The notes under the pieces are model-generated. The model had not been told where the DNA came from and searched no databases. It saw nothing but the letters and a program-made list of their open reading frames with translations. The translations under genes were made by a program, and so were the position numbers. This document shows, piece after piece, positions 1 to 64,000 of a DNA stretch of 64,000 nucleotides; within the stretch, counting starts at the first letter, position 1; each line of letters begins with the position of its first letter. Source of the DNA: an uncultured Actinomycetes bacterium (GTDB lineage Bacteria > Actinomycetota > Thermoleophilia > RBG-16-64-13); contig CAVPLM010000003.1 of the NCBI GenBank assembly GCA_963706025.1, positions 448,001-512,000 of the forward strand. The letters run 5' to 3'.

Positions 1-439
1 ACACGCTGGAGCACCGCGCCGACTACGCCGGCATCACCATCCTCTACGGCGCCACCGCCCCGGAGAACTTCACCTACCAGGTACGACATCAGACGACTGG
101 CAGAAGCGGGACGACTCGAACTCGTCCTCACCATCGACCGCGACTGTGACGGCTGGCAGTGCGACGTGGGCCTGGTGCCGCACGTGCTCGAGCGCATGAA
201 CCCCGATCCCGGCCAACACCATCGCCATCACCTGCGGTCCGCCCATCATGATCAAGTTCGCCCTCATGAGCTTCCAGAAGCTGGGCTTCACCGACGAGCA
301 GACCTACACCACGCTCGAGAAGCGCATGAAGTGCGGCATCGGCATCTGCGGCCGCTGCAACGTGGGGCCCAAGTACGTGTGCGTGGACGGGCCGGTGTTC
401 TCGCTGGCCGAGCTCAAGGAGCTGCCGGACGAGTTGTAG
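1..439 (+). CDS. 3' part of FAD/NAD-binding [2Fe-2S] oxidoreductase (sulfhydrogenase gamma / AsrB / PyrK family), cut by window edge
   Basis: C-terminal [29 protein letters not shown] [2Fe-2S] motif; upstream CGPPIM; frameshifts in the first 250 bp. Confidence 0.85.
317..353 (+). repeat. 37-bp direct repeat, copy 1 (inside the oxidoreductase 3' end)
   Basis: gagaagcgcatgaagtgcggcatcggcatctgcggcc matches 4254-4290 with one mismatch. Confidence 0.95.
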
Positions 440-440
440 G

Positions 441-547
441 AGAGCCGCACCTGCCCGATGGCGCCGCCGCGGGGCGCGAGGCTGACCGTGGGGCTCTGGG
501 CAAGATCTTGTTCGTTTTCTGTGGGGGGCGCCGGAAGGCGCCCCTCT
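441..547 (+). repeat. Intergenic repeat module, copy 1 (27-bp box plus GC hairpin)
   Basis: agagccgcacctgcccgatggcgccgc (441-467) and ggggcgccggaaggcgcccc hairpin; both recur at 2953-3115. Confidence 0.8.
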
Positions 548-568
548 TGGTTCGATTCTGAGCGGGGA

Positions 569-1633
569 CTAGCCCGCCAACACCTTGTCGGACTGCCGCT
601 GAAGCCAACCTTTGTTCGTGAGCACATTGAAGGCCAACTCGATCTGCTCTTCTGAGAACTTGCGCTTGCGTTCATTCCAGGCATAGGTTCGCGTAATCAC
701 TGAATTCAGATCATCCGCCGAATCGCGAGTCGCCACCCAGTGGACCGTTGCTAGGAGTTCTAGGCCAAACGGCGACTCGAAGCCTTGGACAAGATCGGCG
801 ACTCGGTCGAACTTCGACCTGGTTTCTTCATCATCTTTAAGAGTCACCAGTGCATCTGAGACAGCTCCTGGGACGAGTTTTAGCTCGGTATTCGGAGCTT
901 CATCACCCTGGACGAAGCCATCGACGAAGTACCCGTCGACTGCACGCAAGACGTGCCTCAGATTCTCAGCATACGGACCATAAAGGCCGGCCGCGAATCT
1001 GAGCCTGAGCGGCTGGGTCGCTTCCTGCATGAAGTAGAGGAGTTTGTGGACCTCAAGAAGCGAGACTGAAGGGTCCATCAACCCCGCGAGGTACCGGTCC
1101 ATCAGGGCGACGAGAGTGGCTCTTCCGGCAGTCATCTCGGGAGGCTTGCCGTGCCGAGTAGCCGGCTGTTCTTCCACTGCGTGAGTGGGTTCGAACACGA
1201 GGATGTCCACATCTGGAAGTGAACCGAGGGAAGCCTCGATTCTTGCTCGCACCACACCCCAACTCAACCCGCCCAACCCGCTGCCTAGCGGAGGGAGCGC
1301 GATAGACCTGATGCCTCTTGTCCGAATCTCCGCGACGAGCGCGTCGAGTCCAACCTCGATGTCTTCGATGCGACTCTTGCCACGCCAATGTCGTTTCGTC
1401 GGGAAGTTGATGATGTAGCGCGGATTTGTGAGGAGTCCCGTCTCGAACACGAACATGCGCCCCGGCTGCACGCCGCCACGATTGCAGGCAGCAACGTAGG
1501 CTTTGAAGTTCTCGGGGAAGGTTTCCTTGAACTGGAGGGCCACGCCGCGCCCCATCACCCCGACACAGTTGACGGAGTTCACAAGCGCCTCGCTGTCTTC
1601 AGCGAGAAGGTTTCCTTGCTTGTATCGGATCAT
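569..1633 (-). CDS. darG: DarG macrodomain antitoxin (DNA ADP-ribosyl glycohydrolase)
   Basis: GNLL..EALVNSVNCVGVMGRGVALQFK, IINFPTKRHW, SIALPPLGSGLGGL; C-terminal ELLATVHW; directly downstream of darT. Confidence 0.93.
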   Translation of the reverse strand: MIRYKQGNLLAEDSEALVNSVNCVGVMGRGVALQFKETFPENFKAYVAACNRGGVQPGRMFVFETGLLTNPRYIINFPTKRHWRGKSRIEDIEVGLDALVAEIRTRGIRSIALPPLGSGLGGLSWGVVRARIEASLGSLPDVDILVFEPTHAVEEQPATRHGKPPEMTAGRATLVALMDRYLAGLMDPSVSLLEVHKLLYFMQEATQPLRLRFAAGLYGPYAENLRHVLRAVDGYFVDGFVQGDEAPNTELKLVPGAVSDALVTLKDDEETRSKFDRVADLVQGFESPFGLELLATVHWVATRDSADDLNSVITRTYAWNERKRKFSEEQIELAFNVLTNKGWLQRQSDKVLAG

Positions 1634-1649
1634 CCGCGCGCTCCTTTCG

Positions 1650-2297
1650 TCAATAGTACCAGTCGCGACGGACGGCTACTGACGGACGAAGGGCGGCCCC
1701 GGGGATCGCCAATCGGACCCGGTTCACTAGAGCGGCTGAATGCACGCCCACGACCTCCACGAGATCCCAAGGGAAGAACCTATCGACAAGGAACTCGGCC
1801 TGCTTGCCCTCCTTGATATCGGCATTGCGGAAGTCGGAAGCCACAACGGCGTCCGAGTTGATCTCGGCAAGATAATGAAGGCGGATGCGGAACTGAGCGT
1901 AGGCCGCTCCGGCATTCGACAGACTGAAGACCGAGCTGACTGCAGCTGTGTCGGCCCACCGGACTGCCTCATGCAGGTCGGCCTGCAAGTGAACAATCGG
2001 TTCTTGCCCTCCCCTGTACGTCAAGTCAGGGTGATTCCCGCACGAGATTACGTAGAGCATGATTGAGCGGGGGCAGAAGTAGAAGGGCACGAATTCTCCC
2101 ACGGTCTTGCCGGGATGGCAGCTGACTGGCAGGTGGAGTCTTCGCTCCTTGAGCGAAGACATCCCGATCACTGACGTTGCGCCTCCATGCTGCAACATGT
2201 GCGAGTCCGAGAAGAGACCGTCGGCTGAGACAATGCCGGCGAGATTGTCGACATGCGTGATGTGATAGATCTTCGGTTTGTCTGGATGGTTGCTCAC
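1650..2297 (-). CDS. darT: DarT DNA ADP-ribosyltransferase toxin (DUF4433)
   Basis: IYHITHVDNL, VPFYFCPRSIMLY, KQAEFLV (catalytic Glu), terminal WYY; GTG start chosen from RBS. Confidence 0.92.
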   Translation of the reverse strand: MSNHPDKPKIYHITHVDNLAGIVSADGLFSDSHMLQHGGATSVIGMSSLKERRLHLPVSCHPGKTVGEFVPFYFCPRSIMLYVISCGNHPDLTYRGGQEPIVHLQADLHEAVRWADTAAVSSVFSLSNAGAAYAQFRIRLHYLAEINSDAVVASDFRNADIKEGKQAEFLVDRFFPWDLVEVVGVHSAALVNRVRLAIPGAALRPSVAVRRDWYY

Positions 2298-2459
2298 CGT
2301 CTCTCGGCTCACCTCCCCAAGGTCTTGGTTGACTATCCTAGGATACGAGATTAGCCGAACCTGCATGAAGGACCTTCGCAGTGGTTGTTCGGCCGGGCCA
2401 ACACGACAACGCCAGCTCTTGGAGGGCGCAGCCGCCGTCTTCGGGGAAAGCGAACAGGG

Positions 2460-2663
2460 CAAGGAGGTTTTCGGAGAGTCCGCCCATCTTGATCAAGTGG
2501 TGCACGAGGCCGACCTTCAGGGGATGATTCTGATGCGCGGGTATGGACAGGCGCACGTCGCTGTGCTCCCTGCCGTAGATGTGGTGGCTTCCGCGAACAC
2601 GAGAAGGACCCGGCCCTTGCTCTCGAGCGCCTTGGCAAGTTCGCGGCCGGATACGACCTTCAT
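2460..2663 (-). pseudogene. hicA: HicA-family toxin, frameshifted, normal stop not evident
   Basis: [17 protein letters not shown] / RVRGSHHIY..LSIPAHQNHPLKVGL split across two frames; overlaps hicB stop. Confidence 0.75.
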
Positions 2664-2863
2664 ACCGCGATTTCCACGATCCGATCACGCTCGCCGGTTT
2701 TGACAGAACCGACGTCGACGGACAGGCAGCCTTCGACGGCCTCATAGATGTTCAGAAGCAACTGCTCGAAGGTCTCGCCCTGGGTGCAGCAACCGGGTAT
2801 GGCCGGAACCTCGGCCCAGAAGCCGCCTTCTTCCGCCTCGTGGACCACTACCGTGAGCTTCAT
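2660..2863 (-). CDS. hicB: HicB-family antitoxin (short form)
   Basis: [39 protein letters not shown]. Confidence 0.88.
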
Positions 2864-2952
2864 GCCTCTCCCTCCAGCGGCTCGAGCTGCGATAGTCACA
2901 GTATAGCCCGGCCCTCATTTCCCGAACCAACAGGCCCGTAACACCCTGAGGA

Positions 2953-3115
2953 AGAGCCGCACCTGCCCGAGGGCGCCGCGCGGGCGGTTGTGTCCTGCCG
3001 CGGTGAACGGTGCGACACCCGGGGCAAGTCAGCGATCCGGGGCGGCGACGTCGACTGTCGAGGTTTCGTTCAGGAATGATCGTTTCCTCTGGGGGCGCCG
3101 AAAGGCGCCCCCATC
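2953..3115 (+). repeat. Intergenic repeat module, copy 2
   Basis: agagccgcacctgcccgagggcgccgc (2953-2979) and gggggcgccgaaaggcgccccc (3091-3112). Confidence 0.8.
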
Positions 3116-3232
3116 TCTGGGCCACTGGGTATCACTTTACAAGGGGCGAGTCGGCCGGCAAGCACGCTGTCAGCACAGTCCCCACATCTGTTACCATAAA
3201 AAAGGTTGGTTCCTGCCAATAATGAGGTAACT

Positions 3233-3743
3233 GTGCTGTCGTTGCTCGTAACATCCGCGGCGCGTCGCAAGCTTCTGGTGGGGTTCCTCACGCATCCTGG
3301 GGAGCGGTTCTACCTGTCTCAGCTCATCCGCGACCTGGAGATTACGTCGTCGGCGGCCCAGAAGGAACTCGCGCGCCTTACGGAAAGCGGGCTGCTCCTG
3401 AGCGAGCGCGAGGGTAATGTCCGCTTCTACACCGTGAACACGGCGCATCCGATCTACCGGGAGCTCAAGAGCATCGTATACAAGACGGAGGGGCTCGGCA
3501 GCGTGCTGATCGACTGTCTCCGGCAGGTTGCCGGCGTCACCGTGCTCTCAGCTACGGTTCGGTAGCTCGAAACACCGAAGACGCCATCTCCGACGTGGAT
3601 CTGCTTGGATCGTCGACGTGGAGCCCGCGGCCTGGATGGCGTTCTGCAGGCCGACAATCTTGAGCGTGACGTCGACGCTACCATCGACTGTGGCGAGTGG
3701 CCGACCGCGTGAATCGGCGACAGGCTTCGACTCGAAGTGCTGA
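3233..3743 (+). pseudogene. wHTH + minimal nucleotidyltransferase (MNT antitoxin), frameshifted
   Basis: HTH region ERFYLSQLIR..QKELARL..GLL..REGNVRFY; shifted frame gives YGSVARNTEDAISDVDLL (GS-x10-DxD). Confidence 0.8.
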
Positions 3744-3770
3744 ATGGACCGAAGATCTTCCTCATCGGAG

Positions 3771-4226
3771 ATGAAGATGGGCTTCGATGAGTTGGTTGGG
3801 AGGCGGGTCATCGAACCCAGCGATGTAGAGCCCGCTGAGATAGCTGGGCTGATGCGGGTAGCCCAGAGAGACATCGTGACTGCCTCGAGTCTGGTGCAGA
3901 CCGACCTCGACTGGGCATTCGCCGTAGCATACAACGCCATTCTGCAGAGTTCGGTGGCCTTCATCGCGAGTCACGGCTTCAGGCCGCACTCGCGCAACAA
4001 GCACTTCAACACCTTCCGCTTCATGTCCGCCGCGCTTCCCGATGAGAGCGACACCATTTCCCGGTTGCAGCGATTCCGAAAGAAGCGCCACGCGGCCGTG
4101 TACGAACAGCCGGGACTGATCAGCGCCCAGGAAGCACTGGACATCATCGAGTTCGCCGGACGCTACGTCGGGATGATCGAGGAACGGATGCCCCGAGAGG
4201 TGAGGGAGCGCCTGCGAGAGGGCTGA
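3771..4226 (+). CDS. HEPN-domain protein (partner of MNT)
   Basis: DWAFAVAYNAIL..., RKKRHAAVYE; follows MNT gene. Confidence 0.8.
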   Translation: MKMGFDELVGRRVIEPSDVEPAEIAGLMRVAQRDIVTASSLVQTDLDWAFAVAYNAILQSSVAFIASHGFRPHSRNKHFNTFRFMSAALPDESDTISRLQRFRKKRHAAVYEQPGLISAQEALDIIEFAGRYVGMIEERMPREVRERLREG

Positions 4227-4253
4227 CGCCGGATCAGCGCACAGCCAACAGAG

Positions 4254-4290
4254 GAGAAGCGCATGAAGTGCGGCATCGGCATCTGTGGCC
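4254..4290 (+). repeat. 37-bp direct repeat, copy 2 (supplies ATG to the integrase fragment)
   Basis: gagaagcgcatgaagtgcggcatcggcatctgtggcc. Confidence 0.95.
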
Positions 4291-4940
4291 AGGTGATGAC
4301 CCGCGGTGAAGCACGCGACGTTCTAGGCCTACTCTACGGTGACAAGTGGCTCATCGCCTCTCTGCTCCATGGCTGCGGGCTGCGACTGCTGGAGTGCCTG
4401 CGGCTACGGATCAAGGACATCGATTTCTCATGGGGCGAGATCACGGTTCACGACGGCAAGGGCGGGAAGGACCGCGTGACCATGCTGCCCGCATCGCTTA
4501 CCACTCCGCTGCAGGAGCACCTGCGCTTGGTCAAGATCACCCATGACGGCGATCTCGCCGATGGCTGGGGCCGCGTCGTTCTGCCGGCCGCGCTGGACCG
4601 GAAGCACCCGAACGCGCCGGCCGACTGGCGCCGGCAGTGGGTCTTTCCTCAAGCCACGCGGTGGAAGAACAGAAGTACAGGCGAAGAGGGAAGGCACCAT
4701 GTTCACGAGACCCTGGTTCAGCGGGCGGTGAAGGAGGCCGTCGGCCGGGCGGGCATCGTCAAGCATGTGGGGTGCCATACCCTTCGGCATTCCTTCGCCA
4801 CCCATCTGCTGGAGGCGGGCTACGACATCCGGACCATCCAGGAGCTCCTCGGTCACAACGATGTGCGTACCACCATGATCTACACCCATGTGCTCAACCG
4901 GGGCGGACAGGTTGTCCCTAGCCCGCTTGACGCTCTGTAG
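4263..4940 (+). mobile_element. intI: Integron integrase, N-terminally truncated (catalytic domain intact)
   Basis: [26 protein letters not shown], IntI-specific insert [28 protein letters not shown]-like, [27 protein letters not shown]; about 100 N-terminal residues absent. Confidence 0.92.
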
Positions 4941-5107
4941 GGCTGCATATACAGTCTGCATATCCGCGACGCTCCGGGAGGCGTCTCAGACTCGCAAGGC
5001 TCTCGGCGAGGCATATCGGGGCCATCTTGAGTCTCGAAACTGGTGCTATACAGACAGCCCTATGCTGCGGCAGTTGGCTTGCGCAGAGTGGATAATCATT
5101 GTTAGCT
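4941..5107 (+). other. Putative attI region downstream of intI (core G/TTAGCT at 5101-5107)
   Basis: GTTAGCT is exactly complementary to AGCTAAC (R'') of the next attC; repeated TATACAG motifs near 4948 and 5047; base composition drops after 5101. Confidence 0.65.
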
Positions 5108-5207
5108 TGCCAGAGCGCATCCTAAATATTCATGGTATAAGAAGAATCCTTCCGTATTTTGGTTCATCTTCAACCAGGTTGTTGACTATTATTCAGGAGA
5201 AAATACT

Positions 5208-6608
5208 ATGAACACAGAAAAACTGACCACACCAATTGGCGATTTTGATTTTGTGCTGGATGGTTATCCCACCAAAGAGACCGCCCAAAAACTGTTCGAT
5301 GCGCTTGATTTTCAGCGCGCCTGCCAGGCCTACCTTGACTTTATACCGGCAATGTCGATGTATTCATTGCTTGAGGGGCAGGAGAAAGGATTTGGGTGTA
5401 AGGAATGTTCCGACCTGGCTGTGGCCGCCGATTTGCTGGATGCGACACCCTATTTATTGACCGGCAATACAGAAAGCGTTTATTTTGCCGGTAATGTTGA
5501 CCTCAAGAAAGATGGCCCAACGGTGGTTGAAATCCCCCCGCAGGTTTTGGGCATGGCCAACGATGCCTATTTCCGGTATATCATTGATTTTGGCATGGTG
5601 GGTCCGGATCAGGGGCAAGGGGGAAAATACCTGCTGCTGCCGCCGGATTATGAAGGCGAAGTTCCCGAAGGGTATTTCGTCGCTCGTTCGCGCACCTACA
5701 AAGTGTGGATCATGGCCCGTGCCAGCCAAAAAATCAGCGGTATGGGCGAGCAGGCCATCAAATGGTATGGCGAGCATTGCGCGGTGTACCCGTTAAAGGG
5801 TGGAACCAGAAAGCCCAATATCATCAACGTCAGCGGTTTATCGACAGATGGCACCCACCCCAATGATTTCCAATATTTTGTCAATCTCGACAAGATGATT
5901 CAATACGAACCCACAGAGGCGTTTGACAAGGAACAATTGGGGCTGTTAAGAGCACTTGGCATCGAGAAAGGCAAGCAGTTTGACCCCGATGAGCGCATGC
6001 GGAAGATTCTCGACACCGCCGCCAAAACGGGTTTTGGCATGGCCCGGGCGATTGCCTATCAATCGCGCGAACCGGAAGCGAAAGTGTACCCGGATCGGAA
6101 TTGGGAATATATCTTTGTGGGCGGCAGCCATGAATTCTTGAAGAACGGCGTCCGCAACCTGGATGCCCGGACGCTCTTCCACTTCACCGCCATTTGTGTG
6201 ACCCCGGCCATGGTCAACAAAATCGTGGGCGCCGGGTCTCAATACCTGTGTGCCTATGTCGATGGGGATGGCGATTATCTGGATGGCGGCCAAACCTACC
6301 AGCTCCACCTGCCACCGAATATCCCCATCAACAACTTCTGGTCGGTGACGTTATATGATCCCAAGACGCGCTCGCTGCTGCAAAACGGCATGCCCAAGCC
6401 CAGCGTCAATAGCTTTGACGGGCCTGAACAGAATGTTGACGGTTCCTACGATGTCTTCTTTGGTCCGGAAGCGCCCGCCAGCAAAGAAAAGAACTGGATC
6501 AAAACCGTTCCCGGTAAGGGTTGGTTCACCTATGTCCGCTTCTACGGCCCGCTGGAGGCTTTCTTCGATCAGACCTGGAAGCCGGACGATATTGTCAAGA
6601 TTGGGTAG
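5208..6608 (+). CDS. DUF1254/DUF1214-domain protein (gene cassette 1)
   Basis: LDFQRACQAY, LTGNTESVY, DLKKDGPTVVE, GPDQGQGGKYLLLPP, GSQYL, FWSVTLYD, NWIKTVPGKGWF..RFYGP; visibly more AT-rich than host genes. Confidence 0.88.
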   Translation: MNTEKLTTPIGDFDFVLDGYPTKETAQKLFDALDFQRACQAYLDFIPAMSMYSLLEGQEKGFGCKECSDLAVAADLLDATPYLLTGNTESVYFAGNVDLKKDGPTVVEIPPQVLGMANDAYFRYIIDFGMVGPDQGQGGKYLLLPPDYEGEVPEGYFVARSRTYKVWIMARASQKISGMGEQAIKWYGEHCAVYPLKGGTRKPNIINVSGLSTDGTHPNDFQYFVNLDKMIQYEPTEAFDKEQLGLLRALGIEKGKQFDPDERMRKILDTAAKTGFGMARAIAYQSREPEAKVYPDRNWEYIFVGGSHEFLKNGVRNLDARTLFHFTAICVTPAMVNKIVGAGSQYLCAYVDGDGDYLDGGQTYQLHLPPNIPINNFWSVTLYDPKTRSLLQNGMPKPSVNSFDGPEQNVDGSYDVFFGPEAPASKEKNWIKTVPGKGWFTYVRFYGPLEAFFDQTWKPDDIVKIG

Positions 6609-6644
6609 TTGAATACTTGGTTTTGGTAGACTATCTAATAAGCA

Positions 6645-6770
6645 AGCTAACCCAGGCTGTAGCTGACCGGGGCTTTGCCCCGCGGGTAGGCGGCGCGCTT
6701 TTCAGCAATTCAATTCAAGCAAAGTCGCATTTTAGCGTCAACCCGCCCCGGCAGCTAAGCCCCGTTCTCG
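6645..6770 (+). other. attC site 1
   Basis: R'' AGCTAAC, L'' ctgtagctgac, arms ccgggg/ccccgg, L' gcagctaag, GTT at 6764. Confidence 0.8.
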
Positions 6771-6842
6771 ACGGGCTTCTGGCGCGGAGCCCCATGTCGG
6801 GCTGCCGCGAAATGTACGACATGGTTAAACGGCCGCTCGACG

Positions 6843-7165
6843 GTGGATTTGCGCCACAACCGCGACGACGTCGTCTGGATCACGATGAATCCGAGCGTCG
6901 GACACGAGCAGTCAGGTCGTCGGCCCGCCCTGGTCATCTCGCCCGGCTCCTACAATGGCAAGGTCGGCCTCGCCATCCTTTGCCAATCACCTGGCAGAGA
7001 ACGACGAACCGTACGCACGGATTCCGACGGGCTGCCGTCAGGGGTGGTGCCACGGATAGAAAGAGTCAGGACTAGAAGGCCCTAGGCGCGGAGTTCCTCT
7101 GCAAGGTGCCGCCCGACAGTACCGCAGCCGTCTTGCAGAGGTTGGAGAGGCTGGTGGCGCCGTAG
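6843..7165 (+). pseudogene. mazF: MazF/PemK toxin remnant (cassette 2)
   Basis: DVVWITMNPSVGHEQSGRRPALVISPGSYNGKVGLAILC followed by a broken frame. Confidence 0.8.
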
Positions 7166-7172
7166 CCTGGGC

Positions 7173-7232
7173 GCCCAACCATGGCTTCTATCTGACTCGC
7201 TTCGCTCGCAGTCAAGCCAAAAGACGCTAGGC
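7173..7232 (+). other. attC site 2 (short, R' degenerate GCTAGGC)
   Basis: GCCCAAC...ctgactcgcttcgctcgcag...aagacGCTAGGC, 60-bp imperfect palindrome right after a stop codon. Confidence 0.75.
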
Positions 7233-7298
7233 TCCACCCTTGGGAGGTGGACGCGCGAGCAGTGGTTGTTGGAGACCCTTCCGACTTGATCTAGCGCT

Positions 7299-7319
7299 GG
7301 TATGACGTAGCATCATACC
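7299..7319 (+). promoter_or_regulatory. TA autoregulatory operator palindrome
   Basis: GGTATGA-n7-TCATACC immediately before RBS GGAGG. Confidence 0.6.
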
Positions 7320-7332
7320 TGGAGGTACACTT

Positions 7333-7568
7333 ATGGGACGCTCAAGGATAGCATCACCCTGGAGAGGTCTGTCCGGTGAGTGGAGGGATTGTGGATAAGC
7401 GTGTCACCATAATCGACGGCGTGGCAGTCGAGGATGCCGTGACGAGAAGCTGGCAACGGTCGCGCCATCGTCTCGCGCAGGAGGGCGCCAAACTCGACCC
7501 CGACCACGAGCGGGCCTTGGCCGAGGAGGGTATTGGAGGGGAGATGGTTCGAGTGGCCCGAATACTGA
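7333..7568 (+). pseudogene. Ribbon-helix-helix antitoxin, frameshifted (cassette 3)
   Basis: RLAQEGAKLDPDHERALAEEG...WPEY stop, overlapping the mazF start. Confidence 0.65.
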
Positions 7569-7891
7569 GGGGCGAGATCCGTTGGGCGGAAATAAAAAAG
7601 AAAAAAGAAAACGAGCAGTCGGGGAGGCGTCCCGTCCTCATACTGAGCGCCGATGTCTTCAACGAGCGCTCGGGCACGGTGATTGGCGTTGACCTGACCA
7701 GCCAGGCTCCCCGGGCCGGTTTTCCCTTGACCCTCGAGCTGGATTCCGCGAAGCTGCCGAAAGTATCCTGGGTGAAGATCAGCCAGATACGGACACTGTC
7801 CACGGAACGCATCGGCCGCAAGATCGGGGCGGTTTCCCCGGAGGAACTGACGCAGGTCATGGAGGGTCTCAACGAAATCCTGGGGGCCTGA
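7553..7891 (+). CDS. mazF: MazF/PemK toxin (cassette 3)
   Basis: LRGEIRWA..EQSGRRPVLILSADVFN..SWVKISQIRTLSTERI. Confidence 0.85.
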   Translation: MARILRGEIRWAEIKKKKENEQSGRRPVLILSADVFNERSGTVIGVDLTSQAPRAGFPLTLELDSAKLPKVSWVKISQIRTLSTERIGRKIGAVSPEELTQVMEGLNEILGA

Positions 7892-7907
7892 CAAGCCGTT
7901 CATCGGA
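7886..7907 (+). other. Left half of a truncated attC site 3
   Basis: GCCTGAC-aagcc-gttcatcgga overlapping the stop codon; near-complement of the cassette start (G)CTAGGC; no right arm seen. Confidence 0.45.
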
Positions 7908-8176
7908 ATCCTTACTCAGCAGCTGAATTAACAGATTGGTCTTATGGGACGCTTCGGAACAAGTCGCTGCGCAAAGTCGCCGACAATCAATCTAGCGCTT
8001 TTGAGGGGGCTGTCGGGGACATCCCGATGAGTTCGCTACCGGCAGACTGAGGGATTCGCGGTCGGATCCGCGCAAAGATGGTGGCCAGGTTGGTCGCCAG
8101 TCTCCAACCAAGGTCGCGTCTTCGCCCCGGGGCGCTTCCGGAGACTCCGCGAAGCCCCATTCCTCCTCCATAGCGC

Positions 8177-8205
8177 TTGACGTATAACGCGGCACGTTAT
8201 AGGAT
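8177..8205 (+). promoter_or_regulatory. sigma70-type promoter with operator for higBA
   Basis: TTGACG-17-TAGGAT containing palindrome TATAACG-n5-CGTTATA. Confidence 0.7.
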
Positions 8206-8211
8206 GACAAC

Positions 8212-8490
8212 TTGATCAAGACGATCGCCGACGCCGAGACCGAAAAGGTGTTCCGTCGCGAGTTCTCGCAGAGGCTGCCCGGCGACATCCAATCGGTCGC
8301 ATTGCGAAAGCTGCGGATGTTGACAACGCGCATCCGGTCAACGACTTCGCAGTCCCCCGGCCAACCGGCTTGAGAAGCTGACCGGACGGCGCGAAGGCCA
8401 ATACAGCATCCGCATCAACGACCAATGGCGGGAGTGCTTCGCGTGGCACGCGGCGATCCGATCGACGTCCAGATCGTGGACTACCACTGA
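8212..8490 (+). pseudogene. higB: HigB (plasmid-maintenance killer) toxin, frameshifted
   Basis: IKTIADAETEKVF..RKLRML / NRLEKLTG.REGQYSIRINDQWR / VDYH stop. Confidence 0.8.
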
Positions 8491-8503
8491 GAGAAGGGTG
8501 ACC

Positions 8504-8829
8504 TTGGCCACAAAGAAACTCGTTGCCCGTCCACCCGGGCGAAGTGCTCTTGGAGGCGTTCCTCAAGCCCTCCGTGGTCAGCCAGACGGCTGCTCCACGG
8601 CGTGCCCCCGCGTCGGATCAACGAGATCGTTCTGGGCAAGCGTCGTGTGACGGCCGAGACTGCGCTCCGGCTTGCGCGCTATTTCGACACCACGCCGCAG
8701 TTCTGGCTGGGTCTCCAGGCCGACTACGACCTCGATGTTGCGGCGGACGCGCTCGGCGAACGCCTGGATCTTGAGGTTCAGGACACGGGCCGCGGTGATC
8801 TAGCCCAGGGGCCGGCGCGTTGGCTCTGA
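8504..8829 (+). pseudogene. higA: HigA antitoxin, frameshifted or internally deleted
   Basis: PVHPGEVLLE.FLKP / RRINEIVLGKRRVTAETALRLARYFDTTPQFWLGLQADYDL. Confidence 0.85.
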
Positions 8830-8910
8830 TGATCGCATGGAGCCGCTCGCCTACGGCGCGATCCGATCCCGACATTGCGCCGATGTTCGCAAGTACCTCG
8901 GCCTCGCATG
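8805..8910 (-). pseudogene. Fragment resembling a DUF1801-family N-terminus
   Basis: EAEVLANIGAMSGSDRAVGERLHAIIRANAP. Confidence 0.45.
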
Positions 8911-9182
8911 GAAGGCTTCCTCGAGCCGGCTTCCCGGCCTGCTTCGTCGACTCATCGCCTGCCTTGTTCGCGGCCACAGAGAGTCGCACCTAGCGTGTGT
9001 GGCCTGGGGGCTAACGCGCGGTCCGGCGCGAACCCTCGATTGGTTCGGCAACCGCATGACCTCGTGGCTGGTTCCGCCTACCCTAGCAACTGTCAGGCCG
9101 CACGGGCGAGGGTGACCGATGGTCACGGGCCATCATAACGGATCCGAGTCCACGAGTTCGCGCGTTAGAACCGCTTGTCCAA

Positions 9183-9225
9183 TCTGCATCAATCGTACAT
9201 ACTAATACATACGATTCTGATGCAG
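9183..9225 (+). promoter_or_regulatory. vapB operator palindrome
   Basis: ctgcatca-atcgta...tacgat-tc-tgatgcag. Confidence 0.55.
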
Positions 9226-9235
9226 GAGAAGAGAC

Positions 9236-9427
9236 GTGAGAACAACATTGAACATCGACGAGGAACTCCTCGACCAGGCATCCAAGATGACCGGGGTACG
9301 TGAGAAGACGACGTTGGTCAGGCTCGGGCTGGAAGCGCTCATCGCACGCGAAAGCGCGAAGAAACTGGCCAAGCTGGGGGGCACGGAGAAGCAGCTGAAG
9401 GATGTGCCGAGGCCTCGAAACTCCTAG
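9236..9427 (+). CDS. vapB: VapB-family antitoxin
   Basis: MRTTLNIDEELL..A..MTG..EKT.LVR.GLEALIARESA..LA.LGG. Confidence 0.85.
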   Translation: MRTTLNIDEELLDQASKMTGVREKTTLVRLGLEALIARESAKKLAKLGGTEKQLKDVPRPRNS

Positions 9428-9802
9428 ATGGTTCTGGGCGACTGATCGGTCTGGATTTCTCATTTGCCGAACAGGCCCATCAAGGAGCTGGCTGAGCTAC
9501 TCAATGCCGGAGAGGTAGTCTGTCACCCATTTGTCATCGGCGAATTGGCCTGCGACAACCTCGCGAACAGAACCACCATCATCTCGCTGCTGGAAGCTCT
9601 GCCGCTGGCTTCTGCGGCGACCCCTGAGGAGGTACTGATCTTCATTGAAGCCCAGCACCTCATGGGCAAGGGATTGGGCTACATAGACGTTCACCTGCTC
9701 GCTGCCGCTCTTCTGAACGGGGTCTCTCTCTGGACTCTGGATCTGAGACTGGACAAAGCCGCCGGGCGGCTCGACTGCAGATACAGGTCTGCGGGGATCT
9801 GA
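9428..9802 (+). pseudogene. vapC: VapC PIN toxin with in-frame TGA at codon 6
   Basis: MVLGD*SVWISHL...HPFVIGELAC...GLGYIDVHLL..LWTLD. Confidence 0.85.
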
Positions 9803-9981
9803 CCACGGCGAAATAGGCGTCCCGTCCGCCGTTCCACCTGCGATGGGTGTCACTGTTGGCATTGTGAGGGCCAGGACCGGAGACGTGCGTCTAGAGCCGT
9901 TCCCCCACATATCCAGCGCCTGAATCTACTCCGTATGAGATCGTCGACAAGGCAGGGCTCACCTACCCCAGATATGGGGAG

Positions 9982-10236
9982 TCAGTAGTGGTGCCGCAGC
10001 TGGGCGATCAAGAGGGAGTCGCCCTCCACCTTGTATACGATACGGTGCTCGTCAGTGATGCGGCGCGACCAGTAACCAGACAGCGAGTGCTTCAATGGCT
10101 CCGGTTTGCCCGGCCCCTCGAAGGGGCTGCGTTGAATCTCCTTGACGAGTGTGTTGATTCTCTCGACGATCTTGCGATCGGTCCTCTGCCAATAGAGGTA
10201 GTCATCCCAGGCGTGCGCTGAGAAGACGATCCTCAC
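9982..10236 (-). CDS. yoeB: YoeB/Txe toxin
   Basis: AWDDYLYWQ..GKPEPLKHSLSGYWSRRITDEHRIVY. Confidence 0.93.
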   Translation of the reverse strand: MRIVFSAHAWDDYLYWQRTDRKIVERINTLVKEIQRSPFEGPGKPEPLKHSLSGYWSRRITDEHRIVYKVEGDSLLIAQLRHHY

Positions 10237-10484
10237 TCGGTAAGCTCCCTCTCAGTCCCTCCGCCGGCCTCCAGTTCCATGATCGATTCGAGCAGGCGGC
10301 GCGCGCTCTTGGGGCTGCGCAAAAGGTAGGATGTCTCTTCGAGGGCCTCGTAGTCATCAAGAGAGATCATCACCACAGACGACGACGCCTTGCGCGTGAC
10401 GATGAGCGGCGCGTGATCCTCGCAAACGCGGTCCATCTCGCGGGCGAGATTGCTGCGAAGTCTCGTGTAAGGGATGGCGTCCAT
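10233..10484 (-). CDS. yefM: YefM/Phd antitoxin
   Basis: YTRLRSNLA..MDRV.EDHAP.IVTR..VMISLDDYEALEETSYLLRSP; upstream TGTAC..GTACA operator at about 10503-10522. Confidence 0.92.
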   Translation of the reverse strand: MDAIPYTRLRSNLAREMDRVCEDHAPLIVTRKASSSVVMISLDDYEALEETSYLLRSPKSARRLLESIMELEAGGGTERELTE

Positions 10485-10836
10485 GCCTATCCTCCTCGCT
10501 ATATGTACGGCTAATTGTACATGTGTGCGGCTGCTGAGACAAGAGCCTCGGCCCAAGCTGGCCACCCGCTCTGATCTCCTCGTCATAAGGGCGTTCGTCG
10601 AGACACGCCAGGATCGGCTCTCGTAATCGGTGACATGCGACCAACCGGCGTGGTGCGGCCGTGGTGCGAAGTCACGACGCCCCTCGAGTCCGCGGCGGAG
10701 TGCTTCCCCCGCGGTCCCGCGGCTCGTTTCCAAGGCGCTGCTTCATCGAGAGGCCTCGGTAGGTCGTCCGCCGGGCAACGGTCCGTCGGTTGCGGGCCCT
10801 GACCCTTAGCGAGCACGGCGTGTCACTTTGGACTCG

Positions 10837-10945
10837 ATGAAGGCCGCCGTCAACACACGCTGCGGACCGCCGGACTTTGCGGAGATCCGGGACGTGCCGA
10901 AACCTCGGCCAGGCCGGGGCGAGGTCTTGGTCAAGGTCCCCCCGA
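10837..10945 (+). pseudogene. N-terminal fragment of a zinc-type alcohol dehydrogenase/quinone reductase
   Basis: MKAAV..RCGPPD..EIRDVPKPRPGRGEVLVKV, then similarity ends. Confidence 0.6.
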
Positions 10946-11092
10946 CGCGGGCGATGTTCCTGTTACCCGGCGCGTGTCCGGTCCACCAACATCAGACCAA
11001 CGTCAGACCTGGGCCGCCTCTCGTCACTGCAAGATTGTTGTGTTGCATCGTTTCGAAGGTTTGGCCAGCGTATCTTTTAGGATACAATACGT

Positions 11093-11383
11093 ATGATCGA
11101 GATCGGACAGACTATGGAATTCGTTAGGTGGTTTGAAGGGCTGACGGATCGTCAGACTCGGGCTTGCGTCCTGGCCCGTGTTCGCCGGCTATCGCTTGGC
11201 AACTTCGGCGACACGGTGCCGGTTGGGGAGGGAGTGCTCGAGTTGAGGATCCATCACGGGCCGGGATACCGTGTCTACCTCGCAAGGATGGAGGCGCGGG
11301 TGGTCGTTCTTCTTGCCGGTGGTGTCAAGCGAACACAAGACAAGGACATTCGAAAGGCCAAGGAACTGGCTAAGGGATTGTGA
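11093..11383 (+). CDS. RelE/ParE-family addiction-module toxin (HI1419-like)
   Basis: F.RWF.GL.D...RVRRL.LGNFGD..PVGEGV.ELRIHHGPGYRVY..LLAGG.K.TQ.KDI. Confidence 0.9.
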   Translation: MIEIGQTMEFVRWFEGLTDRQTRACVLARVRRLSLGNFGDTVPVGEGVLELRIHHGPGYRVYLARMEARVVVLLAGGVKRTQDKDIRKAKELAKGL

Positions 11384-11393
11384 GGAGGGCACG

Positions 11394-11680
11394 ATGGCGA
11401 GAACAAGAACTCGTCTCTGGGATGCAGCAGAGTACCTTGAAACGGACGAGGATATCTTGGCTTACCTGGACACGCGTTGGAAGAGGGTGACGCGGCTCTG
11501 TTCGCAGCTGCTTGAGGAGACGTCGCGCGGGCGAAAGGCATGCAAGAGATCGCTCGGGAAACAGGACTAGGACGCGAGAGCCTTTACAAGGCGCTTTCTC
11601 CGAACGGAAACCGGGAGTTTGCCACGGTCTTGAAGGGTGTTGCGTTCGCTCGGCCTGAGCTGTACGCGGGAGTCAGGTAG
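11394..11680 (+). pseudogene. Addiction-module antidote (HI1420-like HTH), frameshift plus nonsense codon
   Basis: WDAAEYLET.EDI.AYL / AAA*GDVARAKGM..IARETGLGRESLYKALS..GN.EF.TV. Confidence 0.85.
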
Positions 11681-11789
11681 ATCGCGTGGATCCGCCTTCT
11701 TACCAACGATCTAAAGGAGTGGCCACGAAAGAAAAGTCCTGCAAGATTCTGTACGGCCGAATGGAGCTTATTCGGTTTGAGGTATGTAG

Positions 11790-12068
11790 TAAGGTTAGGG
11801 GGTTTTCTCCGGGGTATCGACACGGACGTTCCCAGGGAGGCGGACCGGACCTGAACGTCGTCGACTCGTGTGGATCGGGCTCGAATACTTCGCGGACGGG
11901 CCGAACGCCGAGTTCTTTGCCGGAGCCATAGAGGCCACTGCGGAGCTTGCGGTGCCCACTATCAGCCGGTACGAGGTGTTCAAGCGCGTCCTCCAGCAAC
12001 GGGGTGAGAGTGCGTCTCTACATTCGATCGCGATAAAGAAGCAGGGTCCATGCAATCTCGGACCTTGA
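11790..12068 (+). pseudogene. Remnant AbrB-type antitoxin end plus truncated PIN toxin
   Basis: GIDTDVPREADR stop, then NVVDS../LEYFADGPNAEFF..VPTI..YEVFKRVLQQRGE. Confidence 0.7.
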
Positions 12069-12096
12069 AGAGCTGCTTTGCACTTCTCCCGAATCC

Positions 12097-12843
12097 CTAG
12101 ATCGATAAGCGTTTGTGCGTCGGCCCCTGCGACGTCGGCCATGAATGAAGCAACGGTAAGTCGGGCGCCACGCCGCTGTTCGGCGCTGAGCCCCTCAGGA
12201 AGCTCGCTATCGACGACTTGAGTTGCCCGAATATCCTTTCATCGGTCACGCCGAAGTGCAGCATATTGGTTGGGCCGAAGAACACCAGTCTGCCATGCAT
12301 CACGGACGCATACATGGCGTAGGCCATGCCGATGGCCTCATCTGGGTCCGGATGTCCGATCTCCTCCCGATGCGCGGCGAGCACCGCGGCCAGGGCGCGC
12401 CTACGCTCCTGGTTGATCTGCTCCCCTTTCCGGCGCATCACCGGATCGAAGGCCGATAGCATCATGAAGGCCCGGGACAACTCGCGTTCGCTCAGCACGT
12501 GCTCTACGAGGATGCCGAATCCGTGATCGACCGCTTCCTCCAGAGACTCCTCGACTTGCGCCTGGGCTTCCAGCGCGGCCAGGATGGACGGCTCCAGGCG
12601 GTCGTGTAGGCGCGCCTGGACCGTGTGCAGCAGTGCGGTCTTACCGGGGAAGCGGGAATAGAAGGCCCCGACGGAGAGGCCGGTGCGGTCGAGCACGCTC
12701 TGGATAGTGAACAGGTCCAGCTCTTCTTCGCGGAGCTGGTCCTCTGCCGCCGCCAGCATTCTCTCCAGAGACGCGTGCCCCGGTCTACGGCGAGGAGGGT
12801 GATATGTGCTCTGTTCTCGTTCCATGAGGCAAGTATAGACCAT
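12097..12843 (-). CDS. TetR-family regulator
   Basis: N-terminal [31 protein letters not shown]; divergent from the ABC operon. Confidence 0.88.
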
Positions 12844-12856
12844 TCCAACCCGTTAG

Positions 12857-12909
12857 AAGAATCCTAGTTCTGTTATCCTTGCAATATGATAACAGAATCG
12901 TTATTCTGT
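12857..12909. promoter_or_regulatory. Probable TetR operators in the divergent promoter
   Basis: TTCTGTTATC-n10-GATAACAGAA and ACAGAAT-n4-ATTCTGT palindromes. Confidence 0.65.
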
Positions 12910-12998
12910 CAGAGGAACGAGGGGAAAGCGGCTCTCTTCTATCCGGGCAGTGGAGCGAGCGCTCCGTTGACAAGATGAGGATCTGGAGGAGGACAAGG

Positions 12999-14224
12999 AT
13001 GAAAAGATGCATAGCTCTACTGGCGATTATCGCAGTCGCGTCGGCCCTGGTGCTGGTAGCCTGCGGCTCGGAGCCGGAAGAGTCGACGACCACCGGAGCA
13101 CCGACCACCGGGGCGCCCACTACCGCGGCGCCTACGACAGGGGCACCGACGACCCAGGCGCCGTCGGGCGAGAAGGAGGTCCTCGGGGTATGCCTGCCGG
13201 CTCTGGACAACCCCTTGATGATCGAGATCCAGGATACCTTCGTGAAAACTTCGGAGAGACGTATGACGTTCAGGTCTCCAGCGCCGACGGCAACCCCAAC
13301 ACCCAGGCCAGTCAGGTCGAGAACTACACTGCCATGGGAGCCAAGTTCATCTGCGTCATGGCCGTCGAGGCGACGAGCCTGCTGCCCAAGCTCGAAGCTG
13401 CCCGCGAAGCGGGAGTCCTCGTCATGGTGATCGGCGGTGAGCCCGGCGAGTCGGGCCGCGACGCGGTCATGAAGATGGACCAGTTCCTTGCCGGCGAATA
13501 CTGCGCTTTCATGGGCAAGAGCTGGGTGGAGAAGACCTTCCCAGATGCCGCCCCGGGCTCGATCGAGACCGCGGTTCTCACGTCTTCACTGACCACCGAA
13601 TCGGTGCAGCGCTCCAACGGCTTGCTGATGATCAGTGAGCCCTACCTGAAGAACTCCGAGGGGGCGTACATCGACGCGAGTGGGACGCCCATCTCGGATG
13701 CCAAAGGGGCGTACGTAGCTGGTAAGTCGGACGCCGATAGGGTGGCGAACCCAGTCTTCTGCCCGGCCGTCAAGATCGTCCAGACGCCGCCGGCCGAGAT
13801 GTTCCAGGCCGGTCAGACCGCCATGCAGAACATCCTCACGACCAACCCGAACGTGCAGCTGGTCCTCGCCTATGCCTCCGACGGCGGCAATGGCGCCTCC
13901 CAGGCGATCATGGATGAATTCGGCAAGGGCTCCAGCAGTGTCGTGAAGGACCTGGCCAAGATGGCCGTCTTCGGCGTCGGGATGTTCGGCCCCGAGGGCG
14001 ACGCGATAGTCGCGTCCGGCCAGGGCAAAGGGGTCTTCCGGGGCGCGATCGCGTTCGGAGGCGGTGATCTGCCCGGCAAGACCGTCGGTATCGCTACCCT
14101 GATGCTTAACGGCGATGACTACCCGGAAGTCACTTGGGACGAACTCGCGCTGGCAACCCTCGTCGACGGGAAGCTCGTTATGAAGCCCATGGCCAACTCC
14201 GGCGTGGTCGTCATCTCGGAGTGA
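12999..14224 (+). CDS. Sugar-type ABC substrate-binding lipoprotein (frameshift near 13250)
   Basis: Lipobox LVAC, TTGAP repeats, LPALDNP, SADGNPNTQASQVEN (RbsB-like). Confidence 0.82.
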
Positions 14225-14294
14225 CCGAGCAGGGATGACCGCGGCGACCCGCGAATAGTGGCCTTGTAGGTCGAACCCCCTTACGGTCGGACCG

Positions 14295-14340
14295 CAGGGC
14301 GGGGGCCTCGGCGATCGTCGCCGAGCCGCCCCCGCCCTGG
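14295..14340 (+). terminator. Intergenic stem-loop after SBP gene
   Basis: cagggcgggggc..ctcggcga/tcgccgag..gcccccgccctg. Confidence 0.5.
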
Positions 14341-14377
14341 GTCCGGCTTGTCGGCCAAATCTTGGTGGATCGGGAGT

Positions 14378-15166
14378 ATGGAAGAAGACTACATCGTCGA
14401 GTTGAAGGGCATATCCAAGCGCTTCGGCGGCATACACGCCCTCAAGGACGTCGACCTCGAACTGAGGCGCGGCGAGATCATGGGGATCGTCGGCGACAAC
14501 GGTGCCGGCAAGTCCACCCTGATGAAGATCCTCTCCGGCGCCTACATCGCCGACGAGGGCGAGATCTGGGTGAACGGCAAGAAGGCCCACATCCGCGATC
14601 CGCAGGACTCGACCGACCTGGGGATCGGGATGATCTATCAGGACCTGGCTCTGTTCAACAACTTCGATGTGGCTAAGAACATCTTCGTCGGTAGGGAGTG
14701 CACCCGCGGCCCGTTCAACCTCGTGCTGGACAAGAAGCGGATGTACAAGCAGGCGGAGGACCTGATCCGGGAACTGAAGGTCGACATCAAGTCGCCGAGA
14801 CAGACGGTGTTGACCATGTCCGGCGGTCAGCGCCAGATGGTGGCTTGCGCGCGCGCCATCGCGTTCGAATCGAAGATCCTCATCATGGACGAGCCCACAG
14901 CCGCCCTGGGAGTGACCGAGGCCAACAAGCTGCTCAGCCTCATAAGGAATCTGGCTGACGGCGGGCTTTCGATCCTCCTGATAACCCAGCGCATCCCCGA
15001 CATACTGGCCATCGCCGACCGGGTCTTCGTGCTCAAGGGTGGCATGAGGCAGGGAGTCCTCAACGTCGGCGAGGTGTGTCTCGACGACGTCGTGACGATG
15101 ATCGTCAAAGGTAAAGACCGTTCCGAGTCCGAGCCGCCGAACGTCGAGTACAAGTCGTTCGGGTGA
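14378..15166 (+). CDS. Sugar ABC ATP-binding protein (single domain)
   Basis: GDNGAGKST, MSGGQRQ, ILIMDEPT. Confidence 0.92.
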   Translation: MEEDYIVELKGISKRFGGIHALKDVDLELRRGEIMGIVGDNGAGKSTLMKILSGAYIADEGEIWVNGKKAHIRDPQDSTDLGIGMIYQDLALFNNFDVAKNIFVGRECTRGPFNLVLDKKRMYKQAEDLIRELKVDIKSPRQTVLTMSGGQRQMVACARAIAFESKILIMDEPTAALGVTEANKLLSLIRNLADGGLSILLITQRIPDILAIADRVFVLKGGMRQGVLNVGEVCLDDVVTMIVKGKDRSESEPPNVEYKSFG

Positions 15167-15173
15167 GAGTGCG

Positions 15174-16178
15174 GTGAAAATGAATCAGGACCAGACTCCG
15201 GATCAGAAGAAGAACCCCTTCGCGCGGGCCGATCTAGGCGTGCTGAGGAAGTACGCGGTCTTCTTCGTCCTTCTCGGCTTGGTCGTGCTCTTTGCGATAG
15301 TCAACCCGCAGTTTCTCACTGTGCGCAACCTCACCAACATCGTCACCCAGAACACCTACTTCATCATCGTGGCTATCGGCCTTGCGTTCGTGCTCATCTC
15401 CGGAGGCATCGACCTCTCCGTCGGCTATCAGATGTCGCTGGTCGGCGTGATCATCGCCATGATGATGACGGAATATGGCCTGCCGGTATGGCTGGCGATC
15501 GTCACCGGCCTCGTTCTGGGAACGTTCTTGGGATTGATCAACGGGTTGATCGTGACTCGGATACGAACGTTCCCCCTGATCGTGACCCTGGCCACAGCCG
15601 TGATCTTCCAAGGCATCTCGTACATCGTGTCTCAGGCACGCACGTTCCGGGACTATCCGGAGTCGTTCCAGGCGATAACCAAGACCCGGATCTTCGGTAT
15701 CCCGCTGGACGTGTACCTGACCATAGTCGTCGTGCTGGTAGCCTCCTTCATCTTCTACCAGACGAAGTGGGGCACGAGGGTGGTCGGGCTCGGAGGCAAT
15801 GAGGAGGCCTTGCGGCTGTCCGGCGTCAACACCCGGCGCTTGAAGACCATCGTGTACACGACCTGCGGGTTCTTCACCGCCATCGCCACGATAGTCATGG
15901 TCTCCAAGGCCAACTCGATGCAATCGTCGTTCGGGCCGGGGACCGAGTTCACCGCTCTGACCGCGGCCATCGTCGGGGGCGTCAGCTTCCTCGGGGGCGA
16001 GGGGAACATACCCGCGCTGGTTGCCGGCGTGTTCGTACTGGCGGTGCTGGGCAACGGCATGCAGCTGGCCGGTTGGAGCACATATGCACAGTACATCGTC
16101 CGGGGCATCATCCTCCTGGCTGCTGTCGCCTTCGATGAGTACCAGAAGAACGCGAGACTCAAGACCAAGACGAGGTGA
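15174..16178 (+). CDS. Sugar ABC permease (RbsC family)
   Basis: GGIDLSVG, GGNEEALRLSGVN, AAIVGGVSFLGGEG. Confidence 0.92.
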   Translation: MKMNQDQTPDQKKNPFARADLGVLRKYAVFFVLLGLVVLFAIVNPQFLTVRNLTNIVTQNTYFIIVAIGLAFVLISGGIDLSVGYQMSLVGVIIAMMMTEYGLPVWLAIVTGLVLGTFLGLINGLIVTRIRTFPLIVTLATAVIFQGISYIVSQARTFRDYPESFQAITKTRIFGIPLDVYLTIVVVLVASFIFYQTKWGTRVVGLGGNEEALRLSGVNTRRLKTIVYTTCGFFTAIATIVMVSKANSMQSSFGPGTEFTALTAAIVGGVSFLGGEGNIPALVAGVFVLAVLGNGMQLAGWSTYAQYIVRGIILLAAVAFDEYQKNARLKTKTR

Positions 16179-16184
16179 TACCCC

Positions 16185-17172
16185 GTGGACCTCTCTGACA
16201 GACCTCCGTTGCCCTTGAGCGAAAGACCGCAGGGCCCGTCGTCCGGGGCCCCTCTTTTTGGGGGTCCGCTTCCCGGCGGCCGGCCGATGGGGCCGCCTCC
16301 CGAAGGCTTCCAGATACCGGAAGCGGACGTGTCCCACGTCCGCCGCAAGTGGCTGGACATTCCCTACGCGGGCCTCTCCCCGGCGCAGGCAGCTCGACCT
16401 CTATCTGCCCGAAGACCGGCGACGGGCCGTTCCCGGTCATCCTCCATATCCACGGGGGAGCCTTCGCCATCGGCGACAAGCGGGACATACACGTCGGCGT
16501 GTGGCTGCGCGGACTCGAGCGCGGCTATGCCGTGGCGGGCCTCGAACTATCGCCTGAGTGGAGAGGCGGTGTTTCCGGCCGGGCTGCAAGACGTCAAGGC
16601 TGCCATCCGCTGGCTGAGGGCGCATGCCGGGGACTACGGCCTAGACGCGGGTCGGATCGCCGCATGTGGGGGCTCATCGGGCGCCAACTACGCGGCGATG
16701 ATGGGCGTGACCGCCGACGCCGACATCTTCGACGACCCGAGACTCGGCAACGCGGAGTGCTCCTCCGAGGTCAACGCCGTGGTCGATTGGTTCGGGCCCA
16801 CCGACTTCCTCAAGATGGACGAACAGCTTGCCGAAAACGGCCTGGGCCCGAGTGATCACAGCCAGGCCGACTCTCCCGAATCGAGATACCTGGGCGCGCG
16901 GGTCACGGAGGTACCCGGAGAAGGTCCGGCTCGCCAGTCCAATGACGTACGTTCACGAGGGCATGGCCCCCATCCTCATCCAGCACGGGAGCGCGGACTG
17001 CCTGGTACCGGTGCAGCAGTCCCTCGAGTTCGCCCGCGTGATCGAAGAACGGGTCGGGCGCGACCGCTTCGAATTGGACATCTTCGAGGGCGCCGGCCAT
17101 GACGACCCGGTATTCGAGACGCCGAAGAACCTGACCAGGGTGTTCGATTTTATCGACCGGCATCTGAAGTAG
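16185..17172 (+). CDS. Alpha/beta hydrolase (HSL/BD-FAE-like esterase), several apparent frameshifts
   Basis: HIHGGAF, NYRLS, GGSSGAN, WFGPTDF, QHGSADCLVP, GAGH across frames. Confidence 0.82.
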
Positions 17173-17518
17173 CGTCATCGCGAGGTGGCCGACGGGGAGG
17201 CTCTTTGCGGTAGCGTAAGCGAGTCTCGCAGTCGAGCCACGATGCTCGCGAACGCCATGGCGGGCGTGACCAACCCGTGTGGGGGCTTGGGCGTGGGTCG
17301 CGCGCGAAGCCTGCCCCATCTTCCCTTCATCCGCCCCCATCGCAGTAGACCTGCCCCTTCCTGAAAGTGAGACGTCATTCTTCTCAGAATGCAATCCAGT
17401 GATTTAAGAAGCGGGGCAAGCTGAGGGGATGGTATTGACCACTTTGCGTAAGCAGCGTTACAATCAGTGGGATGTCAGTCACTTGCCAGCGGCCAACACT
17501 CACTTGATCGGGGGAAGG

Positions 17519-19643
17519 ATGAGGTATAGGGTCGGCGCAGATGTCGGCGGCACCTTCACTGACCTTGTAGCCATGGATGAAGAGGGCAGGGTCACTGTGG
17601 CCAAGGCCCCCACGACCCCGGAAGATCAATCTATAGGCGTTCACGACGCGATCAAGAAAGCCGGCATCGACCTGGGCGAGGTCGGCTTCTTCTCTCACGG
17701 CACCACGGTCGGGGTCAACGCGGTCATAGAGAACAAGGGCGCAAGGGTGGCCGTAGTCACGACCAAAGGCTTTCGGGACATCCTGGAGCTGCGGCGTGGC
17801 CAGAGAGTCATCGAGAACCCCGATGATATGTACAACTTGCAGATGGATCTGCCCCAGGACTACGTAGGAGGCTACGATCCGCTCGTCAAGCGGCCGCTGA
17901 GGTTCGAAGTCCCCGAAAGGCTCGATTTCCGCGGGAACGTCTTGACGCCCCTGGATGAAGAAGCGGTGAGACGGATAGCGAAGGAGATGCTGGGCCAGAG
18001 CGTAGAGGCGGTCGTCGTTTGTTACCTCTTCTCGTTCATGAACCCTTCGCACGAGCAGCGCACGGCGGAGATCATCCGCGAGATGCTGCCTGGAGTGGAT
18101 CTTTCGGTCTCCAGCGAGATCCTGCCTATCATCCGCGAATACGAGCGGCTGAGCACGGCCACTGTGAACGCCTACGTCATGCCCATCATGCGGTCGTACT
18201 TGGGGAAACTGCGCGACACGCTCAAGGCCGGCGGCTTCCAGAAGGACTTCTACCTGATGCAGTCGAGCGGCGGCATCATGTCCGCGGAGGTCGCCGCCCA
18301 CCGACCTGTCTACACTATCGATTCGGGTCCGGCGGGAGGCGTCACCGCCGCCGCCCAGCTGGGGATGTCGCTCGGATACCCCGACGTGATCTCTTTCGAC
18401 ATGGGGGGCACGACGGCCAAAGTCTGTGTCGTCCGCGACGGCACGCCTGAGGTGACCACACGGTTTTGGGTCGGGGGCAGATACTTCATCGGGGCGCCGG
18501 TCATGGACATGGTGGAGATCGGCGCTGGGGGCGGGAGTATCGCCTCGATCGACAAGGGCGGCGGGGTCCATGTGGGGCCGAGGAGCGCCGGCTCGGTCCC
18601 GGGACCGGTCTGCTATGCCAAGGGTGGCATGGAGCCGACGGTGACCGACGCGGACCTGGTCCTCGGCTATATCAACGCCGACTACTACCTTGGCGGCGAC
18701 ATGACCGTGGACGTCGAAGCTGCGAGGGCGGCCATCAAGGAGAAGATCGCCGACAAGCTTCGCATGAGCACGGCCGAGGCGGCACACGGCATATACCGGC
18801 TGGTGAACGCCAACATGATCGGGGCGACCAGGGTCACCACCATCCAGAGGGGTCACGACCCTCGGGACTTCAGCCTGGTGGTCTCCGGCGGGACGGCCGC
18901 CATCCATGCGATCCGCATGGCCCAGGAGCTGCGCATCCCGCGCGTGATAGTGCCTCTCAACGCAGGCGTGTTCTCCGCCGTGGGCCTGATCACCGCCGAC
19001 GCCCGGTATGACGTCCACCGCTCGTACGTCGCGCGGGGCTCCCAGGCTGATCCCGAGCGCATGCAGACCATCTTCGAGGAGATCTCTCAGGAGGCCGTCT
19101 CGAAGATCGAGGAGCTGGGGTTCACTCCGGAGCAGATCGTCGATGCGCTATGAGATCGACATGCGCTACCTGGGGCAGGCGCACGAGGTACCGGTCGAGA
19201 TCCCGAGTGAACTGGTGCGGGGGATGACCGGAGAGACCCTCAAGGAGCTCATTGACCTGTTCCATGAGAAGCATCTCCACCTGTTCGGGCACGCGTCACG
19301 GGATTCGGAGATCGAGTTCATGACTTTGACGGTAGCGGCCATCGGTCCCATGGACCGGGGGGAATTGTTGGAGATAGAGGCGGGCACGGCCGATGCGAGC
19401 TCCGCCTTCAAAGGCACGAGGAAGGTGTATTTCGAAGAAGCCGAGGGTTACATCGACTGCAACACATATGAGCGCTCAGGGCTGAAGGCGAACAACCTCA
19501 TCACCGGTCCCGCGATCATCGAGCAGATGGATACCACCACGGTCATACCCCCGGGAGAAACGGCTGAGGTCGACAAATACGGGACCTTGATAGTGGAGCT
19601 GGCCACGAAGGCAGAGACCAACGACGCGCCCGCGGAGGTATGA
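17519..19643 (+). CDS. hyuA: Hydantoinase A / 5-oxoprolinase ATP-binding subunit (frameshift near 19140)
   Basis: DVGGTFTD, HGTTVGVNA, EYERLST, SGPAGG, DMGGTT, IGAGGGS, PTVTDA. Confidence 0.92.
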
Positions 19644-21496
19644 AAGTGGCCGGAAAGACGGCAAATCAAGACGCCTTCACCCTCGGGGTCCTGCGCAGCC
19701 TGATGGAGTCGATCCCGTTGGAGATGGCCGAGGTGCTCAAACGTACCTCGTATCACCCCATTTTCAACGAGGTCCTCGATTTCTCCACGGCCCTGCTTGA
19801 TAGCGAGGGGCGTCTCATCGCCTCCTCGATGGGGGTGGCGGTTCACCTGGGGGCGCTCGAGCTCAGCGCCAAGGCGATCGTCGGCCACTTCGGCAAGGAG
19901 AACCTGAAGAAGGGCGACGTGCTAATCCACAACAACCCCTTCCCCGGCGGCACGCACCTGCCGGACGTGGACGTGATAACGCCCGTCTATCACAGGGGCG
20001 AGTTGGTCGCCTACTCCGTGTCCCGAGGGCACCACGGCGACATCGGGGGCATGCATCCCGGCAGCTTCGCCGGGGACACCGTGAGCATCTTTCAGGAGGG
20101 GGTGCGCATACCGCCGATCAAGCTGTACGACCAGGGTGTCCTCAACGAGGGGGTGAAAGACCTCTTCCTGGCCAACGTCCGGGTGCCTCAGTTCTCGTGG
20201 GGCGATCTTCAAGCGCAGGTGGCCGGCTGCCGTCTGGGCGAGAGGCGCATCGAGGAGCTGTTCGAGAAACACGGCGCAGACTCCATGAGGGCGGCCATGG
20301 AGTGGGCCATGGACTACTCCGAGCAGCTGATGCGCGCCGAAATCGAGAGGATGCCCGACGGCACCTACACCTTCGAGGACTTCCTGGACAACGACGGCAT
20401 CGACAAGGATCGGCCGGTCAAGATCCACGTGCGGGTCACCATTGAAGGCAGCGACATCACCATGGATTTCAGCGGCTCCGACGCTCAGGTGAAGGGACCT
20501 GCCAACTGCGTCCTCGGGGTCGTGTACTCGGCCACCTACTGCGCCATGTTCAACTTGACCGATCCCGCTATCCCCAAGAACCACGGCTGCTACCGTCCTA
20601 TCACCATCATCGCCCCTGAGGGCCGGGTAGTGAACGCCAGATTCCCGGCGCCGGTGGTGAGCGGCAACACCGAGACCTCGTTGCGGATAATCGACACCAT
20701 CAGCGGGGCTCTGGCCCGGGTCATCCCCGAGAGAGTGATCGGGGCGGATTCGGGCACGGCGACGGCTCACATCGCCGGCGGCTTCGATCCGAGAACGGGC
20801 GATTACTACGCCTGGTATCTGGGCTCCGATCCTACCGCCTGGGGCGCGCGGGCGACCAAGGACGGCTTCGAGCTGGCCGGGGGGCCGCGCATCGGCGGTA
20901 GCGTCTCGCAGGTGGCCATGGAGGTGTTCGAGACCAGGTATCCCTTCTTGGTGGAGGAGTACTCCTTCTATCCCGATTCGGGCGGACCGGGCAGGTTCCG
21001 GGGCGGCATGTCGGGGGTGACCATCATGCGGCCGGTGGATCACGAGTGTGAGGTAGGCGGGTGTAACGATCGCTGCGTCATCCCGCCGTACGGCATCTTC
21101 GGCGGCATGCCGGGGCTGCACGGTGAGAACAAGATCATCCACGTTGATGGCAGTGAGACCCCCATCGACAGGGCCGGCGGCGAGATCGCTCGGGACGGCG
21201 ACATCCTGTACTTCAGGGCTCCGGGAGGGGGCGGTTACGGCGATCCTCTCGACCGTGATCTCGACTACCTGCAGCACGACATGGATATCGGCCTCGTGTC
21301 CAAGGAGAGCGCCTGTAGAGACTATGGTGCCGTTCTCGACGAGGCCACAGGAGCGATTGACCGCCAGGCTACTGAAGCAAACCGCGCCAAGCTCAAAGGA
21401 GAGTGGAACCGCGACCGGATCTTCATCGACCAGAAGACGAAGCCGTTCGCCCGGGAGGCATTCCGCATCGTGGAGATCGACGAGCAGATACCGTGA
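19640..21496 (+). CDS. hyuB: Hydantoinase B / oxoprolinase catalytic subunit
   Basis: EVLDFS, GGTHLPD, HHGDIGG, QEGVRIPP, DSGGPGRFRGG, GGGGYGDP. Confidence 0.93.
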   Translation: MKVAGKTANQDAFTLGVLRSLMESIPLEMAEVLKRTSYHPIFNEVLDFSTALLDSEGRLIASSMGVAVHLGALELSAKAIVGHFGKENLKKGDVLIHNNPFPGGTHLPDVDVITPVYHRGELVAYSVSRGHHGDIGGMHPGSFAGDTVSIFQEGVRIPPIKLYDQGVLNEGVKDLFLANVRVPQFSWGDLQAQVAGCRLGERRIEELFEKHGADSMRAAMEWAMDYSEQLMRAEIERMPDGTYTFEDFLDNDGIDKDRPVKIHVRVTIEGSDITMDFSGSDAQVKGPANCVLGVVYSATYCAMFNLTDPAIPKNHGCYRPITIIAPEGRVVNARFPAPVVSGNTETSLRIIDTISGALARVIPERVIGADSGTATAHIAGGFDPRTGDYYAWYLGSDPTAWGARATKDGFELAGGPRIGGSVSQVAMEVFETRYPFLVEEYSFYPDSGGPGRFRGGMSGVTIMRPVDHECEVGGCNDRCVIPPYGIFGGMPGLHGENKIIHVDGSETPIDRAGGEIARDGDILYFRAPGGGGYGDPLDRDLDYLQHDMDIGLVSKESACRDYGAVLDEATGAIDRQATEANRAKLKGEWNRDRIFIDQKTKPFAREAFRIVEIDEQIP

Positions 21497-21507
21497 CGGG
21501 AGCGCAC

Positions 21508-21915
21508 ATGAAGAAGAAGACCTATCCCCTGTACTACGCCGGCCAGAAGCAGAAGTTCGCCCGCTCGGTGGTCATTGGCGACCTCGTCTTCCTCTCCGGC
21601 ATGAGTGGCCGCACCATGGAGACCGGCGACGTCTCCTCCGACGACGTCAAGGAGCAGATGATCGTTGCTCTCGACAAGGTCCGCGCCGCCCTGGAAGAAG
21701 CCGGCAGCTCGATGGACCACATCGTCAAGACCGTGATCTATCTCAAGGACGTCAAGGACTACGATCTCATGCGGGCCACGGAGTGGGAGTACTACCGGAA
21801 GTACGCCCCCGGCTTGATCGAAGAGCCTCCGGCCAGCACCTTCATGCAGCCTGCGTCGCTGGCGCGGCCGAGCATGCTGGTCGAGATCGACGTCGTTGCC
21901 TGTCTTAAAGACTGA
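21508..21915 (+). CDS. Rid (YjgF/YER057c/UK114) family protein
   Basis: LVFLSG, ALEEAGSSMDHIVKTVIYL, PPAST, LVEID. Confidence 0.88.
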   Translation: MKKKTYPLYYAGQKQKFARSVVIGDLVFLSGMSGRTMETGDVSSDDVKEQMIVALDKVRAALEEAGSSMDHIVKTVIYLKDVKDYDLMRATEWEYYRKYAPGLIEEPPASTFMQPASLARPSMLVEIDVVACLKD

Positions 21916-21928
21916 AGGAGGCTTCTCA

Positions 21929-22783
21929 GTGAAACTGTACGTTCTCGACTGCGGCCAGATCTGGGTGGAGGAAGCGTTCCTCTGGCACTTCGGCACCCAG
22001 GACTGTACCGGCAAGGACTACTGCGCGTCGCCCTTTCCCATCCGCAATGTCCAGTGGTACATCGACCACCCCAAAGGCAAGATCCTCTTCGACCTGGGGT
22101 TCCAGTACGACTTCTTCAAGAAGTTCGTCGGCTTCCCCCATCGGACCGGCCCCGAAGGCACCCACGTCAAGCAGGCGCCCGACCAGAATCCCATCGCGCA
22201 GTTGGCCAAGATCGGGGTCAAGCCCGAGGACATCGACTACGTGGTCATCTCCCATCTCATGAGCGAGCACGCGGGCTACCTGCCGCATTTCGCCGGCACC
22301 AAGGCCAAGATCGTGGTGCAGGAGGACGAGCAGGAATACGCCACCCGCATCGGGGTGCCGCCCCGCCCCGGGGACGAGCCGGCGGTAGAGCAGTTCCACT
22401 CCTGGATGTACGTACGCGAACTGTTTGAAGTGCCCGGTCTCGACTACATGTACATCAAAGGGGACTACGAGTTGGTGGGCAAGGACGTGGAGATCCTTTC
22501 TCTCCCCGGCCACACCCCCGGCTTCCAGAACATGATGGTTCGCCTGCCGAAGACCGGCCCGGTGTTCCTCTCGGCCTGCGAGCACCGCGGGATGTACTAC
22601 GACATCCCTGTCAACGGCTATGCGCCGGGGATTCCGCATGCCTTCACCTGGTCGGCCGCCGGAGAGTTGCACAGCTTCAAACGGGTCCGGGACCTGGTGG
22701 AGAAAGAAGAGGGCCAGATCTTCTTCGGTCATGACCAGGAGCAGTTCCTTACCTTGAAATCCGCGCCGGAGTGCTACGAGTGA
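21929..22783 (+). CDS. Metallo-beta-lactamase fold, AHL-lactonase-like hydrolase
   Basis: KLYVLDCG, ILFDLG, SHLMSEHAG, PGHTPG, FFGHD. Confidence 0.8.
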   Translation: MKLYVLDCGQIWVEEAFLWHFGTQDCTGKDYCASPFPIRNVQWYIDHPKGKILFDLGFQYDFFKKFVGFPHRTGPEGTHVKQAPDQNPIAQLAKIGVKPEDIDYVVISHLMSEHAGYLPHFAGTKAKIVVQEDEQEYATRIGVPPRPGDEPAVEQFHSWMYVRELFEVPGLDYMYIKGDYELVGKDVEILSLPGHTPGFQNMMVRLPKTGPVFLSACEHRGMYYDIPVNGYAPGIPHAFTWSAAGELHSFKRVRDLVEKEEGQIFFGHDQEQFLTLKSAPECYE

Positions 22784-22888
22784 GCACCAGCCGACCGTCA
22801 CGAGGGGAGGGTGATTGGGCAGTCGACATGGGAACGGGCAACGAGAAAGGAGCAGGAAGTGAGCAACGGAGGGGGAGGATCGAACGAC

Positions 22889-24337
22889 GTGAAAGATGAC
22901 ACTGGGAAAGCGGCGGACGCCGGGATCAGCCGGCGGGAGTTTCTCAAGATCGCAGGGGTTGCCGGCGCCGCTGTAGGGCTGAGTGCCGGCCTGGGCGGGC
23001 TGCTCGCCGCCTGCGGAGAAGAGGAGACCACTACAACATCCGGGGCGGTGACAACTCAGGCGACGACCGCGACCACGGCGGCGGCCAGCACGACCACAGT
23101 GAGCGTCGCGGCGGAGATGGGGCGCGAGATCAAGGTAGGCTGCGTGATGCCCAAGACAGGCCCCCTGGCGGCCTTCGGTCCGGCGGACGAATGGGCCGCC
23201 GGGTTGACGGCCGAGGTGGTAGGGGACGGGATCATCCTTGGTGACGGTAAGAAGCACCCGATCACTTTTGTGCTGAGAGACTGCCAATCCGACTCCAACA
23301 GAGCTGCCCAGATAGCGGGCGACCTCATCAACAACGACAAGGTCGACATACTCTTGGGCTCGGTGACTCCCGACGTCACGAACCCGGCTGCGGATCAGGC
23401 CGAGGCCATGGAGACACCTTTCCTTACCAGCTACGCTCCGTGGCAGGCCTTCGTGTTCGGGCGGGGGGCGGATCTGAACACCGCTTTCAAGTGGACCTTC
23501 GCCCATTCGATGGGCACGGAGCAGATGGGATACAGCATCATCGGGGCCGTAGATCAGATTCCCAACAACAAGATGGTTGCACTTATCACCATGAACAATC
23601 CCGACGGCAATGCCTGGCTGGACGAGCAATTCGGGACCCCGGTAGCCCTGCGAGAATATGGCTACGAGTTGGTCGCCACCGCCCAGTTCAACCTGGGCTC
23701 CGAAGACTTCACCAAGGAGATCGCCACTTTCAAGAAGGCGGGCGCCGACGTACTGATCGCCGCAATGCAACCGCCGGATTTCACCAATTTCTGGAAGCAA
23801 TCGATGCAGCAGGGGTTCACTCCCAAGATACCGAGTGGAGGGCTGGGTATCACGATGCCCCCGGGTGTGAGCGGCATCGGCCCGCAGGCCGTCGGCCTGA
23901 TCATCGAGCACGGGTGGACTCGGGACTATCTCTACATCGATCCTCTCACCGGGATGAATTGCCCGCAGTTGGCTGAGCGATGGGAGAAAGACACCGGCCT
24001 CCAAGAGCAATTGTCCATCGGCTTCCTGGACAAGTTCGCGTGGACCATCGACGTCCTCAAGCGCACCAAGGACCCGGACGACAAGGAGACGATCCTCGAG
24101 GCCATCAAGACTACGAAGATGGAAAGCATAACGGGTCCCATCGACTTCACCGCCCCGATCGACGCCGATCCGACCACAACGGACAGCTTCCGGCCGCATC
24201 CCAATGTCTCGAAGCCTGTGTGGACCGGTGCGCAATGGATCAAAGGGACGAAATACCCGGTCGACGCGGCGACTGTCAACAACGTATTGGCGCCGACGGT
24301 TCCGACGGTTCCGACGGTCCCGTACGTGTACTCGTGA
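22889..24337 (+). CDS. Tat-exported LivJ-type substrate-binding lipoprotein
   Basis: ISRREFLK twin-arginine, LAAC lipobox, IKVG..PKTGPLAAFG. Confidence 0.88.
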   Translation: MKDDTGKAADAGISRREFLKIAGVAGAAVGLSAGLGGLLAACGEEETTTTSGAVTTQATTATTAAASTTTVSVAAEMGREIKVGCVMPKTGPLAAFGPADEWAAGLTAEVVGDGIILGDGKKHPITFVLRDCQSDSNRAAQIAGDLINNDKVDILLGSVTPDVTNPAADQAEAMETPFLTSYAPWQAFVFGRGADLNTAFKWTFAHSMGTEQMGYSIIGAVDQIPNNKMVALITMNNPDGNAWLDEQFGTPVALREYGYELVATAQFNLGSEDFTKEIATFKKAGADVLIAAMQPPDFTNFWKQSMQQGFTPKIPSGGLGITMPPGVSGIGPQAVGLIIEHGWTRDYLYIDPLTGMNCPQLAERWEKDTGLQEQLSIGFLDKFAWTIDVLKRTKDPDDKETILEAIKTTKMESITGPIDFTAPIDADPTTTDSFRPHPNVSKPVWTGAQWIKGTKYPVDAATVNNVLAPTVPTVPTVPYVYS

Positions 24338-24367
24338 GTCAATCAGTAGATACCTGACCCCGTTGAA

Positions 24368-24406
24368 GGGCCGCTCCGCAGTCTAAGGACGGTTGCGGAG
24401 CGGCCC
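24368..24406 (+). terminator. Intergenic stem-loop
   Basis: gggccgctccgca-n13-tgcggagcggccc, perfect 13-bp stem. Confidence 0.6.
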
Positions 24407-24443
24407 AAGAGTTCCGAAAGCGGGACGTCGAGAGAAGGGTGGA

Positions 24444-25332
24444 ATGCATGCATCGAGTGCTTTTGCCGTTTGAGTTCGCCGAGCCCGCAACGGTGGGCGA
24501 AGTGAGTTGAGCTGGTCGACGGTCGAAAAGCCAGGGTGCTTGCCGGGGGCGTGGATCTGGTTTTGAAGATGAGGCTGCGTGAGATCCTGCCGGAGAAGGT
24601 GGTCAGCCTTCAGAAGGTGTCCGGCCTGGACTACGTACAAGGGAACGGGTCTGGGTTGAGATTCGGCCCTCTGGCGAGCCTGAGGCAGATCGAGCTGTCG
24701 TCGGTCGTGCGCGAGGGTTGGCCCCTTCTGGCCGAGGCCTTGGGCTCGATCGTCTCCGTGCAGACCAAGGTCATGGGCACGGCCGTCGGCAATCTCTGTG
24801 TGGGCACTCCTGCATCCGACGTGGCTCCCGCACTCTATGCCCTGGGGGCCAGAGTGAGAGATCACGGGAGTCGATGCCGTACGGGAGATCCCCATCGAGG
24901 AGTTCTTCGTCGACGTGGGCAAGACGGCAGTCGGCCCCCACGAGATCGTCACCGAGATCTTCATACCGAGACCACCGGCAGGGTCCAGCGGGGCCTATGT
25001 GAAGCTGTCGAAGACCTCGGAGGACATCGCCAAGGTGAACGCCGCCGTTGCGCTGACGATCGCAGACGGCGTGTTCACGGACGCGAAGATCGCTCTTGGC
25101 TCCGTGGCCCCGACCCCGATCCGAGCAATGGAGGCCGAGCAGTTGCTGCGAGGCAGGGGAATGAGCGCCGGGGCGATCGCGGAGGCGGCGGAAGCGGCTG
25201 CTGAAGCCGCCACGCCGATATCCGACGTTCGCTCGACCGCGGCGTATCGCAAGGAGATGGTCAGGGTCTTGGTCAGAGACGCGCTCGACAAGGCAGTCTC
25301 GAGGGCTGTCGGCAGGAGGGGGGAGATCATGA
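24444..25332 (+). CDS. Xanthine-dehydrogenase-family FAD subunit (CoxM-like), frameshifts
   Basis: LAGGVDL, GTAVGNLC..PASD, ALGSVAPTP, PISDVRSTAAYR. Confidence 0.85.
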
Positions 25333-25817
25333 CTAAGCAGATTGCAGCCTTCACGGTGAACGGCGGCGAATACGAGGTCATCATCGAGCCCCACATGCTC
25401 CTGATCGACGTGCTGAGGGACAAGCTGGGCCTCACGGGGACGAAGTATGCCTGCGGCGCCGGCGACTGCGGCGCCTGCACGGTCTTGATCGACGGCAAAC
25501 CCTCGTTCTCCTGTCTGACTCTGGCGGTCACCGCTGTTGGCAAGAGCATCACGACCATCGAAGGACTGGCCGACGGGGCCGAGCTGCATCCGATACAGCA
25601 GGCCTTCGTGGATAAGGGCGCGATCCAGTGCGGTTTCTGCACGCCGGGCATGATCCTCTCGACGAAGGCGCTGCTCGACGAGAACCCGGCGCCAACGCGC
25701 GACGAGATCAAGAGCGCTCTGGCCGGCAACCTTTGCCGGTGCACGGGCTACGTGAAGATCATCGACGCGGTCGAGGTCGCGGCCGGAATGATGAGAAACG
25801 GGGGTCAAGGATCATGA
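25329..25817 (+). CDS. [2Fe-2S] subunit (CoxS-like)
   Basis: GTKYACGAGDCGACTV, QCGFCTPG, GNLCRCTGY. Confidence 0.93.
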   Translation: MTKQIAAFTVNGGEYEVIIEPHMLLIDVLRDKLGLTGTKYACGAGDCGACTVLIDGKPSFSCLTLAVTAVGKSITTIEGLADGAELHPIQQAFVDKGAIQCGFCTPGMILSTKALLDENPAPTRDEIKSALAGNLCRCTGYVKIIDAVEVAAGMMRNGGQGS

Positions 25818-28123
25818 CCGAGAGTCTTCACTACGTCGGAAAGAGACTGACGCGGCCGGATGTCGCGGCCAAGGCGACCGGTGCCGCCATGTATGGAGCA
25901 GACCTGGCGCTTCCGGGCATGCTTATCGGGAGGATCCTGGCCAGCCCCCATGCGCACGCGAACATCGTCAGCATCGACACCTCCAGGGCCAGGGCCCTTC
26001 CGGGGGTCGCGGCCGTGATCACCCACGCAGACGTACCCAAGCGGAACTTCACTCGATCGGTGATGGCGGAAGGCATGCCTCCGTTCGCCTACGAAGGAGA
26101 GAATCAGGACCAGTTCATTCTCTCGGAGAAGGCGCGCTATGTGGGCGACTGGATCGCCGCCGTTGCCGCTGTTGACATCTACACCGCTGAAAAGGCGCTG
26201 GATCTCATCGAGGTTGTGTACGAACCCCTGCCCGCGGTGTTCGACCCCGAGGAGGCCTTGAAGCCGGGCGCGCCGGTGATCCACGATCGGTGGCAGGGTA
26301 ACGTGGCTGCCGTCATAGAGCATCCTTTCACTCGGGGTGACCTGGAGAAGGCCCTGGCGGAATCCGATCACGTGGTCGAGTTCAGTGGCCGAAACTCCCG
26401 GCAGAAACAGGCTCACATGGAACCCGATGTGGCTCTGGCCCGCTGGGATGAAGAGGGAAGGCTCACCATCTGGTCTCCCAACCAAAACCCCCATCTGGCT
26501 AAGAAGACCATGGCTCGTAGAGTATTCGGCATCGGAGAGGGCAAAGTACGCTGGATCTCCACCATCGTGGGGGGCGGTTTCGGAGCCAGGATGAGCTTCG
26601 GCGTCGAGCCCGTGTGCGCGCTCCTGGCCAAGGTCACGGGCAAACCGGTCAAGGTGGTCGTCACCAGAGAAGAGGACTTCTCGGGATACAACAGCCGGAC
26701 CGAACAGCGTCAGACGATACGACTGGGCGTGACCAAAGACGGCACGGTGACGGCCATCGAGCAGACCATCCTGTCGGATTCCGGCGCTTACTTCTCTCAC
26801 AGCGGCTCGATCTCGGCCGTCAACATGCAGGCGACTCTGGGCCTGCTGCGGTCCCCGGTCGTCGCCGGCAAGGCCACCGTCGCCTACTCGAACAACCCCA
26901 CGTCGAGCGGCATGAGGGGGTACGGGAACCCCGAAGGCTCCTTCGTCCTTCAGCAGGCCATCGACATGGCCGCTGAAAAGTGCGGGATGGACCCGGTCGA
27001 GTTCCGGTTGAAGAACGCGAGGGGGGTCGGCGAGCCCAGCATGTGGGAGCCCGTGGTCCTGGATAGCTGCAACCTGGACCGGTGCATCAAAGTAGGCGCG
27101 GAAAGGATCGGTTGGAAAGACAAGTGGCAGGGCTGGGGGAAGAAGAAGGAAGGGCGCTTCAGGCGCGGCGTTGGCATGTCCATCATGACGCATGCCAGCG
27201 GCGCGGGCGGCTTTCTGCTCGAACACTCCAACGCCATCCTCAAGCTCCATGAAGACGGATCCGCTCAACTCACGGTGAGTCCCTGCGAAATGGGCCAAGG
27301 GATCCTGGGGGTTCTCGCTCAGATCGCCGCGGAGGCCGCGGGACTGAGGTATGAGGATATCCACGTCATGAGCGGAGATACCGACATCACCCTGTTCGAC
27401 ATCGGTTCCCATGCCAGCCGGTCCACGTATGTCGTCGGGAACGCGGTGGTGGACGCCGGTCTCAAGGTCAAGGAGATCCTGCTGGCACGGGCAGCCAAAC
27501 GGCTGGACACGACCGCAGGCGAGTTGGAGGTCGAAGACGGTCAGGTCTACCTGAAGGCGGACCCGGCGAGAGCGGTCAGCGTGGCCGAGCTATCCCACGA
27601 TGCCATATATGAGTACGGCACCGACGGGCAGCACATCACGGCCACGGGCACGTACCAATCGGTCACGCATTGCCCGAATTTCCAGGCAGGTTTCGTCGAG
27701 GTAGAGGTGGATACCGAGACCGGCGTGATCAAGGTCCTTCGCTTCGTGATCGCCCATGACATCGGCAGGGCCATCAATCCTCAGAACGTCGAAGGGTGTT
27801 TGCAGGGTGGGGCCGCTCAGGGGGTCGGCTACGCCTTGAGCGAGGATCTGGTGATAGATGACAAGACCGGGAAGGTCGTGAGCGACAGCTTCGCCACCTA
27901 CAAGATGCTCTCGACGCTCGACATGCCGGAGGTGGAGATCATCCTCGTTGAGGAACCCGCCCCCACAGGTCCCTTCGGGGCCAAAGGTGTGGGCGAGCCG
28001 GGGATGACCAACGTGGCTCCGGCGATCGCGAACGCCCTCTATGACGCGGTCGGCATCAGGATCCATTCCCTGCCCATGACGCCCGAGAAAGTCCTCGAAG
28101 CCCTACAGAGCAAGAGGACGTGA
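25814..28123 (+). CDS. Xanthine-dehydrogenase-family molybdopterin subunit
   Basis: GGGFGAR, MRGYGNP, EMGQG, GSHASRS, GAKGVGE. Confidence 0.93.
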   Translation: MTESLHYVGKRLTRPDVAAKATGAAMYGADLALPGMLIGRILASPHAHANIVSIDTSRARALPGVAAVITHADVPKRNFTRSVMAEGMPPFAYEGENQDQFILSEKARYVGDWIAAVAAVDIYTAEKALDLIEVVYEPLPAVFDPEEALKPGAPVIHDRWQGNVAAVIEHPFTRGDLEKALAESDHVVEFSGRNSRQKQAHMEPDVALARWDEEGRLTIWSPNQNPHLAKKTMARRVFGIGEGKVRWISTIVGGGFGARMSFGVEPVCALLAKVTGKPVKVVVTREEDFSGYNSRTEQRQTIRLGVTKDGTVTAIEQTILSDSGAYFSHSGSISAVNMQATLGLLRSPVVAGKATVAYSNNPTSSGMRGYGNPEGSFVLQQAIDMAAEKCGMDPVEFRLKNARGVGEPSMWEPVVLDSCNLDRCIKVGAERIGWKDKWQGWGKKKEGRFRRGVGMSIMTHASGAGGFLLEHSNAILKLHEDGSAQLTVSPCEMGQGILGVLAQIAAEAAGLRYEDIHVMSGDTDITLFDIGSHASRSTYVVGNAVVDAGLKVKEILLARAAKRLDTTAGELEVEDGQVYLKADPARAVSVAELSHDAIYEYGTDGQHITATGTYQSVTHCPNFQAGFVEVEVDTETGVIKVLRFVIAHDIGRAINPQNVEGCLQGGAAQGVGYALSEDLVIDDKTGKVVSDSFATYKMLSTLDMPEVEIILVEEPAPTGPFGAKGVGEPGMTNVAPAIANALYDAVGIRIHSLPMTPEKVLEALQSKRT

Positions 28124-28133
28124 CCGGATCCCC

Positions 28134-28574
28134 ATGAAGACCACGAAATACCCCGCCAGATACCCGGTGAAGGTGCGCTTCAGCCGTTCGGTCGTCGTAG
28201 GTGACTATGTGTTCGTGTCGGGATGCAGTGGTCAGACTCTCGAGACCTTCCACGCCTCTTCGGATGATGTAGCAGAACAGACGGAGGTCGCTCTCGACAA
28301 GGTCAGGGGAGCGATCGAGGAAGCTGGGGCCTCCCTGAACGACCTGGTCAAGAGTGTCATCTATCTCACCCGGATAGAGGACCAGCGGGAGGTGGAAGAC
28401 AGGATTCAGGACTACTACCGGAGGTACGCGCCTGGTCTGATAGAGGAGCCGCCGGCCGAGACCCTGGTCTGCGTTCCGGGGCTGCACGAACCGGATCTGT
28501 TGGTAGAGATCGACAGCGTTGCCGTGATTCCGGATGCAACGCCGCGAATGAAGAACACTAAGGAGTCCAAATGA
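28134..28574 (+). CDS. Rid-family protein (paralog of 21508-21915)
   Basis: FSRSVVVGDYVFVSG, YYRRYAPGLIEEPPAET, LVEID. Confidence 0.88.
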   Translation: MKTTKYPARYPVKVRFSRSVVVGDYVFVSGCSGQTLETFHASSDDVAEQTEVALDKVRGAIEEAGASLNDLVKSVIYLTRIEDQREVEDRIQDYYRRYAPGLIEEPPAETLVCVPGLHEPDLLVEIDSVAVIPDATPRMKNTKESK

Positions 28575-29365
28575 GGATTATCGACCCCCATCTCCATCTT
28601 GACCGCATGAAGGGCAAGGATGTAGAGACCCTTTCCATTGCCGGAGTCGAGGGCGCGGTCCTTCCGACACCCCACATGCTGCAGTGGATGGTCTCCGCGG
28701 AGACGCTCTTCAGAATGTGGCGCATGTTCCTCGACTTCGAAGTCAAGCATTCCGAGTCACTGGGTATCAAGGTCTTCGTGACCCTCAGCGTTCCCTTCTA
28801 CGGACTGGATACCGAGTCGGTGGCCGAGGCCCTGAAGCAGATGCCGGAATACCTCGATCATCCCTCCGTCGTGGGATTGGGGGAGATCGGCATGGATGCC
28901 GGGATCGCGGATGAAGAGAAACTGTTCCGCAGTCAGCTGGCCATCGCCAAGGAACACAACAAGCCGGTCATCGTTCACACTCCTACGCCCCTGGAGCCCC
29001 AAGCGGTGGACGTCTGCCGCCAGATCATCAAGGTCATCGAGAGCGAGCGTTTTCCTATGGATAGGGTGGTGTTCGATCACACCGGCAAAGAGAGTCTCAA
29101 GGATCGTTTAGATACCGGAGCCATGGTCGGGCTGAGTCTTTGCTACGACAAGCTGCGGCCGGAAGATGCAGCCGAGATAGTGGCGGAGAATCCGGAGTAC
29201 CGGAGCCAGCTCCTCGTCAACTCCGAGTTCGGTTACGCGGGAGAAGGGTATTTCTCCGTGCCTCGCTCGGTCCTTTCCATGCGCAGGCTGGGACTCAAGC
29301 GAGACGTGATCGAGGGCGTCACCTGGGACAACCCGAAGAGGTTCTTCGACCTTGCCATCGACTGA
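28571..29365 (+). CDS. TatD-related metal-dependent amidohydrolase
   Basis: IIDPHLH, LGEIG, VIVHTP, FDH, DNPKRFF. Confidence 0.85.
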   Translation: MRIIDPHLHLDRMKGKDVETLSIAGVEGAVLPTPHMLQWMVSAETLFRMWRMFLDFEVKHSESLGIKVFVTLSVPFYGLDTESVAEALKQMPEYLDHPSVVGLGEIGMDAGIADEEKLFRSQLAIAKEHNKPVIVHTPTPLEPQAVDVCRQIIKVIESERFPMDRVVFDHTGKESLKDRLDTGAMVGLSLCYDKLRPEDAAEIVAENPEYRSQLLVNSEFGYAGEGYFSVPRSVLSMRRLGLKRDVIEGVTWDNPKRFFDLAID

Positions 29366-29405
29366 CGCACATCCGGTTCACCCCCTCATAAGGAAGTAGC
29401 ACGGC

Positions 29406-30162
29406 ATGATCCAGGTATTGGCCAAAGGACTGGAGGTGATCTCACTATTCGATGTGCTCCGCCCGGAGTGGACGATCGAGGAGATCTCTGAGGCGACCGG
29501 CTTCCCCAGGATGACCGTGTATCGTCTCGTCAAAACCATGGAGAGCTTGGGCTTCCTCGTCTGCGATCCGACGAATCGGTATCACTTGGGTCCGGGCCTC
29601 ATGGCGGCGGGTCGCCAGTTGTCGGAGCGCTATGCCGATCTGGTCAAGGTCGCCCGCCCGTACATCGAGGACCTTGCCTCGCAGACGCAGGAGATGGTGA
29701 CCCTTGCGGTGGAAGTCGACGGAGTTCCGGTGGAGGTCGATGAGATCTTCACCTCCCGGCCCTTCACGCGACCGCACGCCATCGGCCGGGTCTTTGGTTA
29801 TACGAACACCGCTCACGGGAAGGTCTTCATGGCCAGCAAGTCGCCCGCCGAGCGCGAGAAGATCCGGTTTGAGGTGACGACCCCGCAATCTAACGTCGAT
29901 CCCGAGGTCTTGTCCGCAGAGTTGGAGCGGGTAACGCAAGAAGGAGTCGCCTTACAATTACCAGGAGCGAGACATAGGGATATGCGCCGTCGCTGCTCCG
30001 GTCCGCGACCAAGCCGGGAAGGTCGTGGCTTGTATCGCCGTGCTGGCGCCTCCCGGCCGGTTCGGGGTGGAGCAGCGAGGATCACATGCCGAGGCGGTCA
30101 AAGCCACGGCCGCATCGCTATCGGCTTTCCTCGGGTACCTCGCCACCCGCCCGGAGGGTTGA
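29406..30162 (+). CDS. IclR-family regulator (frameshift near 29960)
   Basis: LAKGLEVISLF..TVYRLVKTM..YHLG; TAHGKVF; VAAPVRD in shifted frame. Confidence 0.88.
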
Positions 30163-30816
30163 ACATTCACGCCCGGAGGCCACTAGGCCCTGGCAGATAC
30201 GCACTCCTTCCGACGCGTCCGTGCTCCACGAGTCGGCTCCACAGTACTGGCATATCCGGCCATCGATGATCGCTCCGCCCAGGACGACCGGAGGGCGATA
30301 GCCGAGTTCCGCCTCGTGAGCCCGTAGGAGCGCCACTGTCCCCTTCATACTCTCGAACGCGACCATTATCAGCCCCGACAGGCAGACCACCTCGGGTCGG
30401 GACCGCATGACCTCCTCAAGGAACCTCTCGGGAGCCACGTCGACACCAAGATCGATGACGTTGAAGCCGGAGCTTCGGAGCGAGGTGCCGAAGAGGTTCT
30501 TTCCGATGTCGTGGATGTCGCCGGCCACAGTCCCAAGAACGATTTTTCCCGACGACTCCCCCGGAGGGGTCAGCTGGTATTGCGGCTGCACCAGGTCGAT
30601 CACTTCTTTGAAGATCTCGCCTGCCATGATGAGGCCTGAGATGTAGTACTCCTGCCGCTCGTATCGCTCCCCGACCACCTTCAGCGCCTGCTGGCAGGTA
30701 TTCAGGATCGACAGCGGCGTCACCCCGCCCTCGGCCAAGAGCTCTCGCGTAAGCTCAAGGGTGCGGCCTTCATCCAACTCGATCAGGGCCGTTCGCAGTT
30801 TCTCGAGGGTCGCCAG
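30118..30816 (-). CDS. Corrinoid (B12-binding) protein
   Basis: Cap domain VGERYERQEYYISGLIMAGE; GDIHDIGKN; DLGVDV; LSGL; start uncertain. Confidence 0.9.
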   Translation of the reverse strand: MATLEKLRTALIELDEGRTLELTRELLAEGGVTPLSILNTCQQALKVVGERYERQEYYISGLIMAGEIFKEVIDLVQPQYQLTPPGESSGKIVLGTVAGDIHDIGKNLFGTSLRSSGFNVIDLGVDVAPERFLEEVMRSRPEVVCLSGLIMVAFESMKGTVALLRAHEAELGYRPPVVLGGAIIDGRICQYCGADSWSTDASEGVRICQGLVASGRECSTLRAGGEVPEESR

Positions 30817-30839
30817 TGGTTCCTACCTCCGTCCCTATC

Positions 30840-31631
30840 CTATTCCGGTCCCAAGCGCGCCCTGAGCCGGAACAGCTCCGCGCGCATGATGAACCAGCCC
30901 CAGCTGACCGGAGTGCGGTCGCTCTGCTGGAAGACATGCTCCAGACGCAACGCCAAGGCCCCCTCGGATTCCCCGAGAGCCTGGGCGCTCTCACCGTCGA
31001 GGTTCACCGCCGTCAGAGTGAGCTCGCCCAACGGGAATCTGTGCGCTCTGCCGGAGTCCAAGAACGCATGGAGAGAAGTCAGCTGCAGTTGGGATTCCAC
31101 AAGCGGGCGGCGCGGGTCGTAGACGATGTACTCCGTGTGGTACATCGCCGGGTTGCCGTCGTAGAGCACCAGGCGCCGCAAGAATATGACGCGTTCACCC
31201 GGCTCCACGCCGAGCATGGCCGCGACTCTCTCGTCCGCCCTGCTCATCGAGGCCGAAAGCAGGCGGATCTCTGCCGATTCGTCCAGCCAATCCCCGGTGA
31301 GCGAGTCCAGCCTGAAGACCGAGTCGCTCAGATCGATAGAACGCGCGAACGTGCCCCGCCCTCGCATGCCGGAAACCAGTCCCTGGTCCTGGAGGATCGT
31401 AAGCGCCCTGCGCACGGTCATCGGACTCACCCTGAACTCGGTGCAGAATTCGGACCCAGAAGGGAGACGGCTGCCCGCGGGATAGACGCCAGAAGTGACC
31501 CGGTCGGCCAGGGTCTCGGCGATCTGAAGGTAAGCGGGCGATCTCGTCTCCTCAACCCGGCCCGGAGGCGAGCCCTCCCGCGAGTCCCGATCTGTCAGCG
31601 CTTGTAGGTTCATCCCGGACGTTCCCAACAC
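30840..31631 (-). CDS. GntR/HutC-family regulator with UTRA domain
   Basis: PAYLQIA..GSRLPS..F.VSPMTVRRAL..GRGTF. Confidence 0.9.
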   Translation of the reverse strand: MLGTSGMNLQALTDRDSREGSPPGRVEETRSPAYLQIAETLADRVTSGVYPAGSRLPSGSEFCTEFRVSPMTVRRALTILQDQGLVSGMRGRGTFARSIDLSDSVFRLDSLTGDWLDESAEIRLLSASMSRADERVAAMLGVEPGERVIFLRRLVLYDGNPAMYHTEYIVYDPRRPLVESQLQLTSLHAFLDSGRAHRFPLGELTLTAVNLDGESAQALGESEGALALRLEHVFQQSDRTPVSWGWFIMRAELFRLRARLGPE

Positions 31632-31740
31632 GCGAAATGGCTTAGCGTCGGATGCCGATCAAGGGACGGATAGATACAGTATTTACGCTCCATACGCCTG
31701 CACAACTCTCTAGCTATTTCCTTGCCAATACCATACCATA

Positions 31741-31752
31741 TTGTCTATACAG
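31741..31752. promoter_or_regulatory. Candidate HutC-type operator
   Basis: TTGTCTATACAG fits GT-n-TA-n-AC in the divergent promoter. Confidence 0.5.
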
Positions 31753-31832
31753 GTGGATTGCATTGCTTCCCACAGTTTAGTAGAATTGGGACGCGATTGG
31801 ACCACGGTGCTTTGTGGACGAAAGGAGCCCAG

Positions 31833-32466
31833 ATGGCCCACGAACTGATCGAAGCCATGGCCAACATGAAGGAGCAAGAAGCCCTTAAGATCGTGGACGA
31901 CATGCTGGCCCAGGGAGAGGACCCCGGCAAGATCTTAGATCTCTCTTCAGAAGCCATGCAGGTGGTGGGGGAACGCTACCAGGAAGGCACCTACTTCCTG
32001 CCCGAGCTCATCATGAGTGGCGAGATGCTCCGTAAGATAGGCGAAGTCTTAAAGCCTCACTTGGCCGCCCGCACCCAGGACTCCAAGAAACTGGGCCGCG
32101 TGGTCTTAGGTACGGTGCGGGGCGACATCCACGACATCGGCAAAGACATCGTGGGCTTCATGCTGGAAGTGAACGGCTTCGAGGTCTATGACTTAGGTAT
32201 CGACCAGCCCGAAGAGAACTTCGTACGAGCCGTGAAAGAACATAGCCCCAGGTCCTGGCCCTCTCCGGTTTCTTAAGTGTGGCCTTTGACTCCATGAAGT
32301 CCACCATCGAAGAGATGGAAAGGCCGGACTGCGTAAAGACCTCAAGGTCATCATCGGCGGGGGGCAGATGGACGACACCGTGCGCCGCTACACCGGGGCC
32401 GATGCCTACGGAGACGACGCCATGGCTGCTGTGGCCTTCGCCAAGGAAGCGGTGGGGGTGGCGTGA
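31833..32466 (+). CDS. Corrinoid protein (MtaC/MttC-like), frameshifts near the 3' end
   Basis: VGERYQEGTYFLPELIMSGE, GTVRGDIHDIGKDIV, IIGGG, GADAYG. Confidence 0.9.
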
Positions 32467-33801
32467 TGGCCGAGAAACCCTGGGCCGATATGACCCCGGA
32501 GGAACGCCGCGGCCTGGAGCATCGAGCGCTGGCAGAACCCGGGCGTCCCCTTTGCCAGCCCGGAAGCCGAAGCCGACTACCAAGCCCGGGTAGGTCGTCT
32601 CCTGGCGGCCATCAACCTGGAGAAGCCCGACCGGGTGCCGGTCAGCCTTCTCGGCGGCTTCTGGCCGGCAGTGTGGGGTGGGATCACCCCCTACGTGGCG
32701 ATGAACGACCCGGCCCGCGCCGCCCAGGCCTGGAAAGACTTCAACCTGGAGTTCCGACTCGACACCCAAGTCAGCCCGGCGTTCGCCGCCGTGTCTGCTC
32801 GGATGCTGGACGACGTGGACTACAGGTCGTATCACTGGCCGGGCCACGGGGTGGCCAAAGAAGCGAGCTTCCAATACAACGAGAAAGAGTGGATGCTCCC
32901 CGAGGAGTACGACCACCTCATCTCCGACCCCACCGATTTCATGCTCCGCACCTATCTGCCCCGAACGGTGGGGGCCTTCGCCGGGTTCGGCGGTCTCTCC
33001 TCTTTCTTCGATTTCATCGAGATGCCGTTCTCGTCCTTCCACCTGGGCGGATGGGGTTCCCCGGAGATGACGGAGGGACTGCGCAGGTTGACGGCGGCGT
33101 CCGAGGCGGCCGGCGAATGGGCACAGAACATATTCGGTATGGTAGGCGAACTGATGATGGCCGGCTTCCCCGGCTATTTCGCGGGCGGGTCCAAGGCTCC
33201 CTTCGACATGCTGGGTGACACCCTACGCGGCACCAGGGGAGTCATCATGGACATGTTCCGGTTCCCGGAGAAGGTGCTGGCCGCTTGCGAGCGGCTGGTG
33301 CCGGTGGCCATCGACTGGGCTCTCAAGCGTCCTGGAGTATTGGGCACACCCGTTATCTTCCTGCCTCTGCACAAAGGCGCCGACGGCTTCATGAGCGACG
33401 AGCAGTTCCGCACCTTCTACTGGCCCACTCTGCGGGCGGTCATCCTGGGCCTCATCGAAGAAGGCGTCATACCGGTCATGTTCGCCGAGGGGGGCTACAA
33501 CACAAGGCTCGAGGCCATCATGGACCTGCCCAAGGGCAAGACGATCTGGATCTTCGATCAGACCGACATGGCTCGAGCGAAGCAGACCATCGGCACAGTG
33601 GCCTGCATCCAGGGCAACGTCCCCCTGTCGATGATGTACGCCGGGACGCCTGAAGAGACGGCTGCATACTGCCGCAACCTTATCGACACGGCCGGCCAGG
33701 GTGGCGGATTCATCCTGGATACCGGGGCGGTCGCAGACTCGGGCAACGTGGAGAACCTGCGCGCGATGATCAAGACGGCTGAGGAATACGGGAAGTATTA
33801 A
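32463..33801 (+). CDS. URO-D family protein (MtaA/CmuA-like methylcobamide methyltransferase), frameshift near 5' end
   Basis: PDRVPV, APFDMLGDTLRG, PLHKG..FMSDEQF.TFYWP, GNVP, GGGFIL. Confidence 0.85.
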
Positions 33802-33917
33802 GGGGGGATACCAAAGGTAGTCAGAGTCTGTAGGGGTTGGGAGCGTCCGTGGGAGGTGATTGCTTGGCAAGGTTGGAAAGCGAGCAGTTGAACGTTAAAA
33901 CGTGACAGGGGGTTCAC

Positions 33918-35250
33918 ATGAAGCTGAGAAGTCGTTATCTCAAGTTGTGCGTTGTTCTCATGATCTTGGCATCGATCGCTATTCTGGCTGCCGCGTGTGG
34001 AGACGAAGAGGAGACCACCACCACGGCAGGGGGAACTGATACCACCGCGACTACTGCACCGCCCGCGACCGAGACCACCGCGACCACCGCGGCGCAACAG
34101 CCGCCGGAGGCAGACGTGATCAAGATCGGCGCGGCTCGTCCGGTCTCCGGCGCGCTTGCCTTCTTCGAGGCAAACGCCTTCGGCCCCGTCGCTAAGATGT
34201 GGGTGGACGAGATCAATGCTGCCGGCGGCATCAATGTGGCTGGCAAGATGATGCCGGTCGAGTACACGGTCTATGACGACCAGAGCAACCTTGACACGAG
34301 CATGCGCCTCCTCGAGAAGCTCATGGTCGAGGACAAGGTGGACTTCGTCTTCGCGCCCAACAGCACCGCCTTCTTGTTCGCGGCTGCGGGCGTGGCTAAC
34401 GCCACGACAAGCTCCTGATAAGCAGCCGAAGGCGGCGCCACCAGCCTGGAGCAAGAGATCGATGGCACTGCCCTTGTTCTTCCAGGTCCTGAGCTACTCC
34501 AACCACTACCAGATACCAGCGCTGGCTGAGATCATGAAGGAAGTTGGCGTCAAAAGCGCCTCCATCCTCTACATCGATGACCTGCACGGCATCGAGTACT
34601 CCGATGTAGCGGAGACGGAACTGCCCAAGGTAGGCATCGAGATCCTGAGTAAGACCGCGATCCCGGCGGACATCAAGGACATGTCGACCATCATCAAGCA
34701 GATCGAAGGGGAGAACCCCGACGCGCTGCTGTGCTTCGCCTACCCGGATCAGAACTTCCTGCTGCATGGCCAGCTGATGCAGCTCAACTACAATCCCAAG
34801 ATGCTCCTGCTGGGCCCGGGTGGCAACTTCCAGTTCTACTATGGCGCCTTCGGTCCCACGACTGAAGGGGTCCTCGGCGAGGGCGCGTGGAACGCGAAGA
34901 GCTCGCCGGCCGCCAAGGAGTTCACCGACAAGCTCATCGCGTACATGGGCGCGCCGGACAACGTCGACTGGTGGGGCCATCTGATCTATCGGGCCGAACT
35001 GCAGTTCCTGCAGCAGGCCATCGAAAAGGCCGCTACCCTCGATAACAAAGTGGTCGCCGAGGTCATGAGGACCAATCACTTCGAGACTATACTGGGCGAC
35101 ACCTTCTTCACCAACCAGTTCCTGGACCAGTCCTGCTATCCTGGCCAGATCGGCCAGTGGCAGAACGGCGTCTTCGAGGTCATCGACGTGGGCGCGAAGC
35201 GCACGGCGCCTCCTATCTATCCCAAACCGGCTTGGCCGGCTGCCCACTGA
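33918..35250 (+). CDS. Branched-chain-type ABC substrate-binding lipoprotein (frameshifts near 34410-34460)
   Basis: AAAC lipobox, Thr-rich tether, EINAAGGI, YDDQS, GQWQNG. Confidence 0.85.
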
Positions 35251-35383
35251 GACCACCACGGCTCCGTGATCGAGTGGATGTAAGTGTGATGTAAGACAGC
35301 AGGCTTTCCCGGGGGCGCGCGGTTTCACGCGCCCCCCCGGTAGGCCTGCCGTCGTAGGTCGCAGTCGCAAAAAAGGATCTTGG

Positions 35384-36253
35384 ATGGAAGTAATCAGGGA
35401 CATCATCATCACCGGGCTGCTGCTCGGCGGCATCTACGCCCTGGTATCCGTGGGGCTGAGCCTCCAGTACGGGGTGGCCCGCGTCCTCAACGTCGCCCAC
35501 GGCGAGTTCATAATGGTCGGGGCGTTCATCACCTTCTGGCTGCTTGGGCAGCTGTGAACCTGAACCCGCTCGTGTCCATGGTGATCACGGGTCCCCTTGT
35601 CTTCGTCATCGGTTGGCTCCTGCACGAGACCATGTTCCGCCGTCTCATGGACACCTCCCCCAGCCTTGACGTCTTCGAGGGGAAGTCGATGCTGGCCTCG
35701 TTCGGGCTGCTGTACATCGTGCAGAACATCGGCCGGATCATCTGGGGCTCCAGCACAGAGGCGTCATACCTTCTTGAACACCACCATCACCGGCGGCGCA
35801 GGATCCCGTCAACCGCCTGGTGGCCTGGGGTTCGTCATCGTCGATAGGCGATGGCCTTCTACTTCTTCCTGGCCCGCACTCGCATGGGCAAGGCCATCCG
35901 GTCCTCGGCCCAGGACCCGACCACGGCCGGGCTGATGGGCGTGAACATCCACAGCGTGCTGGCCGTCTGCTTCGGGCTCGGCTCTGGGCATGGCCGGCAT
36001 CGCCGGCAGCCTGCTCAGCATCGTCTACCCGATCTCGACCAGCATGGGACTTGAGTACACCGTCATCGCCATGATCGTGGTGGTGCTGGGCGGCCTGGGC
36101 AGCATCACCGGGCGCCATGATCGGCGGCGTGATCTTGGGATTCGTGTCGCAGGTCGTCACGTACTTCCAGCCGACCCTGCACGTTGATCGCCTACTACGT
36201 CATCTTCATCTTGCTGCTCCTGGTCAAGGCCCAAAGGGATCATGGGTAAGTAG
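35384..36253 (+). CDS. livH: Branched-chain ABC permease, LivH-like (multiple indels)
   Basis: GGIYALVSVGLSLQYGVARVLNVAHGEF; TRMGKAIRS.AQD; VVLGGLGS. Confidence 0.8.
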
Positions 36254-36255
36254 GC

Positions 36256-37204
36256 ATGAATACGACTCGATCTATCAAGAACACCGAATGGCATCATGCT
36301 GGCGCTGCTGGTAGTCGTCTTCGTGGTGCTCGCGCTGCTGCCCACGATGACAGCCAGGGCTACATGCGTGACCCTGCTCACCGACATCCTGAAGTTACGT
36401 CATACTGACCGTGGCGCTGGGTGATCTTCTCGGGGCCCACCGGCTACATGTCCCTGGCGACGGCCGCTTTCTACGGGCTCGGCTTCTACGTCGCCGCAAT
36501 GTTCAACGGCACCGTGCCCTTCGCGCTGGTGATCATCATCGCCGGGGTAGTGGCCTTTGTTGTGGCCCTGGGAGTCGGCGCACTCACATTGAGACTGAGA
36601 GGCGTCTACTTCGCTATCTTCACCTTCGCGCTTGTGTTGCTTGTCCAACAGTGTCGTCCTCGAGGTGGAGCGCGTGGTGACCGGGACGCGCGGCCGTTTC
36701 GTGGAGACCGAGACCACCGAGATCGCCTACTACGCCATGTTCATCGTCGCGATATTGACGTTGCTTGTCGGCGTTTCTGATCCGGCGCTCCCGTTACGGG
36801 CTTGCGCTGCAGAGCATCGGCGAATACGAGGAGGCCGCGGCGCACAGTGGGATCAACGTGGTCCGGACCAAGGTGATCACCTTCGCCGTGAGCGCCGTAT
36901 TCATGGGGATGGCCGGAGCCATCATCGCCACGCGGCGGACCTACATCGACCCAGGCATCGCCTTCAACCTGAATCACTCCTTCCTGCCGGTGCTGATGGC
37001 GATGTTCGGCGGCATGGCGCAATCTGGTCGGCCCGGTGATCGGCGCCGCCCTTTTCACGTACATCGGGGAGTTCTTGCTCACCCGGTTCCCGGATCTGTA
37101 CATGCTCATCTTCGGCGTGGTGCTGATCCTGGCCATCTGTTCATGCCGAACGGCATACTGGGGCTGGTCCAGCAAGCTCTGGCGCAAGATCAGAGGAGGT
37201 CGAC

Positions 37205-37218
<14 letters not shown>
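36256..37218 (+). CDS. livM: Branched-chain ABC permease, LivM-like (multiple indels)
   Basis: SGPTGYMSLA.AAFYG, LRLRGVYFAIFT, SRYGLALQSIGE.EEAA. Confidence 0.8.
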
Positions 37219-37930
<712 letters not shown>

Positions 37931-37944
<14 letters not shown>

Positions 37945-38718
37945 AGGTCTCAGCGCGGGATACGGTAGGGTGCAGGTCCTCTGGGACCTCTCTCTCAAGG
38001 TGGGCGAAGGGGAGTTCGTCGCCCTGGTCGGGGCCAACGGAGCCGGGAAGACGACTCTGCTGAAGACCATCTCCGGCGTGATGAGGCCTTGGTCCGGCAG
38101 CGTCACGTTCCTCGACAAGCAGGATCGACACGGCTCACCGCCAACGACATCGTCGACCTGGGGCTTTCGCACATCCCCGAGAGCCGCAAGCTCTTCACCG
38201 ACATGTCCATCAGGGAGAACCTGGAGATGGGCGCCTATCCTCGGCGTTCCTGGAAAGAACGCCGGGAGACGATGAAATGGGTCTTCGAGCTCTTTCCCCG
38301 TCTCGAGGAGCGAGCCGAGCCAGCTGGCGCGGACACTGAGCGGCGGCGAGCAGCAGATGCTGGCCATGGGGCGGGGTCTGATGTCCCGGCCCAAGATGGT
38401 GCCTCGTCGACGAGCCGTCCAACGGTTTGGCGCCACGTGGTCGTCACGGAGGTGTTCGAGATCCTCAAGTCGCTGCACGCCGAGGGAATCACCATCCTTC
38501 TTGTGGAGCAGAACGTGCGCCAGACGCTCAACGTCGCCGACCGGGCCTACGTGCTGGAGAACGGCCATCTCGCCCTGGAAGGCGCCTGCTCGCTCCTCCA
38601 GGAGAGCGACCACGTCAAGAAAGCTTACTCGCGTTGTAAGCAGTCTTCCAGCTTTGACGGGAGATGGGCTTCTCTGGGGCGCGCTCCGACTAAGGAGCGC
38701 GCCCCAGTCTCTGTTTGA
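37931..38718 (+). CDS. livF: ABC ATP-binding protein, LivF-like (multiple indels)
   Basis: GANGAGKTT, ENLEMGAY, LSGGEQQMLA, VEQNV..ADRAYVLENG; end uncertain. Confidence 0.82.
38674..38707. terminator. Stem-loop between convergent genes
   Basis: ctggggcgcgctcc-n6-ggagcgcgccccag. Confidence 0.65.
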
Positions 38719-38805
38719 TAGCGGTCTGATGCGGTTGGCATCGAGGGTGTGAACCGGGGAACGTTTCGTGCCGGGCTGCGAGGGGCGCCCAAGAGGCAAG
38801 GCAAC

Positions 38806-39453
38806 TCAACCGGCCTCCGCCTGGCCGCGTGCGTCCGTTCGCGATGTGTCATCGATCTTCTCGATCATCTCTTCGACAGTGAGTACCCGGGCGAACAGGA
38901 AACCTAGCGTCGCCAGGGATGCCCGCTGCAACTCGGCTGCCGACAGCTCCCCTATAGCCGCCGTTGCCGTGCCGTCACTGAGAAAGAAGACGCGAAACTC
39001 TCTCTGCATCGCCTCGCGCGCAGTGGTCTCACAGCAGAGGTTAGTGGCTATACCGCCGATGATGAGGGTGTCGATGCCGTGTGAGCGCAGGATCTGCTCG
39101 AGGTTGGTACCGAAGAAAGCGCCGAATCGGGGCTTATCCAGGATGATGTCTTCACTCCTCGACAACAAGCCCGCTGTCAAGCTGCGCGGACGGGGCATCT
39201 TCATTGAGAATGCCGGCTCGAGCGGGAGGAGAGGTCTCGCCGAGGACTCCCAGGTTGGAGCCGTCTGGCCGCAGAACAAATCGAGTATGGATGACTGTGA
39301 TGCCGGCATAGCGACAGGCGACGCCGAGTCGGTTGAGTCGCTCCATTACAGCGGGTCCATCGGAGCAGAGATGGGTGAGTCCCGGACGAAGCACTCCTGT
39401 AGATCTATGTTGATGAGGGCGGTCCGCTGGGGGACCACACTGAAGTCCACCAT
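38806..39453 (-). CDS. Isochorismatase-family cysteine hydrolase (frameshifts)
   Basis: TALINIDLQ, KPRFGAF, GIATNLCCETTAR. Confidence 0.87.
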
Positions 39454-39726
39454 GAGAAGACCTCTGGCTCAGCTCTTGGCCCAGTCACGTCCCTATTGTT
39501 CGTTTGCCGAAAATGAGCGAGCGGGTGCCCGACGGAAACCAGTGTATCCATCCTCCCTGGGAATGACGAACGAGTCAAGCGACCTGGCTCCCCGATATCC
39601 TGTCAGGGAGGGAGGAAGCCATAGAACTCAGAGCGAGTTCCCACATGTGAACCGAATGTGGCCGCGTAGATTGACGGTCCGCCGTGAGGGGATAGGATGT
39701 ACGCGTACACACTAGGAGGCCCTGTC

Positions 39727-39963
39727 ATGACTCTCACCAAGGTCTTCAGGAACGGCAACTCCCAGGTTGTGCGCATCCCGGCCGAGCTGGCCTACGAGCG
39801 GTCGGATCTGGAGGTCGAGATCGAGCGCATCGGTGACGAACTGCGCATTCGTCCCGCTCGCCGTCCTCTCGATCAGGCCCTAGCGAAGTTCGCTCGATTC
39901 TCGAACGACTTCATGGACGTCGGGCGGGGGACCAATATCGAGTCTGAGCGAGACGCTCTATGA
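39727..39963 (+). CDS. vapB: VapB/AbrB-type antitoxin
   Basis: TKVFRNGNSQVVRIP; upstream TTGACG..TAGGAT and TGTACGCGTACA palindrome. Confidence 0.88.
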   Translation: MTLTKVFRNGNSQVVRIPAELAYERSDLEVEIERIGDELRIRPARRPLDQALAKFARFSNDFMDVGRGTNIESERDAL

Positions 39964-40373
39964 AGCCGCGGTACATGCTCGATACCAACATGTGAATCTA
40001 CCTTCTGAAGCACCAACCGGCGGAGGTGGCGGCGTGCTTCGTCCGTAGTTCCGTGGGCGAAGTCGTGATCTCCGCGATCACCTTGGCTGAGCTCGAGTAC
40101 GGCGTCGTCTGCTCTGGTGATTGCGAGGGCCAGAATCGGAGGGCGCTCGACCTTTTGCTGGAAGACATCCCTCCTGAGCCCTTCGACTCCGCGGCGGCGC
40201 GGGCGTACGGCCCGATCCGGCGGGCTACCCGCCAGAAGAAGAGGGATGCACTGGACAAGCTGATCGCCGCCCATGCCGTCGCGCTTGACGTGACGCTCGT
40301 CACCAACAACGAGACCGATTTCGCCGGCTATCCGGGCTTGCGGGTGGAGAACTGGGTGGCCGGCAGCTCCTGA
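39960..40373 (+). pseudogene. vapC: VapC PIN toxin with in-frame TGA at codon 12
   Basis: YMLDTNM*IYLLK..ISAITLAELEYG..DKLIAAHA..LVTNN..F..GLRVENW. Confidence 0.85.
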
Positions 40374-40394
40374 TTCGTCTCCCCTGAGTACGGG

Positions 40395-42566
40395 TCAGGC
40401 CGGCTTGGCCCCGAAGGCCAGTCCCCTGGCGGCTGCCACCCAATCGCGCACCGAGTGGAACACCGGGACCCCCTGGGACTCGATCTCGGCAGACATCCGC
40501 AAGGTGAACGCGCCGCCGGTGGCCGCTCCCAGGATCGGTTTGCGTGCCGCCCGGTTCAGGCGGCCGAGCTTCTCCGGGATATCCTCGCCCAGCGGCGCAT
40601 CCTGGAACACCATCCAGGGCATGACGATATCCACCCCCGGATCGTCCAAGAGTGCCTGTATTCCGATCTCGTAGTCCGTGCTGGTGCCGGAGCCGGTGAC
40701 GTCCAGCGGATTCTGCACGAGGTAGAAGGAGGGGTAGACTTCGGTGAGGCGGTCGATGGTCGCGGGTGCGAGCGTCGCCAGTTCCAGGCCGGCCGTTCCG
40801 AGGATATCGAGAGCTTGGACGGTCGTCCCGATACCGTTCCCGATCATGGCCACCCGATTTCCTCCGGCTCGGGGCTGAAGAGCCAGGGCCTTGCTGACCG
40901 CCACCAGTTCCTCATAGCTGTCCACCGCTATCAGCCCGGCCTGGCGAAAGGCGCCTTCGACCACTTTGTAGGAACCGGCGAAGAAGCCTGTGTGGGTGAG
41001 CGCCGCCCGAGCGGCCGACGGCGTCCTACCCGCTTTGAAGATCACCACCGGCTTGCGTTCCGTCACGCGTCGGGCGGCGTCCAGGAAACCGCGCCCATTT
41101 TCGAAACCCTCCAGGTAGAGGGCGATCACGCCGGTGTCGGGATCGTCTGCCAGGAAGGTCAGCAGGTCGGCTTCGTCGACGTCGACCCGGTTGCCATAAC
41201 TAACGAATTTGCTCATGCCGAAGGAGACTGCGTCTTCCAGGAAGGCGATACCCACCGTGCCCGATTGACTGAGCATGGCCACCGGCCCGGCAGGGGGACG
41301 GGTCATACGCTTCTGGGGCTGGAAGAAGGTGTCCAGCCGCGTGGTCCCGTCGAACACCCCGATGCAGTTGGGGCCGACGACACGCACGCCCAGCGCGCGG
41401 GCCAAGCGGCGGATCTCGGCCTCCAGAGCGGCTCTATCCCCGCCCAGCTCCTTGCCGCCCCCGGATACGACAACCAGGTTGTGGATGTTCCGGTCGGCAC
41501 ACTCCCGGATGAGTTCGGGGACTGCCGCTAAGTCGATGGTGCACACGACCAGCTCGACGGGTCTGGGGATGGCGCTCAGGGTGGGATAGGTGTCGAGGCC
41601 CAGGAGCGACGTTTTGGTAGGGTTCACAGGAAAGACCTCTCCCGGATACTCGTGCTTGGCCAGGCTGTCGAGGACCGCATGGCCGATCTTGCCCGGCGTC
41701 GCCGAGGCTCCCACCAGGGCGACCGAACGGGCGTTGAAGAAAGTGGCGAGGTGGGAGGTGTCCACGGGGCGGGCTGCCGCGCCGGTCGTCGGTGCGCCGA
41801 CCGCGACAGCGCCCTCCGCGCCTGGGGTGGCGCCCATGGCGGCGCCTATGGCCCGTCGGGCGGGAGTCTTGGCATCAAGGGCGCCGACGGGCAGCTGGTC
41901 GCGCGTCACCACCTTGTGGTCCAGCACCCGATGCTCCGCTTCCCAGACCGCGACGGGATTGAGATCCACCGATTCAAGGCGTTCGCCGAGATCGAGGCCG
42001 AAGCGGGCGGCGTTGAGGAGAAGGTCCACGAGCAGGTCGGGCGAGACAGGCGCCTGCCCCCGATAGCCCTGCAGGATGCGCGCTCCCCGGGTCTCGGTCA
42101 CCATCTGCCGGGCGTCGCCGCGGCTGATGGGCAGCACTCGGAAGCTGACATCATCCAGCAGTTCGGTGAATATGCCCCCCAGCCCGAACATGATGACCGG
42201 CCCGAACTGAGCGTCCTGCTTGAGGCCGATGATGATCTCGAACCCTCGGGGGACCATCTCCTCAACGCGCACCCCCTCGAGGCGCGCCTCGGGCGCCTTC
42301 TCCTGAGCGGCCGCCATCATGCGAGAGAAGGCGGCACGCACGGCTTCCTCGGAATCGAGGCCCAGCCGGACACCGCCGACGTCGGTCTTGTGAAGGATGT
42401 CCGGCGATGAGATCTTGAGGGCGACCGGATAGCCGATTTGCGCAGCGAGGGTCGCGGCCTCGTCCGCGTCGCGGGCGAGGCCGCCTCGCGGCTGGACGAA
42501 GCCGTACTCGGAGAGTGAGGGCACGCTCATGAGCTGAAGCGCGGCGAGAGGTTTCTCACGAATCAC
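40395..42566 (-). CDS. NDP-forming acyl-CoA synthetase, ATP-grasp domain N-terminal
   Basis: GYPVALKI..HKTDVGGV, FGPVIMFGLGG; then VALVGAS, GPNCIG, SQSG, THTG, NPLD. Confidence 0.9.
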   Translation of the reverse strand: MIREKPLAALQLMSVPSLSEYGFVQPRGGLARDADEAATLAAQIGYPVALKISSPDILHKTDVGGVRLGLDSEEAVRAAFSRMMAAAQEKAPEARLEGVRVEEMVPRGFEIIIGLKQDAQFGPVIMFGLGGIFTELLDDVSFRVLPISRGDARQMVTETRGARILQGYRGQAPVSPDLLVDLLLNAARFGLDLGERLESVDLNPVAVWEAEHRVLDHKVVTRDQLPVGALDAKTPARRAIGAAMGATPGAEGAVAVGAPTTGAAARPVDTSHLATFFNARSVALVGASATPGKIGHAVLDSLAKHEYPGEVFPVNPTKTSLLGLDTYPTLSAIPRPVELVVCTIDLAAVPELIRECADRNIHNLVVVSGGGKELGGDRAALEAEIRRLARALGVRVVGPNCIGVFDGTTRLDTFFQPQKRMTRPPAGPVAMLSQSGTVGIAFLEDAVSFGMSKFVSYGNRVDVDEADLLTFLADDPDTGVIALYLEGFENGRGFLDAARRVTERKPVVIFKAGRTPSAARAALTHTGFFAGSYKVVEGAFRQAGLIAVDSYEELVAVSKALALQPRAGGNRVAMIGNGIGTTVQALDILGTAGLELATLAPATIDRLTEVYPSFYLVQNPLDVTGSGTSTDYEIGIQALLDDPGVDIVMPWMVFQDAPLGEDIPEKLGRLNRAARKPILGAATGGAFTLRMSAEIESQGVPVFHSVRDWVAAARGLAFGAKPA

Positions 42567-42685
42567 TCCCTGAGTTCGTACGGGGAAAGCAAGTATAACG
42601 TCCGTATTGCGAGAAACGTGATATCTATTGACCGGTCCACAATCTACAATGATGCCCGACTCTTTCGCCACCCGGAGGCCGACTC

Positions 42686-43417
42686 GTGACCGAAAAGCTG
42701 ATCGAACAAATAACGGACCACGTCTACCGGATAGACGCTCAGGGCATGAACGTCTTCCTAATCGCGACGCCGGAGGGTCTGACCTTGATCGATACCGGCT
42801 TCCCCGGGACCATGGCTCTGATCGACCAGGCGGTCCGCTCACTGGGCCGGAGCCCGGAGGAGATCGGCGACGTTCTGGTCACCCACTGTCATCCCGACCA
42901 CGCGGGTGGACTGGCTGAGGTGAAGGAGGCGACTGGCGCGGTAGCCTGGATGCACCCGGCGGACGCAGAAATGGTGCGGATGGGAACAGCCTTCCGGCCG
43001 TATGAGCCGGCCCCGGGGCCGGAGAATCTCCTGTTCATAACCGAGGTCATCGAGAAGTCGCCCACCTCAAGTCCGCCGGCTGCCGTGGACAAAGAGGTCC
43101 TCTCGGGCGAGACCATTCCGGTGGCCGGTGGCATCAGGGCTATAGGAACGCCGGGGCACACCAAGGGACACCTGACCTTCCTCTGGCCGGAGGACGGGGG
43201 CGTGCTTTTCGTCGGCGACGCGGCCGATCACAAGCGGGGTCTGGAACTCTCCCCCATCTACGAGGACATGGCTCAGGGTCTGGAAGACCTGCGCATGCTG
43301 GGGGAGCAAGAATTCGAGACGGCCTGCTTTGCCCATGGAATGCCGATCATCGGCGGCGCAGCCCGGGAGTTCCGGCTGAAGTGGGGGAAGGACTCGAATC
43401 TCGGCAAGAAAGGATGA
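42686..43417 (+). CDS. Metallo-beta-lactamase-fold hydrolase
   Basis: LIDTG, THCHPDHAGG, TPGHTKGH, FAHG. Confidence 0.9.
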   Translation: MTEKLIEQITDHVYRIDAQGMNVFLIATPEGLTLIDTGFPGTMALIDQAVRSLGRSPEEIGDVLVTHCHPDHAGGLAEVKEATGAVAWMHPADAEMVRMGTAFRPYEPAPGPENLLFITEVIEKSPTSSPPAAVDKEVLSGETIPVAGGIRAIGTPGHTKGHLTFLWPEDGGVLFVGDAADHKRGLELSPIYEDMAQGLEDLRMLGEQEFETACFAHGMPIIGGAAREFRLKWGKDSNLGKKG

Positions 43418-43424
43418 TGTGGGG

Positions 43425-43808
43425 ATGGAATCTCAGCTCGAAGCCAACAAGCAGGCGGTCCTGGAGTTCTACGACCTGATCATCAACAACAAAGACTACG
43501 CTGCCGCTCGTCCCTACATCGGAGGCTACTACCGCCAGCACAATCCCCTAGTGGCCGAGGGCCCCGAGGGGCTGGCCGCTTTCATCGATTGGCTCAAGGC
43601 CGAGTACCCAGAGGCCCACAGCGAGGTCAAGCGGGTCTTCGCCGACGGAGACTATGTCATCCTGCACGTCCACTCCATGCGCCCTCCGCTTCCGCGCGGC
43701 CGCGCGATCATCGAGATCTTCCGGCTCGAGGAGGGCAAGATCGTCGAGCACTGGGATGCCATCCAGGAGATCCCCGCGACCTCGGTCAATCCGAACGGCA
43801 TGTTCTAG
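43425..43808 (+). CDS. SnoaL/NTF2-like protein
   Basis: YRQHNP, ADGDYVILH, IFRLEEGKIVEHWD. Confidence 0.88.
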   Translation: MESQLEANKQAVLEFYDLIINNKDYAAARPYIGGYYRQHNPLVAEGPEGLAAFIDWLKAEYPEAHSEVKRVFADGDYVILHVHSMRPPLPRGRAIIEIFRLEEGKIVEHWDAIQEIPATSVNPNGMF

Positions 43809-43842
43809 ACGGGGCCTGCATCGGCGACCGAGCGGACGGGCG

Positions 43843-44292
43843 TTACTTGGCCAACCTCTCGATGTTCTGGAAGGTAGGGCTTTCGAAGACCTTCTTCATG
43901 CAGGCGCCGCTCTCCTGCATCTTGGCTTTGCCAACCGCGTAGCAGACGCAGAAGGCCACTTCCATGATCTCCTCGTCGGTGGCGCCGGCGGCCTTGGCGT
44001 TGCAGGCTTGGGGCAAGACCCCCTCCCAGTGGCAGGCCATCATGTAGCAGGCCACGAGGATCAGGTACCGGGTCTTGGGGTCGAGGATGCCCCGATCCAG
44101 CAGCTGGGTGAGCTGATTCTGGGCGAACGTGAACAGCATCTCGGGCTTGTTCTCGATCCAGAAGTCCAGAGTCGGGTCATCCGGCGGTTTCCCGTAGCCC
44201 GGCCTCTGCTTCGCCCAGGATGCTAGGACCTCCTCGCCGGTCTTCGCTGCCTTCATTGCCTCGACTACTTCCACTTCTTCCGGTCTGGGCAT
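43843..44292 (-). CDS. Carboxymuconolactone-decarboxylase (CMD/AhpD-like) family protein
   Basis: LDPKTRYLI...AKAAGATDEEIMEV. Confidence 0.75.
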   Translation of the reverse strand: MPRPEEVEVVEAMKAAKTGEEVLASWAKQRPGYGKPPDDPTLDFWIENKPEMLFTFAQNQLTQLLDRGILDPKTRYLILVACYMMACHWEGVLPQACNAKAAGATDEEIMEVAFCVCYAVGKAKMQESGACMKKVFESPTFQNIERLAK

Positions 44293-46397
44293 CTATTCCT
44301 CCTTCTCGTTTTGGGTCGCTTCTTCGTCGGTCTCCTGACGCCCTTGTTCCGCGGCCGAAGGATCCTCCAGGGCCTCTTCGGGCGCTTCCACGGCCTCTTC
44401 CAGATCCGGCCGACCGTCCAGCCGTGCCGCCACCAGCTCCGCCAGATCCATGGCCCGGACGGTGTCACCGCGACCGACGCTGCCGAGGCCGTCCTCCATC
44501 ATGGTCAGACAGTAGGGGCAGTTGACTCCGATGATCTCGGGCTCCCTCTCGAGGAGCTGGCCCACCCGCACCTCGTTGACACGCTGGTCGGCCTGCTCCT
44601 CCATCCACATGCGGCCCCCGCCCGCCCCGCAACAGAAGCTCTTAGCCTTGTTGCGCCGCGCCTCGAGCACCGTGACGCCCGGCAAGGCCCGCAGCACCTG
44701 CCTCGGGGCCTCGTATTCCTCCTGATACCGTCCCAGGTAGCAGGAATCGTGATACACGACCCGTGACGGCTTCCGGTCGTCGGTCGGCGTCAGCCTGCCC
44801 TGAGCCAACAGCTCGGCCAGCAGCTCCGTGTGATGGATCACCTCGTAGTGGCCCCCGAAGGCCGGATACTCGTTCTTGAGGGTGTTGAGACAGTGGGGGC
44901 ACAGCGTCACGATCTTGGTGACACCGAGCGAATTCAGGGTCTCGACGTTCTCCTGAGCCAGTGTCTGGAACAAGTACTCGTTTCCTATCCGGCGCATGGG
45001 GTCGCCGCAGCACTTCTCCTTGGTGCCTAGTATCGAGAAGCTGACTCCCGCCCTCTCCATGATCTTTGCCATCGCCTGACTGACTTTGACGTAGCGATCG
45101 TCGAAAGCGCCGGCGCAGCCGACCCAGAACAGGTATTCGCCTGGGCCACCCTCGTCGGCGAGAGCTATGCCGCTGTCTTTGGCCCAGTCTCCGCGGGTGT
45201 GTGCGCCCACGCCCCAGGGGTTGAAGTTCTTCTCCACGTTGCGGCAGGCAAGCTGAGCCTCCTGCGGAAACTCGCCCAGGTCAAGGACCAGGTTCCTGCG
45301 CATGTCGATGATCTTGTTGACGTGCTCGTTCTGTACGGGACACTGCTCTTGGCACGAATAGCAGGTCGTACACGCCCAGATCTCATCTTCCGAGATCACG
45401 TCGCCGATCATGCTCTGGGCAGGCGCCTCCTCGGCGTCCGCTTTGGCGCCTCGGGTCAGGGCCTCGCCTCTTTCGAGTAGGTGGTCTTTGAGCTTGGTCA
45501 TCAGCAACTTGGGCGATAGCTCTTTGCCGCTCTGATAAGCCGGGCAATGGTCTTGGCAGCGGCCGCATTCGGCGCACGCATACAGGTCCAGGAGCTGCTT
45601 TCTGGTGAAGCCCTCCACGCGACTCACGCCGAACTCCTCGACCTCCTCGTTCTCAAGATCCAAGGGATAGATCTGGCCCCCCCGAGGCCTCAGGTCGGCG
45701 AGGAACTCGTTCACCGGGCACATGATGAGGTGCAGGTGCTTGGACATAGGGATGTAGACGAGGAACGCAAGGAGCAGGACGATGTGCAGCCACCAGAAGA
45801 TGTCCATGCCCAGCTGCATCGCGCTCTCGCTCCACCCGCTCGCGGTCACCATCCAGGCTACCGCTCTGGTCATGAAGGCGAGCGAATGGCTTTGGGTCGG
45901 CTCCATCGCGTAGGAAAGGCTGCTGTAGAGGAGGGCCGAGAGGACGATGACGAAGATCAGAGACAGGATGACTGCCGCCTCCAGACTCGGATCCAGCCGT
46001 TTCGGGCGCACGACATACCGGATGTAGGCGGCCACGATCACCGCCACCAGCACCAACACGGTGAATATGTCCACCAGCAGGTAGAAGTAGGGATTGTCGC
46101 CCAGAAGAGGCAGGGAGAACCCGTCCTGCAGACCTTCGCCGATTATCTGCAGCGCGCCTAGTCCGATGACGATGAAGCCCCAGAAGATGAAAAAGTGGAT
46201 GGGCCCCACTCTCTCTTTGAAGAGCTTCTTCTGCCCCAGCACCATGACCACGAAGTTCCAGGTCCGCTTCCAGGATGATCCAGCCTTGACTCGGGTCGGC
46301 CGAGCATGAGGTATCGGATCCGCACCGCCAGGAAGTAGGCGAAGAGCGCAAGTGCGACGACGAGCACCGCTACGAAGACTGCGGAGGTGTAGGTCAA
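44293..46397 (-). CDS. Membrane Fe-S oxidoreductase (FadF / ETF:quinone oxidoreductase-like), frameshift near 5' end
   Basis: TM helices with HFFIFWGF and KHLH; CAECGRCQDHCP; CTTCYSCQEQCP; two CCG domains. Confidence 0.88.
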
Positions 46398-46465
46398 CCC
46401 CGTTCTCCTTCAGCCTTACCCGCGCCGATCGCACCCTGCCGGCAAAGCGTCATTCTAAGCGACCT

Positions 46466-47454
46466 CTAGGACGCCGCTTTGCGCCGGTGGATCTCCTCGG
46501 TCAACGCGGGAATCACGCTGAACAGATCCCCCACCACGCCGAAGTCGGCAAAGGAGAAGATGGGCGCGTCCGGATCTTTGTTGATGGCCACGATGTACCG
46601 GGAGGTCTGCATCCCGGCCCGGTGCTGGATAGACCCAGAGATGCCACAGGCGATATAGAGCTCGGGCGAGACCGTCTTGCCGGTCTGTCCCACCTGGTAT
46701 TGGTGGTGTTTCCAGCCGGCGTCCACCACCGCTCGGCTGGCACCGACGGCGGCGCCGAGCTCCTCGGCCAGAGCTTGAATGACGCTGAAGCCGTCGGCGC
46801 TCCCGAGGCCTCGGCCGCCGGAGACAATGATCGAAGCTTCCTCGAGGCTCACCATCCCGACGTTCTCGACGACCACATCGACCACTTTGGTCAGAAGGCC
46901 GTTGGGAGTGAAGTCGACCGAGAGTGGTATGACCTCCGCGTCCCCCGCCGCTTCCTCGCGGGCAAACGCACTCGGGCGCACCGTGGCGATCGCCGGGCCG
47001 GCCGTGGCCTCCTTCTCCACGATCACGCTTCCCCCAAAGCACGGGTGGGTCGCTATGAAGCGCCCGTCTCGGGCCTCCAGACCGGTGACGTCGACCAGCA
47101 GGCCTACGCCCAGGCGGGCGGCGCAACCCGCGGCTAGGTCGCGTCCGTCGGCGAGTTGGCAAAAAGGACCACAGCCGGGTCTGTCGCCTGGATGGCGGCC
47201 ATGGCCGCGTCGGCGAAGGGACCCGATCGGAACACCGCGGTCTCGGGCTCTCGACCACGTAGACGCGGCCGGCGCCGTCGCGGGCAGCCTGGGCTGCCAA
47301 CGGCCCGGCCTCGGTGGCTACGACGACCACGCTCACCGGCCCGCCGACTGCGCCGACCAAGCTCGCGGGCCCGAGTGATGCTCTCCAGGGTCACGTTGGC
47401 AAGCTTCCCCTGCCCTGGGTTCCGCTACAACAAGGATGCCGCTTTTGTACTCAC
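46466..47454 (-). CDS. etfA: Electron transfer flavoprotein alpha (indels in 5' half)
   Basis: [37 protein letters not shown]. Confidence 0.9.
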
Positions 47455-47470
47455 GGCTCTTTCTCCCCTC

Positions 47471-48247
47471 CTAAACGAGCTTCTCGCTCGTCAAGAAATC
47501 GGCTAACCGCTGGGCGCCCGCACCGTCGTCCTCGATCTTGACCCCAGCCTTCCGGGGTTCGGGAACGGTGGCCGACAGCACGCGCGTCTGGGCGCCCGAC
47601 AGGCCATCTGGGCCGTGTCGAGACTGAGGGCTGTCGGGTCTTTGACATCAGGGGCTTCTTCTTGGCGCCCATGATGCCTTTCATCGATGGATAGCGGGGC
47701 TCGTTGATGCCCTTGACCACCGAGACGAACGGCCGGCAGCAGGGCATTCGTAGGCGATGTAACCCTGTTCGGTCTCCCGGTGGACCATGAGGGTGGAGTC
47801 GCCGACCTCCACCTTCGACAAAGACCGAGAGCAGGGGCAGATCCAGTCGCTCGGCCACGGCGGCCGGCACGCAGCCGGTCTCGCCATCCGTGGACCGGCG
47901 CCGAAGACCACCAGGTCGAACTCGAGGCTCTTCAGCGCTTCCGCCAGAGCGTAGGCCGTGCCTTGGGCGTCGGAGCCGGCGAGGGTGGCGTCGCTGACCA
48001 GAGAGCGCTGGTCGGCCCCCATGGCAAGAGCCTTGCGGATCGCCTCGTCGCAGTCTCGGGCCCCATGCAGAGCGACGTGACCTCGCCGCCGTGGGCCTCC
48101 ACCAGACGCAAGGCTTCCTCGACCGCGTATTCGTCGTACGGGTTGAGAATGCTGTTCACGCTACGGTCCAAACGCCAAGTCGCCGGGGTCGAGTCTCTTC
48201 TCGGCCTCCGTGTCGACCACCTGCTTAACGCACACCACGATATTCAC
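47471..48247 (-). CDS. etfB: Electron transfer flavoprotein beta (multiple indels)
   Basis: IVVCVKQV, LNPYDEYAVEEAL, INEPRYPSMKGIMGAKKK. Confidence 0.88.
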
Positions 48248-48496
48248 GAGCCTTCCCTCTTTCGCAAGGCGACACTCGATCGCGCCTGTATCCTGACCGC
48301 GCCGTCGCTGATCCTGCCCCGCTCTCCGGCCGGCCGCTACATGATAGCCGAGTCAGGACCGGGGGAAGAACTTCGACAGAACTTTTCATCGCTGCCGCCT
48401 AGTATTACAAGGCCGTATACATGGGATCGGATCTCTCGCGGGCGGGAAGGACGACCGAGCCAGAGGGCGAGCCAGACGAGCGAGCCTTCTATCTAG

Positions 48497-48528
48497 CGGA
48501 GGGGTCTGACCGACCTCTCAGACCCTCC
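48497..48528. terminator. Stem-loop
   Basis: ggaggggtctga-n8-tcagaccctcc. Confidence 0.5.
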
Positions 48529-48565
48529 CGGCCAAGACTCGACCCCCGGCCCGCGACTCGGCCCG

Positions 48566-49018
48566 TCACTCAGTGGCCGCGTCACCCCTCTCGACCTTGT
48601 CGTACCGGCCGCCCGTGACGGTGGTGAAATGGAAGATGGGCCTGTCGACGCGTGTCAGCACCAGCGGGCAGTGCTTCATCCCCGCCGGGACGAAGATCAT
48701 GGCGGTGCGGTCGATGACGTGCTTGTCGTCTTCCAGCCAGATCTCGACTTCGCCTCCGAGGTCGTACGGGTCCGTCGGATCGCTGCCGAAGAAGCCGATG
48801 ATCTCATCGGTGTCGTGGACGTGAGGTTTGTCTTCGATGGTCTTCGCGGTCGGCCTGAGGAACCAGGAGGTGTTCATGTGGAACGCCCCCTCGACGACCT
48901 CATCGTCCAGCCACAGGATGCGGAAGGCGTACTTGGAGTACTCGTCGGCGATCCGACGCTTGGCCTCCGGCATCTTGAGCTCGGTCACGATGTATTTGGA
49001 AGTCTCAGGCGGAGCCAT
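48566..49018 (-). CDS. Cupin-like hypothetical protein
   Basis: PHVHDTDE..GEVE..FVPAGMKHCP. Confidence 0.7.
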   Translation of the reverse strand: MAPPETSKYIVTELKMPEAKRRIADEYSKYAFRILWLDDEVVEGAFHMNTSWFLRPTAKTIEDKPHVHDTDEIIGFFGSDPTDPYDLGGEVEIWLEDDKHVIDRTAMIFVPAGMKHCPLVLTRVDRPIFHFTTVTGGRYDKVERGDAATE

Positions 49019-49107
49019 GGCGGGATCAGGCTACCACGACCGCATGTCGATGGGAATCATCCGGGTCGAGACAGGCCGATCGCTGCCGCCCGCGACCCCA
49101 TGCGGCC

Positions 49108-50019
49108 TTACGTCTCGCGCGGGCGCCGCCGAGCGCCGCCGCGCTCTGAGACACCCGCGCGGATGTGCACCATGAGGGCCCGCGCAGCCGCGGGCAGGGG
49201 ACGGTCCCGGGGGTAGATGAGAACGAGATCCCGGGCCATCGTTTCTTGGAAGGGGATGGCGACCAGCCCCTCGAGGGTCTCCGGCCCGAGGAGCATCTTG
49301 GGCATCGGCGCTACACCCAGGCCCCTTCTGACCAGGGCCTTGGTCAGCTCCGGGTAAGTGGCTCGGTAGGAGATTCTGGGTTCGAAGCCCGCCCGACGAA
49401 AAGCATCGGCGGCTATGTTGCTGGCGTTCATGGTGCTCGGGGGGAGCAGGATGGACTCCCTGGCGAGCGCGCTCAAAGATGCAGACGGGTGATTCGCAAG
49501 CCGGTGGCCCCGAGGGACCACCAGCAGGATCTCTTCCGTCAGCAGATGGTGGGTCGCGGTCCGAGCCGACCCCCACGGCGTCATCACGGCGCAGTCGAGT
49601 TCCCCACTGATGACCGCGTCCTCACAGGCGGAATCGTTCTTCTCGACGAGATCGACACTAACATTCGGATAGGCGGCGGAGAACGAGGCCAGGGCCGGCG
49701 TCAGCAGGTGGGCGAAGACACTGCCGGTGGCGCCGAATCGCAGCGTGGTCGGCCCGGCCCCGGCCTGCTCGCGGATGAGACTCACCGCATCGTTGGCACG
49801 GGTGATGATGGCCTGGGCAAGTGGCAGCAGCAGCTCTCCACTCGGAGTGCACTCCACATGTCGTCCGTAGCGCTCGAAGAGTCTGGCCCCAAGCTCATTC
49901 TCCAGGCGGGCGATCTGACGGCTGAGAGTGGGCTGAGTGGAATGCATGGCCCGCGCGGCCCGGCTGAAGCTCCGTGCCTCCGCCACGGCCACGAAGGATT
50001 TGAAGAGATCCAATTCCAT
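49108..50019 (-). CDS. LysR-family regulator
   Basis: SFSRAARAMHSTQPTLSRQIARLE.ELG..LFER. Confidence 0.93.
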   Translation of the reverse strand: MELDLFKSFVAVAEARSFSRAARAMHSTQPTLSRQIARLENELGARLFERYGRHVECTPSGELLLPLAQAIITRANDAVSLIREQAGAGPTTLRFGATGSVFAHLLTPALASFSAAYPNVSVDLVEKNDSACEDAVISGELDCAVMTPWGSARTATHHLLTEEILLVVPRGHRLANHPSASLSALARESILLPPSTMNASNIAADAFRRAGFEPRISYRATYPELTKALVRRGLGVAPMPKMLLGPETLEGLVAIPFQETMARDLVLIYPRDRPLPAAARALMVHIRAGVSERGGARRRPRET

Positions 50020-50218
50020 CTATACGGAATTGTAATACTTCGGGGCAACCATGAGAAGTAGCGTGGAAGTGATGGACAGGGCACGGTCTGTCTATTAGGG
50101 GCCGTAATGACCCTGGTAATATGCCTTATCATTCTGAGGGCGACGTCGTCTTCGATGCCCGCGTGCGCCGGGCTTGGACGCCAGGCCAGAGCATATTCCG
50201 AATGGGGGGTCGTTGAGT

Positions 50219-50728
50219 ATGTTGGAAGTGGAAGAGACAACAGCAGTCTCCCGAGCCACTGTGGACCTCGTGGTGAACGGAGAATCCCACACCATACCCG
50301 TGCAACCCCAGTGGACGCTCCAGTACGTGCTCGCGGAGAGACTGGGGCTGACGGGGACCAAAGAATTCTGCGGGGAAGGGGCCTGCGGCGCCTGCACCGT
50401 GATCATGGACGGCAGGCCGGTCCTTTCCTGCATGATGCTGGCCATCGAGTGCGCGGGCAAGAGCATAGAGACCATCGAAGGCATCACCAAAGCCGACCAT
50501 CCGCTCATCGAAGCCTACGTGAAGCACAGCTGCATGCAGTGCGGTTTCTGCACTCCCGGCTTCGTCGTGACCGCCAAAGCCCTGCTGGACCGGAATCCAG
50601 ACCCGACGGTAGAGGAGATCAAGGAGGCCATGGTGGGCAATCTGTGCCGGTGCGGGACCTATCCTCAGCACATCAAGGCCATCCTGGAAGCCGCCGCGGT
50701 CCTGCGGGGAGGTGATGGCCATGACTGA
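50219..50728 (+). CDS. [2Fe-2S] subunit of Mo-hydroxylase 2
   Basis: GTKEFCGEGACGACTV, QCGFCTPG, NLCRCGTY. Confidence 0.93.
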   Translation: MLEVEETTAVSRATVDLVVNGESHTIPVQPQWTLQYVLAERLGLTGTKEFCGEGACGACTVIMDGRPVLSCMMLAIECAGKSIETIEGITKADHPLIEAYVKHSCMQCGFCTPGFVVTAKALLDRNPDPTVEEIKEAMVGNLCRCGTYPQHIKAILEAAAVLRGGDGHD

Positions 50729-53180
50729 TAGCGAGAAGCAACGGATGCTGGAATCCTTCGATAACAAACGGGCTGACAAGTACCCCCTGAAGGAGTATGA
50801 GAGCATCGGCAAACGCGGGGTGCGGCGCACCGATGGTTACGAGAAGGCCACCGGAGCCGCCAAATACACGCTCGACGTGAAGTTGCCGGGCATGCTCTAC
50901 GGAAGGTTCCTCACCTCTCCCTATCCCCATGCGCAGATCGTCAGCATGGATACCTCCGAGGCGGAGAAGCTGCCGGGGGTGAGAGCGGTACTCAGGTACG
51001 ACGACCCGGAGCTGCCCGAAGGCGCGAGTCTGGGCGGGCACGAGCTGAACAGCGTGCCGCCGATCCCCCGCGTCGCCCATTTTCAAGGTGAAGAGGTAGG
51101 CGCTTTCGTGTGCGCCGACAGCGAGGAGATCGCCGAGCAGGCTCTGGGATCGATACGGGTGGAGTGGGAGCAACGCCCCTTCATCCTTGACGTGGAGAAA
51201 GCCCTGGAGCCGGGTGCTCCTCTCAGCAATCCGGAAGACAACCCCGATGGCAATCTGGACAGCAGGGGCGTGTACATCGAGGGGCACGGAGACGTCCAGA
51301 AGGGCTTCGCCGCCGCGGACAAGATCATCGAGTTCAAGTTCACCCAGGGACTGAATACCTGGGTGGGCCCCGAGCGCCCCTGCGGGGTGTGGAGATGGAA
51401 CGGCGAGTACGCCGAGGTCTGGGTCAAGCAGCAGCGGCCTCACATCTGCAAGCGGGCCATATCCACCTGGTTTGGCGGGCTGCCCATGAACAAGATCGAC
51501 ATCCATTGCCTCTACCAGGGCGCCAGCTTCGGCGGCTGGAGCCAGATGGGCTGGAACCTCGGTGGCACCTACTGCGCGGCCGTCGTGGCTAAGCGCACCG
51601 GGAGGCCGGTCAAATGGCTCTTCAACAGGAGAGAGGACTTCTACGGCGGCGAAATGGATGCCGGAGTGTTCTATCTCAAAGTGGGAGCCAAGCTGGATGG
51701 GACCATCACTGCGGTGGAGGAGAGAGGAGTGGTGGTCAACCAGGCCATGCCGGTGTTCGGCATCGCCAAGCACTTCCTCGAGAACACCAGGGTCCCCCAC
51801 GTGTATGGCAGAACGGAAGCGGTCTGGGTGAACAAAGGCCCCAATGTACCCACCCGCTGCGAGCAGAACCTCAACTGCTACAGCCTCAACCTGGTCACGA
51901 ATCAGGTGGCGGACGCCCTAGGGCTGGACCCGACCGAAGTCGCCCTCAAGAACGACGGCGCCGAAGGGCACGACAGCGATTGGTTGAACGAGCGCAAGGC
52001 CGAGCTGGGCTTTGCGGTGAGAGACAGCCTGAGGGAGTGCATCGAAAAGGGGAAAGCCGCCATCGACTGGGACAACAAACGCCACGCCCCGGGTGCGAAG
52101 AGGCTGCCCAACGGGAGGATGCATGGTCTCGGCTTCACCTGGACCCATGAATGGGACGACTCGGCCGGCACCAGCGAAGTGGCGATCTACGTCGAGCGCA
52201 ACGACGGTACGGCCACCATCCTGGGCTGCCGGGCCGACGGCGGGCAGAACGCCGAGACCGCCTATTGCCAGATCGCGGCGGACGAGCTGGGCTTCCGGGT
52301 GGAAGACGTCCGCTTCAAGCACCAGGACGATGCCGGCTTCTTCACCATGACCCCGGATACCTCCACCAACCTGACCGTCAACGGATGGGCCGTGCGGCAC
52401 GCCGCCCGGATGCTGAAGGAGAAACTGCTGGAGACGGCTGTGAGCCCCCGGGGAGTTACGCAACTGAGCAGCTTCCCGCCGGCCTTCCCCGAGAAGCGGG
52501 CGGAAGAGCTGGACATCAAGGACGGCGTGATCTTCGAGAAGGCCGACCCGTCAAACAGGATGACGGTGGCGGACTTCGTCGGACCTTCCGGGGCGCAGGG
52601 ACCGCTCATGTCGCCCGTCGGTGAACCCATCCTGGCCGGGAAAGAAGGCTTGGCCTATCCCATGCGGCTGACACCGCCGATGTTCGAGCACGCTTGGCAG
52701 GTCCAGCGCGGGACCTACCTGGGAGCGCGCGTCCGCTTCTGTCGTCAGGCCCACTTCATGGAAGTGGAGGTCGACCCGGAGACCGGCGAGGTGGAGATAA
52801 CACGAGTGGTCACGGTCAACGACGTCGGCAAGGTGATCAACTGGGACGGATGCGAAGGGCAGGCTTATGGAGGGGCCTACATGGGTGTCGGTCGAGGCCG
52901 GACCGAAGAGGTCGTGTATGACGCCAGGACCGGCATCATGCTCAATGGGAACCTCCTGAACTACAAGATCCCCACTTTGATGGATATCGGCGAGATCGAC
53001 ACCATCCTCGTGGAAACGGGGATGGGCTACGGTCCCTATGGCACCGTCGGTATCGGAGAGGACGTGGCTACCGTGCTGCCGGCGCTGATAGGGCCGGCGG
53101 TCCACAATGCCATCGGCGCGTGGCTGGAAGGCTTTCCGGCGACACCCGACAGGGTGCTCAAAGCGTTGGGCAAGGCTTAG
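50721..53180 (+). CDS. Xanthine-dehydrogenase-family molybdopterin subunit, divergent active-site motifs
   Basis: DGYEKATG.AKY..D..LPGML, GASFGG, EVEVDPETG, NYKIPT, GIGE. Confidence 0.9.
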   Translation: MTDSEKQRMLESFDNKRADKYPLKEYESIGKRGVRRTDGYEKATGAAKYTLDVKLPGMLYGRFLTSPYPHAQIVSMDTSEAEKLPGVRAVLRYDDPELPEGASLGGHELNSVPPIPRVAHFQGEEVGAFVCADSEEIAEQALGSIRVEWEQRPFILDVEKALEPGAPLSNPEDNPDGNLDSRGVYIEGHGDVQKGFAAADKIIEFKFTQGLNTWVGPERPCGVWRWNGEYAEVWVKQQRPHICKRAISTWFGGLPMNKIDIHCLYQGASFGGWSQMGWNLGGTYCAAVVAKRTGRPVKWLFNRREDFYGGEMDAGVFYLKVGAKLDGTITAVEERGVVVNQAMPVFGIAKHFLENTRVPHVYGRTEAVWVNKGPNVPTRCEQNLNCYSLNLVTNQVADALGLDPTEVALKNDGAEGHDSDWLNERKAELGFAVRDSLRECIEKGKAAIDWDNKRHAPGAKRLPNGRMHGLGFTWTHEWDDSAGTSEVAIYVERNDGTATILGCRADGGQNAETAYCQIAADELGFRVEDVRFKHQDDAGFFTMTPDTSTNLTVNGWAVRHAARMLKEKLLETAVSPRGVTQLSSFPPAFPEKRAEELDIKDGVIFEKADPSNRMTVADFVGPSGAQGPLMSPVGEPILAGKEGLAYPMRLTPPMFEHAWQVQRGTYLGARVRFCRQAHFMEVEVDPETGEVEITRVVTVNDVGKVINWDGCEGQAYGGAYMGVGRGRTEEVVYDARTGIMLNGNLLNYKIPTLMDIGEIDTILVETGMGYGPYGTVGIGEDVATVLPALIGPAVHNAIGAWLEGFPATPDRVLKALGKA

Positions 53181-53195
53181 CCAAGGAGTGCGCAG

Positions 53196-55563
53196 ATGAA
53201 GACATTCAGGCACGTAAGCGCCCAATCGATAGAAGAGGCGACCTCCATCCTTCGGGAGTCCGGCGGAAAGGCGCGCATCATCGCCGGCGGCACCGATCTC
53301 TTGGGCGAGATGAGGGACGGCATCCTGGCCGAGTACCCGGAGGTACTGGTCAATATCAAGAACATCCCGGGCCTGGACTACGTCCGGGAAGACGACGGCA
53401 GGCTGCTCATCGGGGCTCTGACCAGGTTGGAAGACCTGGCCACCGACGAGACCGTCAAGAACGACTACCCCGCGCTGGCCGAAGCCGCTCGCAAGACGGC
53501 TTCCCCTCATATCAGGGAAATGGGGACCGTCGCCGGCAATATCTGCCAGAACAACCGCTGCTGGTACTACTGGGTCCCGAACAATCTCTTCCACTGTCTG
53601 CGGAAAGGCGGCAGGGCCTGCTATGCGCTGACCGGAGACGCGAGATACCACTCGATCTTCGGAGCTGCCCGGGTGGAGGCCACGGCCTGTTCCAGAGCCT
53701 GCCCGAACGGCATCGACATAGCCTCCTACTTGAGCAAGATAAGGGAGGGCGACCTGGCCTCGGCGGGCGCGACACTGCTCGAGACGAATCCCGTCCCGGC
53801 CGTGACGGGAAGAGTCTGCCCCCACTGGTGCGAGACCGACTGTGCCCGCGGTGAGTTCGACGAAGCGGTCTCGATCAGGGACGTCGAGCGGTTTCTCGGG
53901 GATCACATCCTGGAGAACTTGGACGAGTTCTTCGAAGCTCCTCTGCAGGAGACCTCGAAGCGGGTGGCGGTCATTGGTTCCGGTCCGGCCGGGCTTTCCG
54001 CCGCCTACTATCTCCGGCAGGCTGGGCACGAGGTGACCGTTTTCGAGCGCATGCCGGAGGCCGGCGGCCTGCTAGCCTACGGGATACCGCCCTACCGTCT
54101 TCCCAGGGACATACTTCGGAAACAGATCGAAGCCTTCGAGAAGACGGGCATAGAGTTCACCGTGGGGACCGCGATCGACAAGGACAGATTCCGGGAGCTC
54201 GCGGAGAGCTTCGACGCGGTGTTCGTGGCCGCCGGCGCCTGGCAGGAGACCGAGGCTGGGATCTCGGGAGAGCAGTGCCTGATGTCCGGCACGGACTTCC
54301 TGAGGAGCCGCGTATCTGGAGCCGCAAGACGTGGCCGGGAAGACGATCGGGGTCATCGGCGGAGGGAATACCGCCATCGACGTCGCCCGCTCCCTGCTGA
54401 GATTGGGGGCCCGTCCGGTGGTCTTCTACCGGCGGACCAAGGATGAGATGCCCGCCCTGGACGAGGAAGTGGAGAAGGCGGAGCAGGAAGGGGTGCGCTT
54501 CGAGTTCCTGACGCAGCCGGTGGGAGCCAGTGAGGAGACCGGCGGGGTGGAACTGACCTGCTGCCGGATGGAACTCGGGGAGTTGGACCAGAGCGGCCGG
54601 CCCCGCCCAGTGCGGATAGACGGCTCGGAATACGCGGTGCGGTGCGACGTGGTCATGAAAGCCATCGTCGAGAAGCCGGACTATTCGTTCCTGCCGGCGG
54701 GATTCGTCGATGAGCGGGGCAAGCTCAAGCTCGACGAAGTAAGCTTCTCCCTGGGCAAGGGCGTCTTCGCCGGAGGGGACTTCGTCACCGGACCCGCGAC
54801 GGTCGCGGAAGCGGTGAGTGCCGGCCGGGACGCGGCTCGAGCCATAGATCGATATCTGCTGGGCAAGACGGAGGAAGAGGAAGAGGGTGCGCCGGTCTGT
54901 GCCTTTGGCGAGACGTTCAGCGGTTCTTGCCTTGAACAGAGCAGCAGGGTCGAGGTGCCGGAGCTCTCGCTTACGGAGAGAGTGAGGGGTCTGGAGGTCG
55001 AGGAGACCGGCACACTGGACCGGAGCGCGGTGGAGACAGAGGCTAACCGCTGCTTCAACTGCGGTTGCGTGGCCGTGAACCCCTCCGACCTGGCTCCGGT
55101 GTTGATAGCCCTGGCCGCTAAGATCAGGACTTCCGAGAGGGTCATCGCGGCCGAGGAGTTCTTCTCCGTAGGCGTCGATACGAGCACGGTGCTTCGTGAC
55201 GGCGAGATGGTGCTGGAAGTCGAGATCCCCAGGCTCAGCGCGACCACTCGGTCCACATTCATCAAGTTCGCATTGAGGAAATCGATCGACTTCTCGATCG
55301 TCGACTGCGCCGCGGCGCTGGACATAGCCGACGGCGTGGTCAGATCGGCCCGGATCTGTCTGAACTCGGTCTACGGCGTTCCTTTCAGGGTGACCGGGGC
55401 GGAACAGTACATCGCCGGCAGATCGATCGATGAGTCGACCGCCGAGCAGGCAGCCGACGCGGGAATGGAGGGAGCGTTTCCGCTTCTCAACAATCGGTAC
55501 AAGATCCAGATAGCCCGGACGCTGGTCAAGAGAGCGATATTGGCCTGCCGCCCGGGTGCCTGA
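53196..55563 (+). CDS. FAD subunit (PaoB/HcrB-like) with internal GltD-like Fe-S/NAD(P)H module (frameshift near 54320)
   Basis: AGGTDL, GTVAGNICQ..RCWYY..C..C..HSIFG; insert CSRACP, GRVCP..CE..C, GSGPAG, GGGNTAID, GGD..GPA, RC..C; resumes CVAVNPSD..NRYKI. Confidence 0.85.
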
Positions 55564-55581
55564 ACGCACTGACGAGAGGTA

Positions 55582-55857
55582 ATGAGCGTCAAGGTAAGAG
55601 TCTTCTATCCGGAGCTGCAACGCCTTGTCGCCGGCCCGGATGAGATCCGGGTCGATGGGGAGACGGTGGGCGAGTGCCTCGCCGATCTCGTGCGGCAGTA
55701 TCCGGGCGCCCGGCAGCTGATATTCGATACCCGCGGTGGGTTGTTGAAACCGGTGTACGTGTTCGTCAACGCGGAGAGCATGTACAAGGCGGACCTGGCC
55801 AGAGCGGTCAGCGGCAAGGATGAGCTGATCCTGGCAGTGCTGGCGACCGGCGGGTGA
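55582..55857 (+). CDS. MoaD/ThiS-family ubiquitin-like protein
   Basis: GETVGECL..L, VFVN, C-terminal GG. Confidence 0.85.
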   Translation: MSVKVRVFYPELQRLVAGPDEIRVDGETVGECLADLVRQYPGARQLIFDTRGGLLKPVYVFVNAESMYKADLARAVSGKDELILAVLATGG

Positions 55858-55866
55858 CCCGCGGTC

Positions 55867-57357
55867 ATGGGGAGCAGCACGAGTCCGGCCGTCACCGAGA
55901 TGTCGAGGTCGCTGCTGCGGGGCCTGGAGGCCATCGTCGGGCGGGACAACGTTCTTCACCGGTCGGTGGACCTCCAGACCTATGAATACGACGCCTACGT
56001 AGAACGCTCTGTCCCCCGGGCTGTGGTGTACGTCCATTCCACCGCCGAGGTGTCCGCCGTGGTGAAGCTCCTGGCCCGGGAGCGGATCCCCTTCGTGCCT
56101 CGAGGCTACGGCACCAACGTGAGCGGAGGGACGCTTGCTCTGGACGGCGGAGTGGTCCTGGAGATGGGCCGCATGAACAAGATGCTGGACATGGACCTTC
56201 CCAACCGGCGCGTGGTCGTCCAACCTGGGATCTTCAACCTCGACGTCTCCACGATCCTCTCTCCCTACGGCTACTACTACGCCCCCGACCCCGCCAGTCA
56301 GAAGGCTTCCTCCCTGGGTGGCAACATCGCCGAGAACGCGAGCGGGCCCCACTGCTTCAAGTACGGAGTGACATCGAACTATGTGCTGGGGTTGGAGGTG
56401 GTTCTTCCGGACGGCGAGGTCGTGTGGCTGGGGGGCAAGAGTCTCGATCTTCCCGGGCTCGATCTGACCGGGGTCTTCGTGGGCAGCGAAGGGACCCTAG
56501 GCATCGCCACGGCCGCGATACTGCGCATACTCAAGAAACCGGAGACCGTCAAGACGATGCTGGGCGTCTTCGCGTCGGTGGAAGAGGCCGGCAACGTGGT
56601 GTCGGCTATCGTGGCCGCCGGGCTGACCCCGGCCACGCTGGAGATGATGGACCACCTCACCGTCAACGCGGTCGAAGATGCCATGGCCTGCGGCTTCCCC
56701 AGGGAAGCGGGGGCCGTGCTCATCATCGAGCTCGACGGACTGAGCAACGGCATGGAAGAGACGGCCGAGCAGATCGTCGCCATATGCCGGGCGAGCGGCG
56801 CCCTGGATGTTCGCGTGGCCGAGGACGAAGCGGAGCGCGAGGCTCTATGGAGGGGCCGCCGGGGCGCCTTCGGGGCAGTCACGCGCTTGGCCCCCAGCTA
56901 TCTCTCCATGGACGGCACCGTGCCCCGGACCAAGCTGCCCGAGGCCCTCAGGCGGGTGGCGGCGATCGGCCGGCGCTACGACTTCGAGATCTCCTGCGTG
57001 CTTCACGCAGGAGACGGCAACCTGCACCCGCTCGCGCTGTTCGACGACCGCGACGAAGCGCGGAAGAAGAATGCGGAGGCCGCCAGCATGGATATACTGC
57101 GCATGTGTGTCGAACTTGGAGGTACGGTGAGCGGCGAGCACGGTATCGGCATCGAGAAGCTGGAGGCCATGCATCTTGTCTTTGACCACAACGATCTGCG
57201 GGCCCAGGCTTTCGTGAAGGATGTCTTCGATCCCGAGGGCCTCTGCAACCCGGGGAAAGTGCTGCCCGGTCCGGTCGAAGAGACCGCGGCAGCCGTGGCT
57301 GGGTCGGCCGGGCCACCGGTGGGTGCCGGAAGCGTAGGGGCTGCGGCCGGTGCCTAG
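55867..57357 (+). CDS. glcD: GlcD-like FAD-linked 2-hydroxyacid oxidoreductase
   Basis: PRGYGTNVSGG, PDPAS, GSEGTLG, HAGDGNLHP, GEHGIG.EK, NPGK. Confidence 0.9.
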   Translation: MGSSTSPAVTEMSRSLLRGLEAIVGRDNVLHRSVDLQTYEYDAYVERSVPRAVVYVHSTAEVSAVVKLLARERIPFVPRGYGTNVSGGTLALDGGVVLEMGRMNKMLDMDLPNRRVVVQPGIFNLDVSTILSPYGYYYAPDPASQKASSLGGNIAENASGPHCFKYGVTSNYVLGLEVVLPDGEVVWLGGKSLDLPGLDLTGVFVGSEGTLGIATAAILRILKKPETVKTMLGVFASVEEAGNVVSAIVAAGLTPATLEMMDHLTVNAVEDAMACGFPREAGAVLIIELDGLSNGMEETAEQIVAICRASGALDVRVAEDEAEREALWRGRRGAFGAVTRLAPSYLSMDGTVPRTKLPEALRRVAAIGRRYDFEISCVLHAGDGNLHPLALFDDRDEARKKNAEAASMDILRMCVELGGTVSGEHGIGIEKLEAMHLVFDHNDLRAQAFVKDVFDPEGLCNPGKVLPGPVEETAAAVAGSAGPPVGAGSVGAAAGA

Positions 57358-58854
57358 CTGGCCGCTCCAAGACTTCCCCGTCGCCGAGGAACAGACGGAC
57401 GCCATCGCCCTGCGACTGGAGGGGATGATCGGTCCTGATCGGGTCACACGGGGGCCCGGCATCGCGATCCAGGGCATGCAGGCTCCCCTTGAAGTCCGGC
57501 CCGCAGACAGGGGGCAGCTCAGCACGGTCCTTGCCCTGGCCCACGAGGAGGGACTTGCCGCCTGTGTGATCGGCGGCGGCACCAAGCTCGGTTGGGGCAA
57601 CCGTCCCGGTCGCCTGGACCTAGTGGTGAGCACTCGTGACCTGCGCGGCTTCTCCCATATCGACGCTGACAATCTCAGCCTCTCCGTCCGCGCCGGTACG
57701 ACAGTGGCGGAAGCCTGTGCGCAGGCGCGGGCCATAAACCGCGTGCTCCCGCTCGACCCGAGCCGGCCCGCGAGGGCCACCGTGGGAGGTGTGGTTGCCA
57801 CGGGGGATCAGGGGGCACGGGGCGCCGGCTACGGCGGGCTGAGAGACGTGGTGCTGGGCCTCAGCGCGGTCCTTGCCGACGGAAGCCCGGTGAAATTCGG
57901 GGGGCGGACCATGAAGAACGTCTCCGGCTACGATATGACCAAGTTGTTCATCAGTTCGTTCGGGGTGCTGGGGGTGATCACCGACGTCACCTTCCGGCTG
58001 CTCCCCCGGTACGACACCCAGGCTCTGATGGTCCTACCGATCGTCTCGCTCGATCAGTGCAGAGAGATAACCGCCCAGATCCTCGATTCCTATCTCCAGC
58101 CGCTCGCGCTGGAAGTGGTCTCGGCCGGCTTTCTTGCCCAGGCTCGTTCTTCCGACGCTGCCGGCTCGGCGGGCGGGATCGGCTCGATGATCCCTCGAGA
58201 TGCGCCGGTGATGCTGGCCGGATTTGCCGGCCAAAGGGCCGCGGTGACCCGGTCCGTCGACGAGGTGAAAGATCGTCACTCTATCCAACCGCTTGCGGTC
58301 CTCGAGGGTGCCGAGGCCGAGTCCCTCTATGAAGCTCTTGCCGACGTCGACGCCGACGCCGTCCCCGCTCTCGAGGCGCCGGTCCGGGCGCGGATCACCG
58401 CTCCCCTCAGCCAGGTCTGGGATCTTGTCCGACGCGCGCAGGCGGACGCCGGCGCGCACGATCTGGCGCTGGAATACCGTATCGGCGCTTTCCGAGGGAC
58501 TTTGGACCTGCTGGTGGATTGGGGACGGGGCCCGCGCCCGGGCGCGGAGTCCCAGGTGGGGCGGCGGAGTCCCAGGTGGGCGCGGAGTCCCAGGTGGGCG
58601 AGGAGTCCGACCCGGAGGCAGGGTCCGATTCGGACGCGGTGGCGGCTCGTTTGACCGCCTTGCTGACCGACCTTCGCCGGCAAGCGGAGGCGGTAGACGG
58701 CGCGCTCACCGTCAGGGATGGCCTGACACGGTTGACGCAGGGCTTCGACGCCTGGGGAGCACCCGGCTCCTCGATCCAGATCATGAAGCGGATAAAGGAA
58801 CGCTTCGATCCCCGCGGCGTCCTCAATCCCGGCCGTTTCGTAGGTGGTATCTGA
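57350..58854 (+). CDS. glcE: GlcE-like FAD-binding subunit (frameshift in repeat near 58560)
   Basis: GGGTKLGWG, ATVGG, FGGRTMKNVSGYDMTKL, IKERFDPRGVLNPGRF. Confidence 0.87.
58541..58608 (+). repeat. 18-bp tandem repeat (about 3.7 units) in glcE
   Basis: ggcgcggagtcccaggtg units encoding GAESQV. Confidence 0.85.
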
Positions 58855-60341
58855 TGAGCGTGGAACCCTCGGTCGATCCTGTGGTCGCTCCCACAGCCGA
58901 GCCTCACACCACTCCCAACGGCGATCGTCGTGACAAGATCGGAGTCGGCCCTCGCGGCGGGCCGCCCGAGGATTTCCAGGCCCTGTACGACCATGTGGCC
59001 ACCTGCAGTAGGTGCGGTTTCTGCCAACCCACCTGCCCCATATTCCGCGCCACAGGCCGGGAGGCGCACGTCGCCCGAGGCAAGGTGGCCCTTTTCCGCA
59101 ATGTCATCGAGGAGCGAACGGCGATAGGGCCGGACATGAAGGATGCCTTCTCGAATTGCCTGCTCTGCCGTGCGTGCACCGAGAGCTGCTTCTCGGCACT
59201 CGAGACCGATCAGGTGGTGATGTCCTTCCGCCATGCGTACGCGGAGCGTTTCGGACGGAGCTTTCTGCAGCGCAGGGTGTTCCGCAGTCTGCTGCCTCGG
59301 CCCCGGCTCATGAGGGGCTTGGTCCGGAGCATATGGGCCCTGCGCAAGACCGGCCTGGCGGATGCCGCCCGGAGGACCGGCTTGGTGGGGCTACTCAATC
59401 CGAAGCTGGAGCGGGCCCTCGATCTCCGGGCCGGCACGCCGGGTCCCCTGCTTCACGCCCGCTTGGCAAAGCGCCCGGCTCCTCTTCCCGATGGTGGGCC
59501 CCGTGTCGGCTATTGGATGTCGTGCGGATACAACTACGTGCTGCCCGAGGTGGGAGAGGCGACCGTGCGGGTCCTCGAGCGCATGGGCTTGACCGTGGAA
59601 GTGCTCGACAATTGCTGTTGTGGACTTGCCGCGCACGGTTATGGGGACCGCGAAGGGGCGCAGCGACTCGCCCGGGAGAACCTGCGCCGGCTCGGCGACC
59701 TCGACCGCTTCGTCGCCATCGTGTCGGAATGTGGTAGCTGCTCCGGACATCTCAAGGAATACGCCGAGGTTCTCGCCGATGACCCTGTTTGGTTGCAGAA
59801 AGCGGTGCTTCTGAAGGACAAGACGAGGAGCTTCAGCGAGTTCGTCATAGAACGGGGAGGCTTGGAGTATCTAGTCGACAGCGGCCCCGGCGAGGTGGCC
59901 ACGCCGGCCGCCGCGGGTGCGGCTGTCGCCACAGCCGCCGCGGCCCCCGACACCGCCACGCCGGCCGGCGCGCCCGCAGCTACCGCGACCGTCGTCACCT
60001 ACCACGATCCCTGCCATCTGGGGCGCCGCTACCAGAATGTGGTGAATCAGCCGAGGCAGATCCTGGAGTCTCTCCCCGGCGTCGTCTTTCGTGAGGCCGC
60101 GGAATCAGACTCTTGCTGCGGAGCCGCTGGTACGTACGGGGTGCTCCATCCAGAGACCTCGGCGGCCATCATCGAGCGCAAGATGGGTTTCATACGCGAT
60201 ACCGGCGCCACCATCCTGGCCACCGAGTGCCCTTCGTGCATGATGCAGCTCGCGTATGGAGCGCAACGGGCCGGTCTGGATGCTGAAGTGCTCAACGTCA
60301 GCCAGTTATGCGACCGCGCGGGGCGATCCGGCGAGAGGTAG
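58854..60341 (+). CDS. glcF: GlcF-like Fe-S subunit
   Basis: CSRCGFCQPTCP, CLLCRAC, CCG twice, YHDPCH. Confidence 0.9.
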   Translation: MSVEPSVDPVVAPTAEPHTTPNGDRRDKIGVGPRGGPPEDFQALYDHVATCSRCGFCQPTCPIFRATGREAHVARGKVALFRNVIEERTAIGPDMKDAFSNCLLCRACTESCFSALETDQVVMSFRHAYAERFGRSFLQRRVFRSLLPRPRLMRGLVRSIWALRKTGLADAARRTGLVGLLNPKLERALDLRAGTPGPLLHARLAKRPAPLPDGGPRVGYWMSCGYNYVLPEVGEATVRVLERMGLTVEVLDNCCCGLAAHGYGDREGAQRLARENLRRLGDLDRFVAIVSECGSCSGHLKEYAEVLADDPVWLQKAVLLKDKTRSFSEFVIERGGLEYLVDSGPGEVATPAAAGAAVATAAAAPDTATPAGAPAATATVVTYHDPCHLGRRYQNVVNQPRQILESLPGVVFREAAESDSCCGAAGTYGVLHPETSAAIIERKMGFIRDTGATILATECPSCMMQLAYGAQRAGLDAEVLNVSQLCDRAGRSGER

Positions 60342-60505
60342 CTCGACCGCTCTCCTCGCCGGCACCTGTCGTCCCTGGTCCGCGGCTCATCTATACGTCA
60401 ATGTAATACTTGGCGCCAGCTATGAGAAATTCTCGCAAAGCGCCTTGCCTGCGCCGACCCAGGCTACTATGTAGGCTGCCAGTCTCATGAACAGAAGGAG
60501 CACGC

Positions 60506-61738
60506 ATGGACTTCAGATTGGCCGACGAGCAGGAGATGACGCGCGACATGGTCCGGGACTTCGCGCAGAGCGAGATCAAGCCTGTCGCGATGGAGCTCGA
60601 CCGCAAGACCGACCCGAAGGACTGCATCCCCTGGGATCTGATCAAGAAGGCTTCGAAGCTGGGTCTGAGAACAGCGGCCATCCCGGAGGAATGGGGGGGC
60701 GAGGGAGCGGATTACCTCACCCTGGCCATCATACTGGAGGAACTCGGGGCCGCCGACCAGGGCTTCGCCAGCATCATCAGGGGGTGCTACACAGAGGCGC
60801 CTAGGCTCGTCTTTGAGCTGAACGAGGAGCAACGGGACGAGTTCTTGCCCAAGTTCCTCGAGGACGACACGTTCCTCCTGGGTCTGGCTCGGACGGAGCC
60901 AGACGCGGGCACCGACTCCCACTACCTGTACGACGAGCCCGGAGCCTCGATACGCACCTATGCCGAGAGAAGAGGCGATGAGTACGTCATCAACGGGAGT
61001 AAGCACTACATCTCCAGCGGCGGTGTGGCCAAGCTCTACTTCCTCTATGCCAGGACCGACAAACACGCGCCGATATCCGAGAGCCTGAGCGTGTTCCTGA
61101 TGCCTCACGATACCCCCGGGTTCTCGATCGGCAGATTCCACAACAAGCTGGGAAGAAGACTCCTACCGAATGCCGAGTTGTTCTTGGAAGACGCCCGCAT
61201 CCCCGCTCGCTACCTGATCGGCGAAGAGGGCGAGGCCTGGGGTTCAGAGGGCGAGGGTGGCGGAGGTCCGCAGAAGGACTGGAAGAACTCCGGGCCCGGG
61301 GCCCCCCCGCCCTTCGGACTTCTGGGCGCTGCGGCGAACCTGGGGACGGTGAGGGGCTGCTACGAGGAGGCCCTGAACTACGCCAGGACCCGGATCCAGG
61401 GTGGCAAGCCGATCATCGAGCACCAGCACGTCGCCATCAAGCTGGCCCAGATGAAGGCCCACATCGAGGCGGCCAGAGCGCTTCTCTGGAAATGCGCCTG
61501 GTCTTGGCAGACCAAGTATGAGTACGATTCCAGAATGGGCATGCTGGTGAAAGCTTACGTCGATGAGTTGGGCCTGACCGTGGCCACCAACTCGGTCGGC
61601 ATCTTCGGTGGGATGGGTACCTCGGATGACGATGTGCCCGTCCAGAAATACATGAGAGACATATTTACGTTCGTCCATGGGTTCGCTACCACGGAAGTAG
61701 CCTGGCTGATAGGCGCTCCAACAGCAAATCCGGAATAG
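60506..61738 (+). CDS. Acyl-CoA dehydrogenase family protein
   Basis: IPEEWGGEG, TEPDAGTD, INGSKHYIS, YARTRIQGGKPI, FGGMG. Confidence 0.9.
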   Translation: MDFRLADEQEMTRDMVRDFAQSEIKPVAMELDRKTDPKDCIPWDLIKKASKLGLRTAAIPEEWGGEGADYLTLAIILEELGAADQGFASIIRGCYTEAPRLVFELNEEQRDEFLPKFLEDDTFLLGLARTEPDAGTDSHYLYDEPGASIRTYAERRGDEYVINGSKHYISSGGVAKLYFLYARTDKHAPISESLSVFLMPHDTPGFSIGRFHNKLGRRLLPNAELFLEDARIPARYLIGEEGEAWGSEGEGGGGPQKDWKNSGPGAPPPFGLLGAAANLGTVRGCYEEALNYARTRIQGGKPIIEHQHVAIKLAQMKAHIEAARALLWKCAWSWQTKYEYDSRMGMLVKAYVDELGLTVATNSVGIFGGMGTSDDDVPVQKYMRDIFTFVHGFATTEVAWLIGAPTANPE

Positions 61739-61806
61739 CGCTGGCTGGTGGCGCTGCGCTCCCGGGGACGCCCACTTGGATATCCACGTCGTGAAGGGAT
61801 GAGGTG

Positions 61807-64000
61807 ATGTCAGAGCAGACCTTTGTGAACTGCACGGGCGGCGGCCCGATCCGAGTCCACGTCGAGGATGGGAAGATAACCAAGGTGCGTCCTCTGGTCT
61901 TTGACGAGACGGACGCCCCCTCCTGGACGATCGAGGCGGGAGGCAAGAAGTACAGCCCTCCCCGCAAAGCCTGCGTCGCTACCTTCACCCTGACCGAGCG
62001 GGCGCGGGTCTACTCGGAAGAGAGGATCCTCTACCCGATGAAGCGGGTCGACTTCGACCCCGATGGCGAGAGGAACCCCCAGAACCGGGGCAAATCGCCC
62101 TACGTGCGCATCGGCTGGGACGAGGCCCTCGAACTCGTCTCCGGCGAGATGAAGCGGATCCGCGCCACCTACGGCCCCGAGGCGATCACGTCCAGGGCCT
62201 CCTCCCACCACAACTGGGGCAACCTGGGCTACCGCACCGGCGCCTGGGCCCGGTTCTTCAGCCTGATCGGGTTCACCGACATCCTCGACAACCCCGATAG
62301 CTGGGAAGGCTGGCACTGGGGCGCGACCCACGCCTACGGTTTCTACTGGAGACTGGGCAATCCCGAGCACTACGACATGCTCGAGGATAATCTCAAGCAC
62401 ACCGAACTGATCATCCACTGGGGCAACGACGCCGACTCCACCCATGGCATCTACGGCGGGAACGAGTCGGCCCTGTGGCGCTACTGGCTCAAGGAGCAGG
62501 GTATCCGGCAGATCATCATCGACCCCTACTACAACTACACCGGCGCGGCCGTGGGCGACAAATGGATCTCCTACCGCCCCGGTACCACCGGCGCCCTGGC
62601 CTTGGGTATCGCCTACGTCTGGCTGACGGAAGGCACCTACGACAAGGAGTACGTGGCCACCCATACCCTCGGTTTCGAGGACTTCAAGAAGTACGTGCTG
62701 GGTGAGGACGATGGCATCCCCAAGACCCCGGAGTGGGCGGGGGAGGAGACCGGTGTCGCTCCCCGCACGATCGTGTCCCTGGCCAGGGATTGGGCCTCGC
62801 ACCGCACCTGCCTGGCCGGTGGGACCAAGGGCGGAGAAGGCGGCCATTGCCGGCAGGCCTACGCCACCGAGCACAACAGGTTGATGGTGTTGCTGCAGGC
62901 CCTTCAGGGACTGGGCAAGCCCGGCGTGAGCATCTGGGGGACGGCCAACGGGCCGCCGTACAACCACACCCTCGACTTCCCCGGATATGCGGGTGTCGCC
63001 GGCTTCAATGCGATCGCCGAGAAACCGGTCGTGAATCCTGTCAAGCAACGCTTGTACCGGCTGACCGTCCCCGAAGCCATCCTGAGCCCGCCGCTCAACT
63101 GGATGGGCGAGGGCTTTTGCGGCAACTCGCTCGAGCAGCAGTTCACCCAGTTCGTCTATCCGCTGCCCGGCCACTCTGAAGTCAAGATGTTCTACCGGTA
63201 CGGCGGCGCCTTCCTGGCCACCATGACCGACACCAACCGCTGGGTGCGGATGTACCAGAGCCCCAAGCTGGAGTTCGTGGTCAACCAGGACTGCTGGTTC
63301 TCCACCGAGACCCGGTTGGCCGATGTCATCCTGCCGGCCTGCACCAACCTCGAGCGCAACGATATCAGCGAGTACGCGAGCTCCGGCGGCTACTCGCTGC
63401 ACGCGTCCGGCAGTGCCAACCACCGGATCATCGTCTACCAGCAGAAGTGCGTGGAGCCTGTGGGCGAATCCCGGCCCGACTACGACATCTTCTGCGGGCT
63501 GGCGGAGAAGCTGGGGGTCCTCGACGAGTACACCGAGGGCAACACCATGGAAGGGTGGATCGAGAAGATGTTCTACGCCTCCGATCTGCCGAAGTACATC
63601 GCCTTCGAGGATTTCAAGAAGAAGGGCTATTTCGTCGTCCCGCAGATCCCCGACTACAAGCCCACCCCGGCGCTGCGCTGGTTCTACGAGGGTCGCCCAT
63701 GCGACACCCCGGACACCAGCAACCCCAAACGGGGGACGGACAAGGCCACCGAGCTGGGGACCTACAGCGGCAAGATCGAGTTCGTCTCGCAGAGCCTGCT
63801 GGCCCATACGCCCGACGACGACGAGCGGGCTCCGCTGCCCCGCTACATCCCCAGTTGGGAAGGGCACCATTCGGAGATCGCCGAGAAGTATCCGCTGGCA
63901 CTCATCTCGCCGCATCCGCGGTTCACCTTCCACACCCACCACGACAGTCACGTTCCCTGGCTGTCCGAGATCCCGGGTCACCGGATTTCCAAAGACGGCT
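61807..64000 (+). CDS. Pyrogallol-phloroglucinol transhydroxylase large-subunit-like molybdoenzyme (DMSO reductase family), cut by window edge
   Basis: Read directly because the ORF track omits it (no stop in window): GGPIRVHV.DGKI, PPRK, YPMKRVDFDPDGERNPQNRG, SSHHNWGNLGYR, NPDSWEGWHWG, WRLGNPE. Confidence 0.85.
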   Translation, partial: MSEQTFVNCTGGGPIRVHVEDGKITKVRPLVFDETDAPSWTIEAGGKKYSPPRKACVATFTLTERARVYSEERILYPMKRVDFDPDGERNPQNRGKSPYVRIGWDEALELVSGEMKRIRATYGPEAITSRASSHHNWGNLGYRTGAWARFFSLIGFTDILDNPDSWEGWHWGATHAYGFYWRLGNPEHYDMLEDNLKHTELIIHWGNDADSTHGIYGGNESALWRYWLKEQGIRQIIIDPYYNYTGAAVGDKWISYRPGTTGALALGIAYVWLTEGTYDKEYVATHTLGFEDFKKYVLGEDDGIPKTPEWAGEETGVAPRTIVSLARDWASHRTCLAGGTKGGEGGHCRQAYATEHNRLMVLLQALQGLGKPGVSIWGTANGPPYNHTLDFPGYAGVAGFNAIAEKPVVNPVKQRLYRLTVPEAILSPPLNWMGEGFCGNSLEQQFTQFVYPLPGHSEVKMFYRYGGAFLATMTDTNRWVRMYQSPKLEFVVNQDCWFSTETRLADVILPACTNLERNDISEYASSGGYSLHASGSANHRIIVYQQKCVEPVGESRPDYDIFCGLAEKLGVLDEYTEGNTMEGWIEKMFYASDLPKYIAFEDFKKKGYFVVPQIPDYKPTPALRWFYEGRPCDTPDTSNPKRGTDKATELGTYSGKIEFVSQSLLAHTPDDDERAPLPRYIPSWEGHHSEIAEKYPLALISPHPRFTFHTHHDSHVPWLSEIPGHRISKDG

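Follow-up and report, generated by a model that had tools for sequence, protein, structure and literature searches.

How did 37 bp from within a chromosomal redox gene come to stand in frame at the head of an integron integrase that lacks its own N-terminal domain, and do the two copies of this segment mark the ends of a mobile island or the leftovers of earlier insertions? The question is posed by a stretch of 64,000 nucleotides from an uncultured Actinomycetes bacterium (contig CAVPLM010000003.1), referred to here as the window. The features between the redox gene and the integrase are, in window positions:

1-439, plus strand: 3' part of a flxA/PyrK-like oxidoreductase gene, stop codon 437-439, PF10418 and NCBIfam AsrB/HydG-like matches
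317-353, plus strand: copy A of the 37-mer, inside the intact oxidoreductase gene
441-544, plus strand: 3' tail of the oxidoreductase gene, terminator-like hairpin 524-544
569-1633, minus strand: darG (NF048014, 440.6 bits, cut-off 250)
1650-2462, minus strand: darT (NF048013, 216.4 bits, cut-off 150)
2338-2899, minus strand: hicA (frame-shifted in the assembly) and hicB, weak matches (E about 1e-5, below cut-off)
2927-3111, plus strand: relic U2, a hicB-side flank CCAACAG...CCTGAGGA followed by a second copy of the oxidoreductase tail and hairpin
3187-4235, plus strand: wHTH-nucleotidyltransferase (MNT) gene, broken by indels at 3542-3657, and HEPN-like gene (to 4226)
4254-4290, plus strand: copy B of the 37-mer (relic U3), supplying the SD, the ATG (4263) and the first nine codons of the intI' ORF
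4291-4940, plus strand: 5'-truncated integron integrase gene (intI'), catalytic domain only, IntI homology from 4293 (TIGR02249)

The two copies and the block between them

The copies are direct repeats identical at 36 of 37 positions in the window, the exception being a C to T change at position 33, and their longest identical stretch is 32 bp. With up to three mismatches allowed the window holds just these two matches, against 0.00 expected from 100 shuffles, and BLAST found no third copy in the 30 contigs of the genome; the recurrence with one mismatch from which the original prediction set out is thus confirmed. Its description of the junction holds as well. The alignment with the integrases of relatives begins only at residue 10/11, the V of VMTR, which is where copy B had been said to join IntI in frame, and the start codon credited to copy B lies at 4263, 6 nt after a GGAG (4253-4256), and opens an ORF of 225 aa that is uninterrupted over 678 nt (4263-4940).

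Copy A falls within the last 63 codons of a PyrK/AsrB/HydG-like gene (PF10418, E 2e-12, with an NCBIfam match) that closes an hdr/flx-like operon as its last gene. The end of this gene is conserved in 32 of 41 relatives at 72-93% identity, and homology to relatives in its tail stops at about 544-550. Sliding identity over the last 1.9 kb of the gene against five relatives revealed no break near 317, and an imported 3' end is therefore neither supported nor rejected. Positions 355-439 were considered as an attC site (CTGCAAC...GTTGTAG, 6/7 complementary, -15.3 kcal) and not counted, the structure being multi-hairpin and unconvincing.

The copies bracket darTG, hicAB and MNT-HEPN over 3.9 kb, gene contents that are borne out by our searches. 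The ADP-ribosyltransferase DarT adjoins the macrodomain protein DarG, as in DarTG systems; the hicAB module (2467-2957) is 94% identical to that of the same-genus genome G001; and the MNT-HEPN module is 80% identical to one in the island of G070, whose ortholog of the wHTH-nucleotidyltransferase passes the Polbeta model (28.1 against a cut-off of 26.9), the HEPN match being weak (E 0.004, below cut-off). GC content in the block is 54-61%, against 64%, and domain searches found no recombinase in 354-4253. Inside the block lies a second relic of the same gene end, U2, in which 2953-2979 resembles 441-467 (26/27) and the hairpin at 3091-3111 resembles 524-544 (20/21), the coding part having been deleted; it is orthologous to a 123-bp relic of G001.

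The junction in contigs of other sequencing runs

It is extremely unlikely that copy B is an assembly artefact, produced when sequences of a metagenome-assembled genome were wrongly connected through a common k-mer. The genome is indeed a 30-contig bin with 7.3% contamination, its indel errors are clustered, with four at about 84-211 that break the oxidoreductase frame relative to a contig of sequencing run X1, and single-base statements are soft for this reason. In addition, the short-read contigs of runs X1 and X2 break inside the 37-mer, stopping at 4283 and 4282. However, both contigs run from the HEPN gene into the repeat and so confirm that side, and a contig of run X3, 372 nt long, is colinear with 4023-4394 at six differences and no gap. 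It spans the interval 4226-4310 that had been singled out for checking, and the junction is not peculiar to the assembly. Moreover, the flanks of copy B both differ from those of copy A, which means that no simple mis-join is involved, and analogous relics occur in independent genomes. One of the three runs may be the source sample.

A further X2 contig joins 320-440 to 4337-4810 through 55 letters, and a related strain therefore keeps a relic that reaches the stop codon beside the same intI'; the apparent length difference from the window, 96 nt and in frame, is a matter of arithmetic only. Two other X2 joints, from 440 to 4874 (side 22) and from 2948 to 5067 (side 39, with 10 letters in the gap), are not interpreted, being too short.

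Because 32 bp are identical, excision between the copies is possible in principle. Its product, a joint of 353 to 4291, appeared in no contig of the three contig sets, and such an event would destroy the Fe-S domain of the oxidoreductase and delete three antitoxin genes.

A decayed reverse-type integron around the integrase

The region 3' of the integrase gene is organised as follows:

4941-5107, plus strand: attI-like region with conserved repeats TATACAGTCTG, TATACAGACAG and GCAGAGTGGATAAT; crossover between G and TTAGCT at 5101/5102
5102-6773, plus strand: first cassette, with a DUF1254/DUF1214 gene at 5208-6608 (46-55% GC) and a candidate attC at 6646-6773 (E 0.005)
6759-12050, strand not assigned: rest of the array, rich in toxin-antitoxin (TA) genes, with two MazF, HigBA, VapBC, YoeB-YefM, Gp49/HTH and a PIN remnant
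7174-7233, plus strand: candidate attC behind a MazF-like remnant (E 2e-4 with 23.1 bits over 13 kb, E 0.004 over 260 kb)

The truncated protein scores 321.6 bits with TIGR02249 (cut-off 265), a model specific for IntI that includes the IntI-specific insertion, and 113 bits with PF00589. The match covers only profile positions 101-315 of 315, so that the first ~100 residues, and with them the N-terminal core-binding domain of a complete IntI, are missing. The missing part, taken as residues 1 to ~113 of three full-length relatives, has no IntI-like match in the 30 contigs; the one match that reaches it is a 29%-identical paralog on contig C5. An attI adjoins the gene on its 3' side: the motif set is conserved in G005, G006, G008, G016 and G000, and the homology between G000 (the genome of the window) and G008, which spans 4296-5101, stops exactly at the G of GTTAGCT, which places a GTT crossover where the homology of the arrays breaks.

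Beyond this point a home-made covariance model, run on positions 1-13000, gave two modest attC matches, both on the expected strand, and no further match below E 0.05; a first model built from G016 alone had no match in the window, and it was the broader model that yielded the two sites. A scan for R''/R' hairpins returned multi-hairpin candidates only, which we found unconvincing, and Rfam at gathering thresholds gave no match in the 64-kb window. HigBA and VapBC are found again in the arrays of relatives, and core genes resume at a TetR gene (12100-12852). Among the relatives, G016 carries an intact intI with 16 attC sites downstream, the island of G001 has four attC sites and no IntI, the closest intI in G008 is a pseudogene, and C-terminal intI fragments are present in several. 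The locus is also a record of how integrons of the reverse type occur and decay in this lineage.

Does the grafted start make the remnant a gene once more? We regard it as very unlikely that the fusion is domesticated, the graft lending the catalytic domain a ribosome-binding site and a start codon from which the predicted 225-aa protein would be made, perhaps co-transcribed with MNT-HEPN, and would influence cassette recombination as, for instance, a DNA-binding or dominant-negative factor. The ORF does stay open while neighbouring genes in the assembly carry indels, its junction is in frame behind a GGAG and present in X3, and, besides a TIGR02249 score above cut-off, its translation displays RLR, GKGGK, HTLRH and GH..Y, which we take to be the motifs of the catalytic domain. 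But an in-frame joining arises by chance one time in three, no promoter-like site was found upstream of the ORF, and decay of intI is common among relatives. Tyrosine recombinases require the N-terminal domain for clamping DNA, and here that domain is encoded nowhere else in the assembly. The fused form was not found in the 60 other genomes of the family, and a metagenome scan with IntI' returned 80 loci (best identity 79%), none with an oxidoreductase fragment upstream. A microhomology at the junction is not relied upon, since CATCTG is common to the end of the 37-mer and the intI of G006 only and is absent from three other relatives.

Relics of the same gene end recur in relatives

The end of the oxidoreductase gene is matched in 48 of 61 family genomes, and at least nine of the 61, namely the genome of the window (G000) and eight others (G001, G003, G059, G062, G067, G069, G070 and G073), carry extra partial copies of it a few kb downstream. 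These 5'-truncated copies lie downstream of the intact gene among TA and defence cargo, and this conserved spot accumulates DarTG, HicAB, MNT-HEPN, SIR2-HerA, Schlafen-like and restriction parts between stacked gene ends. The relics end on the right at about 544-550 and begin, in window positions, at -325, -254, -46, 19, 27, 27, 133, 295, 314, 317 and 391. In G001 the order is flxA, tail, hicAB and then the 123-bp copy of 314-436, decayed to the point that its ATG is GCG, Cys codons are lost and no stop remains; in G003 a 50-bp relic of 391-440 precedes the VapBC module found at 9151-9880 of the window.

Where left ends are repeated within one genome their flanks are shared (at least 90 nt identical between copies 2 and 3 of G067, about 45 nt common to two copies in G062), and these are therefore duplicated junctions. 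Relics cluster with the full-length copy of their own genome in G059 (100/100), G070 (100/100) and G062 (95/81), which points to duplication or conversion within the genome; one G073 relic groups with the copy of another genome rather than its own, which fits import. None of 136 cargo ORFs of at least 165 aa in the islands of eight relatives matches a tyrosine or serine recombinase. Three of the 136 are parts of IS transposases.

A model for the origin of the 37-mer

The 37-mer is most likely a leftover of repeated insertions of TA modules at the end of the redox gene, and therefore a recombination scar rather than a working attachment site. We think it probable that homology-driven insertion of modules displaced the older gene ends, the oldest of which was whittled down to 37 bp and fused by a deletion to a dead intI. 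In this family the stretch immediately 3' of the oxidoreductase gene is a hot spot for TA and defence modules. According to this model, each new module would recombine with the 3' part of the gene itself and bring a fresh gene end, tail and terminator, so that the older end comes to lie farther downstream, as a relic without its 5' part. The resulting direct repeats could then duplicate, convert one another or be trimmed by small deletions. In the window the series runs from the intact end (317-544) through darTG and hicAB, a tail-only relic (2953-3111) and MNT-HEPN to the 37-bp relic, presumably the oldest, which abuts a reverse-type integron. The integrase of this integron would by then have been without its N-terminal DNA-binding domain, and one more small deletion would have fused the 37 bp in frame with the catalytic domain. 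Recombination may have been RecA-type, Campbell-like or homology-facilitated illegitimate, and the fused ORF would have no function. U2, an independent relic within the block, speaks for this course of events. Against it stands an intI' ORF intact with SD and ATG, which a pure scar need not have.

Of the two origins first offered for the repeat, a deletion or recombination scar from a tandem copy fits these observations, and an att-like target duplication does not, given U2 in the block, the varying left ends, the longer relic beside intI' in a related strain, and the lack of a recombinase match in the block and in the cargo of relatives. That the 37-mers represent attL and attR, left by site-specific entry of a 3.9-kb integrative island into the oxidoreductase gene with restoration of its 3' end, is unlikely. 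Such an island would account for nearly identical repeats around accessory genes of lower GC, and two features both favour it and count against serial insertion: three relic left ends in the window's own genus fall within 311-317, and the 8-mer GCCAACAG stands just left of both the G001 relic and U3, while U2 (the G000 ortholog) has CCAACAG only. However, identical core repeats are not accompanied by a cognate recombinase or a constant crossover position. No recombinase lies between the copies, and the sole one nearby, intI', is outside the block, without its N-terminal domain and with its own attI on the other side; the 37-mer contains no GTT on either strand. Left boundaries range family-wide from -325 to +391, the block is composite, darTG is missing from the otherwise matching module of G001, and copy B is followed by intI rather than by the displaced gene end expected of an attR.

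As for the preferred course, serial insertion, the 37-mer taken alone is a scar that requires no new mechanism. A broader reading is possible, though doubtful: that the 3' end and terminator of the oxidoreductase gene act as a family-wide 'homology handle', an integrase-free gene-capture array. Just as tentatively, modules might travel with a copy of the host gene end, dock by RecA-type recombination and stack, held in place by their toxins, and, with the same reserve, the array might here have merged with a true integron whose truncated IntI may still be produced from the grafted start. If true, this would offer a testable route by which integrase-free islets enter and shuffle, and would explain TA cargo as protecting repeat-flanked arrays from deletion.

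Comparison with known systems

Phages and islands such as e14 in icd integrate into the 3' end of a protein gene and supply a replacement end. The arrangement described here resembles theirs in that the incoming DNA makes the gene complete again and the former 3' end persists as a downstream fragment. Gene-end-targeting elements of this kind carry their own integrase and use one fixed core, whereas no integrase was found in the modules here and the fragment boundaries vary. Among the passages returned by a full-text literature search, none describes stacked partial copies of a metabolic gene end between TA modules.

The integron part of the locus is closest to the reverse chromosomal integron of Treponema denticola ATCC 35405, in which integrase gene and cassette array share one orientation and are separated by attI and a GTT junction (PMC4909258): here too attI is 3' of intI, the homology shared with G008 stops at the G of GTT, and the relative G016 has its many attC sites downstream of intI. 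Unlike in T. denticola, the integrase lacks its N-terminal third, the attC matches in the window are two and modest, and the array consists mostly of TA pairs, some of them decayed. An IntegronFinder survey describes CALIN, clusters of cassettes that have no functional integrase, and reports that 15 of 279 had an intI pseudogene within 10 kb (PMC4889954). The G001 island, with attC sites and no IntI, and G000, with a truncated intI, are of this sort, but we found no description there of a truncated integrase that, as here, regains a start codon from a piece of a metabolic gene of the host.

Compact TA islets can integrate by homologous recombination at flanking core genes (PMC13617665, discussion) and, like the modules here, lack an integrase and occupy one fixed place in the chromosome, with core genes on either side; that discussion does not mention any partial duplication of the neighbouring gene such as we see. 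The stacking itself resembles that of orphan rhs-CT/rhsI and cdiA-CT/cdiI arrays, in which fragments that look like displaced pieces of the full-length main gene follow it, each with its own cargo, and shared sequence permits homologous recombination (PMC3967940). In both cases a full gene is followed by 5'-truncated copies of its 3' part with separate cargo, yet the Rhs piece is a toxin tip and its cargo the immunity gene, whereas the pieces displaced here are no alternative functional tips paired with cargo: they are decayed ends of a redox gene, accompanied by TA or defence modules unrelated to it.

Results

Positions 317-353 (copy A) and 4254-4290 (copy B) are direct repeats identical at 36 of 37 positions, and the original prediction of such a repeat proved correct and non-random. 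With up to three mismatches allowed, the 37-mer matches the window at these two places only, against 0.00 matches expected (100 shuffles), and BLAST of the whole assembly (3.66 Mb, 30 contigs) returned no third copy. Copy A lies within the final 63 codons of a PyrK/AsrB/HydG-like oxidoreductase gene with a DHODB Fe-S domain, which we take to be flxA-like and which is the last member of an hdr/flx-like operon. Copy B contributes the ATG (4263), which has GGAG 6 nt 5' of it, and codons 1-9 of a 225-aa ORF. The remainder of this ORF is an integron integrase (TIGR02249, 321.6 bits; cut-off 265) whose match is confined to profile positions 101-315 of 315. The alignment of every relative's IntI to it begins at residue 10 or 11, and tblastn with three full-length relatives (328-353 aa) as queries found no N-terminal part of IntI anywhere in the assembly. 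It is highly unlikely that the product of this truncated gene (intI') still works: its ORF is intact and equipped with an SD sequence and an ATG, but the protein would be without the DNA-clamping domain, and the fused form was not found in the 60 other family genomes and 80 metagenome loci searched. The fusion itself is ordinary: a reverse integron has decayed, and its dead recombinase is joined to a relic (a leftover partial copy of the oxidoreductase gene end).

That the junction at copy B is an assembly artefact seems to us very unlikely. Among the contigs of three sequencing runs (X1, X2 and X3), one of 372 nt from X3 spans 4023-4394 without gaps and with 6 differences, while contigs from X1 (2924-4283) and X2 (3106-4282) lead out of the HEPN gene and break off in the 37-mer. 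Assemblies built from k-mers typically end at repeats. These contigs may serve as support for the junction and not as independent proof, because the source sample may be among the three runs. Local noise in the assembly makes statements about single bases soft; relative to the window the contigs differ by indels of 1-3 bases at 84, 90, 114, 211 and 3542-3657, sites that coincide exactly with the frame breaks of the oxidoreductase and nucleotidyltransferase genes. Clustered, partly compensating indels of this size at 84-211, at 3542-3657 and at 6776-9478 of a further locus (L002) break the oxidoreductase, nucleotidyltransferase and HdrA-like genes, and short-read contigs of related strains are free of them in the first two; the clusters are likely local assembly error, not gene decay.

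A further X2 contig (649 nt) consists of 320-440, then 55 unaligned letters, then 4337-4810; a related strain thus keeps the gene end as far as its stop codon near this truncated intI. In the window, 83 nt separate the start of the 37-mer from 4337, against about 179 nt in this contig, a difference of 96 nt that is a multiple of three. The lineage of the window may have undergone a deletion inside this stretch at a later time.

The interval between the two copies contains the following modules:

Between copies A and B: darG and darT, both well over the NCBIfam cut-offs
Between copies A and B: hicAB, weak matches
Between copies A and B: a wHTH-nucleotidyltransferase (MNT) with a weak HEPN partner

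The 104 bp that follow the oxidoreductase stop codon and include a terminator-like hairpin have a second copy between hicB and the MNT gene (441-467 matches 2953-2979 at 26/27 and 524-544 matches 3091-3111 at 20/21), a relic of this gene end from which the coding part is missing. Because gene tail and hairpin recur inside it, the 3.9-kb block is not a single unit flanked by a pair of cores.

Of 41 relatives 32 conserve the gene end, as do 48 of 61 family genomes, and extra partial copies lie a few kb 3' of the full gene in nine of the 61 (the source genome G000 and G001, G003, G059, G062, G067, G069, G070 and G073), with three such copies in G067. In G001, of the same genus, gene, tail and hairpin are followed by hicAB (94% identical to window 2467-2957) and then by a decayed second copy of 314-436 (83%), in which the start and Cys codons are mutated, the stop is lost and the frame runs into a small ORF. 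This stopless relic (12588-12710 and downstream, minus strand, of locus L013) is followed, after the small ORF, by an attC site, and is thus a dead gene end fused to an integron cassette. G003 has two genes, then a 50-bp relic of 391-440, then the VapBC module of window 9151-9880; G011 has the HigBA module of window 8047-8804 after the gene tail; in G059 a hicAB-like pair and then a copy of 133-390 follow the gene; and in G070 an MNT-HEPN module that shares 80% identity with 3187-4235 has a gene-end copy with its tail on its 5' side.

The left ends of the copies fall at -325, -254, -46, 19, 27, 27, 133, 295, 314, 317 and 391 in window positions, and the right ends at about 544-550, immediately beyond the hairpin. 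Copies 2 and 3 of G067 have at least 90 nt of identical flank and two G062 copies about 45 nt, so a left end repeated within one genome reflects duplication of the junction itself. A tree of 23 sequences over positions 133-440 joins extra copies to the full copy of their own genome, with support of 100/100 in G059 and G070 and of 95/81 in G062; the G073 copy clusters with G070 rather than with its own genome. The cargo of eight relatives' islands includes SIR2 with HerA, a Schlafen-like gene, DUF4411, an Eco57I-type methylase, Mrr, Macro, PIN, HicB and MazE; among 136 cargo ORFs of at least 165 aa there were parts of IS transposases in three and tyrosine or serine recombinases in none. In the G073 island 3' of the oxidoreductase gene, a SIR2-like gene adjoins a HerA-type ATPase, and there is also a Schlafen/AlbA_2 gene (12417-14742 and 10302-11501 of locus L031); here the hot spot carries defence-system genes as its cargo.

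These data bear on the two origins offered in the original prediction, an att-like target duplication and a recombination scar from a tandem copy, of which the scar is supported. A true att core would fit the three relic boundaries within the window's genus at 311-317, two of which adjoin GCCAACAG. Yet the relic within the 3.9-kb block, the lack of a recombinase, the variability of relic boundaries, the longer relic in the X2 contig and the presence of intI rather than a displaced gene end after copy B leave this alternative unsupported and, in our judgement, improbable. What we regard as a variant deserving further attention is how gene-end copies are stacked between defence modules across the family.

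On the integron side, homology between the window and G008 covers 4296-5101 (82.5%) and ends at the G of GTTAGCT. Integron crossovers fall at the G of GTT. A short repeat set 3' of the intI stop, ending in a TTGTTAGGC-like sequence, is common to the window, G005, G006, G008 and G016. G016 contains a textbook reverse integron (10300-19501 of locus L037) with an intact 335-aa IntI, attI and at least 16 attC sites, and several of its cassettes are duplicated (recurring spacings of 300-302 and 740); the 16 attC sites 3' of its intact intI are about 93 nt each. A covariance model trained on 27 attC sites from relatives and metagenome loci found four sites in the G001 island on the gene's strand, three 3' of the G008 intI, one in a second locus of the source genome (contig C5) and, in the window on the expected strand, 7174-7233 (E 2e-4) and 6646-6773 (E 0.005), with nothing significant in 545-4253. 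In one metagenome contig, whose IntI is 79% identical, the HigBA module lies 3' of intI.

The G008 intI has an internal deletion and a stop, and several relatives have C-terminal fragments only; decay of intI is common in relatives. None of the family genomes whose IntI reaches at least 70% identity has oxidoreductase gene and intI close together on one contig, an adjacency specific to the window's lineage.

A promoter-like TTGACG-17-TACAGT at 4927-4955 overlaps both the stop codon of intI and the TATACAGTCTG repeat conserved in the attI region; it is a candidate promoter for the cassettes of the reverse integron. The first cassette (DUF1254/DUF1214, 5208-6608) has a GC content of 46-55% against 64% for the genome, and word depth at its start is 388 in X2 and 194 in X3 with adjacent bins below about 25; many other organisms in these samples therefore share the gene. 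Two MazF/PemK-like genes follow (6759-7082, matching only the first 42 profile positions, and 7352-7888), with a common 28-nt repeat (6904-6931 and 7611-7638, 79%). The 105 bp at 4854-4958 (the final 87 nt of intI, the stop codon and the next 18 nt) are 100% identical to 6699-6803 of locus L001 (contig C5, about 50.7 kb), directly 5' of lepA. After the fragment come a diverged attI-like stretch (GGATAATGGTTGTTCGC), a ParE/RelE-type pair and an attC match (L001 3535-3637, E 9e-6). The C5 locus is a second, almost erased reverse-integron platform, and the perfect identity over 105 bp suggests that the two platforms have recently undergone conversion or exchange.

Discussion

We propose that modules would enter at the 3' part of the oxidoreductase gene through recombination that uses the gene's own sequence as its anchor, perhaps as a circle integrating Campbell-fashion or by homology-facilitated illegitimate joining. 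The gene would be kept intact while the prior gene end shifts downstream as a truncated relic; the resulting direct repeats would then duplicate, convert and erode, and unequal exchange between existing copies would shuffle the modules. Any deletion between the repeats would be costly because of the toxin-antitoxin (TA) cargo, as we infer from the known stabilisation of integron arrays by TA modules (cited in PMC13617665). In three same-genus genomes the oldest relic borders integron-derived cassettes, its neighbour being intI' in G000, an attC-bearing cassette in G001 and VapBC in G003, which suggests that the oxidoreductase gene once directly adjoined the integron.

Integrase gene and cassettes have the same orientation, as in the 'reverse integron' of Treponema denticola (PMC4909258). 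The decay of intI matches the intI pseudogenes reported near CALIN elements (PMC4889954). For the stacked gene ends, the 'orphan' rhs-CT arrays, described as displaced fragments of a main gene (PMC3967940), are a structural analogue, although the cargo here is unrelated to the gene.
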